From Moniliella sp. 'wahieum' (lineage: Eukaryota): a stretch of 64,000 nt of DNA. The notes under the pieces are model-generated. The model ran no database searches, was not told where the DNA came from, and saw only the letters and a list, made by a program, of their open reading frames with translations. The translations under genes were made by a program, and so were the position numbers. The number at the start of each line of letters is the position of its first letter. Position 1 is the first letter of the stretch. The stretch covers positions 1 through 64,000 of the forward strand of contig RSEE01000010.1 in assembly GCA_003971905.1 (NCBI GenBank), in the 5' to 3' direction. This document shows, piece after piece, positions 1 through 64,000 of the stretch.

Positions 1-180
1 TGTACTCTCTGTGGTGCGAGTTGCTGACGACCGACGTAGACCGAACACAGTACCACCGATAATTGGGACGAACGTGCTTGCTTAAAGAAACTGGCTGTAT
101 CAATGTCTCTTATCCACAGCATGCCACGCGACGCGGTGAACGTGCAGAGCTGCTCCGCTTGATGCCGCCTTCGCAGGCAA

Positions 181-477
181 GTGCGCGCACTGCTCTCCCT
201 GATGTTTTGTACGGAAGGCCCGGGTTGGGCTTTGGGCAGCAAGGGAAGTGCGAACCATGTCGACGCGCTCCACGCCGCCTGCGCTTCAGCAACGGCGCGT
301 CAGGCCTGCGTGGAAGCGCCCTTCCCTGGCCAACACGGCGGGTGCCTTGAAACACGTCAGCAGTGCTCCCCTGGCAGTGCATGTCTACAGGGTTGCTACG
401 ACGGCCACGACACAATCCGAGCAGCCCCGCAAGCAACCGCAACGGCCGCCTCTACGCGATTCCCGCCGCGGGGCTAA
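181..477 (+). pseudogene. Cys-rich degenerate fragment, possibly a Zn-cluster-like repeat
   Basis: Across one frameshift it reads GKCEPCRR/LHAAC...PGQHGGCLETRQQC, a pattern similar to the minus-strand fragments at 1.9-2.8 kb. No intact ORF. Confidence 0.2.
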
Positions 478-1890
478 CGTTCAACGTGCGTTTGCCGCCG
501 TGTTGGCGCGCAGAAGTTCCTCCACATTGGCCGCGGCCACACCTCCCAAGCCCCCCTCCCCCATTCTGGCCTCGCTACATTTGGGACCACTTTGCTTCTC
601 CCCACCAACACGCGGGATTCTGCTACACTCCATGTCCTTGCTGTATAGCCGGATGCGTGCTCACAGGGGGGCACGCCCCTCGGCTCCTTTTGCTGCCCAT
701 CATTGTCGGTGCAGTACCCGAATTGGCATCGAGAGCGCGGCTGCGTTACCGAGGTCGACACGATGCGCAGTGGTGGGATGCAAATCAGGCGCCCCACCCA
801 GGGTAGCGCAACTTCGATGGCGGTGATGCCTGTACGTGTCCACACCCTTCTGCTGGAACCTCTCCCACCAACTCAAGTTGCTGACTTTTCCCATTAGCTG
901 GATGCAACTTGAGACGCATTGTGCGTGCACTCAAGCAGCTCTTAACTCGTCGCGTCCACGTCAGCGACGTGGGTGAGCGCCCTCACGGGTTCCCTGCGTT
1001 TCTTCTTTCGTACGTTCCTCCTCCGAAACAGCCGGTCGGCAAGGAATGCATGAGGACCATACCCTACCCGACTGTTGTTCCCTCATCTACGCCCTAGAGC
1101 GAGGGAACGAGGCGATGTGCGTAGTGATGTCGATCCGGCCCCGGGGAGGATGTGATCAGGTGCAGGGCAGGACGGGCACCTGGCGGTGGCAAAGACTCGC
1201 TCCGATCGAGCGTCTTGGCCGCTGCGCCGCGCTCGTCGCTCGCAATGCGTTCGTCTGGATGATGGAGACGCTTTCCGTCGCCCGATGATAGTTGCACGAT
1301 TGAAATGATGCGGTGATGAGGTGACCGGTGACGGGTGAGCGCTCCTGGCGCGCTCCTGAGCCCAACAAGCGGCTGACCCCCCTGACGCGGTCAAGTTGAA
1401 CGTATTCCTTCTCCACCTTTCCACACCACCTTCTCATCCACCTTGCCCGCCGCCTGGAAGCTGTGATGAATCCGTGGACAGTCGTGATGCGCGTGCCCGA
1501 GGGCGATGGGACTTGCATAACACCAGCAGCTCAGGCGCGCACGCGCTACGCCAGGCAGTCGGTGTCGGCTGTGCTCAGCGCAATCTAGCGGCCGAAGCGG
1601 ACAACCGTTCAGGTCCATTCGAGTGGTGGAGTGTGCTACATCTTTGCAGCCGCGCAGCACGATGATGCGCGTCGATTGCACCCGCGGGTTGCTTGGGAAT
1701 TGCTTATCTAGATCATCTCGACGATCGTGATGCGTTTAACCCGCTTGCTCCTTCCGAAGGCGGACTTGCAGGGAGGCTCCTCGGTCGACGTTTGCGCCTC
1801 CCGAAGGACCGATCCTGAGGTGGCCTGGCCACCAGTTATCGATGATTTGGTGCGTGCCCACCGCCCGGTAAAAGCAGGCACCCTAGGCGG

Positions 1891-3465
1891 TCAGCTCGTA
1901 CGCTGCGTCCCCGGACTCGGTGGTGGGGGGGTTGAGCTACAGGCGATCTGTGCCCTCGTTGCACGAGTTGCCGCTACAGCACCGCCTGCCTTGTTGTGGC
2001 GGGCTCTGCAGCCAAACCCTCGGCATCTGCCCCGTTCAATGAGGACGGAGGATCTGGCGGGCCGGCTCCACCAGATTGACAAACAGCTCTGGCGTGAGGT
2101 GAAGGCATCCGGGGGGGGGGGCGGAACCAAGAGTGATGCGGACGGTCAGAAGTGGGACAAAGCCCTTTTGTCCTTGCCAGCCGTACGGGGGGCTTAGGCT
2201 TTCGGGTACCAACATTGATGGTATTCCGGTTGCTTCTATTCGCAGCACTGGTAAAACGGGGTTGAATATGGTGCCTTCCGTACACTGGGGCCGCTGGCAC
2301 CCTGATGCGACTGAGCTCATATCGCACCTGTCCCCCGGGTGGTGCTGCGGCCAAGATGGGTTGACGCTTCCATCAAGGCACCCTGTGAGGTAGTGGGGCT
2401 CTCGTCAGTCCGCTTGTGGTGCCTGTTCGGATACGACACAGATCGCACCGCCCCCTTCCTTTCAGCCATACGGCCACGCGAATGCGAGACGTTATAATGC
2501 AGTTTCCCTCTTTTCTCCCCACGTTGGCACTGCTACTACACCCCACTCGTTGTGCTTCATGTACAAACCACCCAACCCTTGCTCTCCAGTGATGCACTGA
2601 CCAGCGCGCTAACAGATACCAATACGCTAGGCTCAGGAGAATAGCAGATGGAATAAGCAAGCAAGTGATCGCCTCCCTATACTCAGGCATTTCCTCCGCC
2701 GCAGATCAAACCCTCCTTCAGGCAATGACAAGCTTGAATGGTGGCGGGAGGTTGGCCAGGACCCGCTGTCTACGATGACCGGGGGCGTGGGTGATGATAA
2801 CACCGGCAGGCCTTACAAGATATGGAGGAGATTATAAAGATGTGGATCGAATCTTGGCCCTCTTCTGCCACGACCTGGTGTCGATGAAGAAGGTCGCGCG
2901 CTGCAGATCGCCTCGCTCAAGCCCAGGAATGTGGTCAGGCATGGGGGTGTGCGACCTGCTGGATGAGCTGTGTCTGACTGTTCTCATGATATGCTTGGTC
3001 GCGGTGCCCGCCTCTCTTTGGGCTTACCGACCAGGATGGTCCGCCGCGCCAATTTGGTTGGTGTGTACGTGTCATATCCTTCTACGGTGGCCCACTTGCT
3101 GTCATTTTCGCATTGGTGGTGAGTCGGCGGCTCGACCCGTCAACGGCACCATCAGGACTCTATTGAAGAGTATGTCGGTGCCGGAAATGGCGAGGCTGAT
3201 CCAAGGTCCCTTCCATCACGCTCTGGTTATCGAGGCCCTGGTCGGTGGTGGGCTGGTCCGGACTCGCATCACAGGCCTGGTGGATCCGGCTGGTATGCCC
3301 CTGTGGCGCGCACAGAGCGTTCTGGTGTACATTTGTTGAATGGACGTGTACCACTCCAAGCACTGTGATGTGGAGAAGATCAAGTTCAGGTTGCACAACA
3401 TGATGGTTGCCTGTGAGTATGGCCCTTCTGGTGATATGCTCGCAGAGGGCTTTAGTACCATGCAT
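1891..3465 (-). pseudogene. Degenerate coding region with repeated CxxCR motifs
   Basis: Minus-strand frames give SCKACRCYHH..*..PGQPP...CHCLKEGLIC (~2700-2820), RGRCDLCRIR (~2430-2460) and RGRCRGFGCRARH (~1995-2035), interrupted by stops and frameshifts. Confidence 0.25.
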
Positions 3466-3767
3466 ATCCCTGCTGTGACAACGGCGGCTATGTATGGTGT
3501 CTAGTCTCCGTTTTTGCCTTCGAACCTGAATCCGGTGGTGTTCGTCGTCGCCAAGAACGACAAGGAGGAGGGTCGGGAGCGGCTACCCGATCGACATCAG
3601 TCATCAAATTGTCGGATCATCGATAGTTGTGAGAAGCGTGTCTAGTTGTTACTAGTATTCTTTCGTGTTCTTTACCAACCATCAATAAAGAATCTCATCT
3701 ACACTAATACTTTTGCGAAGCGTCCATTTGGATCCATGTGGATTTATCCGGATCCTTCTCAGCTTGG

Positions 3768-5072
3768 AGCTTGAAGCTTGAAGCTTGAAGCATCAGGCCT
3801 CAGGCCTCAGGCTGATCTGCATGAGTTCGGATAGACCTCTTGCTACGAGGTCGCTACTTAGCGACTAGTTACTATCATCGATCAGTTGCGCTCCCCTCTC
3901 AGCGTGACCCTGCTCAGCCAACACTATGACGATTTTAACGACAGTGGCCCTGGGATCGCCCATATACTACTACCACCAAGGCGATGCGCTCACTTGGTCC
4001 CACTCTGATCCCGCTTCTACATCGATGCTACTCAGGGGCACAGGCCAGGGCACGCAGGCTGCAGTGCCATCAGTGCCATGAGCATCGATTAACGTTTAAC
4101 GTTTAACCGCAATCGATAATCGATAATCGTTAATCGATCATCATTAATCACTGGTGGATCGCTTGACGGTTGTCATGTTGACAACTCAGACTGAGTACTG
4201 ACAACTGACAACCGACCACTGACAACCAGCAACTGGCAAACTGACAAGACATTGTCATTGGAGATCTGGCCTCCAACATGTGGCACCTTGACATGTGACA
4301 ACATGGGGCATGCCGCCTGCATTATGTACGTGCTCTGCCAAGTACACAGCAGTCGCACAGCCCCAGCGCGCTTCCTGTCTCCACGTAGCATCGCTGATGA
4401 TGATCATCGACCATCGATCATTATGATTATGCATTATGCAATACGGTTACCATTGTCTCGGGCCACTGGGTACTGGCCACCGGCCACCGGGGCTTCACCC
4501 ACGTCACGCGTCACGCGTCACTTCACGAGTGAGATTTGATATCACCCGATCACACCCCCCCCTCCCGTATCACTTGCAGCTTGAGCCTGAGGGCCTGAGT
4601 ACACTGAGTGCACCTGAGCCTGATGATCGATGATCGATGATCCTGACTCAATCCACGTGTACATACATCTGCAGATCGTTTGGACGTACCCACATCTGCC
4701 ACCGTGCACCGCCCCATCGGCCCCATCCCATCGACTCCCGCTAGTTTGGATTTGAGAATGCGTTTTCCGTTTGCGTGTTTCTGGGGTTGTATCCAGCGGA
4801 CCGCGCAGGCAAGGGCGGTGCACGGCGCGCATGTCTACCCCGACTACGGGGTTTGCCAGGGTGCGCCAGGGTGTTTTCCCTGTCCCCCGGAGCCAAGGTA
4901 CCTTAAAACGGGTACTAACATACTGAACGTCGAACGTCGAACGTACTGTGCTGAGTACGTTGTAGTACGGAGTACTAGCAAACTAAGCTGGGCAGGGCTG
5001 AGGCTCAGCCGCTCAGCGCTCAGCCCCTCAGCGCTCAGCCCGCTCAGTCTGAGTACTGCGCGCACTGAGCAC
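3768..5072. repeat. Cluster of in-phase 7-bp palindrome (xyTNAy'x') arrays
   Basis: CTTGAAG x3 CATCAGG CCTCAGG x2 (3770-3811); eight phased heptamers at 4087-4142; (TCACGCG)n 4504-4521; (TGATCGA)n 4624-4642; GCTCAGC-type array ~5000-5050. Confidence 0.9.
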
Positions 5073-7166
5073 ACTACTGTTTACTCGGTCTGAGTTTCGA
5101 TTTCTGTTATGTATGGAGATTGAGATTGAGAACTGATATCGAAGAGCGAAATACGGGGCAGAGTGTGTGGCATTGCACCAGGCATGTGCACAAGCTATGG
5201 CGCGTGACATGGACATGCACTCATATTCGCAAGGCAGCGTCACGCGTCAGAGGGCAGCCTAAATCCAATTAGTATGTTGCTTACCTCCGAGGTCGGCCGA
5301 GCGTTTGTACTTAAGTACGTGGCGTTGTGTCGGAGATTGGGAACGGTTCTTGACGTACCCACTCCTACCAAAGGGAGGATCGAGAGATGGTCGCTGGGAT
5401 CGGTCGATTATAGATGTCGGTTGGATTATAGATGTGGGCCATGATGTGCAGGATGCATGTGAACGATTGGAGCATACACATGCTTTACATACATTCAACA
5501 TGCACAAAATAAATCGTCCGCATATATATACTCGCTAAGTGCTAACCACGCCTCCTCTGATCTGTATGTATATCCCGCTCACTTGAGACTTCCTTTCCCC
5601 CACACACCCGGAGCTGAAAGAGTGATCGCTTCTAAGACAGGATCAGTCAAGTTCCAACCCAGCCCCCCCCCACCCGCCTCGTTTTGTGGCGGCAGAAATC
5701 TAATGTGCTTGAAAGCGGTTGTAGATACGGCGTGTACTCTACACCTACTCCCTTTTTCAGGACCGCAATGGCAGCGGTTTACATTTCCTCGTCTGCATCC
5801 ACACATTGACCCAAGCGCACACAGCCTCATCATGAAGATTTCACGCAGCCGCAGTACTACACGTACTGTACCTGCTGCACCACATGCATCAAAATTGTAT
5901 CTACTCTGTACCATTTGTGTGGCGCCACTTTTTTTCCCTACTGATGATGTGGCTTTCCCTCATTGATGGCAAAGCTATTGGCCAATCAACAGGTACATTG
6001 AACGAACCCAGTTGTTGAACGATGCTGAAGCGCATTTAAATCGCTGAAACGCTAATTAGGCTAGGTCATTCGTGGGCCTCGATTCGTATGAACATTCTGT
6101 AGCCTGGTAAACTCATCATCATGTGCAATAGCCATAATTTGGCATCAACGTTCAACTGCCTGCTTTTGGGCTCTACAATCGTCGCACACGCAGAAACTGT
6201 AGTGTTTTTTGCATTATCTGAGAAGCAGATAATTCTCCATGCAGTCTGCAAGGGTGTGACATCAGCACTCAATGGTTTTCACGCGGCCAGGGGCAAATAT
6301 TGAAAGCACTGAGGACTATCTCGGCGAGAAGAGTAACAAAAAAGGCACCAGAAAAGGACCGAGAAGATTAGGTCGACTTCCCTCCAATTGGTTACATGTG
6401 CATCCGCGATACTGTGAGTATCCATGTTTGGACCAATTAATAGCCAAAATGGCAAACGAGATTGTGCCCGAGACTCTCTCACCCAGGATCGATGGTGGTC
6501 GAAATTGATCACCCCCGGCTCCGCTCCCCTGTCATAGTCGGGGAACAAGGCATGGGAGATCAAGTCAGGAAAATAAGGGATGGAGAGTTGTAGCAATCGC
6601 TCATGTGGAAGCAAGTCTCGGAATCAGAGACTCACTTGATTACGCTTTGCCACCAAGTTGTCTGGCCCCTTGATTGTTCTAGACCCTGTTTTCCCCCTTT
6701 GGGTTGTGCTCCTTCTTTTCTTCCGTGTGACTTGGCTCGCATGTTCTCTTCTTCTCCGAGGCATATATATCCTCGCTCCCTTTCCACTCAATGAATATGA
6801 TCTCATCCTTCCCCCTCCCCATCTCCATCTCCTATTAAGAAGCAAGGGAGAAGACAGATAAGGAGCGCAGCCGCCAAGCTCGAGATGGAATGGATTGGGA
6901 CTGATTGTATGATAAGCGAAATCGGCCAAACCAAAAGAGAGATACTCACCCCACCCTGCGATGTATTTATCTGGGATGCTGATGCCCGTCTTCACTGTGT
7001 ATGCGTGTACGTCTTCTTATTAACACTGGTTATACCCAAACCCATGCTGAATAGAGATCTTCATTCAATCTGAGGCCCATATAGGAAGTGTGCCCCATCT
7101 TGAACAGATAGTGCCTCAAGAGGAACTCTGTATATTCCCCCTCTTTATCGTTATCTTTATAACCCA

Positions 7167-7182
7167 ACACACACACACACAC
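7167..7182. repeat. (AC)8 microsatellite
   Basis: Read directly from the sequence. Confidence 0.9.
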
Positions 7183-7539
7183 GTCACCCCAACACCTGAG
7201 GATAGTCGAGCAATCAATACTTTAGACACGCAAAATCAGCAGCGAGGTTGGGGGTGATACATGCTGGTATGACGGCTGTGCGCATATCAACGGTCCGATT
7301 CAAAAAGCAGATATACTATCAGAGGGACAAACAGAACAAACTGAACCACCCGGAACAATTTGCCTTGGGCAGGTTAGTAATGTGGTGGGTGTGGGGGCCG
7401 GAAGGATGGGGGCGGGTGAAAGCTGGACCATGAGCGATGTATGGCCGATGGCAGACATACCAGGACATACACATTGGAGGATGGGTTTTTACTGGTGGAA
7501 TCTGCATTCAAATTGTCAAACGTCAATGCCACATTCACA

Positions 7540-8260
7540 CGCAGACGCATGTGACATGTGACACGTGCAATGACACCTTCCACCTGGTCTCTGCCAACGC
7601 ATGTGGCTGTGCGACTGCTGCTGACATCTGACATGCGACAGTCCCCAGCACGTGGGTGCGCGTGACTGTGTGACGCGTCACTGGGGCAAGTGACAGCAGG
7701 ACACTCGCCTGGTCGCACCCTGTGACACTCGCCTGGTCGCACCCTGTCTCCTCTACCCTCCTCTACTCTATCTTAGCACCCGCTCGAATAATCAACGAGT
7801 CGTTCTGATTCTGAATTCCCAAGCAGGCAGGGCGCTGGTGTGGCTAGGAGGATGTCACTGGCTAGTCAGCCGCACAGAGACAGGCACCAAGCCTCAAACT
7901 TCAGAGTCAGTACTGAGTCTGAGATCTGAGTATTAGTCGCTGGTCACTCTATCTAGTTGGCGACCCAGCCTCCCACGGTCCCAACAGTCACGGTGACCGG
8001 TGACCAGTGAATATGAATACAGCACCGCTCTGCCGAGACGCCGGCATCCTCATCTGTGGCATGTCACCCTGTCACATGTCCATTACCCTCTCGAATAGCC
8101 CCATCGCCTCGTGTCATAGGTCTCACGTCACGCGTCACGCGTCACGTGTCACTTGCTCTCTTCGGTCACATGCACTGTCACATGTCACCGTGTCAACGTC
8201 ATAAAGTCACCATTTCACCACTGTGTTTGTTATGTTGAACGTTGAACGTATACGTTTTGA
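7540..8260. repeat. Cluster of 7-bp palindrome arrays
   Basis: CATGTGACATGTGACAC 7548; TCAGTACTGAGTCTGAGATCTGAG 7907-7930; TGACCGGTGACCAGTGA 7994-8010; TCACGCGTCACGCGTCACGTGTCA 8128-8151; GTTGAAC x2 ~8234. Confidence 0.85.
7700..7747. repeat. 24-bp perfect tandem duplication
   Basis: GACACTCGCCTGGTCGCACCCTGT x2. Confidence 0.9.
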
Positions 8261-9244
8261 ACGACACCAACTAACCCGTCGCGGTCGCGAGGATGCGGCC
8301 CACACGTTTGTCGTCTTCCCCCACTTTCAATTCTCCTTTGCAGCCCGCACGTGGCCGGATACAGTTAAACCGGGTCAGAGCCTGACATTATCCACAACTT
8401 TCTCAATTGTTGCTCTTTGGATCTGAACGAGACGAGAGGGCAGACCGGCCGCAATGCCGGACCCACTCGGGCATAAGAGTGGGACAAGAATTGTGTCTCC
8501 CCGATCAGATAGAGAAGCAAAAGGGCAAACGTCCGCACAGGAAGGCAATCGCTGTACCCAGAAGGCGGGAGTGGGGTGAGCTCAAGCTCATCTGCTCTCC
8601 TTCCGCGATTTAGGTTATGTCACCGGTCACCCTCACACTCCACCATGCGTCAGCCGGCCAGTCAGGTACCGCAGGGTACGGCCTCGTACCACATGTTTAG
8701 CACGAAGGACTACGTACGTTAGGGGAAGCATATAAGTTCTAACACGGTGGAGTCCAAGTGAAACGCTGAACGTACGTACATTCAACTTGCCAAGCTGCCA
8801 ACAAATGTCAGCGGGCCCTGCAGATGGGCAGTGCAGACAGCGTGCGCCACGGAGGGACACTGCCACGCTCGCTCCGCGCCGTCCTATGTATTTGGAGGGT
8901 GCGGCCATACGTCGGGGTGCGGCAGCGGGGCGGCTATTTGAGGTGCCTTTCGGTGGTGCAGTATGCATTTGAGACAGAGTGTTGCAAAAAATGCAACCTA
9001 GATACGTCGGTATCAGTGTATCAACAAAAAAGTGGTGCATGCCGCGTCTTGTGTCCGGTTGCGTGCTGCTGTGCGTCGCACAGCTACAGGATGCGTGGAC
9101 CTGTTTGACCCATTCGATGATCGACGGCGCCCAAGCGGTCCACCAGCCAGCAGGGTCGACGTTTTCGCTACGGTACCTACGGCCGAGACTGCCGACCCCT
9201 CCTCATATAATGAGTACACTGAGGACTGGTGCAGTAGTTGAGAG

Positions 9245-9480
9245 ACATTGAGCGCTCGGGCTGAGCGGCTCACAGCTCAGGCTTAGTGCCAACAGATTGA
9301 CATTGACAGACGGACCATGGCCACGGCCGCGGATAAGATGCATGATGTAGGGTGCGTGACGCGTGACCTGAGATAGTCGATAGTCGATAGACTTTAGACA
9401 ACGGACCGGAGAGACAGGCCAGAGAGCTGAAAAGGTGCTGACTGCTCCACAATCTGAGACCCTTAGGCCTCAGGCCTCAA
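9245..9480. repeat. Cluster of 7-bp palindrome arrays left of the LTR insertion
   Basis: GCGTGACGCGTGAC, GATAGTC x2, TTAGGCCTCAGGCCTCA (9463-9479). Confidence 0.8.
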
Positions 9481-9502
9481 ACAACGGTGCCAATTCCCCA
9501 GC

Positions 9503-9716
9503 TGTAAGACCAGAGGAACCAAGGGATTGGGAAGAACCTCTGGAAATGTAGAGCAATGCAATCGCGATGGTGGTGGTTCAGGTCTAAGCCTTGTGCCACA
9601 CCTAGAGACAGGGGTTCAGACAAGCCTGAGTATACACGTGGAGGCTTCGGAGGACAAATCAGGGGTGAAGGGTGATGAGGCGCCTTGGCCTAAGTACGGG
9701 ACCACGGGTCCCAACA
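9503..9716 (-). repeat. 3' LTR (214 bp)
   Basis: TGTAAGACC...GGTCCCAACA; matches the other LTR except for 3 missing bases. Confidence 0.97.
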
Positions 9717-9723
9717 CCCCCCC
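9717..9723 (-). other. Polypurine tract of the copia element
   Basis: G7 on the minus strand immediately before the 3' LTR. Confidence 0.8.
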
Positions 9724-9781
9724 GGGCCAAGGGAACGAAAGAAGCCCGTTGGCCATCAACAAAAGAAAAGTAGAAAGGGGA

Positions 9782-12700
9782 TCAGCGCGAAGAAAGAGCC
9801 AAATCGAAATTGTTACGCGCAGAAATGATCTTGGGAAGAGAAAGAGGTTTGGTGAACCAGTCAGGGAGATGGTGTGCACCTGGAGTGTAGTGGACTTTAA
9901 TTTCGCCTCGGTGGATGCGTTCCCGCACCTCGTGGTACGAGACGTCAATCTCCCGTATTTTGCCTAGGCTGCCGAGCTTTTCGGCCAACGCTTTGGCGGT
10001 GTTGTCAACAAAGAGCTCAATCGGGTGATTAGCCTTGCAGACACCAAGTTCAAACAGTATGTTGCGAATGAATAGAGCATCTCGAAGGCCATCTCCCATG
10101 GCTAGGTATTCAGATGCTGCTGTGTTGCTCACACCTTGATTTTGGGACTTGGAGCCCCAGGATACAGGCACACCGAAAACAAAAACAACATGGCCCGAAA
10201 CGGAGTGAGAGTTGCTCTTGTCTGATGCAAAGGAGGCATCGGTGTGCAGCTCGAGTAGAGGGCGAGATCGGTTGGGTGTGAGGCACAAAGAGTAGTCAGA
10301 CGTACCGGCGAAGAAACGTAATAGGTCCTCCGCTGCGCGTCGGTGGGCGGCGGACGGGTCGTCCATAAACCGCGCTAAAAAGGTAGCCGCAAAGAGGGCA
10401 TCAGGCCGGGACATACGAGCCGCCCACAAGCTGGATCCGACAATAGAACGGTAGGCACGGTGCTCGTCTCGAGTGGCACGCTTTTCGTGTTCGGGTCGCT
10501 TGGGAGGCGGAAGTTGGTGGCCGATTGGAAGGTAGCGGGGCCGGTGAGGTGATATGTCATGCGCGGCAAGCGTCTCAGCGATGAATTTGGGTTGGCTGAT
10601 GTACAGTCGTCCATCGATACGGTCGTATTGGCAGCCGAGATGGAAACGTAGGGGGCCGTTGGACTTAATTTGGATGCTGCGCCTTAATTCCACTAAGAAT
10701 TCATCATACGCTTCTTGGGACCGACACGCGACCAAAAAGTCGTCAGTGTGGACGGCGATTAGGATCAGGCCAAGAGGTTCGGTGCGACGTATGAACAGGC
10801 AAGGCTCTGATTTTAGGCTAGTGAAGTGGAGTCGGTCGCAAAGGAAAGTGCGGAGCCAATCTCCAAAGTTGGCCCCGCTCTGGTGCAGGCCATAGAGACT
10901 TTTCTTGAGTCTCCAGCAATGACCGGGCGCTTCTGGGAAGAAGGGGGGTGGTCGAACATAGACGAGCTCGTTGATATCGGCATAGAGGTAGGCAGCTTCC
11001 ACATCGGCAGAAAATAAGTGGAGGCCATCAGCTTCGGCCAACGCAATTAGCGTGTTGACGGCAGCAGTACGAACGGCAGGAGCAAAAGATTTCGCCCATG
11101 TGCCAGGAACTTGCCGGTGCCCTCCCACAACGTAGCGGGCACGGTACTTGAGGAAGTTAGCATCCGCATCCGTCTTAGTACCTATGACCCACATGCCGGG
11201 AAGGGGTTTGATCCCTGGGGGGATGGGTACAACTTCCTTCACGTCACGCTCGTCAAAACGCCGAAGCTCGAGGCGCATTGCCTCGAGTACGCCATCAAAG
11301 GCAGGGTGACCCACCAACTTCTTGATGTTCTTGGGGGCCACCGGGACCCCATCGGTGGTCAGTATGACCTCGGTGTCACTTGCCGCGGATTCGATTGCGA
11401 GTGCGATGGGGGGCGAGCTTGGCTCCGAAGCAGGTAGCATGGATGTGTCCGGCGCTGGTCCGAAAATACTCACCAAAGCCTGCATTCCTAGGGCGGAGAG
11501 GGCGGCCGGGTTGCCAAAGATGCTAGGGGCCTTGTTGACGAGCAGGGAAAAGGTGCCATCGCGCAAATTGTCGTTGGCTGGAATGGACAGGTCGAGGGGT
11601 GGAGCGTTGATACGCGCTTGGCGAACGGGATTGCGACGCACGAGTGCGGGGACGGCTGTATCGGTCAGGGGCACGGTCACGGGGGCGAGCGTGTCGGTGG
11701 GGGAGAGAGGGGAGGGGGATAGGGCGGGAGAGGAAGGGGAAGTGGAAGAGGGAGGGGAAAGCAGGACTTGGTGGCCAGTGTCAACGGCATCTTCTGTGAT
11801 AGTTTCATTTTCTTCGGCTTGCTTTGCCTGGCGTTGTGCCATGCCTGCGGGGTCAGATGCAACAGGTTGGGGGATACATGTGGGGGGTTGGAGTTGGTGG
11901 GAGTGGGGCCAGGCTCTGAATTCTCATTTTCGTTGGCTTGAGCCGGGCGATGTGCCTCTGTTTTTCGTTCTTTTAATTTTCTTTTTCCATGGGGGGCATT
12001 GTCTTTCTTACCATTAGTATCGCGGGTCAGTTCATCTATCGCAAAACGCACACGCCGGGGTGGGGAGCTGTCTGACTTCCCACCAGCACCCATTTCTCCG
12101 CCCCCCGCACCTCTCCGCCACCAGCAGGGACAAGGGGGTCCAGATGAAAGTGCGTGGGATATTCGGTGGTGTACGGGACATGTCCAGGTGGACGGCTTTT
12201 TCCAACGGAATCCAACTTGGCCGTCGTCCTGGTGGATGGCAAAGAGCCACCCCTTCGAACCGCGGGCCGTGCCCGTAACCCACCAACATTGCTGGGACGG
12301 CCCGCGGACCAAGTTTGCCGCCCTCGCGTTGGTTGGGCAATAGGTGCAGGTAGGCAAGAGTGCCAAAACCGCGCATGCGAAGGGAGGGTTTGAAGCCATG
12401 GTACCGGACAAATCGGCTGTCCCCACCCAGTGCTTTCGGCGGCGACTGGTTGTGTGCATATGTGGCCGCCAACAAGCTGTGTTCCCACCACTCGTCGGGA
12501 GTCAATCTGTTGGCGATTACCATGAGTCGAGCGCGATCCGTAATCGATCTTATGGCGCGTTCGGCGACCCCATTGGACGCACTTTCGCCAGGATTGGTGC
12601 GCTCGCTCTCTCCCAGCTCGCAGTAAAACTCGTCCATTGCGGTGGTGAGTTCAGGCGCATTGTCAGAGCGGACCGTCTGAAGGGGGCGGTCGGGATGTTG

Positions 12701-13525
12701 GCGATGCTCGCGCCGGATGAAGGCTTGAAGTTCGGCTGTGGCATCACCCTTGGACACCAGGGGTAGCGTCCAGGTATACCGCGTAAAGTCGTCGACAATG
12801 ATAAGGGCGTAAGTATGACCCCGCCGCCTTGGCGGGATATGTCAAGGACGTCGAGGTGGAGGAGAGAGAAAGGGCGAATGGTTCGGATTGGGCGTCCAGT
12901 CGTGGCGTGGGGTGGGGCAGTGGCTCTGCTTAATGCGCATGGTGCACAGTGCCACGAGGACCGGACTAAAGCGATGTCGCCACTGTTGACCCGTTCGAAT
13001 GCTGGGTCATCCGACGTGAGGGATGAAAGTTGATCTAGAGGTGCATGATTCCATCGGATGTGGGCGTTTTTCACCTTGCCAGGGTTGCATCAAGGTTGAG
13101 TAGCGAAGTGGCGCTGTTGGCTGTGGCTGTCGTATTGGGCGCCAGAGTAAGGGAATAGCTTGAGTCGGCGGCGAGACGAAAAGGTTCGCCGTGTCGTCCG
13201 AGATAGAGACCATGGCCCCTGGAGGGATCCAGCTGCCAATGCCTGCGACAGATAGATGGTAAGCGCTGAGCAGGTTGGTCGGGAAGGTGGGGCAGTACAA
13301 GCTGCCGGGTAGGTGGATGCGGATAGGGGCTCCGTTCTGGGTTTGAATGTACATAGAGATGGTGCCAATGCCTTCAGTGTATGCGATCTGTCCGTTTGCC
13401 ACTGCTATGGGCTCGCGGTGTGGACGAAGATTGATAAACGCACTTCGTTCATTGAATACGGATGGTCTCGCACCTGAATCGTGTTGCGCAGGGAGGTTGG
13501 CTGGCTTAGGGCCTCCCGCGCTGTC
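9782..13525 (-). CDS. pol: Copia pol polyprotein (protease, integrase, RT, RNase H), frameshifted in this assembly
   Basis: PR QHDSGA (~13470); integrase HIRWNH...CAPC, LHLDVLD, RSDNAPEL, SNGVAERAIRSI; RT YRARYVVGGHRQ, ADVEAAYL, LKKSLYGLHQS, HTDDFL; RNase H HTDASFA, SEYLAM, FVDN, PDWFTKPL. Confidence 0.95.
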
Positions 13526-15069
13526 CTAGTAGGGGTGAGGAGGGATTGTGGACACGACAGACTCCGTTTCAGTCGATGTGGCTGACTCGGGTGGTGTAGT
13601 GGCTGCCATAGGGGTTACTGCATGGGCAGATGAGGTGGTCTGGGCTGTCGTAGCCGGCCGGCTAAAGTGGCCGCCACGTTGGCCACCACGGTGACTTCCT
13701 CTGTACCCGCTGCCCCTCGGCCTCGTCCGCGGCCTGTCACCGTACTGCTTGTTTGGCTGTGCGACGTGGTTCCGAAGGGGCCGTACTGGAGGGAGCTGGG
13801 CTTGAACTGGAGGTACTGCCGTAGTTGGAGCCTTTGAGTTCGCTCACTGCTCGGCGCAATTCGGCGTAGCTGCTGTTACGATGGAGGTGCAACCACCCCT
13901 GATCAGTAACGCCTTTCCGTAGCATCTGTGCTAGACCAATCTCGTCCAGCTTGGACTTGGACGTCATCTCGTACTGGGTTACCGCCACAGTGAACTCATT
14001 CAGGTATTGGCGGCCCTTGGTGCCCATTTTGAGAGTGAGAACCTTTATGAGGATATCACAGATCTCAGTGTCTGAAACGGTGCCGTACAAATCACGCAGA
14101 GCATGATAGTATGCAGACCCTAGAGCCCGTGCCATCGCCGGTGATCTGCTGGACGACGTCGGAGTCTATCCACGGGAGTAGAATGTTGGCCAAGTGAGCG
14201 TCCAGTTCAGCGTTATACCCGTCCAGGGCCTTGCCCTGTTCCAGATGCTCACGCGCTCCAGGGATAATCTGGATACGAGGGAGGAAGATCCGGGTCCATA
14301 ACCAAAACGAGCTGTTGTTGTGGAAACGCTCGTGGTACGGCACGTTGGTGCGAGTGGCACTACGGAGGAGCTTGTCGGGAGTCAAAGCCCACGGGTTGTC
14401 GTCGACGGCCGGAGTTGACGATGAGGGACCTTCGTTCTTGCTAGCATTGGGTGGATTCTCACATGATAACATGACAATGGCTTCTGTGGTCGTCTTTTCG
14501 CTGTACCCAAGCTTGATACCAGTGTCCTGTAGCTGTTTGAGGGTGATGTGTTCGGGAAACAATTTGAACATGTTGCGAATGCGGTCGGCGAGGGTGGCGA
14601 CGTCGTTCGCGGTGTTGTCGGGGCCCACGGGGGTGGGTTGAGGTGTAGGGGTAGATTCACGCGATGGTGTCAGCGGCGGGGAGGCGTGGTCAACTCCGAC
14701 GGGAGTGGTGCTCTCTTCTGCGGCGGCAGTTGGTGAAGTAGGGGTTGAGGAGTTGAACCAAGACTCCTGAGTCTGAGAGCTCATGATGCTTGCCATTAGC
14801 TTACGCAGTTCGAGCAAGCGCTTGTGGATAGGGCCGGCAGCGGAGGCATCGTTGCGGTAGCGGAGTAGTAACTTGGTGAGGGAGTCCATGTGGTTGTTGC
14901 ACACGGTGAGCTGGGCCATGTATTCGGAGTTCGGATCTCTCTGGGTGGGAGTGGCATTGCGAAGCAGAATGTTGTAGACTTGCTGGTAATCCGACAGCAG
15001 TTGGGCGGCAGCGTCGGCGTTGGGCGCTGCTGCGCCCACAGGGGGGAGGTAGGTGTTGACCCAAGACAT
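13526..15069 (-). CDS. gag: Copia gag protein (frameshifted), ending at an in-frame UAG
   Basis: ORFs 14092-15069 and 13737-14135 plus an RGG-rich and S/T-rich tail ending ...IPPHPY-UAG at 13526-13528. It lies directly after the 5' LTR. Confidence 0.8.
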
Positions 15070-15146
15070 GGGTGGGTGGAAGATTGGAAGAGTGGAAGAG
15101 TGTAAGAGTGGAAGGCTCAGGGCTGAGCGTCAAGAGGATGTAACTC

Positions 15147-15363
15147 TGTAAGACCAGAGGAACCCAAGGGATTGGGTGAAGAACCTCTGGAAATGTAGAG
15201 CAATGCAATCGCGATGGTGGTGGTTCAGGTCTAAGCCTTGTGCCACACCTAGAGACAGGGGTTCAGACAAGCCTGAGTATACACGTGGAGGCTTCGGAGG
15301 ACAAATCAGGGGTGAAGGGTGATGAGGCGCCTTGGCCTAAGTACGGGACCACGGGTCCCAACA
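15147..15363 (-). repeat. 5' LTR (217 bp)
   Basis: TGTAAGACC...GGTCCCAACA followed by TSD CCAGC. Confidence 0.97.
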
Positions 15364-15369
15364 CCAGCA

Positions 15370-16350
15370 TTAGAAGTACTGAGCTCCCGGCCGGAGTGAG
15401 CGCCTGAGAAGCCGAGCGGCTGAGCCTCAGCGCCTCAGCCGGCCTCCAGCTTCAAGCGCGTTTAACGAGTGCAACGGCAAACGAACATCATTGAATTCAA
15501 CGTTCAACGTTCAAACGTTCAACGTTCAATGTCCAACGTTCATTATTTCCATTCTTTTTCATCCAATGCCCAACGTGTGGGTTGTGTTTGTATTATTGGG
15601 GTGAGCCGGTGACGGGACTGATCAATTGACGTATGATATGAACGTCGAACTTCAGCTGAAAACGCTGAACGCTGAACGTCGAACGTTGAAACGCTTAATT
15701 CGACGGAGTTGCGTTATATCGAGGACAGAGCGCCTGCCCGTCCTGCTCCACAATCCAGCTGCGGCTATGACCAGTGTGCTGGGCGCAAAAAGCCCTGCCA
15801 GGAGCTATCATTACTTGTTACTTGCATTACTATCGCCTACTATTGCTCGTTGCTGTAGCTGCATGTATCACTCTAATTCACTTGAAGCTCCTGAAAGCTT
15901 ACAGTTTCAAGTCCAAACGCCAACGAAGGCAGGCACTCAGCCTTTACCGGGGCGGGCAAAAATGCATTCTGCTGATCGGTGGGTTCAGACTATTGCTCCG
16001 CCCGCGGTCGGTACCCAAATACTCAGCCTGTGCTCAGCCTGAGCGCTCAGGCTCAGCACTCGGCCGTGGTTGATCGTAAGGCTGGACGTTTGTGGTCTGA
16101 GATCTGAGGTGTCGAGGTGCCCGAACAGGGTCGTCAGGGTATTGTTGTCAGGTGTCGTCAGCACGTCAACTGTCGTCTCTCGCAGCGTGACTTGTGAGGT
16201 GTGAAACGGCGCAGCTTGAAGCTTGAAGCATGATGCATGATTCATGATGCATGATGTGGCAGGACGCCGGTTTCACAAGAGGCACATGTCACATGATGCA
16301 TGATGCATGACACATGACACATGTCACATGTCACAGCGCCATGTCAGTAC
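15370..16350. repeat. Cluster of 7-bp palindrome arrays right of the LTR insertion
   Basis: (GTTCAAC)n ~15497-15542; GCTGAAC/GTCGAAC/GTTGAA ~15664-15690; CTTGAAG x2 CATGATG CATGATT CATGATG x2 (16215-16256); TGTCACA and CATGATG arrays 16285-16335. Confidence 0.9.
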
Positions 16351-17060
16351 TGAGTCTGAGTATACGTACGGGTACGCAACGCATGGCCCATGGTGCATGG
16401 CCTCCCATCCACCATGGCCCCCAGGTGCATGGGGCATAGCATGCGTTGCATAGCCCCCGTAGCCCATGTTGTCACGAGCGCTAGTCACCTAGTCACCGTG
16501 CCAGTGCATTGGTCACTTGCCATGGTCCCCAGGCGTGAGCGCGTGACATATGACGGGAAGGCGGATGCGAAGGGGCGGTGGGAGTGGGAGTGGCGAGGCG
16601 TCGGCAGGCAGGCGTGGCGCTCGCGCTGGGCGCTGAGGCGCTGAGGGCTGAGGCCCGAGGGCGTGAGGGCCAAAAGGGGCTTCCGTGGTACTGGCTGGCA
16701 AATAGGATGAAACCAAACAAGGCTGAAACAGAGGGTGCGTGTGGGTCAGGAGCCAGCCTGCCCAGACCGAACCCTCCCACACCACTGTGGTTGGGCCCCG
16801 GTGGAACCCTGCCGCGTGCCGGGGCGGCGGGACGGGGCGGAGGTGGCGTGGGGCGCGGGGGCAGGCAGCCGGGCGCAGGGGCGCGCGTGTGCTGTGCGTG
16901 GCGCGGTGCGCTGTGCGCTGGCCAACGCCCAACGTTCTCCTCCAGCGCCCAACGCCTGCCTGTCTGGCACTGAGACACGGAGCTGTGCAGACAGGCAATT
17001 TGCAAGTGGCTCGCCTGAAACTCTGCCGACAAATTTGCAGCACCCACAGCACCTCCGCCT

Positions 17061-17066
17061 TATATA
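17061..17066 (+). promoter_or_regulatory. Putative TATA box of the homeobox gene
   Basis: TATATA in a GC-rich context, followed by a pyrimidine-rich leader. Confidence 0.4.
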
Positions 17067-17436
17067 CCCGCGCCCGCCGCCTCCGTCGCTCGTCTTCCTC
17101 TGTGCCTCGCCTCGCCCTGCCTCGTCTTGCCTCCCCCCCCCCCCCCCACCCATCCTCTTGCGCTGGACGCGGACCGCAGACCCTCTGCTGCCCGCACTAC
17201 CGCCCCGTCGGTTGCTGCCGTGCCCCTCGCTCGCTCCTATGCCTTCTGTGGTTTCCCGTGCACCCGTGCGTTGTCTCCCCTCCTGTCTGCGCTGCCCCCT
17301 CCACCCACCCGCCTCGCTAACCTCGTCTCCCCCTCCCCATTTCGCCCGACCCTAGGCCTGCCCCGCATCCCTCCCCGTCTATTGTCCGCGCCGCCTGTCC
17401 AAGTCGCGCACCCGCCTCCCATCTCTCGTGCGGGTC

Positions 17437-18919
17437 ATGCCAGCTCCCAAAGACACATCCAAACGCCCCTCCGCCCTGGCCTGTCAGCACACTTGCTTCT
17501 CTGCCTCGTCCCCCCCCCCTCGCGCCCCCGGGTCCACGGGGCTGCCTCTGTCCGAATCGCCCGTAGCCATCTCCCAGGCTGCGCCGGGAGATTTCCACGA
17601 GACCAGTTCCAGTGAGCCGGCCTCGCGCGAGCGCAAGCCCAACGCCTTCCTGGTATCTCCTACATTGACCAGTTTCTTGCCCTCCAACTACTTCGCCAGG
17701 CGTCCCTCGCAGCCTGAGGGTTATCCCTCGCAGCATGAGGGTTACAGCCCTACGCTCAGCCTCTTCGGCGCTAGAGCGGAGACCGCTACCCGCCACCGCC
17801 TTTACTCACTCTGCCTGAGCCAGATCTGATCGGCCGCCCTTCTTGCCCTCCTTTGCTGGCGGCAGCAGTGAAGCTCGACACTCTCTTCCAATCTGCCGTT
17901 CCACAGTACCTCATCCCCTCTTTGCCTCCACCTTCGGCCTACCCCCACACCTCTTCTCCCGAAACAAGCTGCAGCCATCCGTACCAGCAGCCGAGCCATC
18001 TCCCCGTCATGCCACGTTTCCAGTGGCGATTGGACGTACCGGTCTACGCGCCCTCGCCTGTTAACGGTTAGCCCCGCTCATGCCTGCGACGACTAAAACG
18101 CGGTACTATCCTGCGCCTGGTTACGATGGGGCCGCAGGTGCTGGCCCAGGTGCAGGTTCAGGCCGTATCCACCCGCTTGGTTCCCGCTACGAGCCACGCC
18201 GGTCATCTGAGACCGGCTACGGGTCACGCGGGTCGATGCGCGGCGTATACGCCTACGGCCTGCAGGCTATTCGTCCGAGGCGGCCTACCCCCCCATCCCG
18301 CCGGAGCAGGCTGTGTATCCCGATGGTCAGGGACCTACGCCCAGCTACCGCGGCCATTCTTCCTCCCCAGTTCGCTGGCTGGACCTTACGCTGTAGGTGC
18401 GGAGATGGGCGCGGGTACCGGCATGGCCACGGGGAGGGGGCAGTTCAAGTGCCAGCTCGGCCCGACATCACCCCTACCTCCGTCAGCGCCCGTTCCCCCC
18501 CAGTCCACGAAGACGGAGCGACCACGTTGCATCGGGAGCACGTGTGGTGGACGATGCAGGGTTGCCGGTGCACCATTGGCCAACGAGGGTAGCGCCCCTA
18601 TTGGTCCGGCTCAACCACCTCGCCTTCACCCTTACCTGTTGGGGGAGCGAACGGATCCCACCCATCGCAGGCGGGAGGACCCGGACGGGCGCCTCCGCCG
18701 TCCAAGCGACGGGGCAAGTTGCCCAAGGAAGTGACCGAGTACCTCCGTACGTGGCTCTTGGACCATGTTGACCACCCCTACCCGACCGAGGAGGAGAAAC
18801 GTCATCTGTGCGACTCGACGGGCTTGTCGATGAACCAAATCTCCAATTGGTTTATCAATGCGCGGAGACGCATCCTTACGCCCATTGAACCTTCTAGCTC
18901 GTCGGTTGAGCAGTCGTGA
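17437..18919 (+). CDS. TALE-class homeodomain transcription factor (Cup9/Tos8/TGIF-like); start and exon structure uncertain
   Basis: KRRGK/LPKEVTEYLRTWLLDHVDHPYPTEEEKRHLCDSTGLSMNQISNWFINARRRIL, with the PYP loop and WFxNARRR at 18719-18919; P/S/Y-rich N-terminal region with frameshifts. Confidence 0.88.
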
Positions 18920-19997
18920 AGCTGGGTGTGCTGGCAAGGCATCAACAGCGGGACGAGGCACAGAGGATTGGGTCCCGTGGAACCGCGTCCCACTTCTGAA
19001 CCTGCCTGGTGCAGGGATGAAAGAAGATGGAGGCATGGGGTAAGCGCGCTGACGAGAGTTCGCACCGTGCGTATGGCGCGTTCCCTTAGCCCACACCAGG
19101 CTTGGCTATCAAGGCGCTGTGTGTGCGACCCTTCAGCCCTTGCAGTCTCGTCGGCCGCTCCACTCCCCCTAATATGGCTAAGGCATACTCGATGTGCGCC
19201 TTTTCTCTTTTTGTAAATTCTTCCTTCTCTTTCTCCCTCACCATTCTGCCGCTTATGTTTGTTGGATGGGGAGGGGAGTATGTGCTCCAGCTTTTGCTCC
19301 CGATCGCTTTGTCGTTCTTCCTGCGTTACCGTACCTCTCTTAATCCGCTTCTGTCCTGTCGTTACGCGTTGCACTATCTCTGTTGGTTGGCTTGCACTTT
19401 TCCCCTCTTTTCATCCCTTCAGTTCTGCATCCCCCCCCCCAAAGCTTTGTACCATGTACCCGTCTCTTTTACTTCATGCTCATCCTCCCCACCTCTTATG
19501 GTTTCCTCGGGCAAGTATCTTAGCCATTCGTAATTTGTATCTAGTAGGCCGAGCGCGTACTTATTATCTGTCTGTCATCTATTATCGTACTTGACGGAGA
19601 CACATTGTTCCTCGACCTCATTCGCTCTCGGAGGTCTTCATTTCCGACTTAGATCCTCTTGACCAATACAGTGCAGGGTCAATGAGAGGTTGGCCAGGGT
19701 GCGTCATGCGTCATGCTGCATGAATCTTGACTGTTTCCTGGGTGAGATGGGGCTTTTGGTGGTTACCCCCTTTTAGCGGCGTTATTACTATATACCGGCT
19801 ACCTTCCCGAGTGTGCCGCTTTTCGTGCCTGCTATTATTGTGTGCTTGCAGAACGCGCGTAGGACCAAGTTGGTGAAGCACTGCGAGCGCTGAGTAGATT
19901 TGTGTTGGGTAGGCGGCCGGGGGTTGCGTGCTGCATGTGCAGCACACTCTCTTTCTCTTTGCGAATTTGCTGGAGAGAGTCCATATTGAAGAACGGC

Positions 19998-20106
19998 TGT
20001 CACATGTCACACGTCACACGTCACATGTCCTGTCACTCACATGTCACTCACGTGTCACTGATTAGACATCCGCGGTGTTGCTCGATAGCGTAATCACCGA
20101 TCACCG
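19998..20106. repeat. TGTCACA/CGTCACA heptamer array
   Basis: TGTCACA TGTCACA CGTCACA CGTCACA ... TGTCACT. Confidence 0.85.
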
Positions 20107-20230
20107 TTGGCCTAGGCCTGTTCGATGAAGATCGATGGTGTTGGTTGCTGGGCGCGTCGACTTGCGGCTGTCCAACCAGCACCATCGATCCTCATCCATC
20201 CCATCCATCCCATCGATCCCCCCCTCCTCC

Positions 20231-22590
20231 ATGGCCCGTGCCGCTTCGTCGGACGAAGCTCCTCCCGCTTATCCCTCGCGGCCATCCGCCAGAGCACGGC
20301 TGGCGCCACGTCTCCGATCCGCGTTCTCAGGCCTGCGGCGCCGCGATGCCGCCCTGGTCGCGGGCGGCTCGGCGTCTGTGCCCATCCACACCGGTGCCCG
20401 AGTCAGTGGCGAAACGGTATCCACTCTTACGCCTCCCCCAACCCCTGGCCCGGCGCTGACATTGCCTGCTGTGCCGGAGGTCGAACGCCCCCTGTATCCC
20501 AGCACGACTCACGCACGCCGGGCTTGAGCAGCCCCGCCGTTCTAGCGCGGCTCCGCCCCCGTTCCACTGCCCTCGATCGCCGTCACGCCACTTCAAAGGT
20601 GGCAATCTACCCCCCTGTTCCCGAGCCTCTTCTGCTCTGCCTCCGCCCCACCCAGCGCCTACCATTCCTCTCCCTATGCCGCCCTCGGTCTCAACGAGCA
20701 CATGCATTCGTCCTTCCTTGCCTCCGAGCGTGCCCCGCGGCCGACCACGCCGCCCAGCCTCGAAAGACAAGAGGAACGACCAATGTCACGGGAATCAGCT
20801 GTGCTCCCTTCTTCGGAGGCGAATGGGCGCTCGAATGCCGCCGGTGCCCGTCGATCAGGGCTTCCCCAGCCGGGCCATCTTGTTCGTTCCAGCCTGAGGG
20901 GCTGACGGGACGGGGGGTGGGATTAGGATTGAGCTTCTATTCGGAAGACGATGATCTTTCTTTCTACTCGGCTCGATCCAACCCATCCCTTCAGCATTTG
21001 TCTCTCCGCACTTCTTCCTCAGTACGGCCTTCCCTTCGCGCTCAACCAGCCCGTGTGTATTACTCTCCGCCTCGCACCCGCACTACTTCCTCAGCTCTGC
21101 ACGCCCACCATGAACCTTCTCGTTACCCCCCGACAATGTTATCTTCGTGGACGACTACCCATGTCACTCAGCCGCGTTCCTCGCCAACAAAATCCCCCAC
21201 ACCTCCCGATCTGGGCCCCAAGACCCCAACCCCGCTCCCGGAGCGGACAACTCCTTCCCGACCCACACACCCCGGTGCCCGGAGAACCGCCAGGAAGGAT
21301 CGACAGAGCGAATGGGCTCTTGTTCCCTCCCGTATGTCCTGCCCGAAAGTGGAGACAGGGATGTATCCCACAGCAGCCAAGAAGAAGATTTCTGCCTTCC
21401 GAACACCGCCAAGCGCGTACGGGACCCCTCTCCCCGCAACTCCAACATGGCTGCGCAGTTGGAGGCAGTCGTTCCGACACACCTTCACATCAAGGAAGAG
21501 CAGTGTTTCCTGTGACTCTGCCGTGTGTGGAAACAGGCGCCAGTCTCTTGCCTGTGCCAAGCCCTGAAAGGGGGAGGAACGTTTCGTTGTCATCTAATCA
21601 AGATCGAGGCGGAAGAGAGACATTCGCCATTCCCCCACCGGTTTGCATTGAAGGGAAGCATGTCCTACTACGCAACTACGTGCCACAAGCACCACTTCCC
21701 TCCTTCCTCTCATTCAAAGCACAGCAGTTCTGCCCTACGCAGCGTACACCCAATTCCCGCTCCCTCGCAACTCTCGTCCCCCAGTCAACCTGGTCCAACT
21801 CCACCGAAGAAGTGCTGGTCCCATCAGACCCACCTGTGCGCTCCTCCCCATCCGAATTAGGGACACACGGCCCACCGCCCACCGAGGTGGAGTAAATTTT
21901 GGCATCGGACCGCAAGCTCCACCGATGTTGGTGGATCCGGAACGCGCCCGCTTGATAGCCTCCGCAGTCCTTCAGCGTTTTTACGAGGCAGGTCAACTCC
22001 CGTGTTGAACTCGGTTTCTTCTTCTGCCTCCACTTCCCATGCCGCGCACCACTCGAACGGCGCCAAAGACCGCAAGATCAAGTTGCCTTTCCGTCGGCCC
22101 CGAAGGCAGTCTGCAGCTCACCTTATGCCTCCGGACCCCTTTGCCTCACCTCAGCCGGATGGCCCGAAGCTTCCATCTCATTCCTCCGGCGGGCGGAGAT
22201 GGTGGGGCGGTCCCACCGCATCACCGACCGCTTCCCTTCACCGACAGGCACCCACCCACCCCCTTCGCCTTCGTTCCTCTCTCTCGCAAGGGCAGACGAG
22301 AAGGGAAGGAGAGAGAGGAGGATCGCCGGAAAGAGACGAGATGGATAGCGTTCCTTTCCCCTCTGAGCCTCGGTCTCCGTTTGGGTGGGGCGGCGGGCGC
22401 GCATCCTCCTCCGGATCCAACCTTGGCTTGGGTACACGCCTGGGGGGTAAAAATAAGGGCAAAGGGTAAGGCCATTCCCTTCCCGCGCCGTGCCGCGCCG
22501 CCCGTGCCCCACTCCTCCCACCCCTCCCCTTCCTCACCTCCCTCCCAGCCCGCCCGTCCCCCGGTCCCACGCGTTTCCCGCCCGCCCTGA
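20231..22590 (+). CDS. Hypothetical Pro/Ser-rich protein (frameshifted)
   Basis: Chain of long overlapping plus-strand ORFs (20125-21567, 21147-21515, 21525-21860, 22002-22469, 22039-22590) with coding-like composition. No domain recognised. Confidence 0.5.
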
Positions 22591-22638
22591 TCAGTTGTTT
22601 TCTGTGTGATTTCTGACCTTTTTATGTTGCTGTGGTCC

Positions 22639-22698
22639 GGCTGTTTGTTCTGAGGCTGTTTGTTCTGAGGCTGTTTGTTCCGAGGCTGTTTGTTCTGA
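22639..22698. repeat. 15-bp minisatellite x4
   Basis: GGCTGTTTGTTCTGA x4 (one copy ...TTCCGA). Confidence 0.92.
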
Positions 22699-24126
22699 CG
22701 GTGCTTATTCGACCAACGGTATACCCTCCTCGTTCTGGCATTGTTCCCGCTTACCTTTCCTGCATGATCCCCGTATTTGACCATTTTCTTCATGCCTCGA
22801 TACCAGCTTACTTGGTTCCACCTACCTCTTTCATCTCTCTCTTCGCATCAGTTGGCCCGGCTATACTCTTCTGTCTGGTTGCTTTCATCTCACCTTTTCG
22901 TTCTGCCCTTCAGGCCGCTGCTTACCGAAACCGCTTACCTCTTCCCCCCACCCTATTTTGTGTCTCTTTGATCGCCATGTTCATGGCGTCGTATCGCACC
23001 GTCGGCACATGAACCGCGGGCAGGCGCACCCGATGCATACCTGACATATATATGTCCTCATTGGGATCGACCAGGAGGGAGGCTAGGAGAGGGGAGGTGT
23101 TGGCCTTGGATCGATCGGTAGATTCCAGATTTCGGTGCAGCGAGGATAGGGATCCGCGTCCTCTCAAGCAAGTTTTCTGGGCCGATGATGATGTGCATCC
23201 TTGGGAGGCAGAGCCCTCTGGTCGAGTTCTACGTCGACTGAGGCCGGCAGCATGGCGCGGCAGACACGTTGCCCCAACGGCAACGGGCCGCTAGCTGGTG
23301 GGGTCGGACAATGGGAAGAGATGAGTGTAGCAGTAAAATCAGGTTGGGGAAGCTGGCCCCAAATTGCTTTTCCTGGTGGTGTGGGTCATGCTGGCTAATG
23401 CCATGCAGAACAGACATGCAAGCGCAATCGTCTACTCCCATATGATACAAGCGAACTCGGTTACCAACAGTACTACTTATCCGCCAGTGGGAACAGCTGA
23501 GAACGATCGACTTGGCCGCCGGACCACTCCTCACAGGCGCCTCGGGCGTGCTCATCGATCGCATCATGCGTGGTGCCGAGCGCGCGGGGCTGTGCAAGCG
23601 GCGGGGGCTAGCGTGGGGCGGCTGTGGCCTGCTGGGACGCGGTGGGCGCGGTGGATGTGACGGGGCGGTGACGGGCGCGGATGGTTTGACGGGCGCAGAG
23701 GTCGACCAAGAGGCTGGGAGGCGCGTGATCAACGTGATTTGCAATGTGTGGGTTGGACTGCTCTCGCCTGCTCTGGCTGCCCCCCTGCCGAGCGTAGCCA
23801 GCCATATGGCGTCCGCCGAGCAGGCTCCATCCGGCATCGATTCGATCAGGACACGCTGGCCATCACCCGGTCACTTGTGCCCGCCATGTGGCTCCGCCGG
23901 TAAGCGGCCACATCACCTCGGCCTGTGCGCTCCTCGGCTCGTGCTGGCGGCCGCCGGCACCAGCCACGCGCTCCCCACATCACCGTCCTCGCTGTCTCCC
24001 GCCCTCTCCCCCAATGCGCACCCGCAGCAACCGGAACGCGTAGCCTCCGAGCCTTCTTCTCTCCTCTCCTCCCCTCCTCCTCCTCCTCCTTCTCCTCCGC
24101 CATTCCCCGCCACTGCCGCCGCGGCC

Positions 24127-25278
24127 ATGGGCTGCCTCCCCGTGCGTCCCTCGTCACTGCCTGCTGAGTTCGTCGCTGCCCCCGCTGACCCCCCCCCCCC
24201 CTCTCAGTCCTCACTCGATGTCCATGCAGCCGAGGCCCAAGCGCACAGCGATGCAAGAGATGCCCACCTCAGGCAACACTCCCCCGCCGAGCGCCCCGCC
24301 ATCAAGATCCTCTTGCTTGGCAGCGGCGACAGCGGCAAGTCCACCCTCGTCAGTCAGATCCGCCTCATCCATCGTGGGCCCTTTAGTCTGCACGAACGTC
24401 AGCTGTACAAAGAAGTCATCTTTTCGAACACTGTCCAGAGCATGGTGGCCATCGTGGATGCGATGCGGGCCCTCAACATCTCCCCTGCCACACCCCATGC
24501 CATCCGTGCTGCCGAATTCGTTTCCAGTATCAGCAAACGGATCGAGGCGCCTATTCTTCCGACCGGTATGGCGCAGGCCATCGCTGTCCTCTGGTCCGAC
24601 CCTGGGGTACAAGCCACCATTAGTCGCTCACGCGAGTTCCACCTAAGTGACTCGGCGCCGTATTACTTTGACGCTATTGGCCGCATCGGGGCAGAGGGAT
24701 ATATTCCGACGGACCAAGACGTGCTCCGCTCTCGTGTACAAACCACCGGGATCATGGAGGAGACGTTCAATCGACAATACCACGTACCGCATTGTCGACG
24801 TGGGTGGACAGCGATCCGAGCGGCGCAAGTGGATCCACTGCTTCGAAGCTGTCTCTGCCCTCTTCTTCCTTGCCGCCCTGTCGGAGTACGACCAAGCGCT
24901 GTACGAGGACGTCAAAGTGAACCGGATGCAAGAAGCCTTGACGCTCTTTGGGGCGATCTGCAACTCCCGCTGGCTGGAGCACTTCATCATCCTCTTCCTC
25001 AACAAACCGATCTGTTTCGGGCCAAGTTGCCCGTCGCACCCCCCAACGCTACTTTGACGACTATGTGCCGCTCCCAGTGTGGCGGTCTCGTCCGATGCCT
25101 CCTTCACTCATGCTTGCAACTTTTTCGCCACCAAATTCACCGCTCTGAATCGGTACGAAAACAGGACGATCCACACCTATTACACCTGCGCCACCGACAC
25201 CAACCAAATCACCCTGTGTTTCAATCGGTGCGAGATAGCATTACACGGGCCAGTTTGCAGCAAGTGGGTCTGCTTTGA
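24127..25278 (+). CDS. Heterotrimeric G-protein alpha subunit (frameshifted in assembly)
   Basis: N-terminal MGC; KILLLGSGDSGKST; DVLRSRVQTTGI; DVGGQRSERRKWIHCF; FLNK; TCATDT; C-terminal QVGLL*. Confidence 0.95.
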   Translation: MGCLPVRPSSLPAEFVAAPADPPPPSQSSLDVHAAEAQAHSDARDAHLRQHSPAERPAIKILLLGSGDSGKSTLVSQIRLIHRGPFSLHERQLYKEVIFSNTVQSMVAIVDAMRALNISPATPHAIRAAEFVSSISKRIEAPILPTGMAQAIAVLWSDPGVQATISRSREFHLSDSAPYYFDAIGRIGAEGYIPTDQDVLRSRVQTTGIMEETFNRQYHVPHCRRGWTAIRAAQVDPLLRSCLCPLLPCRPVGVRPSAVRGRQSEPDARSLDALWGDLQLPLAGALHHPLPQQTDLFRAKLPVAPPNATLTTMCRSQCGGLVRCLLHSCLQLFRHQIHRSESVRKQDDPHLLHLRHRHQPNHPVFQSVRDSITRASLQQVGLL

Positions 25279-26099
25279 CATGCGTTCCCTCTTCATTCCC
25301 GTTCTGCTGCATCTGCCTCCCTGCACTTACCTTCGATGACAAGCTTCTTTCACCGCATCGCTCTCTCTCGCCTCGCCTTCAACGCTCCGCCACCTCCATC
25401 CTGCGGGCCTCTCTTCCTTTTGTGTACGAAGAGAGGGCCTGTCTAATACCCAACAGCCCCAACCATCTCCTTATCATCTCTCTCATGACGTCGTCGCCTT
25501 GTCAACCGTCGCGTTTTAGTATCATATCGTTCACCAAAAGTTGTCTCCATCTCGATTGGCGAGAGAGGATCGACGCTCACCGGCTCTCCAGGCATATCAT
25601 ATCCCTCGCATGGCACTGGTACGCATTTGTATGTTTCCCCCTAGTGCATTGAGGACTGAGTCGTAAGACTCGTCAAGGACTCTGTGGTCGTCCGGGCTTC
25701 ATGTGCTGAAGAACCTCGTGAACTGTACGAGACATCTATAATTGAAGAGAATAGCCGTGTATGGTAGTGTGTTGCGAGTGGAGCCAATGCATATAACCAT
25801 AGGCTGCATTGGCACGGAACGATATCAGCATGGTAAGATGGATCTCAGGAGGAGGACATGGAGGGCTATACTGATAAGGAATGATTGATGGAATGGGAAA
25901 GAGGCCATGCATATGCATCCATATGTGTCAGAGATAAGGGGCTATGCGAGCATGATATCACGCACGGCATAAGTGGAATTGGAAGAAGAATAGTCCAAGA
26001 CTTCGAGACAGGGTCTAGAACAGATCTCAGGTTTGACCACATTCATCCCACCCCTGGTGACTGCGTGACCGTGTTTGAGCTTGATCGGAGGATGCAGAG

Positions 26100-29080
26100 C
26101 ATGAGTAGAATGCACAAAGAGGCGCTAGGAAGAGGGACTCGCCTGTACAGGAACAACAAAATGCCGCGGGCATTGACCACATGAAAGAAAAAAAGTCCAT
26201 GATGTCAAAGACGAGAGTAACAGCGTGATGATTGCGTCGTGGGGGATGTTAACGCGATGACAAAGGCCTACGGAGAGAAGAAGATAGAGGGAGGAGGTGA
26301 TGGATCTATTCCAAAAGAGGAGCCCGTTAGGGGCAGAACATAGGGGAGAGTCGGATAGAACAGCGCGATGCGTGATGCGTGATCAGCTGCATGCATGATG
26401 ACGCTGACAGGGGAGAATGTGAGGGGCCTGTGCTGCAACCAGGAGAGGTGTGGGTGTCTAGTCGAGTTCAAAGAGGTTGGGAACGAGGTTCCGGATAACA
26501 GCTCGAACTTCATCAGATAAAATCTCCCTTTCTTGTTGAGATGTTGACGCTTGATATGCCGCCGGAGTTCATACTTGTGGTAAAACTTGCAAGCACAGTA
26601 TGAAACTGGGCACACCTGGCTACGAGAACGTCTTGGTCCGTGGACATCACGGATATGAGCATTTCTGTTGGATGCCCGCGTAAATGTCTGCGGACACTTA
26701 GTGCATGTGACGCGACCGCCGTGAGACTTCTTGGATTGAGACCGTTTCGGTTTCTTGCGGCCAGGCTTCTTTGTCGCCCCCGGGCCGGAGGGACTCGTGT
26801 CGATACCCGGTGATGACGGTTGAGTGAGGCCAAGGTCACCTTCTGATGTGGCAGATGTCGTAGTAGAGTCGTACCCAACGGTTTCAGCCAAACTATAGGA
26901 AGGGTCATGGCCATGCGGCCAAGAGGGCAGAAGCGGAGCTGGTGCCACTAGATCTCCATGTGCGGCATGTCCTGATCTAATGTCACCTTTAGGTTCAGCC
27001 TCTTCGGGATGGTGCTCGATCCCAGTGGGGGCAATGTTGCCTTGCAAACTGGTGTCGACGTTCAGACAGCCAATGAGCAATCCAATACCGACGGCGGGGA
27101 GGGTGGCACCTCAGGGGTAGCGGCATTGTGACTTGCGATCTACTCAAGGTCCGGCCATCCCAAAAAGGAAAATTTGAATATGCTTTGCTCTCCCAGAGGG
27201 TTCTGGGTGCTCTGCAAAGATGGGTTGAACGATTGAACCATCAAATTGCTAGTGGAAGCGTCACTTGGAGGCAACAGCGGTTGGGCCGAGATTGTAGCAC
27301 TGAACGGAACCGTTTCGGCAGCCATCTGGTTCAGAGGCGGTAACGTTCGATCGGTTGAATCATCATGAGACCCGAAGTGATGTCAACGTCAGCGTAGGTT
27401 CCGGGGATGTTGCTAATAGTAGTAGCGGCCATGGTTCCGATGGAGGAGGTTGCGTTGAAGTCGAATGGCCTCTCATTTGGTGGTGGGGGAGAATGGGTTA
27501 ATTATATATGGCGTTGCGGTCGGAGGTAGGTGTTTTGAAGTGTCTACTATAGATTGACATGTGACACGAGGGTATAACAATAATGAAGAGGCAGCGCTGT
27601 ACGAAAAGATAGAATCTATGCACCATGATGCGCTGCCAATGCTATCCAGCTTTCCCCTAATGTCAGGCACAATGTGTGGCGCTACGGTTTGACGCCTCAC
27701 GAGGAACAGTAGAGAGCAAAGCATCTTGTAAAGATCATCGATCACACTCCTGTCCGATGCCAAGCCCTCTTCTTCCGTGGGAAGAGGGGTGACCGTCGAA
27801 TAAGGGCAGGAGAGAGAAATAATTTGAAATGTTCTCCCCCCCGCGGATTTAATGGCCATCTCATCGCCCTCTCAACACGCCCCTTATTCGAAACATCTCC
27901 CCTTCTTCTCTACGCATCGCACACTTGACACTAAGTGCGGCTCCCAAATATAGGCTGTTTTTCACTGCCTAGATCTACACAACCTACTATGATGCACATG
28001 TGACATGCACGTCATTGCCGTCTTCAAACCTTCTTGAACGCTCGTCTTGCTTTCCACTATAGTTTCACTAGTGTTGGTGTACGATGCATGATGCTTGATG
28101 GGGACAGTACGCCAAACTCCGGATCTGTCTATCAACACAGACTGTAGTAGTTTTGACTTTGTCGTATACTACAACTGTTGGGACACGTTTCAGAGGGCGC
28201 GTTTTGCCTTTTCCGATAGTGTCACACGGCCTTCCTCTTTTTGATGAGTGTGGTATTGTGCCTCAGCGCCCTCTGTTCGGTTACCATATAGATGCTTGCC
28301 TTCATCCAGTCAGCGGCGCGACTTTGTTGTTAGAGCACTGTATTCAGCCTCTCTCTCAGTCCTCTCTTCGGTATTGCGCACATGGCCTTCTCATTCAGGT
28401 CGACTGCGCGAAAATGACGTCTGTGGCTTGCCAATAAGGTATGCATCTTAAGCGTGAGTCCTCTTTTCCGGGCGTCCACGACTCAGTAGTGATTTTTTTC
28501 TGTCACCTACTAAGCAATACGTTCTAACCCCGCATTCACACTATTAAACTCTCTGTAATTGGTACATCGCCCATACTTGTAATTGGTATACATCGCTCAT
28601 ACTCGTGTCTCTTCTGTCTGTCGCATGTATTACGCGCTTTTCTGCCATAGCGGCAACCCCTTTCTCTCTCTTTGTCCTTCAACCGGAGAAAGGGAACGTC
28701 GTCGCTCCCCCTATAGACCCCCCCCCCCTTAATTTGTGCTCTATTTTCTTCCAACCTGAATGTATAGGATGTATAGGGAAAAAAGAGAGGAGATGGTGAT
28801 GACCCGTAATAGGTTTTACTATATTCCTATTCCCTTTCGGTACCGTCCGAATCAGAGGACACGTTGTGGGTACAAAGTCGGTAGACCCTCCGCGGCTAAT
28901 GCATTCATGCAGTTGTGTGTCGGCCAGCAATCGTTCATCATTCTGGCCCGTCGGCTGCGATCAGGTTGAGCAGGCCATGCGGATATAAACAGTTAGTACT
29001 TCTGTCCCATTTCACTATACTACACTAATCACTGCGGTATAACCATATGCAACGCACCTGTCGACCACCACTCGCCTACT
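26100..29080. repeat. Segmental duplication copy A (paired with ~30190-33100)
   Basis: Shared blocks: TGTGTGGCGCTAC...GAGCAAAGCATCTTGTAAA (27674/31598), CTTCATCCAGTCAGC (28300/32294), GGAACGTCGTCGCTC (~28692/32670), GGCTAATG.ATTCATG (28893/32871). Ends approximate. Confidence 0.8.
26458..27432 (-). CDS. Two-finger C2H2 zinc-finger protein, paralog A
   Basis: CTKCPQTFTRASNRNAHIRDVH and CPVSYCACKFYHKYELRRHIKRQH; after a frameshift, EREILSDEVRAVIRNLVPNLFELD*. TATA-like element at ~27502-27508. Start uncertain. Confidence 0.75.
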
Positions 29081-30299
29081 GAAACAAACACAGCTTTTTC
29101 ATCTTCCGCCAAGCGGGCGCGCTCTCCGCAGAGGCCGGTTACTTTCTGTCACGGGCAGGCTCCGCCAGGGGGCGAGCCCCTGTACGGGTACAATCCCTTA
29201 GAGGTCCAAACTGCCCACTCACCGCATGTTGTATGGTCGTGGTGCTTAGGCTTGTTGGTCAATCCGACGAGGGAATCCAAGTGGGCTATATCGACAAGGA
29301 TATGAGGCCTATCATGTTGGGGCGATGCCTCAATCACGCCATCCTCTACGTGATAGGCATCACTACTCTTACCCGCCCGGACGCTCCCTCAGCTCCGCGG
29401 TACCCTCAGCTATATAAGGCCTTTCCCTTCTCATAGCCTCATGTACCTCTCCTCAGAACCACATCCTCCATTCCACTCTTCCTTCAGCATCTCATCTGCG
29501 CATAGCACGGAGACGCGGCGGATTATGAGGCGAAGCTGCGTCGGTACTGGCCGGGGCATTAGTAACGTGTTGGAGACGGTGGAAGAAGCAGAGGGGGACA
29601 AAAACATTCCCAGCCTTGGACCGTTGAAGCGGGGCCCGAATTTGGAGCTGGGACTGATGGTAATAGGAATGAAAGCTCTGCAGAGTTGAGTTTTCGGACA
29701 CTGCGCGGCTGGTAATGTGGAGCTGAGATGGGGGCAACAAAGATGAGGAGGAGTTGCCTGTACCACACATACGGATTGACAAAGGTGAAGACGCCACAAT
29801 AATAGATTGGCGAAGATAAGAGGAGCGCGGCCCACTTTGGAGAAGTTGCACGCTGTTAGCGTCGGTTGGCGTACCGAAATGGCATTCATGGGGACAAGAT
29901 ACAGGCATATTACTGCCCAGGCAGCAGAGTTTTCGGAAGAAGACACAATTGGTCTCGCATTCAACTTGCGCAAGTGCATCATCAAAAGTGATTAGTGCCA
30001 TATTCCTCCGACGAGGTCCTGGGTACTTATATTGCGTGGGCGGAGAGGGGGATTCTGAAATGCCTTTTGATGCCATCATCTTTCAGGGAGGCCTCGTATT
30101 GGGACGGTACTATACTCACGGACCATCGGCTCCTTACCATGTGCTAATTTGCGCGCATGAGCATGTGCAAGTGCGGTGCAGTGTTCTCGCTTGAGCACAT
30201 GATGAGACTTGCACACCGCACTACCCAGTCCAAGTTTTTGGTAAATTGCATGAGACGGTTCGGGAACCCATTCTCTTGCTCATGTACTCCATTCCCGAC

Positions 30300-30960
30300 A
30301 TCCACATCCACAAAAAGCCTGGTGTGGAGGAGAGAACGAGACAGGGAGGGCGTGGGAGGAAGGCGAGATGTGTTTACTGGCTACCGATTGATAGAAACTG
30401 GAGCATTCAGAAGATGATTGCGAGAATGAAGGTGGATCATGCGTTGCGGGACGCGTGCACCAGACACGATAGAATCGCAGCGTCTTTTTGAACCCCCGTG
30501 TCAAGGATCTGCTCCGACAGTTGGACCAAGGGGAATGCGACAAGATCACGACATGTCCACCACGTGAGCACCCCAAATGCAACAGAACGGTATCTGCATG
30601 CAGACATCCAGTGCATGCGGCTCGCCGGCTGGTGCCATTGAACATCCATGTGTGCGGCATGGCTTGATCCAAGGGCAACATTGTATTATTCCTCCTCTTT
30701 TCCCGCGAAATCGCGGTACCAATGGGAGCAACGTTGCCTTGCAACGCGACATTGACATTCAATGGGGGACAGAGTTGCACAGGGGGTGCTGCATTGCCCT
30801 TGCGACCCCACCATGGCTCTGTTGTCGATGAAGTGACCCATTGGGTTCGCTTGGCTCTTCCGCGGGCTCCCGCTAGAGCTGGTGTTGTCGACGTTTTGGC
30901 GAAGCTACCGCTGTAGGGTAACCTCTTCGGTAAGGGATGGATCCATCTTGGTGGTCATCA
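30300..30960 (-). pseudogene. Degenerate paralog B of the C2H2 gene, lacking the fingers
   Basis: LNVNVALQGNVAPIG matches LNVDTSLQGNIAPTG of paralog A; no CxxC...HxxxH remains. Confidence 0.6.
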
Positions 30961-31178
30961 GGTTCGGAAGCGTGTTGATGTCAATGACACTGCAGGTACC
31001 ATAGGCGATGCTTTTTAGTGTACTGTAGATGCAGTCCCGGTTGTGGTGCGATGGAGGAGGTTTTACCTTGAAGCGGAGTGACTGGAGTGACATCCCAACC
31101 CGTTTCAGGGGAGAAAGGGCCACTTTTTATTAAAAGGCGCTGGCCGCTGCAGAGGTGGATGGGTATGTTGAGTTGGGT

Positions 31179-31290
31179 GGCTCGTGCTTTGGCCAATGTC
31201 CCTTCAGTTCCTCCTCAGGCCTAGGAGTTCCGCTGTTTTCCCTCTCCTGTTTTCCCCCTGTCCCGCAGCTTAGCCCCTGAGCGCGACTCG
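31179..31290. repeat. Direct repeat of 35179-35283 (offset 4000 bp)
   Basis: GGCTCG.GCTTTGGCCAATGT..CCTTCAGTTCCTCCTCAGGCCT.GGAGTTCCG is present in both copies. Confidence 0.85.
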
Positions 31291-33504
31291 CTGCTGGATG
31301 TTCCTCTCTGCAGGCATTGCTGGTTGCCACATCACTAACCACACCAGTGCGATTGCATCACCCTCGAGGACCATCAGGACTCCAGTAGGTCTCATCAGGC
31401 TCAGGCCTCAGGGCAAATATGATGACTATATGAGTAGCGTGGGAGTGTTCTCCTACACAATTATAGTGAGGCCGTAATGAGGCTGCCCTGAGGAGGCAGA
31501 GTGATACAAAGCAACTAGATGCATCACCATGTATCAGGCATCATGCATCATGTGCTCTACCAATGCCTTCCGCCCTCCCCCCCTATAGCATCTTGCGTGT
31601 GTGGCGCTACAGTTGACACGTAATAGGAAGAGTAGAGCAAAGCATCTTGTAAAAATCAAGCTCCTCTGTCAACATACGTTGTCAACAGAAGTGAAGCTAT
31701 ATAGTGAAGCCCTCTTGATCCGTGGCTGATGTGACCAAATATGGGCAACGGAGATATACCGTGTTATCATCCCCAGTAGGCATTATTAAGGCTCTTCATC
31801 TCATCGCCCTCTCAATATCTCTACTCGTGAAACATGCCCCGCTTTTATCGATCATCTCTATTAAACACTGTATATATACAGTACAGTGCGGCTCCGAACG
31901 GCGTGGTTTGTCTCCGCCGAAGTATATACACACCTGATATATGTTCGACACATTTGCGCTATGCTGCATGAGCGTGACGCCCCCATGCCGTCCTGGATTA
32001 TCGATTACCCTTTCAACGACTTCTTGAACACGCGTTTCCGTCCCATTCTCTTTGTGGTCGTTCTCAGTTCTTACTCTAAAATTTGTGTACAATACATGAT
32101 GCTCTTGAAGGCGACGGTGCGCCCCTCTCCGGTTCCGTCTAACCCAGACTTTTGGCGTTGTCGGACTATAGTTCTAACAAAAGGCAAATTTCAGTGCGTT
32201 GTGTTTTCCCATGTCACATGGTCCCCTTCCGACTATCGGAGGGTTAGCGCCCTCTCACAGCTCTGTTCTAGTAGTAGGAGTATAGGGGCTTGTCTTCATC
32301 CAGTCAGCAGCGCGACTTCGATAGAACGATATATCGAAACAAACCCATTTTTCAGTCCTCTCTCGGCGAGGAAGCCATCAAGTCGCGCCTACACGAAGAT
32401 GACGCACGTGGCAGCACTTCCACATAGCCTCTTGTAGTTGTAAGTCATCACACATTTTACCAGGGTCACTATCAGTATCACTGGTGAGTTGTCTATTTCA
32501 AACTACTCCCGCCACACCTCTCGCTCCATTGCCACGGTAGTACTAAACTCGGTGTGTGTGGTGTACATTGCCCACACTTGTGTCGCTGCCTGTGTCGCTG
32601 CTGCCTGTGTCACACGCCTTTCTGCCGTCGTGGCAATCTCTTTTCTCTTCAGGCTTCACTCTTCGGAATGGAACGTCGTCGCTCTCGCCATAATGCTCCC
32701 CCTTTCCCCTATTTTCGGAAAATATTTCCGAAATATAGGGGGGAAGAACGTGTGACCATGTGACCGGTGATGATCCCCGTGGGGTGTGGGTTATTAGTAT
32801 GCCTACCGACTAGCGACTCCTTTCGGTGTCGACGCCAGTGAGATCGGAGAAAAGTGGTTACAGGGCCTCCGGCTAATGTATTCATGATTCATGCAACCAA
32901 GTATGTCCGCTAGCAATCATTCTGAGGGGGCTGAGATCAAGCTCAGAGATTGTCATGCATCATGCATCATGTGATGGCATGCGTGTTGTGAACGTTAAAC
33001 GCGCCAAGACACAGTTACAGTACTAGTACTCTCTCCCACATATACGCTAACATCATGGAGTAGTATAGCGACCCTTTCGTCGTCCACTACTCTTCCCTAA
33101 CATATATGGCAGTCGTGCCTCATTTTATCTTACAACAAATCTTCTCCCCTTTCCCACCCTCCTCCCTCCCACCACCTTTTATATCTTGAATCGTCCTCTT
33201 TTATACTCGCTTTTTGGACGGCATGTTGGGCTTGGTTCCAACGACAACCTGATTGTCAACCCTCCTGTGGTGAGTGCTATTTCTGAAGGTAATGGGAGCA
33301 AGGCACCTCAGGCACCAGGGCCTGACGGTATCGATCGGGGGATCGAGCATGACCACACCACACTGGCATGGGACGTTCGACAATCGTTATTCACACCTCA
33401 CCAACCGTGTCTGCGAGATCTCCTGGAACGCCTTGCGTCAAAGAGTTTCTACTAACACCACTCACACCATTTCACAGTATTCATCAGGATCCGAGTCATT
33501 GCCG

Positions 33505-34940
33505 ATGGACTGTTTCTGCGGCATCCAACAGTCCATGGTGCAGGATGCTGCAGGAGTTGGCAGCTACAACAACGAGATTGTCCCATCCGACATCAAGGCT
33601 AGCCCGATAAAACAGACGTCCAAAGCGGGTACATCCAACTTCGGAGAGCCTAAGGAGTGGTTGCCATTGGCCCACACAGCTCAAGAGAACATCACAAAAT
33701 CTTGGGCACGCATTGCAACATGGATATGGCAGGGATGGATTGCCAGACGTCAAAGATAACATTGGTAATAACTGTGAGGCAACGGCCAAACTTCAAAACT
33801 ATTGTTTGTCAACAGCAGTCCCCCTGCCATCATGATGCCAGTCTCCCTTGGCCGTGGAAGAATACACCAAGTTTCCGCGATACACTACCAGTTGATTCTG
33901 GCGGTCGATTTGAAAGCTCCAAATCCGGGCCAGGTCATCACTGGTCCACACCATGAACCGCTGGTCCACGAGATCAAGGCACTCAACGTCAACGATATTA
34001 ATTCCGAAAACGACCCAATTGGCACCACTCGGGGACACAGACGAAGCAGTGACCAACAAACTGATCTCAGAGCTGAACTGGGATACGTTTGCCGCGTGTA
34101 CAAACGCAATTGAATCTCCCCCTCCTATGCAACTCCCAAATTTTTGGCACTCGCTGGATGGAACTGTGTGCAGGAAGGACCACACGGATGCCATGCGAGG
34201 GTTACAAAAGGAGAAGGGAGTATCGATCCCCAATCCATTGACGGTCGCACTCCACCATGGGCTAAATCAGTGCCCGCCACATCCGCCATCGATAACGACG
34301 ACAGGAAAACCGACGGGATGTGGGCCCAATATCGGACGACGCCCAACACGAGCGGTTTCCAATCCAACTTGTCACCCTTTTGGTCTATCGAGGGAGGAGA
34401 AACTAACGCTGGCCCTGGAGACGTGCCAAGTCACATGGGCCATGGATACATGGGACCGTGGAGTTTAGGACTACCACCACGCCACCTGATGATTTTTCCG
34501 TTGACCAGTGGTTGGAGTCGATCAACTGCAACGACAAGGTGTCTACCGCATCGGGGTCTGACAATACATCCTCCGAACCTTCGATGGACAGCAGTAACAA
34601 TGCAGGCGCCTGTCGCGCCCGGGGTGGGCGGACAATATGACTGGGCACCGCAAAGGAAAGAGTCGGTCCAACAATTCGTATCTCGGCGGCCGTGTCCTAT
34701 GCGACACCTGTCACAAAACGTTTTCTCGTGTATCCCCGAAACGCACATAGCAAAAGCCACTGGACACATCGACCTCGTCCGCACACATGCCCCCTCTCTC
34801 GGTGTGGGGCTGGGTTTACCACAATAAATCTCCAACGACACGTGACCTCACGCCACGTCAAAGGCGAACGAGAGACGCTACAAGACGAGGAACGGGCGCT
34901 CATCCATCAACGGTTCCCCAAGCTTGTCCCCTCCCAATAA
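33505..34940 (+). CDS. Two-finger C2H2 zinc-finger protein, paralog C (frameshifted, start uncertain)
   Basis: CDTCHKTFSRVS/RNAHSKSH and CPLSRCGAGF..NLQRHVTSRH; tail ERETLQDEERALI is homologous to paralog A. Confidence 0.65.
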
Positions 34941-35178
34941 AGTACGCACGAAAGATGGAGCAGGCGCATTCTCGTGTGACTGGTATCTGATTCGCTTCTG
35001 GTTCTACAGTAAGTGTCTCTCAGCCTCAAATCCCTGATACTTGATTCATATCGTACATCCTTTCGCCAGAGAGAGAGGAAAAACGCCTCGTCTTGTGTCT
35101 GCGACAGGCAGGTAGTTATATAGCGTCCCACTATCGAGAGAAGGCCACATTTATCTCCCTCTTGTTGAGCCATCGGGC

Positions 35179-35283
35179 GGCTCGCGCTTTGGCCAATGTA
35201 CTACCTTCAGTTCCTCCTCAGGCCTGGGAGTTCCGTTCTCTCTTGTTTTTCCCTGTTCCAGCTTGGCCCCTGGTGGCGACTCG
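35179..35283. repeat. Direct repeat of 31179-31290
   Basis: See the partner copy. Confidence 0.85.
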
Positions 35284-35604
35284 ACGTTGAACGTCACTCG
35301 CTCGTCATTTGGTCAGTGTCACAGATCCACTCTGCTAGTGACATTGACAGAGTGAAGCTAGCCACTTGAAGCTTGGACTAGTCAGTCACTGCTCGCTCGC
35401 TGAGTTGGGCACCGCCAGAGCCGTGACCATTCCGCCTGCATTCAGAAAACGATCCTCATTCCGCTGCACGCTATCGGTGCAAAGGGATTTTTTGGGACGC
35501 AGCAGTGGGATACAATGAGTTGGTCTGCTTGCCTGCCTAGCTCGGTGGCCGCTCTGCCTCCTGCAAGCGCCACGGCGAGTACCACACTCACCACATCCAC
35601 GTCC

Positions 35605-38339
35605 ATGGCTGTCGCTGCGATCCACGTGGCTGCCGGCGTCACCGCCGCCACACAGGAATACACACCTGGCGTTGCCCCCATCCGCCCTGAGTATGTCCTG
35701 GCTATGCCTGCGCGTGGCCGCCGTGCGGAGGACGAGGCCAGTGCCCAGGTTGCGGGCGAGCCGACGCGTGATGCCACTGCCAAGAACGATGCAAGGCCGA
35801 TGGCAGGAGCGACGACAAGGGCAATGGCGATGCCGATGCCGATGGTGATTCCCGTGATGCCGGACCCACTGGTACATCTGACGGCGAGCCCGATGCGAAG
35901 AAGCCCAAGTTGAAAGGTGCGGCGCGCAAGCGGGCCAAGAGGGAGGAGAATGCGGGCGGCGGGCGCAGCAAAAGCAAAACCAAAAGCAAAGCCAAAACCA
36001 AACTCGAGGACAGAACAAGAACCGCAAGTTTGGCTCGAGGCGAGACCAAAGGGAACGGACTGTGCGACTCGATGATCCGGGCCGCGGCTGTGTCGGGGGA
36101 TAACGTGTTGGATCCGCGCCGGTGTGCCCGGGGTGGACCTCCGCCGCAAGGCGGGTGTTGGCACGAACACGATCCTTTGGTGTACCTGGCGTCCAAGGCG
36201 AAAGATATTGATTTCCCCCCGCCTCCGCCTGCTTTGCCCTTGCCTGTGGGGCAAGGTGCTGAGGCTGGGTCGGCGCATCCTCGGGATATGCACCTTCTTC
36301 GCCCGATTGGCACGTCGACGCCGGCCTCGGGCCTGGCGCCTGCGGCACAGGCGTACCTCGATGCCCACTACCAAACCACCGCACCGTTTGTGCGGTGTGA
36401 CAACACGTCTCCCCCCACCGCGCTTGCGGGTAGCCAAGACGAGACAAAGGAGAGTGAGGAGTCTCGGCGTGAGCAGGATGTAAGCCAGTCGTTGCGGCCG
36501 GGCACGTACTGTCCTCCGTACGACGAACACGGTTCGTGCCAAGCTGGATGGCGGTGCCGACTGATGGGTGCGCATGCGCATCGGATTGATGAGGGCGAAT
36601 CGACGCCCGCGGGCAGCAGTAGCAGTACCACCACCCGAGTTGGTCCGCTTGAATTGGAGGAGTACCGGTGCCCAAGGACGAGAAGGACGAAGCGCATGTC
36701 TCGGCACGTCGCGCTTTGCCCTGAACGAGTTCAATTGGGTCCCACAAGATGTGATGAAAGCGTTGCGCAAAAAGGAGTACCCTTTGCCTTACACCTCGGT
36801 GCTCTTCGCAAATTGGCCGAGCTGCCCGTCGGAAACAAGACCAAATCACCGTCACTCCGACGAAGCTCGCGCCGAGTTCCCCCTGGTGCTTAAGCGGGTG
36901 CGGGAACAACGAGCCAAAGCTCAGCACCGCTCAAACCAAGGGCAAACGTAAACGTGCCGGCACCGGCACCGGCACCGGCACCGGTGCCGGATCCGTCCAC
37001 TGGCGAAGTGGATTGGGATGCTGGAGAACGAAGGGGCTGCGGTGAGCGTGCCGGCTCCGGCTCCGGCGCCCGTGGACGAGCCTACGCCCACGCCCGGATC
37101 AGAACCCAGCGTTGTGCAAGAAGAGCAAGACGAGCTTCATTTGCTCTATGACTATCTTCCGTTGACCTCGCCCGTCCGCGCTCGTGTGAGAAGAAGAGCG
37201 ATTGGATTGGCATGGGGACCTGTACTTGGCCCCACTCACCACCGTGGGCAACTTACCGTTCCGCCGCTTGTGCACTATTTGGCGTGGACATAACCTGTGG
37301 CGAGATGGGGCTGGCGGAATCGTACTGTCTGGGCAATCCTTCGGAATGGTCGTTGGTGCGTCGATGGGAAGGCGAGAGGACGTTTGGTGCGCAACTGTGT
37401 GGGTCGCGACAGGACCAATTGGTGCCGGTCGCGAGGCACTGTACAATGAGTGCGGACCGCAACAGTTGGACTTTGTCGATCTCAACTGTGGCTGTCCATT
37501 GACTTGGTCTGCAAACCGAGGTGGTGGCAGTGCGCTCATGGACCACATTGGTCGGCTCGGCACCATTGTCAAGGGCATGAATGCCGTTCTGGGCGAGATC
37601 CCCGTCACGGTCAAAGTGCGGACGGGAACGACGGGCAACCGGACCCAGACCGCTCACAATCTCTTGCCCCGCTTGCCGCTCGAGTTTGGCGCTGGAGCAG
37701 TGACGCTGCATGGGCGGTCGAAGCAGCAACGGTACAAGTCCATGGCCGACTGGTCGTACATTGCGCAGTGTGCTCGTGGGGTGCGCGCGGCGGTGCGTCG
37801 GGCCAATGAGGAAGCGAGCGAAGCCGATGCGCCCGAAATGGCGCCTGTGCCCGTGTACGGTAATGGCGACGTGTACAGTTTTGAGGATACGATGCGCACA
37901 TGTCCTTGGGCGAATTGGACGGATGCATGATTGGTCGTGGTGGGCTGATCAAGCCGTGGCTGTTTACGGAGATCAAGGAGCACCGCGATTGGGACATTTC
38001 GTCTCGCGAGCGCCTCGACACGGTCCGTCAGTTTTGCCAACGGCTTGGCCCATTGGGGGGCCGACACGCATGGCGTCCAGCTCACGCGTCGGTTCTTGTG
38101 TGAAGCCATGAGTTTCTGGCACCGCTATGTCCGCTTGGTCTGCTCGAGTACCTGCCTCCCCGTCTCAACGACCGGCCGCCCACGTTCCAAGGCCGCGACG
38201 AACTGGAGACGCTGTTGGCTTCGCCCAACGCCGCGGACTGGGTCAGGTGTCGGACATGTTTTTGGGACCGGCGCCGGCAGAGTGGCATTTTGTGCCCAAG
38301 CACAAGTCCAATTCGTACGACCAAGAGGCTCAAGGGTAA
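35605..38339 (+). CDS. DUS3: tRNA-dihydrouridine(47) synthase Dus3 (frameshifted in assembly)
   Basis: [12 protein letters not shown]-like fingers; [77 protein letters not shown]. Confidence 0.95.
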
Positions 38340-38541
38340 ACACGACTTTTTGTATCCGCATGCACATCCACATTCACTCCATCTATACTTGTTCTTCTGG
38401 AAAAGGGGAACCGACCCCTTCTCGTTCTATGTTGGGCTTTAAGCGTGGGCGGTACGAACAGATAGGTCTATGCACATAGCCATGGTGTCCTGAAGATTGA
38501 TTGGGACCACTGTGCAAGCAGGTCGAAACCAAGCAATCACA

Positions 38542-39835
38542 TCACCTGACCGCGATGAGACGGCGGCCCCGGTTGAGCTCCAAGGAGCGGATGCTAGGCA
38601 TCTGGGAACCACGCTTCATGCGGCTGCCCTTTTGACCGTAGGGGTTACCGTACGCGATCGGGTTGTGGCCACCGTAGAGCATGGCTGCCGCGCACTTGAC
38701 CACGTTCATCGGGTTGCACTGCCAATCACGTCGCACTCAGGTCCTGGATCCCGGCAGCCTTGCAAAAGCCATGGAGCGAGGGAGGAATGCGCAGTCCAAA
38801 GCCTATAACACCCCCGAAAAACAAAAGAAAAAACAGAAAAACCATACACCTCGTTAGCTTCCATCGATCACATCAAGCAAGAGGGGGAGGAGTAACAAGG
38901 ACGTACCTGCTGGCCGAGGACGCATGATCAACTTGGTCGCACCAAACTTGTGTCCCAGACCATGGGGATGGTCCGGCCCTCGTACCGCTCAATAAAGTCC
39001 ATGCTCTTCACGGCCTCCACCAGGCCCATCTGGAAAGCGACACGGGGCATGGCATCCCTTCCCTGTCCGTACCCGACCATGCCGCGGCCGTTGCCAGCGA
39101 CGACCATGACGTAGAAGGAGGCGACGCGGCCCTTTTTGGACTGGTGCACAACACGCTTGACAGTAACGGTGTAGCGGTGCAGGGTACGGATCTCTTCAAT
39201 CGAAAGTGGGGTGACCTCGGAGATCTTCTGCTCCACCTCGTCCATCACGTTGGGCGTGAGACCACGGCCGTGGCGACGGAAGATGGGGCCGTTGGTGTCG
39301 GGGTTAATGTTGTACCACTGGATCTCGCCGCGCTTGGGCATGTGGACCGAAGGCTCGATTTTCTGCTTCACGACCGTGTCGAGGATGGATGGGGTCGGGC
39401 ACATCGAGAATGGACTGGATCGAGGCAAAGTCTTTGAGGCGGAAGGGCGGTAAGGGTGCTCATACACCGACTCGGGCGGGACCGAGTCTTTGCCATGGAG
39501 CAGCACGCTCGGGTTGATACGCGGGCGGATCCACTGGTGCTTGGCCAGCTTACGGTCGACGGCTTCGCGGGGGGTCTTGGGCTGCGTGCGCAGCAGATAC
39601 TCGCGCGTCTTTTCCGCGACGGTGGCCGTGCCTGCCCAGCACCCTTGTTGAGGATGGGCGCGTCAGCAACGGAAGAAGCGTCGGCGTCGTCGGTCTGGGC
39701 CGAAGCGTCGGCGTCCGTCGCGGGCGCAGCGTCGGGGGCGCGAGCAGCAGCGGAGGCAGCCAGCCCGCGGCGGAGGGTGAGCGGGGCGGAGCGGGAGACA
39801 AGCGGACGCAGGCGCCCGACGGCTACGCTGAGCAT
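38542..39835 (-). CDS. MRPS5: Mitochondrial ribosomal protein uS5m; intron 38803-38906
   Basis: Presequence MLSVAVGRLRPLVSRS...; KRVVHQSKKGR...VVAGNGRGMVGYG; RPRPA|GFGLR...AGIQDLSA; NPMNVVK; GTACGT..GCTAAC..TAG intron. Confidence 0.93.
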
Positions 39836-40247
39836 GGCGGGCAGGACGAGGGCGAGGGCGAGGGCGGCGGCAGAGAGAGAGGAGAGACGGGAGCATCCAG
39901 CCGCCGCTGGGCCACCCAAATCTTCCCGGCGGAATGCGCGGGCGGAATGGACATCTCCAATTTCATCGCCCCACACGGCAGCACCAGCGCATTGAGATTT
40001 GAAACTGGCCCGTGGCGCTGCGGGGGGATTTGTTGATCGCGTCGATTGCCGATTGGCCAGCGGCTGCTCGACATGAATACTCCCGGCGTCTATGCTTCCC
40101 CCGGCCCAGTGGTCTAACACCGACATCCAACCATTGTCTGCTCGCACGCACACGTCGATAGAAACACCAATACACAACACACAGCACGAAGAAGAGCACA
40201 CCCTCACCCCCACTCTTCACAACCAACACCTCCCAACCACCACCTCC

Positions 40248-43200
40248 TACTCATCCTTCGACCCCACGTCGGTCTTGTGCAGCTTCTTGGCCAGGGCTGA
40301 GGAAAGACGACCGTTTCTTAACCTTGCCCGCCTCACGCTTCGGCTCGTGCTGCATCGCACTTTCCGCGCCCACCGTTCCCGGGCCCAGCACTTGGTCCTG
40401 CACCAGCGCCGTCGCACCCACCGACGGATCGTACGTGCCGCCTCCTACGGGGTGTTGCGTGCCGTCTGCCCCTCCCGGGCCGAGCGGGACCCCGACCCCG
40501 ACCCCGACTGCACCTCCAACTCCGGTCGGCGCCCGGAACACCAGCAACCGCCGCTACGGCACCGGTTGCTCTGCCCCAGGCGTGGCGTGCGCACCAGCAC
40601 TCGTCTCCGCCACGGCACGTCGCGCGGAACTTGTTGTTCCAGTCGGCGCTGCGCCGCACTCGCCTCGCTCCGGTCCACCTCTACTCGGGTAACGACGCGA
40701 CCTGGTGTACCACACCGTCCGAAGGCTCACCTGCCCTCGCCGTGGAGGATGCGACAGCCGGTGCAGCAGCACCAAGTAGCACCAGTAGTACCAGTAGCAG
40801 CACCAGTCAACCGTAGCAGCAGTAGTACCAGTAGCAGCAAGTAGCAGCACCAGTAGTAGTACAGGGGCAGCAGCAGCAGAGGCGACACGGAAGAGGTAGC
40901 GGGTCTCGTGTCCAACGCTGGTGGGCCGTGTTGTGGTTCTCGGCTTGCATGGCGCCGACCGTGCCGGGTCCCCAGACCTGTTCCTCAGCCAGCGCCGTGG
41001 GGCCGGACGCTGGGTCGTACGTGCCGCCACCGATGGGGGCCGAGCTTGTCTCGCTCTCAAAGTGACGGCCGCGAACGGCAGCAGGTGCTGATCCTCTGCA
41101 CCCGTCGTTCGGCAGCGAAGCATACTCGTGCCCAAGTGCGTGCCCATGCCCGTGCCTATGCTGGGGATAGGCCACGGCGTGCTGCGGGAAGGTGCGTCAG
41201 GCGGGACGGCTTGTTCGCGTCTGCGTTGGGCGGCAAGAACCTCGTTCTGGTCCACCTCGACCCGGGGCAAGGAGGCGACCTGGTGCACGACCCAGTCCGA
41301 TGGCACGCGCGTCCGGCCACCGCGGTAGCGTCTCCACGACCGCATCCTGTTGGTCTGAGCTTGCCTCCGTGGGCAGGGTGGACGATGCTGGTACTGTTCC
41401 TGCACCCGTTCGGCTGCTACAGTTCCAGGGCCCAGAACTTGCTCTTGCACCAACGCCGTCGGTCCCACCGAGCTGTCGTACGTCCCCCCCCCCAAGGCTG
41501 GGGCTGCGTCGGAGCAGCGGCCGGGTCGACGGGGGCGAGGGTGGTGGCGTCACCCGGCGTAGGGTGCGCAACTAGCGTTTCAACGTCCCCTGACCTGACT
41601 GTCCGTTGAGGTTCCGGTTCCGGTTCAGTTGGGATTTGGTCAGAACGTCGGGTTCGGTATGCGCCTGTGGCACTGTCGTTGTCGTGCCGACGCCGGCCGG
41701 GGGGAAGCAGCAGCGATCTCAGCTGCATCCGCGTGCGCGGTAGCGTCCGGTACATACCCCCCAGGCGGCGTGCCTACCACTTCCCCCGTTTCGGCTTCGT
41801 CCGCGTGCGAACCGCCGTGCCACCAGCCTTCGATGGCCGTGGTAAGCGAGCTGAGCAGACCACCAGCCTGTGTGTCCGTGGCCGTGGCCGTGGCAGGGTC
41901 CGTGGTTGGGTCCGTGGGGGGGTCCGTGGGGGGGTCCGTGGTCCGGTCCGTGGTAGTGACAGCGACCGGGGTACCGTGCGTCGAGCTCGGCTCGGCAATC
42001 GGACCGGTACGTACGTCTGCGCCGTCCGTAGCCGAGGGCACCTCGGTGGTGGAGGGGAGCACGACGTGCGCATCACTGGCGCCCGTCTCGACGCGGGTGG
42101 GGTCCGTTTTGGGCATCGCCGACGGGACACGGGCGGGTCGGGATCGATCCCAGTGGCTGTGGGTGGTGCGATAGATCCGAGACCCACAACAGTGTGCGTC
42201 GCAGGCTGCGTCGCAGGCTCGCGCGTGTCAAGTGCGGAAGCTGGTGTCACGTCCGAGCGCGAGACGGGACCATGTGCCAGGGCCGCGCTTGGCACCACGT
42301 ACTCTGCTTCCGCGTCCAGAGGGGTGGCGCGGGACGAAGGACCCCCAAGTGAGGGTGGTGATTATGCAGGTCCGGATGGGCGTCGGACACCCCTGATCCG
42401 GCCAACGCGGCACTGGGCACAACGTACTGTTCGTCCGCGGCCGCCGTACGGCCCGAAGGGTGGCTCGCGTGGTCCAGCCCCCGTGTCTCGGACGGGGCAG
42501 GGGCAGCGAGCGCCGCACTGGGCACCACGTACGCGTCTGCTGCATCCAGAGCGGGCGCACGCGACGAGGGACTGGCCAAGTGAGCGTGGTGAGGATGCAG
42601 GCCAGGATGGGCATCGGACAACGGTGGGCCGGCCAGCGCGGCACTGGGCACAACGTACTGTTCGTCCGTGTCCACGGGACGGACGACGGACGTGTGGGAA
42701 GGCTGTGGATGCGGCGGATGCGCCGAAGGGGCCGGCGCAAGCGCAGCAGCTGGATCGAGATAGCGATCGGCAGACGGCACGGGGGTGGGATGCGACCGCC
42801 CATACCCGGCCGGTGAGTCCGCCGTCGCCACGGTCCTTCCAGCTGGACTGGGAAGCGCAGCAGCTGGATCAATGTACTGTTCCACGGGCTTGTCGAGCGC
42901 ACCAGCGGGAGCAGCCTGCGCTGGACCGGCAAGTGCGGCAGCCGGATCAATGTACTGTTCCACGCGCTTGTCGAGCGTGCTGGGAGCGGCTTGTGCAGGC
43001 GCCACGGCGGCAGGACGCTCGGCCCGAACGGAAGACGGTAACGCGCCGCCTCGTACGCCAGGACCTTGTCGGCCGACGGGGGCAGGGCGTCGGATGGGGC
43101 GTGGCGGGGCAGGACCGATGCCGGAGCCGGGGGCGGGATGGGCGCCGAGACGGGGGCCGAGATGGGCGCCGAGATGGGCGCCGAGACGGGGGCTGAGACG

Positions 43201-43369
43201 GGCGCGGAAGGGCTGGGGTGGGTATAGGTGGTGGGGGGCAGCCATTCGGGCGGGGCGCCGAGGAGATCTGGCTGGCCAGGGCCTGGTACCCGCCGGGGAT
43301 CTGCTTGCCCGTGGCGGCGCGGGGCTTGTGCTTGATCTTGGTCAGGTCGGGCAGGCCAGAGAGCGACAT
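40248..43369 (-). CDS. Uncharacterised low-complexity protein with several internal repeat families (frameshifted)
   Basis: ATG at 43369 (MSLSGLPDLTKIKHKP) with TATAATATA at ~43422-43430; repeats EQY(V/I)(V/D)P(S/A)AALA, GGGTYD.S.G.TAL..EQV.GPGTV and PSD.VVHQVASLPRVEVD. Confidence 0.7.
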
Positions 43370-43931
43370 GGCGGAGGGGGAGGTGGGGGGGGCGACGGAA
43401 GAATGGGGCGCTGTGCGTTGGTATATTATAGGGTGCTGGTGAGGCCTCATACACTCATGTGCTCCCACGGACCACCGGCACGCACCGACGTCATCGATCA
43501 TCTCGCCGTCGCCGCACTGCCTCAGCCTGCCTCGCCCCAGTGCGGCTGTCTGCGTTGCATGTTGCCCGATCGCTACTACCCAGTACTCAGTCTGAGTACT
43601 ACTCACTAGTCACTCCATATTCACTAGTCCCCCCTCAGCACGCCGCCTCGCGCGTCACTGGACCGGTCCCATTCCAGTTGCGTTCGCCATCGGCTCGGCC
43701 GGTCGGATGGCTGGATGCGGATGGTTAACCCCACGGCTGCTGCCTGCGTCGTTCGAACTGCGCAGCATCACCCACCCCGCCGCCCTCACCGCTCGACCCA
43801 GCGCACAGCATCCATCACACACCCCCATCACATGTCACGTGTCCATGACATCATCCACATCATCCATCATGCATCATCCATCATTCCTCTCCCCCCGCCC
43901 TCTATTCCCTTTCGGTTGAGTTGAGCCCACA

Positions 43932-43980
43932 CCCATGCCCAAGCCCATGCCCATGTCCATGCCCATGTCCATGCCCATCC
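43932..43980. repeat. (CCCATG)n hexamer microsatellite
   Basis: CCCATGCCCAAGCCCATGCCCATGTCCATG... Confidence 0.8.
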
Positions 43981-44339
43981 CCAGCTCTGCCGTCTCCTCC
44001 GCCCCCCCGTCTCCTCCCGCAGCTCGCCACCCCCAAGCCAGCCCCTGAGCAGGTGCGTCTCCTGTCCTTACCCCCCTGCTCCACCTCCTGACTCTCTGCC
44101 CATGCATCCATGCCCCCCCCCAGCTTTCGCGCCGCCCAGGCCGCCTCCGATGTCCAGTTCATGGCCACCCTCAGCACATGCATGGGAAACCTTCGTGGTG
44201 CGTTGCCTGCCTCCCTGCCTGCCTACCCGCCCGCGCACTTGACCCTTTCCCACCCATTCACTCATCAATCCCCCCCCCCTGCCCCCCTGCGGTCTCGTAC
44301 CCCTCTTCTTCCCCGCTCCTGGTGCCTGTCCATTCGACC

Positions 44340-45166
44340 ATGGTGCATCTCCGGATCGGCGAGCCAACCTGCTGTGTTCCCTCCTTGTCTTCCCTGTCGC
44401 CAGATGCACTGCTTACCGCCACCTCGCCCACCGCCATTCAAGCGAACGATACCGAGTGCATTCAGTGTACGCTACCAACCCTTGGTCTCCCCTATGTTGT
44501 CTGCCTCCCTGCTGTCCTCTTACCTCTCCCCTCGTCCAGCTGCAAAGGAATCGTTGAAAGAGCAGGAACGACTTCTCCCATGATCGCGTACGTTAGATCC
44601 CCCCGCCTGCCCCGCTCTCCGTCCCGCGCTCCGCGCTTGGTCGGCGGGGAACGTCGATGACCAAAGGGAAGAAGTCTGATGCGCATCGTGCTCCAGCGCC
44701 GAGGTGACGCAGCTCACAGCGCTCGGGCAGGAGTATGTGACGCACCTATCTGCTCTGCTGCTTCTGCCCAGAACCCAACGTGGCCCACGTCAAGCTGTTG
44801 GTCGCGCAAATCAAAAGTCAATACGAGCGCCGAGGGGCAATGGAGCAGGCGTTTTTCCAGTCGATGCAGGAGAAACGTACGTTTATCTTATCTTTGTGTC
44901 TTTTTTCCCTTTCTTGTTGGACGGCCGGGAAGTACAGAATACTGAACTGAAGGCTGCAATGACACCTCCCTTGTCGTCGCTGATCCCCATCTCATGGTAT
45001 AGTCGATGCATTTAGCCAAGACGTGGAGACGGAGAGAAACCAACTCAAGAGCCGCCTCGAGGCGTCCTTTGTCCAAGCCAAGACCGAGTTTAAGCGCTCT
45101 GCCGAGTCCCAGGCTCGTACGGCTGCCGCCCGCGCTTTGACCTCGGCCCACTACTACGCATTTTGA
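44340..45166 (+). CDS. Small multi-intron, probably coiled-coil protein
   Basis: Candidate introns 44467-44539, 44588-44696, 44733-44771 and 44877-45002. Exon peptides AKESLKEQERLL, AEVTQLTALGQ, VAHVKLLVAQIKSQYERRGAMEQAFFQSMQEK and DAFSQDVETERNQLKSRLEASFVQAKTEFKRS...YAF*. Confidence 0.55.
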
Positions 45167-45680
45167 TCGGATCCGCCGACGGGTGCCCTCTTCTGTACTT
45201 GGTTTATTTGGGTTTGTTTGTTTTGGTTTCGTTTGGTTTGGTAGTGCCCACCCCTTCCTATGGCGGGCTCATTGTCCTCATACCCTCTTTCCCCTCCACT
45301 CTATACCCCGATCCCTTGTTCCCTCGGTTCGCCGTCGGCGCACACCCCTGTGATGGGTAGACTTGCGATTGGTTTGGATTCATTCTCTCTTTTATTCCCG
45401 ACCTCCCGTCCCCTTCCCTTTTCCGTTTCCTTCTATGGTAAGCCTGTGCTGTTGGCCCTCTTGTGCTGGCGTACCCTCTTTGCTTGACCGGGGGCTGTCG
45501 TCCGGCGGCATGTACGTCTCGCTTCACGGAATGGGTTGTGGTGTAGCCATGGGCAATTATCATGCTGTAGTAGGCGTGGTACGGTAGTGCGTTGCCGGAT
45601 GAAGGTGCCTGGGCGGACGGTTGGAGATGGGTGTCGATGACAGCAAAGGGTGGGGAGGCGAGCACGATCGCAGCAAAAAG

Positions 45681-45775
45681 TGGTCAATATGAGGCTTGAA
45701 CTCATGACCTTGGCATCACCAATACTCCGAACAGATGTATTAGTACCACGCTCTGACCAACTGAGCTAATCGACC
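45681..45775 (-). tRNA. tRNA-Ile(AAT) with 21-nt intron (45717-45737)
   Basis: GGTCGAT/ATTGACC acceptor stem, GCTC/GAGC D-stem, TGGTA-CTAATA^A-TGCCA anticodon arm, TTCAAGC T-loop, downstream T5 terminator. Confidence 0.95.
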
Positions 45776-45844
45776 TTGTTTCGTTTGCGTAAGCGCCCAC
45801 TAGTGTTCCGATATTCAATCCCAACCCATGGGGTGATTCTGACC

Positions 45845-45886
45845 TATGCATGATGCGTGATGCGTGCGATCAGGTGATCACGTGAT
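45845..45886. repeat. Heptamer array
   Basis: CATGATG CGTGATG CGTG...GGTGATC ACGTGATG. Confidence 0.7.
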
Positions 45887-46035
45887 GGACGCGTTGAGGC
45901 GAGTGACAACACGCCAGCGCGAACCCACGCGGGGGTTGGCTGATGGGTTGGTATTTGCTGCGCTGCCCCCACCACCCCTATTCCCCCCCCCACCACCACC
46001 ACCACCTCCCCCCACCTGGCACCACAGCGCCCGCC

Positions 46036-49000
46036 ATGCCGTCGCCCCGCCGCCCGCGTGCGCCACTCGCTTGCGCTCGGCGACCGCCCGCAGCGCCCCA
46101 ACAAGGAAAACACCACCGGCCCTCTCCGCCCTGCCGCGGCCGCCGCCACCCCTGCGCCCTCGGCATCCGTCAAGGCGCCTAAACGCGCACGCCAGTCGCT
46201 GCCGGTGCTTGCGCCGTCGCGGCGTGTGCTCGCGCCGCGCAAGTCGGCTCTCAAACCTACGCAGCAAGTCTTGCCAGTCCCACGGGCCTGCGCCCGGACC
46301 CGATCAACGCGCCCTCGCCCGCCCGCGCGCCCACACCAGCACCATCTCCATCCCCCCTCCCTGACTGACGCGGCGCTGCGCCCACCCAACGCCACGGGAC
46401 CTCTTGAACCCTCTTCCGCGGTTGAGCCGCCCACCAAGCGTCGCCGCGTCACCTTCAGTCGCGTGCAGGAGAAGACCGACTATGGGATTGACGAGCCCAC
46501 CATGTCCATTCGTCCCGCCAGCGAGCACCCCCCGTTCGTCCCACGCTTCCCCCCCGCCTCGGCAGCACGCATCTGGGTCTGGGTCAGCGTCTGGTTCGGA
46601 CTCGGAGTCAGACTCGGACTCGGATTCGGAATCCGACTCGGACTCGGACCCTGATGTGGTCGAGTACCACGCTGCGAGACGCGCGAGTCGGCGGTCCAGC
46701 AGCAGTCGTCCGACGGGGCTCAGTGCAATTCCAGGCGGCTTGGCCGTGCCCCCGCCGCGTGCGGGCGGGACAATGGAGATGGATTTGACGACCGGGTCGA
46801 TGGAGATGGACATTTCCTCCTTCAATCCGTTTGCAGGAACGGAAAGTGAACGGTCCATGTCGCTTACGCATGTACATGACGAAAGTACGTTTGATACGGA
46901 TCCGTCGGATGCGCGGTCGGGCGTGCACTCCCACTTGGACTTGGGCTTGGGCTTGGCCCCGGTGCCTGGAACTGGACCAGCGTCTGTCTCTGCGGCTGCT
47001 GCAACCTGCACCTGCACCTGCGCCACGGCCGTCGGTCGGTGGAGGGTCGATGGACATGGACATGGACTCGACCGACTCGTCCGCTGATGCAGATGGCTCG
47101 ACGACGCAGGACACCCGCTCCTTCTTCTCCCATCGGCCGCAAGACCAAGACCATGACCAAGACCAAGCCGGGGACGGAACGCAGACCATGGCCTTAACGC
47201 GTGTATTTACCTCGCGGCCATCGGATGCGACGCAAACCATGCAGTTGACACGGGTGTACCGCGCCTCGGCCTCGGACCTGACCCGTACCACCGCCGCGTC
47301 CGACGATTGGACACCGACACCGACAACTCCGAACAAGCGGTCAACGACCTTACCCAGCCGATCGCACCCGATGCATCCGGCATGAATCTGACGCGTGTCT
47401 ATCGTGCGGACCAGACGGGCAACGAGACGAGTTGGATGCGAGATGCGTCAGTCTCGGGATCAGGTTCGGATTCGGCCTCGGACTCGGCCACAACCGATGC
47501 TGAAGCGGCGGTCGAGGCCGCGGGCGACCGAACGCAAACCATGCAGTTTACCACCATTTTCCATGCCCCGCCCCCGGAGGAAGATGAGTCTACTACGATC
47601 CAGCATGAGCAGCAGCACGAGGAGGGGGCAGAGGGAGAGGAAGAAGCGCCCTCGTACACACGGCTTCCACTTCGTCGGGCGAATTGTCCACGTCACTGTC
47701 GCAGGAAGATCCCGCTCTCGGCGGCGGGGAGCGAACCATGGAATTCACCCAACCGTCGCGCCCGTCGGCCTTTCGCGCATCGAGGAGGAAGACACGGATA
47801 TGCTTACTTCCTCTCTCGACCATAGCAGTCACCTCCCCCCTTCCTCAGCTACTTCAGCTACAAGCACGTGCGTCAGTCGCTGGCTTCCCGCTCAGTCGAG
47901 CCAGTGTGGCTTCGCCGCCCGCACGCACGCCGCTTCTCGGCGCTTCCGGCACCATCTACGGCAACTGCTACGGGACCTCCTACTTCGCCCAGCCGGTTCC
48001 GGGACCAACTGTTCCATGGCCGCTTCGCCCGGTACCGCCACTCGCCCGCGCGGCGTGGTGCCCACCACCTCGGCTGCTCTGGCGCACGCGGAAGACCCCT
48101 GACGGACCGTCATCGCACGCCCCGCTTGGCTCGCCGAGGCGGAAGCAAGTACCTCTGCCCTATCGGCGTCGGCGTCGGCGTCAGGGTTGGGGTCGGGGTC
48201 CGGGTCGCCGAGGCGGGCCAGTGCCCGTGACACTGCAAGGCTTTTGGAAGCGATGGGTCTGAGTTTCCAAGATGGCTTTACGGCGATGCGACCGCACGTG
48301 ACGCGGCCTGGGACGACGCGGCCGAGCCAGGGGTCGGAAGATGTGTTGCGGTGGGTATCGGTCGCGGCTGGGGCGGCGCCGTGTTAGCGGCGCAAGCGAG
48401 CAGTTGTGCGCAGTTGGCTGAACATGTGGCCCAGGCGGCGTCGACTTGGCCACGGCCGAAACGCAATTCGATGCCCACCCTCCAGCGTGGGCGGCCCCGA
48501 CTTGGTATTTTACCTCCGGAGCGGGAGCGGGAACAGAGCGTGCTGTCGCGGCGCAACTAAAGTGCAAAAAGCGGCCTGCGCGCGCGTTCGCCCGCGCCAC
48601 CTACTACGGGTGGCGCCGCGACAATGAATTGATCCGCCGTGTTGGCGCAGTGACTGCCAATCGTGATCGTTTGGCCGTTGACGCTGAGACGATCGCGTCC
48701 CATTCGAATCGATTCCACCACCTCCTCCCCCGCCTGCGCGCACGCCACGAAAAGTTACGCCCACCCTCGCGCTCGAACGCGAACACGTCAAGGCGGTCGA
48801 AGCGTGTGATCCTAAGGCTTTGGCAGACATTCATGAGCGATTGAGGAACAAGCGTACGTACTTTTTCTGTCCTTTTCTTCTCTCTCTTTCTCTGCAAGGG
48901 GGTTGGGGTGGGGTTGGGGTTGGGCGGGTTGGTTGATCTTATTTCTGACTTTTTTTCTTGTTGCTTGCTGCTTGTGCTTGTTGCTTCTGCTTCTTGTTCG

Positions 49001-50093
49001 CCTTTCTCGTTGGCAGGTTGGCCTTGCAGCAGTTCCATGACGAGCGACGGGAAGCGACAGATGGGTACGCGCGCGTGGCCGAGCGCTTGGCCGCAGCGAT
49101 GGAGCGGGAACACGTGGCGGACCAAGCGATCCAAGCGGCCCAAGCGGCCGGCGCGCAAATCAAGGGCTTCACAAAGACCGAAGCCGCGCGCTTATGGAAG
49201 GAATTGCAAGCGCTACAATCGGTTCACGGATGGAGCTTACACTCTGTTCATCCAGCTTTGTCCTCCCTCACTTTACTCCTCCACCCTGACATCCAAGTCG
49301 CCGTCGACTTGGCCCCCGACGCCGAGGTGCAAGCTGTGCGGCTTACACGTACCCCCCACTTGCCCTGTGGGAATACCAAGGCCGATACGAATGCGAACGG
49401 GATGGGAAGGGTGACACGGAGACCAAAGACGACCTGGACGCGGACCTGGACACGGACCTGGACCTGGACGCTGTCCTGGTCACCGCGCTCAACCAGGCCT
49501 GGCGCGAAGTACCTCGTGGCACGCGCGTACCGCTCTTGGTACGCTCCTTGTCCGCCTCGTTTGCACGCTTGCGCCACCTCAAGACCGAAATCGCCGCTGT
49601 CAACCTCCACTTCCCAGTGACCGTGCGGCGCGAGACGTGTGCTTGCCCTGCCTCTGACGCAGCCACAGCATCCACAGCCACCGCCGCGGATCCGGACCCG
49701 ATACCGACGACACAGCCGCCTGCTACGCCGTCGTCGCGGCGGCGCAGCCGCAGTGCGCGACCCAGCGTCGCGCCGACTCCCGCGCCTCCGCAAGTTCAAG
49801 TCCAAGGTGTCCGACTGGACATCCCTGTGGTCTTGGCGCGCGTGCGGGGCAAAGCGGTAGTGAGCCTCGTGTGCCCGCTGGCTCAGCTGGTCCGCCCTGA
49901 GGCTGAGGCTCACTTATTCCCCCCCGCTTTGGTCCGGTGGGAGTGGGTGTATGGGCCTGGGTCGCATGCGCAAGCGCTCGTTCCGGCTGAGGTGCAGGCC
50001 AGGGCGTTGGCGTGCTTGGTAGGCGAGATCAAGGCCGTCCAGGCTACCAGTCGCTCGCTTCGGCTTGGTCGCGACGGTGCACCAGGTGGATAG
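46036..50093 (+). CDS. SPC105: Kinetochore scaffold Spc105/Spc7/KNL1; intron 48854-49016 (frameshifted in assembly)
   Basis: KSALK (SILK-like) and RRVTFS (RVxF) PP1-docking motifs; MELT-like repeats MEMDLT, MSLT, MALT, MQLT, MNLT, MQFT, MEFT; LLEAMGLSFQD at the start of the Spc7 domain; C-terminal coiled coil. Confidence 0.88.
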
Positions 50094-51730
50094 CGATCTG
50101 CTTACGCAGCCGGGTTTGGGTGCGGGTGTGGTGTGGGCCCGCGGGCGGTGCGGTTGGTTGGGTAAGTGTACCGTCCAAGGGAGATGGAGAAGGAGAAGGC
50201 GAAGGCGAAGGGTGGGGGGTGGGGGGGTGCCCTGTTGAGGAGGACACAGCGGGGAGATCTGAGATGCGTACGAAATGTAGATTGGTTTTTTCTTGATTGC
50301 GAGCCTGGTATCGCCATGAGATGTGAGAGGGCGTGGTGGAGGGTATAGGATAGCTATGGTGGGATAACTACAGGTCAACTACAGGACAGTGGTACGTAGG
50401 AGGAAAAGGGTGGAACGTGCAGGGTAGGTACTAGGTATAGAAGTACGAAGAATGGCCCCCGCGGTCGAGTATTGTACCGCTGAGTACTGATTGAAGCGAG
50501 GAAACATGGGACTTGTCCACTTAGCTTTGACGCGGTGCAGCATGACATGGAACATGGGACAGCACCGCGGCCCGTCGCCTCGGGCCTCGAGGTCCAGTGC
50601 AAAGTACAGGCCACGGTGCGCTTCGTTACCCCCTAACCCCCCGGGAAGAAGTGGAGGCGGGGAACGTAGGTCTCGGGGCCTCGGACCCGGCACGAACCTG
50701 CTTGTCTGCACTGGCGTAATAGCGCTGGGCTCGGGGGGTAGTGCGGCTGGGGTAGTGCGGCGGCGGCGGCAGGGAACGAGGCGGGGGTGGGAGCTAGCGA
50801 GTCGACTTGGCTTGGCGGAAGCAGGCGACACGGCACGTCGCACGTCTCCCTCGTTCCAGCCGAGCTGAGCTGCTCACGGTGCGCAGCCCAAAAGCGCTCA
50901 AGTCGGGCAGCCACTGCGGCCAGTCCACCAAGCTGAAATGCACCGCATTCACCTGGCCCGCTCCGCCGCGCACAGGCCCTGGGAGTGGTGGTGGCAGCGG
51001 CGGTGGTACGCCTGCTGCGACATGGATGGGGCCGAGGGGGGCAGGCGGACGGACGTGCGCACCGGGTGGGCCGCCACACCCAACACCACCACCCACACCC
51101 GCCCCACGCCGCCCCACCCGCAGCAGCGCAGTGTGGGCTACTTAAATGAATATCAAGAATGCATGCCTGCTCGGCGTTTGGTCTGCCCCTGGCTTTTGCT
51201 CCGCTCGGCTGGCTCCTCCGCTCCTCCTCCGCCCTCCCGCCACCGCCACCGCCACCACATGCGCCGCCCGCCGCCCCCCGCGCCCCACTTCACCCGCGCC
51301 GCCGCCCCGCGCGACCGCCGCCGCCGCCGCCCGCCCGCCCCCGGCCTCCGCGCCCTCGCCGCCGTCCCGCTCGCCCCCCGCCCTGCGCCCGCCTCCGCCG
51401 CGCGCCCGCCGCCCGCACCCCGCCCCGCGCCTGCCCCCACGCCCTCGCTCCCAGCACCAGCGCCAGCACCAGCACCAGCACCAGCGCCGACGCTCCGCTC
51501 GCCCGCCCGCCCGCCACCCACGCAGCCTCGCCCTCCGCTGCAGCGGCGGCGGCCGAGGCGGAGGCGCCTCCGCCCCAGCCGGGCCCTGCCTCGTAAGCAT
51601 CTCACTCCGCCCTCTCCCTCCTCTCTTGCCCAGCCCGCCTCCGGGCGGCCGTGGGCGGTGGGCGCACCCGGCGCGCAGGCAGCGATCACATGATCGCTTG
51701 CTGGCCAACCGGGGTGTGATAATCGATAAG

Positions 51731-54700
51731 ATGGCTGATGTCGATGATGCCGATTGGTGATATCGATCATCGAGCCTCGATTATCATGCCCACTCACCCA
51801 CACCCACTCTTGAGTCCTCTGGCAAATCCAGTTGCCACCGCAATCCTCTTTTTATCTCACTGACCCCCTCTCTCTCCTCTGCCTCCCGTGCCTTACCCCA
51901 CCCGCACCGCCGCTCAGCCGCACCCGCACCGCCCTCAAGCGCAAGGCCGACGTGCCCGCCCCCGCCTCGGGCGCCCCAAGCCCGCAAGCCCCGCACCGCC
52001 CCCGCCGCCACCTCGTCCCGTGCTGAGCCCTTGGCCGCCCCCTACAGCCTCCGCTCCCGCGCCTCTGCCGGCTCGTCCTCCTCCTCCCCCTCCTCCTCTC
52101 GGGCCCTGCTCCCCGGCCGCCTCGCCCTCCAGACCGCCCACCGGCCTAAGCTCCGCGCACGCGCCCTCCCCTCGTCCGTCTGGCTCCGGTCGCCGTACCA
52201 CTCGCTTGGCCGCCAAGGCCAAAGCCCCCTCGGCCCCACGTCGTAGCCAGCGTCATCACCGTCCCGCCTCCCCTGCTGCTCATTCGCAACTCGATCCCCC
52301 CGCCCCGCCTGCGCTGGAGGACATACAGACAGATCCACCTCCTGCTGCTACTCCGGAGGCTCCTGTTGCTGCTAATACCATGCTACATTACTACTACCGC
52401 TACTGCTACCGCTACTGCTACTGCTATGCTTCTTCATCGGGATCGACTGCCTCTTACCACTACGCCTGCCTCAGCCTCCCAGATTGACGGTGCGAGGGAG
52501 CCCTCTCCCTCGGTGGCTGTCCCTGCTTCCAGAGCACCCTTGTTCCCCCACGGACGTTCAGCCCGACGAGGGCGATGCGGATCTGTTGATGGACGATGAC
52601 TGGACGGCGAAGAGGCGAAGAGAGTAGTTTCATGGGCGGAGAAGAAGACGATGAGGACGAAGACGAGTACTATGGAGACGAGCAGGAGGACGACGAAACG
52701 CTAGGCTTTAATCTACGTGCGATGGGGTTTTTTCACCAAATCACCACAGCCGGTTCAAGGTTCTGCTCGAAAACATTCGGCCCACTGTGCTCCGGCGGAG
52801 CAGTTGAGTGCGCTCGAGGAGCTGGCCAACTTGCTCAGCAGTCAGGAGGAGACGCTGATGGGACAATTCAATACCGATGGGTTTGTCCGCGAGTTTGTCC
52901 GTATCCTTGGTGGTACGCCACCGCCCTTGATGCCCATGGCGTATGGACCCGGGCGGACGCCATCCCTTTCCGGTCGTCACACTGCCTGCTCTGCCGGCTG
53001 CGCCCCTATCTCTTCCCAGCTCGGTATCGGTCACCGAGGATCCAACGCGGTACGAGCGCCAAATCTTGGCGTGTCGGTGCCTGGCCAAACCTGATGAGGC
53101 CATGCCCTACTCGGCGCGCAGCGTGGTAGACAACAATGGTGTGCCAGCGATGGTGGCCAAGCTGGTGGACATGCAAGTGGTGGATCTGGCAGAGCAGTGT
53201 CTTGAAACCTGGAAAAGATCAGCATTGACAATCCAATCCCATCGTGCGCGAGGGGGGCTTGATGGCCATCCTTTCCTACCTCGACTTTTTCAACATCCAT
53301 GTCCAACGTACCGCCATGACTACCGTTGCCAACTGTTGCCGCAAGCTCAAGAGACCAAACGTCTCTTGTTCGCGATACCATCCCGCTCATCGCGACCATT
53401 GTGTTGCATTCCGATCGCAAGCTCCAAGAGGCTGCGTGTCGTTCAGTTGCGCATCATTGAGAGTTACCGTCATGCACCGGCAATGCTAGAACAGCTGGTC
53501 ACCTGCCGCCTGTGTGCCGCCATCCAGACCGTACTTGCCCCGCCCGCAGCCGTGTCCGAGGCGGACGAGAACACGTTGACGACGACCATTCCCACGTCGA
53601 TGGTCACCGAGCTGATGCATGCATTTTGTCTCGCTGCCAGCGCCACATCTGTCGTGGCCAACCGGCTGATGGCATCCAACTTTAGCCAAGCCATCTACGC
53701 CATTCTTACTGGCTGCTCGGCGCCAGTTGACCAGCTTGCCACCCGCTCTACCGAGCCCGATCCGACGTCCGTCGACCCAGAGCGCGCAGGCCTCAACAAG
53801 ATGACCCTCTTGCACAACCTGAGTTTGCGACCCAAGGAGCAACTCACAGAAGCGTTGACGTTGACGATCGAACTGCTTCCCGTGCCAGCCAAGGCGGGGG
53901 GTATTTGACGCGTAACTATACTCTGCAGCGCTAGCGCAAGCCGAGTACGACCGGGCCGTTGTCGCCGCCGGTGGTGGTCCCCACCCCTGCCCCTTGTTTG
54001 AGCGCAACAAGGGCCGGTTCGGCACAGGACCGCATGGACCCAGACGCGTACGCGATGGGGCTGGTCTGTGTCGACTAATGCTGCCTGCTTTAGTGGAGTC
54101 CATACCGCTTCGGCAGTGCATCGGTACGCAACAAGGTGATTGTAGCGATCTTGAAAATCGTGCGTTGCCAGTCCGGAGCACCTTGCGTGCCTGGTACCGC
54201 GTGCGGCCATGGCCACATTTTGGGCGGGCATCTTAGCCCCCGACGATGGTCGGTAGCCGTGCAAGGATCGTTTGCAGATTGTCGAACTGTTGCTGCTCAA
54301 GTTGGGCGCTGGATACCGCCGCAGACTCGAACGCGAAGGCGTCATGTGGGAAATCGAACAGTTGGCACACCAAGATCCGGCCGCGTACATGCCCGCTGAA
54401 GAGAAGGGGAAAGAGGTCCTACCCACACTGAGTCCAGTGGGATCGATAGCTCGATGGGGTCGATGGGATCGATAGCATCGATGGGGTCGATGGGATCGAT
54501 GGCGTCGATGGCGTCGATGGCGCCGATGGCCACGGTACGGGACGCAGACGGCCGTCAACCTCTTCCACCTTAGGTGGAGGCAACCATGGGCTGAACATTT
54601 TACGAGCGCGGATGATCGTGTTGCTGTATGCGAAGCCCGAGGCGGAGAAGGCGCAGGAGACGGTGCTGGATCGTGCGAGTGGACTGGCACGGCAGCTGCG

Positions 54701-57671
54701 GTCCTCGTCGCTTGGGTCGGGGAACAAGCCCAGAGTGACTTGGAACGTGTTTTGCTTGATGCAGCACGATAGGAGGGGTTGGCGGTTGGGAACTGCTCAA
54801 GTCGGGCTTGATTGAGCGTTGGCTTATCTTCGTGGGCAGTGACCTGTTGAGGAGGAGGAGGCAAAGGAAAGGCACCGGCACAGGCACAGGTCCAAGTGTC
54901 TCCCCTTTCGGTCGAACAGCGGCGTGCCTTGTTTACCCAAACCCTGGCGTCTACCCTCACGCTGCCGAACAGCGGGTCCAGCGGTTGCAAGAAACCGTCA
55001 GTCGCGTACAGAACTTGGCGCGGTCAGCTTGGGTGCGTCGGTGGACGAGTTGACGCGACGGTGGCCCGGGTTGGGGTTGACCAAGCAGATGCGGCTCAAG
55101 CTCAGTGCTGCCGATCCGTCGTTGGTGCCAAGTAGCTACCAGTCGCTGGTGATTGGGATCCATGCCGTCGCCTCCTTTGGTGCGCTGGAAGACTTTCTGC
55201 GTGCGCGTCTGGCCCCGTACCCAGTCCAGTACTCGTCCGGCCCCCCTCGCCCGGGCGTCGGATCAGGGGACACTTGTCAGCAATGTTGGCTGCAACGATG
55301 GGAACGTCCGCCTCCTCCTCTCCTTCTCTTCCTCTTCCCTCCCATCGCACCGCAGGGACGCACCGAGCTGCGACTAGGCCAAGGACGGCTGTTCGGATCG
55401 GCGTTGATGCGGGACGCTCACCTCGACCTTAACGTCTCGCTCGACCCTCAGGCTGCGACAGGACCAGACGCGAGCCACGGGACCGACCCAAGTCAAGCTG
55501 ATCGAACGGGTGAGATCCACCTGCCCAAGTCGAGGGCGGGTGGGAGTGACGAGCATGATCATGATCATGATCCCGTTCACGAGCACGATAACGAGCACGA
55601 CCACGATCGACGCCCTAGTAGTTCCACCGTGCCCTCCCACCCAACCTCTTCTCCCTCTGGCAGGAGCAACAATACCCATCCCAACTCGAGGTTGGATCTT
55701 CCCTCCGCACCGTCGCGCCTGCGTCGGACCAAGACCATTTTGTCTTTACGGTCAATGGAAGGGAGGTGGGCTTGGAGGAAACGGTGTTTAGCGCCGTGTA
55801 TCGGATGATGAAGGAGCAAACGCCTACTTGGACGCCCGACCGCTCGTTTTGGAGCTTGTCATACCCCGTTACTTACCGTCGGGTTCGAGGGCCTCGCCCG
55901 GACAAACCCGATGCGGAAACAGGTTCGTGTGGGTGGCCCATTCCCTTGTGTGGACGGAGACGCTGACCTTACCCTCGTCTGTGTTGTTTTTGAATTCGGT
56001 AGTGAGCAACAAGCAGGACCCAGTGGACGCGGTGCCCCCGACTCCATCATGTCCAAAGCGCTGAGGCTGTTACAAGTCTTGTTTGATGCATTTGTCCAGA
56101 CCCGTCCGCCTGCACTGGCCGGGGAGGAGAATGGGTTCCGGTCGCTCTTTGTCAACAACAAGTTGACGGCACAGTTGAATCGACAGTTGGAAGAACCGTT
56201 GATCACGGCGAGCCAAGTCTTGCCCGCATGGGCTGAGCAGCTACCTCGTTCCTTCCCCTTTCTCTTCCCCTTTGCCACGCGCTTTGCCTTTTTGCAATCC
56301 GTCGCGTTTGGCACGACGCGCATTGTGGCGCGGTGGCAAGCGCAGCTGCGCAGTAGCGGCGATCCTTCCACCTTGCATCGTGCGCGGGACGAGTCGTTTG
56401 GTAACTTGGGCCGTGTGGCGCGCCAAAAAGTTCGTATTGAACGAGAACATTTGATGGAATCGGTGGTGCGCATCTGCACCGAATTTGCCTCGCGCAACTC
56501 GGTATTGGAAACAGAGTACTTTGGCGAAGGGTACCGGACTCGGTCCAACCCTCGAATTTTACTCGCTCGCCTCACACGAGTTTGCCGCCAAACAGCATCA
56601 TCTCTGGTTAGGCTCGCGTACGTCGGAGCATGGTGGTCCAGTCAACGCGGCGGCCAATCCCGCGCCCGGGCGGAGCCAGGACAAGGCCAAGGCCAAAGCC
56701 AAGGCGCCGCAGGATCCTACCCCCCATACCTCGGAGAAGGAAGAAGAAGACGCAACGGGCTATGGCTATGTGGATGCGCCGCAGGGCTTGTTCCCTCTGC
56801 CACTGCCGCTGCCGCTCAAGCCTGCCAAACCAAGGTCGGCCAGCGAGAAGAAGCGGGTGAGCATGTTCCGTACGTTGGGCACGTTTGTGGCCAAGTCGTT
56901 GCTCGACTCGCGCATCATCCATATTGATTTGTCGCCTATCTTTTGGGCGTTGGTGATTGGTGCGCCGGTCGCGGCTACGCTGGCCACGCTCAGTCGAATT
57001 GACCAGACCTTAGCAGGGTCGCTGGAGAAGCTGTACGGCATGTCGGCCGAGGAGGTGGAGTCGCTAGAACTGGACTTCACTCTTCCGGGGACGAGGGGTA
57101 CGAGCTGGTAAGTGGGGGAAAGAGCAAGGCGGTCACGCAGGCCAATTTGGACGAGTATGTGGCGCAGATTGAAGAGGCGTATCTTGGACAGGGCACCGCC
57201 GCTTTGGTCGATGCGTTCCGACAAGGGTTTGCCACGCTGGTGGATTGGCGTGCGCTACGACTGTTTACCCCGGACGAACTGGGCAGTGTGTTTGGCAATG
57301 CGCCTGAAGACTGGTCACGGTCCACGTTGACGTGCTACATCAAGCCCGACCATGGCTTTACCACTGAGAGCGCGGCATACCAGAACTTATTGAGCTTGAT
57401 GAGTTCCCTGGACGCGGGGGAACGACGTGTGTTCCTCCAATGGCTCACGGGTTCACCCAAGTTACCCTTGGGCGGGTTCCGCGCGCTCCATCCGGCCTTG
57501 ACCGTTGTTCGCCGTCCACATGAAGCTCCACTCACACCAGACGATTACTTGCCCTCGGTCATGACGTGCGTCAATTACCTCAAGTTGCCCAATTACTCCA
57601 CGGCCGAAATCTTGCAGCTGCGCATGCGCAAGGCCATGCACGAAGGCGCCGCTTCGTTTCACCTGTCGTGA
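51731..57671 (+). CDS. UFD4: HECT E3 ubiquitin ligase Ufd4/TRIP12-like (frameshifted; probable first intron ~51757-51917)
   Basis: QLSALEELANLL; ILACRCLA; DLAEQCL; GGLMAILSYLDFFNIHVQRTA; FVNNKLTAQLNRQLEEP; RQKVRIER; GTGLGPTLEFY; LPSVMTCVNYLKLP; SFHLS*. Confidence 0.95.
54440..54530 (+). repeat. 9-bp TCGATGG-core coding minisatellite inside UFD4
   Basis: TCGATGGGG/TCGATGGGA/TCGATAGCA/TCGATGGCG units, which would encode SMG/SIA/SMA repeats. Confidence 0.8.
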
Positions 57672-58855
57672 CCTGGATGTCCAGTGGAGCGAAGCGAAGC
57701 GGTTCGTTTCTCCTCTCACCAAGCGTGAAGCTTGGATTTGGGATCTTGGATTTGGGGCATTTACTTTACGGAGTGGAGGATTGGGGATCGGTGGGCTCCT
57801 CGGTTCTGCTTACTCCTTTGTCTGTATTGGCCGGTTCCAAGCCAATTTGGGTCCTCCGTGCGCGCCAAACCGCCCTTGCCCCCCACTTATCCGCCTCTCG
57901 GCCTATCTCCTCTCCCCCCCCCCCTCCCTGTCCCATGCGTCCCATGCATCCTACCTATGCATCTCATGCGTCTCGTGCCCCCCTCCCCCCTCATGGTCGC
58001 CTCTGTCCTGCATGCTACTGCTACCCTCCCTTCTCCCTCGGCGCATCGGTTCTTGCGCCGCAGGGTTCCGCCGTTCGCTTTTGGTTTCACTTAACACTTG
58101 GTTTCGCTTTGGTTTTGATTGTTGGCTCGCTCGGGTGGGCCAGAGGAGTCGCCTTGCGCGTCGCGCCTGGTTAGTCTCGCCTCGCAGGTCTCGCCTTGCG
58201 GGTCTCGCCTCGCCAGTCCTCCTCCCCCGAAAGGTCAGGCGGAGAGCGACCGGTTCACCTCTTCTCTATTCTTACTTCTCTCTTCTTTCTCCTGTCCTCT
58301 TTTCGCTTGTATATCATCGCTTTGTGAATTTGGATCCGCCGCCGAGTAGGACGGAACGCGGAACGCGCACGATTGACCTTTTTGACTTTGTTGAGGTTGG
58401 TCCGAGGGGGCAGGCGGGATGGATGTGTGCACGCTAGATGGATCCAGCGGCAGGAGGGGCGGGAGAACGCTACAGCAGACCACAGCGTGATGCACTGTCG
58501 TGGTGGTCGCGGTGATGCGATCTGGGCTGGACTGCGGGGGGGCAGAAACCTGTTGGTAGATTCTGCCCTGGAAGCATGCTGGGCATCTAGATTCCATTGA
58601 ACGTTCAATCACACGTGATGGATGATGCATGATGCATGTGCACGACAGGGACGTTGTGTCAACGTTGGAATGGAAATGAAACCCTGCCATTTTCTTATGG
58701 TTAACCGCGGCATACACTCACCTGCTGCTGCATTGCGGCTCGTGGCTATGCAAATACGCCGCAGCAACCCTACTGTTCTTCTTTTCGCCTGCCTCTCCTC
58801 CCCCTGGGCTCACGTTGGCCCCCACCAGCCCCGCCTGCTCCCTGTATCGTTCAAG

Positions 58856-59420
58856 ATGGTCTCGAGCAGCCGCCGTACCAACCGCAAGATTCAGCTGAGC
58901 GCCCCGGCGCACCTGCGCCGCAAGCTGATGAGCTCCCCGTTGAGCAAGGAGCTCCGGGCTGAGCACGGCGTACGTTCATTCCCCCCCGACATGCCCTTTC
59001 CTCGGCGGGACAGACAGAATCCGAGGGAACGGTCACCTTAGGTTCCCTCTTTGGCTGGGACGCCTTGTCTTGTTCCCCCAACGCCCATTCCGGGCGGTTG
59101 TTTGCGCTGAAACTGACTTGACTGTTGCTTGGCAGATCCGCTCCATGCCCATTGTCAAGGGCGACGAGGTTCAGATTGTCCGTGGCTCCAAGAAGGGTGC
59201 CGAGGGACGCGTGACCCAGGTGTACCGCAAGAAGTGGGTTATCCACGTTGACCGTGTAGAGCGGGAGAAGGCGAAGGAGCAGACGGTCCCCATCCCCGTT
59301 GCGGCGTCGAACGTGGTGATCACCAAGCTCAAGCTCGACAAGAGCCGCAAGGTGATCATTGCGCGCAAGTCGGGCAAGCCCGTGGCCGATGCCGAGGGCG
59401 ACGTTGAGATGAAGGCGTAA
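58856..59420 (+). CDS. RPL26: 60S ribosomal protein L26 (uL24); intron 58970-59135
   Basis: VSSSRR...[39 protein letters not shown]...[17 protein letters not shown]...[12 protein letters not shown]. Confidence 0.96.
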
Positions 59421-60029
59421 TGCCGATCGGACTCGACTTGAGAAGCTTGACCTTGTACCCCCTCTTGTCTTGGTCTCGGTCTCGAGCGGGAAGTGGGGCA
59501 GTGGGGTGCGCAGCTCTTCCGCTCTTCTTTCCTGTCCTGTGTCGCTCGTCTCGTTGAGCGGACGGTGAAGCCCGACGCCACCCTCCATTCGCTGTACCCT
59601 CTCTCGCTGTCACGCGTGCCTCCCTGGCAGGTGCTGTGACGCCAAAATGACTGTGGCCTCTGCCTGTGGTGGAGCAGGGACCGCAATTGCGCGCGTGGGC
59701 GCGCAGCGGCTGTGTTGCTCATTCTTCTGGCCAGAGTCGGCCATGCATGGGCCGAGCAGCAGGGCTGCTGTTCATGCAATCTGATGAATCGCTCACCGAA
59801 CCAACAGCCATACTGGTTGGGCACGGCTGTGTCTGTCATAGAGGTGGGGCGGGGTGATGCGATGGCCGCCTGGTATACTGCTCCCTGCGGCGGCCGTAGG
59901 CAGGCAGACCAATGCGGGCCAAAGGAATGCTCGAGGCAGGGATGTGTGCCCCATGTCGCATTAACCGTGGCGCATTGTGCTCGGTTGCAAGGTGAACCCA
60001 ATGTGGGCGTCGTGCGTGTGGCAAAAAAA

Positions 60030-60114
60030 CGCCCCACGTGGGACTCGAACCCACAACCGTGAGATGGATCTCTGGAATAAGAGTCTCAAATTCTACCGAT
60101 TGAAATAGCGAGGC
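60030..60114 (-). tRNA. tRNA-Lys(CTT) with 12-nt intron (60066-60077), atypical D-stem
   Basis: GCCTCGC/GTGGGGC acceptor stem, TGAGA-CTCTTA^A-TCTCA anticodon arm, GTGGG-TTCGAGT-CCCAC T-arm, T7 terminator. Confidence 0.9.
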
Positions 60115-60329
60115 TGCATGCCGTGGACGGCCACGGTAGGCAGAACACAAGCGCCAAGGCATTGGTGCCATTTAACGGGATGAAATATCAGCTGCGCCAT
60201 TCTTCCAAGCGGTGCACTCTGCCTGTATCCACCTCCCCATCTATCCACGCATCCATCCGTCTCGCCGCGCCTCCCCCACCTTGCGATGGCCGTGCCGTGC
60301 CATGCCCGCTGCTGGGCACGCTCCCGGTC

Positions 60330-63300
60330 ATGGCGGCGCCCACTCTGCGTCCGCTCCTACACAGCCGCCGCCGCGCCGCCCGCCCGTCCACCCTGCGCCT
60401 CCTCAACACCGACAAGCGCGATGCGCTGCGTGCGCTCGAGCACGCCGCCCAGCAGCGCTGGGAGCGCGAGCGCCTCTTCCAAGTGGATGCCCCCCCCCCG
60501 GCGCTGCGGACGACAAGGGAAAGTGGTTTGGCACCGCCCCCTACCCTTACATGAACGGCCGTCTGCACCTCGGCCACGCCTTCAGCTACAGCAAAGTCGA
60601 GTTTGCTGCTGGCTTTCAGCGTCTGCTGGGCAAGACGACTCTGTTCCCCTTTGGCTTTCACGCCACCGGCATGCCCATCCCTGCCGCTGCCGACCGGCTC
60701 AAGCACGAACTTGCGTCCTCGTCCGATACTTCCGCCTCTGACGCCGCGCCCGCCCAGGGCGCAATGACCCAGACTCGCATCCTCGAAGGCATGGGCATCC
60801 CAGCGTCCGAGATTCCTCGCTTTGCCGATGCGCGCCATTGGCTCACGTACTTCCCGCCCCTGGCTGAGCTTGACCTACGCCAGCTCGGGTGTCGGATCGA
60901 TTGGCGCAGATCCTTCCTTACAACGGATGCCAACCCGTACTACGACAGTTTTGTCCGCTGGCAGTTCAACCGTCTGCGTGCGCGGGGCCGCATCCAGTTT
61001 GGGGCGCGCTACACCGTGTGGAGCGCGCGCGACGGGGGCGCCTGCCTTGATCATGATCGGTCCGTGGGGGAAGGGTTGGGGGTGACAGAGTACACTGCCA
61101 TCCGTCTACCACTGCTTGCGTGGCGCGCATCAGCCCCTACCCAGGTCCAGCACTTGGACCGGCCCGTTGTGCTCGTCGCTGCCACTCTTCGGCCCGAGAC
61201 AATGTACGGACAGACCAATGTCTTTGTTGGCCCTGAGATTGAGTATGGCTTGTACCAGGTCAAGGACGAGCTGGTGGTTGCGACCGACGCTGCGATGCGC
61301 AATATGGCTTTCCAAGGCCTGACGGGGCTCGAGCGCGGACAAATGCCTCCCATGGTAACACGCGTGCGTGGAGCCGACTTGGTGGGCGCTGTGGTGGAAG
61401 CTCCGTTGAGCGTGCATGGCAAGGTGCACGTCTTGCCCATGGATTCGGTGCGTGCCGACATGGGAACGGGCATCGTCACCTCGGTTCCTAGTGACGCTCC
61501 GACCGACTGGGCTCAACTCTTGCACCTTCGTGCTAAGCCCGAGCACTATGGTATTGACCCTTGCTGGGCCCAGCTGGATCCTGTCGATGTAGTGCATACC
61601 CCCTCGTATGGCACACGGACTGCCGCGCTTCTGGTGGAGAAACTCAAGATCAACTCGCCCCGCGATGTGCACCTGCTGGAAGAAGCCAAAGATTTGGCGT
61701 ACACCGAAGGCTTCCATAAGGGTACCTTGGCCGTTGGTCCCTACAAGGGTATGCCAGTCCCCGACGCACGCCCGTTGATCAAGGAAGAACTTGTCCAAGC
61801 CGGCCAAGCTTTCCCCTATGCCGATCTGGAAGGCACGATTGTCAGTCGAAGTGGGGATGTGTGTGGCGGCGCTGGTGGACCAATGGTTCCTTGACTATGG
61901 CGCCGAGGACTGGAAAGCCAAAGCCCGTCTGGCACTGGACCAAATGCAAACGTACGCGGCGGATACACATGCTGGGTTTGTGCATACGATCGACTGGTTG
62001 CGCGAGTGGGCGTGTGCACGCTCGTATGGCCTCGGTACCCTCCTCCCCTGGGACAAGCGGTATCTGATCGAGTCCTTGTCGGATAGCACGATCTACATGG
62101 CCTACTACACGGTCGCCTACCTCTTGCAGGGGCACACGCTTGCGGGCCATGGGTCGGGGCGAGAAGGAGAGGCACCGGGTCCCCTTGGTATTCGCCCGGA
62201 AGACATGACGGACCAAGTGTGGGAGTACATCTTTGCCGACGGTCCTGTTCCCGAGGGGAAAATCTCCGTGGAGGCACTGGACCGCCTCCGAAGCGAGTTC
62301 CGCTACTGGTACCCTGTTGATCTCCGGAGCAGCGGCAAGGATCTGATTGGCAACCACATGACCTTCAGCCTCTTTACGCATGCCGAGATGTTCCCGCCGT
62401 CTCAATGGCCGAAAGGAATGCGGGCCAATGGCCACCTCCTGTTGAACGGAGAAAAGATGTCCAAGTCCAAAGGAAATGCACTGACGCTGGGACAAGGGGT
62501 GGAAAAGTTTGGTGCGGATGCTATGCGCCTTGCTCTTGCTGACGCCGGGGACGGCATTGACGATGCCAACTTTGAAGAGCAACAAGCCAATGCCAACATT
62601 CTGCGTCTGCACACGTTGATGGAATGGGCCACGGCGAGCACGGCCGGCCAAGGGGCCGGGATGAGGCAAAGCCGTCTCACGCCCCCGTTGGAGCGCGAGG
62701 CTGCATTCTGGGACGAATGTTTCCAAGCCGAGATGGATTTATTGACCACGCTAGCCCACCAGGCATACACCGACTGCCTGTACCAGCAGGCCAACAAGGC
62801 GGCGTGGTATGGGATGCTCGGCGCGCGGGATGCGTACCGCGATGCGGTGACGGGGGCAGGAGAGCAGGCTGGACCAGGTATGCGAGCCGACTTGGTTCAC
62901 GCCTGGATTGCCCGCTTGGCCATTGTGGCTTCGCCCATCATCCCTCATCTGGCCGAACACCTCTGGAGTGACGTTCTGGCGCGCCCGACCAGTATCCAGC
63001 AGGCTCGCTGGCCCTTGGTGCCTCTCCATGGGCCCGAGGCTGCGCATCGACGAGCCGTGCTGGCCCGGCTCTCCTTTGTCCGTGCGGTGACGCGCCAGGC
63101 TCGTCTGCTCTTTACCAGTCCTATGAAAGAACGTCTGGGCCTCGACCTGTCCCAGCCGACGGAGCTGGTGGTGCTCTACGCGGCCGAAGTCCCCAGGTGG
63201 CAACGGTCGGTAGTGAGTGTTCTTGGCAAGCACGTCACGGCCCAGGGCACCTTGGACGCAGCGGCGGCTAAAAAAGACTTAGGTCGCCAGGGCTTGCTAC

Positions 63301-63665
63301 GGGATAAGCGGGTTCATGCGTTCCTTACTCAACTTCAGGTATGTCCTTGTCGCTTTTGCCTTTTCGCATTTTTCTTAGGCGCAGCTAACACGACACCAGA
63401 CCACCGTCGCAACGTACGGGCCCGACGTACTGCACGAGGTGGAGGAAGGAAAAAATACGCTCGATGAAGGTACAACGCTCGAGACGGTGCGTGCCTACTT
63501 GATGCGCCAGCTGTCGGTCGCCCGCGTTCGTCTGCTGCCAGTAAAAGACGACCGTGTTTGTCCCGAGGACGGGGAGCGGTAGATGCTACGATCGAGGCGC
63601 AGAGCAAGCGCGCACTCCCCAGTCAGCCAGTAGTGATCGTGCAACATCTAACCAAAACCAAATGA
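60330..63665 (+). CDS. CDC60: Leucyl-tRNA synthetase, eukaryotic cytosolic type; intron 63339-63399 (frameshifted in assembly)
   Basis: YPYMNGRLHLGH; FHATGMPI; DWRRSFLTTDANPYYDSFVRWQ; ATLRPETMYGQTN; IESLSDSTIYMAYYT; DLRSSGKDLI; KMSKS. Confidence 0.95.
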
Positions 63666-64000
63666 TGCATCTTACGCCGTACGCAGTCAGCGGCTAGTAG
63701 CACGTACCCGAGATGCGTAGGCCGCCACTTTCCTGCCAGGCTGACTGAGACTTGTGTAGTGCGCACCTTGATCCGCTCCACCTCTTGGGCAGGTGGAAGA
63801 GCAGCGATGGTGCGAAGGCGACATAACATGAGGCAAGGTCATCAAGCTTGTGGGCCTTCGGCAACTAGCGGGCTTGCGCACTATACTTCTGCGTAACGCA
63901 CGTGGGCACGTGGGACAATCTCTTTCGTCCTCGGCCAGAGGCAGACGCACCACCCTGGTCCCTCCCGACAGAGGAACAGTGGGAGGCAACGAGGGTAAAG

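Follow-up and report, generated by a model that had tools for sequence, protein, structure and literature searches.

The 64-kb stretch of DNA analysed here (the window) contains host genes and retrotransposon domains (RVT_2, rve, Pol_BBD and SH3_retrovirus), as identified by Pfam matches, and the DNA flanking its genes is populated by tandem arrays with a period of 7 nt. Dozens of these arrays were returned by Tandem Repeats Finder between positions 3768 and 20106 and at the other sites pointed out in an earlier, sequence-only reading. From position 3700 to position 5250, period-7 arrays fill about one fifth of the DNA (summed Tandem Repeats Finder rows), and the two densest non-coding stretches hold about 3.7 to 4.9 arrays per kilobase.

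Palindromic heptamer arrays in gene-flanking DNA

Exact counting of perfect runs (at least 15 nt, primitive unit) revealed 38 of period 7 in the window, whereas 40 block-wise dinucleotide shuffles averaged 1.55 and never exceeded 4. The same count gave 36 runs of period 5 (shuffle mean 17), seven of period 8 (0.38) and four of period 9 (0.08). An odd-palindromic rotation is present in 21 of the 38 period-7 units (0.2 in shuffles), and in all 21 a T and an A stand on either side of the central base, giving units of the form xyTNAy'x'. Both the excess of period-7 arrays and the TNA-centred odd palindromes claimed in the sequence-only reading are therefore borne out by an enrichment test of the kind that it had proposed, applied here to the window.

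The minimal event is a 12-mer, xyTNA-y'x'-xyTNA, in which a direct five-base repeat encloses its own first two bases in reverse-complemented form; 73 such 12-mers, grouped in 43 arrays, occur in the window, against 0.5 in shuffles. The arms vary freely, with twelve different arm pairs represented, and what is conserved is, as had been proposed, geometry and not sequence. The heptamer units named in the earlier reading were all recovered (CTTGAAG, CCTCAGG, GTTTAAC, GATAATC, CGTCACG, GATGATC, TGTGACA/TGTCACA, TCTGAGA, GGTGACC, GTTCAAC, CATGATG and GCTCAGC), as were all twelve of its junction tetramers, while the four AT-only tetramers are absent: arms composed of A and T alone are found in 0 of the 43 arrays, with 9.0 expected (P = 4.5e-5). 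The central trinucleotide is TGA or TCA in 38 of the 43 arrays. A single array, GATAGTC, has a TAG centre.

The sites are given below without strand assignment, the inverted dinucleotide of an event being written in lower case. Following a single event at 1320–1331 (GGTGA+cc+GGTGA), the dense region opens with arrays of CTTGAAG (arms CT, 3770–3790, within a perfect 24-nt run at 3768–3791) and CCTCAGG (arms CC, 3793–3811), and continues with GTTTAAC (arms GT, 4089–4107) and GATAATC (arms GA, 4115–4128, with degenerate copies on to 4149). A degenerate period-7 array at 4179–4247 contains a canonical ACTGA+gt+ACTGA (4190–4201) followed by plain ACTGACA repeats. Single events lie at 4289–4300 (arms TG, in the minus-strand form TGTCA+ca+TGTCA) and 4427–4438 (arms CA, centre TAA/TTA), and further arrays at 4502–4520 (arms CG, CGTCACG) and 4622–4642 (arms GA, three full copies of GATGATC), with a period-8 variant of six direct and two inverted bases between them (CCTGAG+gg+CCTGAG, 4585–4599). 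GCTCAGC units form a mixed period-7/8 array at 5003–5047, with canonical 12-mers at 5011–5024 and 5028–5039, and an isolated CGTCA+cg+CGTCA, the repeat of which is not continued in its flanks, is located at 5238–5249.

Downstream, isolated events occur at 6145–6156 (arms GT, minus form GTTGA+ac+GTTGA) and 8620–8631 (arms GG), and single events at 7918–7929 (TCTGA+ga+TCTGA), 8176–8187 (TGTCA+ca+TGTCA), 9355–9366 (CGTGA+cg+CGTGA) and 9468–9479 (CCTCA+gg+CCTCA). Two-copy arrays of TGTGACA (7550–7563), GGTGACC (7992–8005) and GTTGAAC (8234–8247) are accompanied by three full copies of CGTCACG (8126–8146). Two adjacent GTTCAAC arrays (15497–15528, comprising 15497–15513 and 15517–15528) are joined by a period-8 step at 15506–15522; an isolated TCTGA+ga+TCTGA follows at 16096–16107. 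At 16215–16256 a CTTGAAG array (16215–16228) abuts CATGATG arrays (16229–16240 and 16243–16256), and a compound period-7 array at 16283–16335 runs from CATGATG (16292–16310) through the non-palindromic CATGACA (16306–16323) to TGTCACA (16322–16335). Two period-8 variants (AGTCAC+ct+AGTCAC, 16481–16497; GCTGAG+gc+GCTGAG, 16629–16646) precede a degenerate array of GTCAC type (19998–20059) that includes a canonical TGTCACA pair (19998–20011).

In the remainder of the window, isolated events were found at 27555–27566 (arms TG), 27733–27744 (GATCA+tc+GATCA), 31996–32007 (GATTA+tc+GATTA), 43603–43614 (arms AG, junction CTAG) and 51718–51729 (GATAA+tc+GATAA), and single events at 31401–31412 (arms CC), 43491–43502 (arms GA), 43865–43876 (CATCA+tg+CATCA) and 58623–58634 (unit CATGATG), the last upstream of an exon encoding ribosomal protein L26. 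CATCATG forms a two-copy array at 31539–31552 and a longer one at 32953–32971. The additional sites named in the sequence-only reading do exist, but those near 26365 and 45845 are non-palindromic heptamer arrays (GCGTGAT) and that at 32751–32765 is a period-8 variant (TGTGAC+ca+TGTGAC).

The open reading frame stretches backed by Pfam matches cover 13.1 kb and include 405 of the 2387 TNA sites of the window; they contain 0 of the 43 arrays, whereas 7.3 would be expected (P = 3e-4). In addition, eroded older arrays adjoin perfect ones, and point-mutated copies are found as well as perfect ones. The exclusion from coding stretches and the juxtaposition of eroded and perfect arrays are real biology, and run counter to an assembly or base-calling artefact, which we regard as the least probable explanation of all; the flank-dependent rule described below also matches no sequencing error mode known to us.

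The insertion rule and its specificity

Decamers consisting of two TNA trinucleotides with the same N separated by a tetramer number 58, while those in which N is complementary number only six; at a spacing of 7 in non-coding DNA the corresponding figures are 102 and 19. The N of TNA is copied in direct, not inverted, orientation. In 52 of the 58 decamers, half of the tetramer matches the flanking dinucleotide on one side or on both, the match being confined to a single side in 31 of these. Since the tetramer derives from the flank, a footprint built from the end nucleotides of a transposon, one of the origins previously suggested, is excluded. Single-copy xyTNAy'x' heptamers are barely enriched (91 versus 71 ± 9.5), which, together with the one-sided matches, indicates that the palindrome is a product of the event and not a pre-existing target. 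These two observations are also incompatible with the earlier idea that a symmetric site undergoes a 7-bp duplication. Likewise, a plain 7-bp target-site duplication or the fill-in of a 7-nt stagger predicts xyTNAzw twice, which is not the main product.

The rule is narrow. Isolated runs of the 5+2 class with TNA at offset 2 number nine (0.1 in shuffles), and those in which the next base happens to be y' number eight (0.2). Inverted lengths of 0, 1, 3, 4 and 5 show no enrichment over shuffles in the window, nor do products of +3, +5, +9 and +11 or a product in which the other flank is inverted; it is always the xy side, never the TNA side, that supplies the added bases. A rare second form has six direct bases (6+2; 6 occurrences versus 0.1), and TNATNA itself is not enriched (52 versus 42.4). 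The 5+2+5 structure, present 73 times at TNA, occurs at most 12 times at any other X-N-Y centre, with A-N-T, C-N-G and G-N-C yielding 1, 2 and 1 matches. That the process is specific to TNA, as had been supposed, thus holds.

The arms contain at least one G or C, as would be expected of the demands of a minimal 2-bp stem. In all 10 arrays that have A or T at x, the y position is occupied by G or C (Fisher P = 5e-4), and arms with one G/C are as common as arms with two. Among the 31 one-sided arrays, 16 have y' directly after A (P = 0.0013), 16 have G immediately before x (P = 0.0026) and 12 have C three bases past A (P = 0.10), which hints at a symmetric extended target.

Slippage of the usual microsatellite kind, or a simple 7-bp duplication (target-site duplication or stagger fill-in), acting on chance palindromic units would leave no dependence on flank or unit, in disagreement with the proportion of palindromic TNA units; moreover, slippage cannot create the founder 12-mers, as already recognized in the sequence-only reading, and in the 31 one-sided cases the second copy is followed by unrelated bases. 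With single-copy palindromic heptamers scarcely enriched and periods 8 and 9 far rarer than 7, we consider this explanation highly improbable. As a sole cause, slippage is contradicted by the one-sided flank matches and the isolated 5+2 events. It may nonetheless have a secondary role: ten palindromic arrays reach at least 19 nt, whereas about 2.5 second-hit arrays would be expected from independent re-hitting (P = 3e-4), so that existing arrays may have been lengthened by something such as slippage, and either slippage or a second kind of outcome is needed for the 11 heptamer arrays that carry TNA without being palindromic.

Selection for cis-elements, either clustered binding sites of a dimeric factor or stop codons that the period of 7 brings into all three frames, would agree with the location of the arrays in gene-flanking DNA and with the prevalence of TGA and TCA centres. 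Twelve kinds of arm pair, however, do not suit a binding site, and, in line with the previous reading, a single transcription-factor motif is unable to make the founder events; isolated one-off events follow the same copy rule as the arrays, each insertion is tied to its own flank, which is not expected from selection for a motif, and TAG is unused apart from the array mentioned above. Such selection is therefore extremely improbable.

Comparison with transposon excision

Classically, a target-site duplication with palindromic (P) nucleotides is recognized by a duplication of fixed length to which a short palindromic stretch has been added. In the footprints of the flank-hairpin DDE transposons (hAT, Transib and MULE) and in V(D)J coding joints a fixed-length direct repeat likewise stands beside a short reverse-complement addition from the adjoining flank. 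The main rival explanation accordingly regards the events as scars of classical cut-and-paste excision with hairpins on the flanking DNA: an element would insert at NNTNA, duplicating 5 bp (rarely 6 bp) of its target, and later excise, one flank retaining two P nucleotides so that both duplication copies plus two bases give +7, and arrays would arise as this cycle of insertion and excision recurred at the duplicated target. Such an origin would account for a direct repeat of constant duplication length (5 bases, in rare cases 6) and for two added nucleotides that exactly reverse-complement the neighbouring flank, and the T-N-A specificity with its hinted symmetric extension resembles the target choice of a transposase.

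On the other hand, hairpin-type excision gives a spectrum of footprints, with variable P length, deletions and contributions from either flank. That spectrum is absent from the window, where an inverted length of 2 alone is enriched and the +3, +9 and +11 products that varied hairpin opening and end joining would yield show no enrichment; this uniform outcome fits a structurally constrained reaction more than ragged end joining. Unlike hAT, Transib, MULE and V(D)J products, the TNA product is nearly uniform (5+2, rarely 6+2), its NN-TNA site is off-centre in the 5-bp repeat, its inverted bases are single-sided, which is unexpected for two equivalent transposon ends, and its arms need G/C, which hairpin nicking does not predict.

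The window itself, despite its dense arrays, provided no fitting element. A search for perfect 10-nt inverted termini 40–8000 bp apart yielded 95 candidates, none of which was a terminal-inverted-repeat element with the 7-bp duplication anticipated in the sequence-only reading or with another fitting duplication; the five candidates flanked by a 5-, 7-, 8- or 9-bp or TNA duplication were array sequences or chance pairs. Similarly, Pfam scans of 164 translated open reading frames (20 + 144) detected no DNA-transposase domain (DDE, hAT, RAG/Transib, MULE or PIF).

Known families correspond in part. Transib elements are described as duplicating 5 bp at symmetric sites (cCASTGg, for example), the repeat length being that found here, but the 2005 survey placed them in fungi only in soybean rust (PMC1131882). 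PIF/Harbinger elements share the T-N-A-centred target and, in plants, an extended 9-bp preference comparable to the symmetric extension hinted at here; in contrast to the 5-bp repeat of the present events, their duplication is given as 3 bp, and in a yeast assay excision was reported to be precise in 109 of 110 events (PMC2836001), so that the superfamily known for TNA duplications would not be expected to leave such scars. No transposase of this type was detected in the window. With the points on both sides weighed, excision scars appear somewhat less likely than the reading favoured below, of which they are the strongest competitor.

A proposed nick, mini-hairpin and +7 scar

We favour, at a probability of roughly 40%, the reading in which the arrays are not functional motifs but mutation scars of a TNA-specific nick repaired through a mini-hairpin. 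An enzyme recognizing T-N-A, probably a nuclease of transposase type, would cut one strand of NN-TNA two bases 5' of the T, and repair synthesis would copy xyTNA, five bases, a second time. The extended strand, now terminating in the nearly self-complementary TNA, could then switch to the displaced old strand and copy the final two bases of that strand in reverse, which adds y'x'. A 7-nt tail, xyTNAy'x', would thereby arise and fold back as a mini-hairpin, TNA forming the loop and 2 bp the stem, and its sealing into the strand would add exactly 7 nt, producing xyTNA-y'x'-xyTNA. As each event makes fresh copies of the target, further hits would build in-phase arrays of unit xyTNAy'x', to which later ordinary slippage may add, and insertions in coding DNA would be purged by selection. 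The previous suggestion that an enzyme acting at symmetric TNA sites leaves 7-bp duplications thus survives in its TNA-specific process but not in the plain duplication, while the fold-back or hairpin chemistry that it also entertained is still in play. A difficulty for the nick-and-hairpin scheme is the 6+2 variant, which needs a 4-nt loop and is awkward for the TNA-pairing step.

A purely replicative error, requiring neither a dedicated nuclease nor a mobile element, would take the form of a mini inverted triplication or of a template switch of the quasi-palindrome type, occurring at stalled forks or at the ends of Okazaki fragments and favoured where the nascent end is the near-palindrome TNA. 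The layout of an inverted triplication is indeed present, with direct, inverted and direct parts given by xyT, N, Ay'x' and xyT, and the arm G/C requirement agrees with it. Small inverted triplications in rad27 yeast have been attributed to a palindromic 3' flap that switches template (PMC13334657), and short insertions of fold-back type have been recorded at breaks (PMC11724301). These rad27/FEN1 and RPA-mutant events share the direct–inverted–direct topology, through a 3' flap that switches template and returns; as reported in those accounts, however, they span 5–34 bp or about 150 bp (~148/160/148 bp), vary in size and have no fixed trinucleotide or site specificity (PMC13334657, PMC11724301). 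The events in the window, by contrast, have one fixed size, 7 nt in total with 3-nt arms if the T/A pair is included, and are strictly bound to TNA. Template switching would be expected to vary in size and position, to be set by microhomology and to be free of motif, and random nicks predict a range of inverted lengths, whereas the inverted part is 2 nt alone and is found at TNA alone. The other self-complementary centres, A-N-T, C-N-G and G-N-C, are unused, which weighs against a replicative origin, judged improbable here; by the same token, all specificity in the nick-and-hairpin reading must be assigned to the hypothetical enzyme.

We know of no nuclease with such TNA specificity, and the window yielded no candidate for one; likewise, we found no published description of a stereotyped 7-base insertion at TNA. 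Tentatively, the TNA-specific nicking enzyme could be encoded by the host, perhaps as a domesticated transposase, and could continually write the 7-nt hairpin insertions into non-coding DNA without the passage of a transposon. In that case the arrays would be the record of a mutational process, site-specific and self-amplifying, by which palindromic heptamer repeats are generated and which would account for a sizeable share of the intergenic DNA.

Period-7 arrays and their setting

The window contains dozens of period-7 arrays detectable with Tandem Repeats Finder, and an exact count yielded 38 period-7 runs that are perfect over 15 nt or more, whereas the 40 block-wise dinucleotide shuffles used as the control for period counts averaged 1.55 and never exceeded 4. 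The same exact count gave seven runs of period 8, four of period 9 and 36 of period 5 (17 in shuffles). An odd-palindromic rotation exists for 21 of the 38 period-7 units (0.2 in shuffles); T and A flank the centre in every one of them. The excess of period-7 arrays with TNA-centred palindromic units reported in a sequence-only reading is therefore borne out. All of the twelve units and twelve junction tetramers listed there occur in the window, and the AT-only tetramers that it had not noticed are indeed missing, all four being absent from the junctions (none in 43 arrays, with 9.0 expected; P = 4.5e-5).

The window is GC-rich (50–68% in 2-kb bins) and its genes are of eukaryotic, fungal type. 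They include the first exon of a G-protein alpha subunit (24127–24768), a C2H2 zinc-finger gene, a dihydrouridine synthase, ribosomal proteins S5 and L26, a Knl1-like protein, a HECT ubiquitin ligase and a leucyl-tRNA ligase, the type of which was confirmed by a protein atlas look-up. A Ty1/copia LTR retrotransposon with RVT_2, rve, Pol_BBD and SH3_retrovirus domains occupies approximately 9503–15363 on the minus strand; its LTRs of about 215 bp, with TG to CA ends, are 98.6% identical over 220 aligned columns, and the element is bounded by the 5-bp target duplication CCAGC (9498–9502 and 15364–15368). It interrupts a non-coding stretch (about 3600–9500 plus 15366–17000) that houses most of the arrays first noticed.

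Array density amounts to 3.7 per kb at 3601–9530 and 4.9 per kb at 15366–17000, and falls to 0 in the copia element and to between 0 and about 1 in the gene-dense right half of the window. All 43 arrays lie outside the Pfam-backed ORF stretches, which span 13.1 kb and hold 405 of the 2387 TNA sites of the window (P = 3e-4), and selection would appear to clear the insertions from coding DNA.

Other repeats fall outside the heptamer rule, namely a 24-bp unit in two tandem copies (7700–7747, 100% match) and the 15-bp unit GGCTGTTTGTTCTGA in four (22639–22698, 95% match). Two dispersed pairs of short non-coding repeats, 31175–31290 with 35175–35283 (about 81% identity) and 27673–27737 with 31598–31658 (about 83%), may be remnants of an unclassified element or common promoter pieces. 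Diverged 87-nt direct repeats together with 12/24/36-bp periodic arrays at 40366–41499 and 41872–43205 sit in long GC-rich ORFs lacking a Pfam match, and probably belong to a repetitive low-complexity protein-coding gene.

The palindrome and the 5+2 rule

When the arrays are aligned with their flanks, the palindrome proves to be the product of the event and not its target. In the 58 decamers consisting of two TNAs with the same N separated by a 4-bp palindrome, a match between the half-tetramer and the flanking dinucleotide is seen at both ends in 21 cases, at the left end alone in 17, at the right end alone in 14 and at neither end in six. Since the match is often one-sided, the minimal structure is a 12-mer, xyTNA followed by y'x' (the reverse complement of xy; together, the arms) and by a second xyTNA, so that five bases are repeated directly and two inverted, with a net gain of seven. 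This 12-mer is found on both strands, and the bases 3' of its second xyTNA are unrelated to the repeat. Structures with 5+2+5 geometry and any sequence number 124, and 73 of them carry T-N-A at positions 3–5; the remainder are mostly the same arrays read in shifted phase. The 73 TNA 12-mers group into 43 arrays. Among isolated runs, in which the repeat lacks any extension, nine are of the 5+2 class with TNA at offset 2 (0.1 in shuffles), and eight more represent the same event where the next base happens to be y' (0.2 in shuffles).

Several other constructions were considered and rejected. A 4+3 construction occurs at chance level (6 of 197 runs), and the original site must therefore already hold both T and A. 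The central N is copied directly: the 58 same-N decamers compare with six perfect 10-bp palindromes with complementary N, a construction that is not enriched, and in TNA pairs 7 nt apart within a non-coding proxy N is shared in 102 and complementary in 19. Pre-existing palindromic heptamers, which the sequence-only reading had regarded as the sites acted upon, do not qualify as targets, single-copy xyTNAy'x' being barely enriched (91 versus 71 ± 9.5). The tetramers do not derive from transposon end nucleotides, as 52 of the 58 match their own flank; stop codons in all frames and factor-binding sites were likewise discarded, because the rule ties each insertion to its own flank.

The geometry is rigid. 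When all combinations of inverted length (0–5) and extra direct bases (0–2) anchored on TNA were scanned, two inverted plus five direct bases gave 73 matches (0.5 in shuffles) and two inverted plus six direct gave six (0.1 in shuffles); in the five clearest period-8 variants the additional base is a second y'. Inverted lengths of 0, 1, 3, 4 and 5 at TNA were not enriched in the window, apart from one inverted plus six direct bases (18 versus 0.4), which likewise has a period of 7 and is read here as the palindromic arrays counted again. Other X-N-Y centres gave at most 12 matches each in the 5+2 geometry (ANT one, CNG two, GNC one).

Site preferences, age and growth of the arrays

Twelve different dinucleotides serve as arms in the 43 arrays, none of them composed of A/T only. 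An A or T at x always goes with G or C at y (10 of 10 arrays), and a G or C at x goes with A or T at y in 21 of 33 arrays (Fisher P = 5e-4); arms with one G/C are as good as arms with two. G or C occupies the centre N of 38 of the 43 arrays, compared with 74% of background sites. Flank statistics come from the small sample of 31 arrays with an open right end: the base after A is y' in 16 (P = 0.0013), the following base is x' in only four, G directly precedes x in 16 (P = 0.0026) and in 12 the third base after A is C (P = 0.10). Taken together, these preferences are a hint, from few arrays, of symmetric recognition over about 9 bp.

Eroded arrays (4179–4247, 16283–16335 and 19998–20059) adjoin perfect ones, and the process is therefore old and probably continuing; this juxtaposition, together with the avoidance of coding DNA, argues against a sequencing artefact. 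Ten palindromic arrays reach at least 19 nt. Were later hits independent, the observed founder rate (43 in 2216 oriented NNTNA sites) should leave about 2.5 arrays hit twice in phase (P = 3e-4). Either slippage adds copies, or hits fall preferentially on the newly made palindromic heptamer, which would agree with the preference for y' after A.

Perfect runs of at least 14 nt number 47, of which 26 are palindromic and 21 are not; TNA is present in 11 of the latter, and some of these look like CpG-decayed CGTSACG units. Another of the non-palindromic runs, at 4197–4212, is a plain ACTGACA repeat adjoining a canonical event. The non-palindromic heptamer GCGTGAT occurs in about three copies at each of two distant positions, 26363–26383 and 45846–45866, and could be a CpG-decayed CGTGACG array that was later copied. 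The word CTGAGTA(C) is frequent between the arrays of 3600–9500 (for example near 4190, 4596, 4950, 5050, 7905 and 9211), and this recurrence points to decayed heptamer units as the material of much of the non-coding DNA here.

Possible mechanism and significance

The data call for an agent recognizing T-N-A, for an asymmetric lesion within a symmetric site, always two bases 5' of the T, and for a step pairing xy with y'x'. Excision of a classical transposon, leaving a 5-bp target-site duplication and two P (palindromic) nucleotides, would account for the fixed lengths and the target specificity. A TIR search and two Pfam scans, however, revealed neither a DNA transposon nor a transposase in the window; moreover, the inverted bases come from one side only and the arms obey a G/C rule. 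The footprint is also uniform, whereas ragged repair should leave TNATNA, xyTNA-y'x'-TNA, P-like bases on both sides, two tetramers between TNAs or a spacer copied from the other flank, none of which exceeds the shuffles in the window; nor do +3, +5, +9 and +11 products. Among candidate families, PIF/Harbinger is described as excising precisely (PMC2836001), and Transib has symmetric targets and a narrow fungal range (PMC1131882). Weakened by these points, an excision scar is nevertheless the main rival of the reading preferred below, and only somewhat less probable.

As material for before-and-after comparisons within the window, self-BLAST recovered nothing beyond the two copia LTRs and three diverged repeats of short length. 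The LTRs differ at three gap positions, none of the 7-nt type, and no 7-base event lies inside the element; a 7-nt indel between 31140–31330 and 35140–35320 breaks the 5+2 rule. A metagenome scan with the G-alpha exon returned one 1.7-kb contig of 34% identity, unsuitable for orthologous comparison.

Our preferred reading, tentatively given a probability of about 0.4, invokes a hypothetical enzyme. A nick two bases 5' of the T would prime strand-displacement synthesis of xyTNA, the near-palindromic 3' end would switch onto the displaced strand and run off after two bases, and ligation of the resulting 7-nt mini-hairpin would give exactly the observed product. This route would explain why the product is uniform, why both strands are used equally, why the arms require G/C and why no element is present. 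Work on small inverted triplications (PMC13334657) supplied the topology and the notion that a palindromic 3' flap switches template, and short fold-back insertions are known at breaks (PMC11724301); both kinds of event are larger, variable and not site-specific, unlike those of the window.

We class the events with templated, hairpin-type insertion scars. The 'palindromic microsatellites' of Fusarium mitochondria have the form (A)n-spacer-(T)n and bear no relation to these events. A search covering few subscription journals, which leaves absence unproven, found no description of TNA-anchored 5+2 insertions or of fungal palindromic heptamer arrays, and there is a fair chance that the events represent a new kind of site-specific mutational process. 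If the picture given here holds, one stereotyped reaction would rank among the chief sources of new non-coding DNA in the genome, making short palindromic repeats beside genes at several events per kilobase, with a signature exact enough for counting, dating and assignment to an enzyme. The birth of microsatellite-like arrays from unique sequence would become directly testable, and concrete predictions for biochemistry follow from the uniformity of the 5+2 product and from the requirement that the arms contain one G/C or more. The process would point either to a very active DNA transposon that has so far escaped notice or, in fungi, to a new sequence-specific nuclease and repair pathway.

What the first reader, a model, noticed from the sequence alone, without database searches (positions are those of the whole stretch)
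13486..13528. Candidate gag-pol stop-codon readthrough signal in the copia element
Seen on the minus strand: ...CCC UAC UAG GAC AGC GCG GGA GGC CCU... The gag tail (IPPHPY*) is in frame with the protease (DSAGGPKPANLPAQHDSGA), separated by a single UAG. Directly after it, GCGCGGGAGG pairs with CCUCCC(U)GCGC around a 15-nt loop, and the GGGAGG core starts 8 nt after the stop. Known: MuLV (UAG) and the Candida albicans copia element Tca2 (UGA) express pol by readthrough of an in-frame stop followed by RNA structure, whereas most copia elements use a single ORF or a frameshift. Errors elsewhere in this window are indels, so a stop exactly at the gag/pol boundary is unlikely to be one of them.
Basis: partly seen in the sequence, partly recalled or inferred. 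Interest (0 to 1): 0.75.

Follow-up and report, generated by a model that had tools for sequence, protein, structure and literature searches.

The report
Copia lineage with conserved UAG stop
In a smut-related fungus, this jumping gene and ten distantly related families keep a UAG stop between their coat gene and enzyme genes, often followed by an RNA hairpin, which probably lets a few ribosomes read on; the layout is known, but the mechanism is not shown here.

Summary
Confirmed. A young copia LTR element (window 9503-15363, minus strand) has an in-frame UAG (13526-13528), 16 codons before the protease D-S-G, then a 10-bp hairpin (-17.9 kcal/mol). The stop is inherited. It is in 6 copies of this family, 55 of 55 pattern hits of family B, 20 of 20 of family C, and all 11 families whose junction I could read (8 directly in frame, 3 inferred; 33-78% RT identity). 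All 11 read UAG-G; 6 have AA before it. The hairpin shows no compensatory change and is absent in families B, C, I and H. There is no pseudoknot. Tca2's junction gave no readthrough when tested (PMC2194720). Best reading: programmed UAG readthrough (about 0.7), untested. Known copia cases found use UGA. The scan already noted this layout on other pieces of this genome.

The parts
15147..15363 (-). 5' LTR (TG...CA); the 5-bp target-site duplication GCTGG flanks the element
   Evidence: 188-nt core 100% identical to the 3' LTR
15125..15146 (-). Primer-binding site complementary to the anticodon arm and D-arm of the host's spliced tRNA-Tyr(GUA) (half-tRNA priming, inferred)
   Evidence: PBS list; 28 intron-bearing tRNA-Tyr genes; this copy lacks one base that sister copies have
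13529..15069 (-). gag ORF (ATG at 15069), split into three pieces by small indels in this assembly; no Pfam match, no zinc knuckle, RGG-rich tail
   Evidence: sister copy L117 is open for 516 codons from ATG to the TAG; the same position holds a CCHC knuckle ORF in families F and G
13526..13528 (-). In-frame UAG ending gag; context UAC-UAG-GAC
   Evidence: conserved in 11 of 11 readable families
13522..13525 (-). 4-nt spacer (8 nt to the GGGAGG core)
13486..13521 (-). Predicted hairpin: 5' arm 13521-13512, 15-nt loop, 3' arm 13496-13486 with one bulged U; codes the N-terminus of the protease
13244..13480 (-). Aspartic protease barrel (PF22936); catalytic D-S-G at codon 16 after the stop; first in-frame AUG at codon 58
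12032..13089 (-). Integrase region (HHCC, rve PF00665, SH3 PF25597), broken by indels in this assembly
9782..11923 (-). Reverse transcriptase (PF07727, 10523-11242) and RNase H; ends at TGA
9717..9728 (-). G-rich tract before the 3' LTR (putative polypurine tract)
9503..9716 (-). 3' LTR

Best explanation
Programmed stop-codon readthrough sets the Gag:Gag-Pol ratio. Shown: one transcription unit holds gag and pol in one frame, separated by a UAG that a whole copia lineage of this Ustilaginomycotina fungus has kept, always as UAG-G. Inferred: most ribosomes stop and release Gag, and a few insert an amino acid from a near-cognate tRNA (Gln CUG or Tyr GUA) and make Gag-Pol. Inferred: the signal has two parts, a linear context (often AA before the stop; G-R-n-n-n-C-G-S-G after it) and, in families A, D, F and G, a GC-rich hairpin starting 4-9 nt downstream. 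In this element the hairpin is the 13521-13486 stem. Copies that lost the stop are derived, make only a fused or truncated product, and probably borrow Gag from UAG copies.
For: UAG in 6 family-A copies, 55 of 55 family-B and 20 of 20 family-C pattern hits with the codon left open. All 50 family-B protease hits checked keep it. It is present in 11 of 11 readable families down to 33-38% RT-RNase H identity, and nine of these form one clade with support 98/93 or fall with it by junction. Long open frames lie on both sides in one frame: B 552 codons from ATG, then 1146; C 410, then 1202; F 644 with a zinc knuckle. Context: +1 G in 11 of 11, +6 C 9, +7 G 9, +9 G 10, AA before the stop 6 of 11 against 5% of codons. 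GAA CTC GSG is identical in B, C, I, D, E. AA before a stop is cited as readthrough-promoting in yeast (10.1101/2022.12.06.519325). The hairpin beats synonymous resampling in A1 (p 0.035), A2 (0.005-0.11), D (0.01), F (0.005), G (0.015), and 8-10 pairs are kept in most of 17 clade-A junctions. In 9 of 11 families no in-frame AUG lies before the catalytic D-S-G, or the order could not be read (B and E have one). No copy with TGG, or with a cut ending at this AG, was seen.
Against: No RNA, ribosome or peptide data. The largest family (B) and C, I, H have no significant local fold (p 0.27-0.97) and no distal partner above controls. There is no H-type pseudoknot here and no compensatory pair change. 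Synonymous conservation of the arms is only suggestive (3 of 4 versus 11 of 37 codons). UAGGAC and UAGGAA are not among the listed type III hexamers (PMC13517186). The similar-looking Tca2 junction failed a reporter test. In family A, 23 of 29 copies lack the stop. The context statistics treat related families as independent, so their p-values are too small. Five families rest on one copy each, in an indel-rich assembly.
Confidence: 0.7

Rival explanations
1. The AG of TAG is a 3' splice acceptor: a minor spliced RNA removes the gag stop and fuses gag to pol.
For: YAG|G fits an acceptor. A pyrimidine-rich tract precedes it in clade A, C and D (0.71-0.94), and CTGAC lies 3 nt upstream in B and C. 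Splicing regulates Gag in other copia elements (PMC5580714 abstract), and the Tca2 authors considered it.
Against: No tract in B, E, F, G, I, J (0.41-0.53). In D a CAG abuts the TAG, and in some A2 copies a CAG lies 6 nt before it, so the first AG would leave the stop in. AA before the TAG is atypical of acceptors. The one host intron read has its branch motif about 14-19 nt from the AG. None of the junction deletions seen in families A and D ends at this AG, although spliced RNA could be copied back into DNA.
Confidence: 0.09
2. Pol is made separately, from a weak internal promoter, reinitiation or a non-AUG start near the junction; the hairpin serves initiation or packaging.
For: The Tca2 junction has a minor promoter (PMC2194720). 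Families B and E have an AUG before the catalytic D.
Against: In A, C, D, F and I the first in-frame AUG lies after the catalytic D-S-G or beyond 100 codons. It does not explain why the frame is kept and the codon is always UAG-G.
Confidence: 0.09
3. The UAG is a tight stop. UAG copies supply Gag and stop-less copies supply Gag-Pol in trans (a two-partner system).
For: Family A has 23 stop-less versus 6 UAG copies. The TCG branch shows purifying selection on pol (pN/pS 0.15-0.17) and a relaxed gag (0.62). Family D also has stop-less copies (3 of 8 read).
Against: Families B and C amplified recently (LTR pairs 98-99.5% alike) with no stop-less copy found. All 12 deletion copies read share a shorter G-run in the integrase and 11 show a frame break there; if real, they cannot supply RT. 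pol is open for 1139-1202 codons behind the stop in B, C and D.
Confidence: 0.05
4. A host property does the work: an amber suppressor tRNA, a weak eRF1, UAG reassignment, or A-to-I editing of UAG to UGG.
For: All readable copia families of one genome use the same codon, including the weakly joined F/G branch (78/59).
Against: A pattern that found 28 Gln(CUG) tRNA genes found none with a CUA anticodon. eRF1 has ordinary TASNIKS, YLCDNKF and GGQ motifs. Long pol frames hold no internal TAG, and family D pol ends at TAG. No TGG copy was seen. The shared flanks point to inheritance.
Confidence: 0.05
5. An assembly error or a chance nonsense mutation in a dead copy.
For: The assembly has many indels, and sister copies have sense codons here.
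Against: The same codon is found at the same place in more than 90 copies of 11 families. An unnamed relative with 98% RT identity has an unbroken 1210-aa pol called from 9 residues before the D-S-G (P0001).
Confidence: 0.01

Closest known systems
Moloney MuLV gag-pro readthrough cassette (Beier-Grimm type III; PMC13517186)
   Same: UAG then G; stop downstream of nucleocapsid and upstream of the protease D-T/S-G; a GC-rich structure a few nt downstream that also codes the protease N-terminus. Family D has an exact 8-nt spacer and a 9-bp stem; G and one A2 copy have the MoMLV hexamer UAGGGA.
   Different: Copia, not a retrovirus; a simple or extended hairpin rather than an H-type pseudoknot; hexamer UAGGAC or UAGGAA in most families; spacer not purine-rich; no structure found in four families; no activity measured.
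Tca2 (pCal) of Candida albicans, Ty1/copia (PMC2194720)
   Same: Fungal copia with gag and pol in one frame split by one stop; half-tRNA type primer (internal tRNA-Arg in C. albicans LTR families, PMC4139406).
   Different: UGA with AAAACAGG and a proposed pseudoknot; one element; its junction gave no readthrough in S. cerevisiae. Here UAG-G across 11 families and a tRNA-Tyr PBS. Relationship to Tca2 was not tested.
VdLTRE5 of Verticillium dahliae, Ty1/copia (PMC3441728)
   Same: gag-stop-pol in one frame, called very rare; no CARYYA.
   Different: UGA, two copies, no structure reported in the passages read.
Tj1, Tosmo1-3, Tcry1 of fission yeasts, Ty3/gypsy (PMC4600332; 10.1101/2022.12.06.519325)
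   Same: A lineage-wide in-frame stop with a conserved linear context, GAA before the stop; removing the stop abolished Tj1 activity.
   Different: Gypsy; UGA-CU context; no hairpin described in the passages read.
Drosophila copia and Arabidopsis EVD splicing strategy (PMC5580714)
   Same: Copia elements needing excess Gag.
   Different: They use one ORF and a spliced gag mRNA; here a genomic stop ends gag.

Membership tests
Ty1/copia LTR retrotransposon | Direct LTRs TG...CA with 5-bp target-site duplication | tested here: met
Ty1/copia LTR retrotransposon | Domain order PR-IN-RT-RH with PF07727 RT | tested here: met
Ty1/copia LTR retrotransposon | PBS and polypurine tract | tested here: met
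   PBS matches host tRNA-Tyr; G-rich tract before the 3' LTR
In-frame-stop retroelements (Tca2, VdLTRE5, Tj1 layout) | gag and pol in one frame, separated by one inherited stop | tested here: met
In-frame-stop retroelements (Tca2, VdLTRE5, Tj1 layout) | Stop codon is UGA as in the described fungal cases | tested here: not met
   UAG in 11 of 11 families
Type III (gammaretroviral) readthrough cassette | UAG followed by G | tested here: met
   11 of 11 families
Type III (gammaretroviral) readthrough cassette | Hexamer UAGGGV, UAGGUA or UAGGAU | tested here: not met
   UAGGAC here; met only in F, G, H, J and one A2 copy
Type III (gammaretroviral) readthrough cassette | 8-nt purine-rich spacer | tested here: inconclusive
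   GACAGCGC has 5 of 8 purines and its last 4 nt pair in the predicted stem
Type III (gammaretroviral) readthrough cassette | H-type pseudoknot after the spacer | tested here: not met
   0 candidates with two stems of 5 bp or more
Type III (gammaretroviral) readthrough cassette | Downstream RNA structure supported by covariation | tested here: inconclusive
   stem kept with one-sided changes and register shifts only; significant in A, D, F, G, not in B, C, I, H
Type III (gammaretroviral) readthrough cassette | Measured readthrough of a few percent that depends on the structure | not testable with these tools
   needs reporters, ribosome profiling or peptides
Type I/II readthrough (CARYYA, UGA-C) | CARYYA or UGA-CUA/CGG context | tested here: not met

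The most novel reading that the evidence does not exclude
A deep copia lineage of smut-related fungi evolved, independently of retroviruses, a UAG readthrough cassette. Its core is an undescribed linear signal (AA-UAG-GAACUC-G-S-G type) that works alone in some families and with a hairpin in others. The lineage repeatedly spawns stop-less, Gag-defective derivatives that outnumber their helpers. In its main clade, the tRNA-Tyr(GUA) that primes reverse transcription could also be the tRNA that reads the UAG (speculative).
Probability: 0.3. Interest if true: 0.75.

Novelty: new variant of a known kind. Interest (0 to 1): 0.55.

Why it matters
How copia elements with an in-frame gag stop make Pol has been open since the Tca2 junction failed a reporter test in 2007. 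This genome offers a natural panel: 11 junctions with the same codon, some with and some without a hairpin, plus natural stop-less variants. The roles of context and structure can therefore be separated with short reporters. If readthrough is confirmed, it would be convergence with gammaretroviruses on UAG-G and possibly a new linear readthrough signal for fungi. It also warns annotators that these elements are not pseudogenes and that gene callers clip their protease.

Tried and rejected
No RNA holder was listed for this stretch. Laying contigs of X1 and X2 confirmed indels elsewhere, but the differences listed (40 of 383) did not include the junction, so it says nothing on the codon. A stop-plus-stem pattern gave 4 metagenome matches, none near a copia protease or RT, and none in viral contigs; a protein scan of viral contigs found no relative. 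My first suppressor-tRNA pattern was uninformative because its control matched only a tRNA-like gene of another type that ARAGORN did not call; one search replaced it. A 14-nt context pattern is not enriched genome-wide (370 versus 412 control matches). No distal pairing partner stood out in 7 families. A Ty1-type +1 shift was rejected: gag and pol share the frame in unbroken copies. The Cys/His-like string in another frame of the gag tail (YDSPDHLICPC) is off the long frame. Six of 20 loci from the RT search (L138, L144, L149-L152) gave no readable gag-protease junction and are left out of the 11-family count; L138 groups away from the clade on a long branch. Gag had no Pfam match and no Atlas result was obtained. 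Gao et al. 2003, the main survey of gag-pol junctions, was not available and may list UAG copia cases.

Full report
Observation. The finding lies in a 5.86-kb copia LTR retrotransposon on the minus strand (9503-15363). Its LTR cores are identical, it has a GCTGG target-site duplication, and the order is gag-PR-IN-RT-RH. The TAG at 13528-13526 closes the gag tail, and the same frame continues into the protease, whose D-S-G is codon 16 after the stop. It is weaker in context (z -0.9 over 106 nt; top 5% of 300 windows, p 0.035 against synonymous resampling). Family letters below are my own labels.

The stop is inherited. A DNA search of the own genome gave 59 matches. Of 29 close copies of family A, 6 have the TAG junction, 18 carry an in-frame 81-nt deletion that removes the stop and the 5' arm, 3 read TCG and 2 read AGG. 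Two more diverged copies have a TAG one codon upstream. Copy L117 is open for 516 codons from the gag ATG to the TAG. I fetched 40 loci chosen from 150 listed protease hits and 20 chosen from 150 RT hits. Every family with a readable junction has a TAG before the protease: A1, A2, B, C, D, E, F and I directly in frame; G, H and J inferred, because an indel lies between the stop and D-S-G in their single copy. Six RT loci had no readable junction and are not counted. Patterns with the codon left open returned TAG in 55 of 55 (B) and 20 of 20 (C), and all 50 B protease hits checked keep it. RT-RNase H identity to family A is 78% (A2), 48-56% (B, C, I) and 33-39% (D, E, F, G, H). An RT tree joins A, B, C, I, D, H and E (98/93) and adds F/G weakly (78/59; long branches meet; outgroups plant and algal; J not included). 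A wider FastTree puts four unnamed proteins inside this clade and Tilletia copia next to it. None of the six unnamed clade members examined holds gag; two start 8-9 residues before the D-S/T-G. The neighbouring P0082 is a single ORF, as are 39 of 59 hits with a protease motif. This hints that the split layout extends beyond G000, but their DNA was not seen.

Anatomy of the signal. One junction per family gives +1 G in 11 of 11, +2 purine 11, +6 C 9, +7 G 9, +9 G 10, and AA before the stop in 6 of 11 against 5% of codons (families are related, so the nominal p near 1e-5 overstates). B, C, I, D and E share GAA CTC GSG letter for letter, although those codons are 46%, 35% and about 20% of their synonyms. 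Hairpins start 4-9 nt after the stop in A, D (8-nt spacer, 9-bp stem), E and J, and extended stems occur in F and G. They pass the synonymous test in A1, two of three A2 copies, D, F and G, but not in B, C, I, H, E or J. In 17 clade-A junctions the stem keeps 8-10 pairs in most copies, with G-C to G-U changes and register shifts but no two-sided change. The constant part is therefore the codon and its flanks; the hairpin is lineage-specific.

Stop-less copies. The 12 of 18 deletion copies read in full also lack about 240 nt that include the gag ATG. Two UAG copies share that 5' deletion, which suggests it came first. The 3 TCG copies lost the gag start by different deletions, and the 2 AGG copies lack RT. 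In family D, 3 of 8 copies read lost the stop by two different in-frame deletions, one of which removes the hairpin too; these keep the gag ATG. Between the TCG and UAG branches, pN/pS is 0.62 in gag and 0.15-0.17 in pol. All 12 deletion copies have a shorter G-run in the integrase near window 12820, against 4 of the 9 others; whether this break is real or a systematic error is unresolved. In Tj1, fusing gag to pol abolished activity (PMC4600332, passages), so these copies most likely depend on UAG copies for Gag (inference).

Mechanism. Shown: the layout, its inheritance, open frames on both sides, and recent amplification of UAG-only families (LTR pairs 98-99.5% alike). Inferred: Pol must be made past the stop, most simply by readthrough (0.7). 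Splicing is disfavoured by competing CAGs, missing pyrimidine tracts and the lack of intron-less copies. Separate initiation is disfavoured because the first AUG follows the catalytic residue in A, C, D, F and I. A host suppressor is disfavoured: 28 Gln(CUG) tRNA genes and no CUA gene matched one pattern (not a full scan), and eRF1 motifs are ordinary. The identity of the inserted residue (Gln or Tyr) rests on general knowledge, not on a call.

Comparison with what is known. What I saw: PMC2194720 abstract, Background and Discussion; PMC13517186 abstract, first part of section 4.1 and passages; passages of 10.1101/2022.12.06.519325, PMC3441728, PMC7175516, PMC4139406, PMC4600332, PMC5009743, PMC6875170 and PMC3248453; abstract of PMC5580714. 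No supplements were read. In-frame stops are described for copia Tca2 and VdLTRE5 and for gypsy Tj1, Tosmo and Tcry, all UGA; a 2020 review still calls Tca2 pol expression undetermined. MuLV uses UAG-G with a pseudoknot, and type III contexts are said to need a downstream structure. Eight literature searches returned no report of a UAG-separated copia lineage or of tRNA-Tyr half-priming. The library lacks most subscription papers and Gao et al. 2003, so this is not proof of novelty. The element works like a type III cassette but fails membership on the hexamer and the pseudoknot; it is a member of copia and of the in-frame-stop layout. The scan noted this layout before on other pieces of the same genome (8 notes shown of 40 fitting) and a UGA case in another genome. 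These are unchecked notes and are not counted as support.

Verdict. A real, selected feature and a new variant of a known kind. The added value is its breadth (11 families), the shared UAG-G context, natural with- and without-hairpin variants and recurrent stop-less derivatives. The mechanism is unproven and the range outside this genome is only hinted at. Interest 0.55.

Noticed in passing
window 15125-15146 (minus); L075, L082, L098, L039: The PBS of families A, B, C and I matches the anticodon arm of the host's spliced tRNA-Tyr(GUA) (14 of 14 nt in family I; 11 nt plus 8 nt of the D-arm side in A). Family D has the half-tRNAi-Met type (motif recalled)..
   Followed up: partly
L121-L132 (G000 copies with the 81-nt deletion): The stop-less, gag-start-less derivative outnumbers UAG copies 18 to 6, and its copies differ by only a few substitutions, so it is a recent burst. 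All 12 read share a shorter G-run in the integrase.
   Followed up: partly
L031, L032: 3.2-kb internally deleted elements with two LTRs, gag, protease and part of integrase but no RT; AGG at the stop position and a weakened stem.
   Followed up: partly
L033, L034: The stop appears moved one codon upstream (GTG TAG GAG GAT against TAC TAG GAC) in two diverged copies.
   Followed up: no
L172, L173 (and L171, L174): eRF1 and Dom34/Pelota each occur in two near-identical copies on different contigs, suggesting a diploid, hybrid or uncollapsed assembly; one eRF1 copy reads NIKSC, the other NIKSR. Element copy counts may include allelic duplicates.
   Followed up: no
window 13529-15069; L075, L082, L098, L039: Gag proteins of families A, B, C and I have no Pfam match and no CCHC knuckle; A and A2 end in RG/G-rich tails. 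F and G have knuckles.
   Followed up: partly
G000 tRNA genes: All 28 Gln(CUG) and 28 Tyr(GUA) matches carry short introns after the anticodon with varied sequences.
   Followed up: no
window 23446-25278, 35772-37930, 52931-57671, 58857-59421, 60176-63467: Host genes recognised by eye from translations (labels recalled, not searched): G-protein alpha subunit, Dus3, HECT ligase, ribosomal protein L26 with one intron, leucyl-tRNA synthetase; several show frameshifts typical of this assembly.
   Followed up: no
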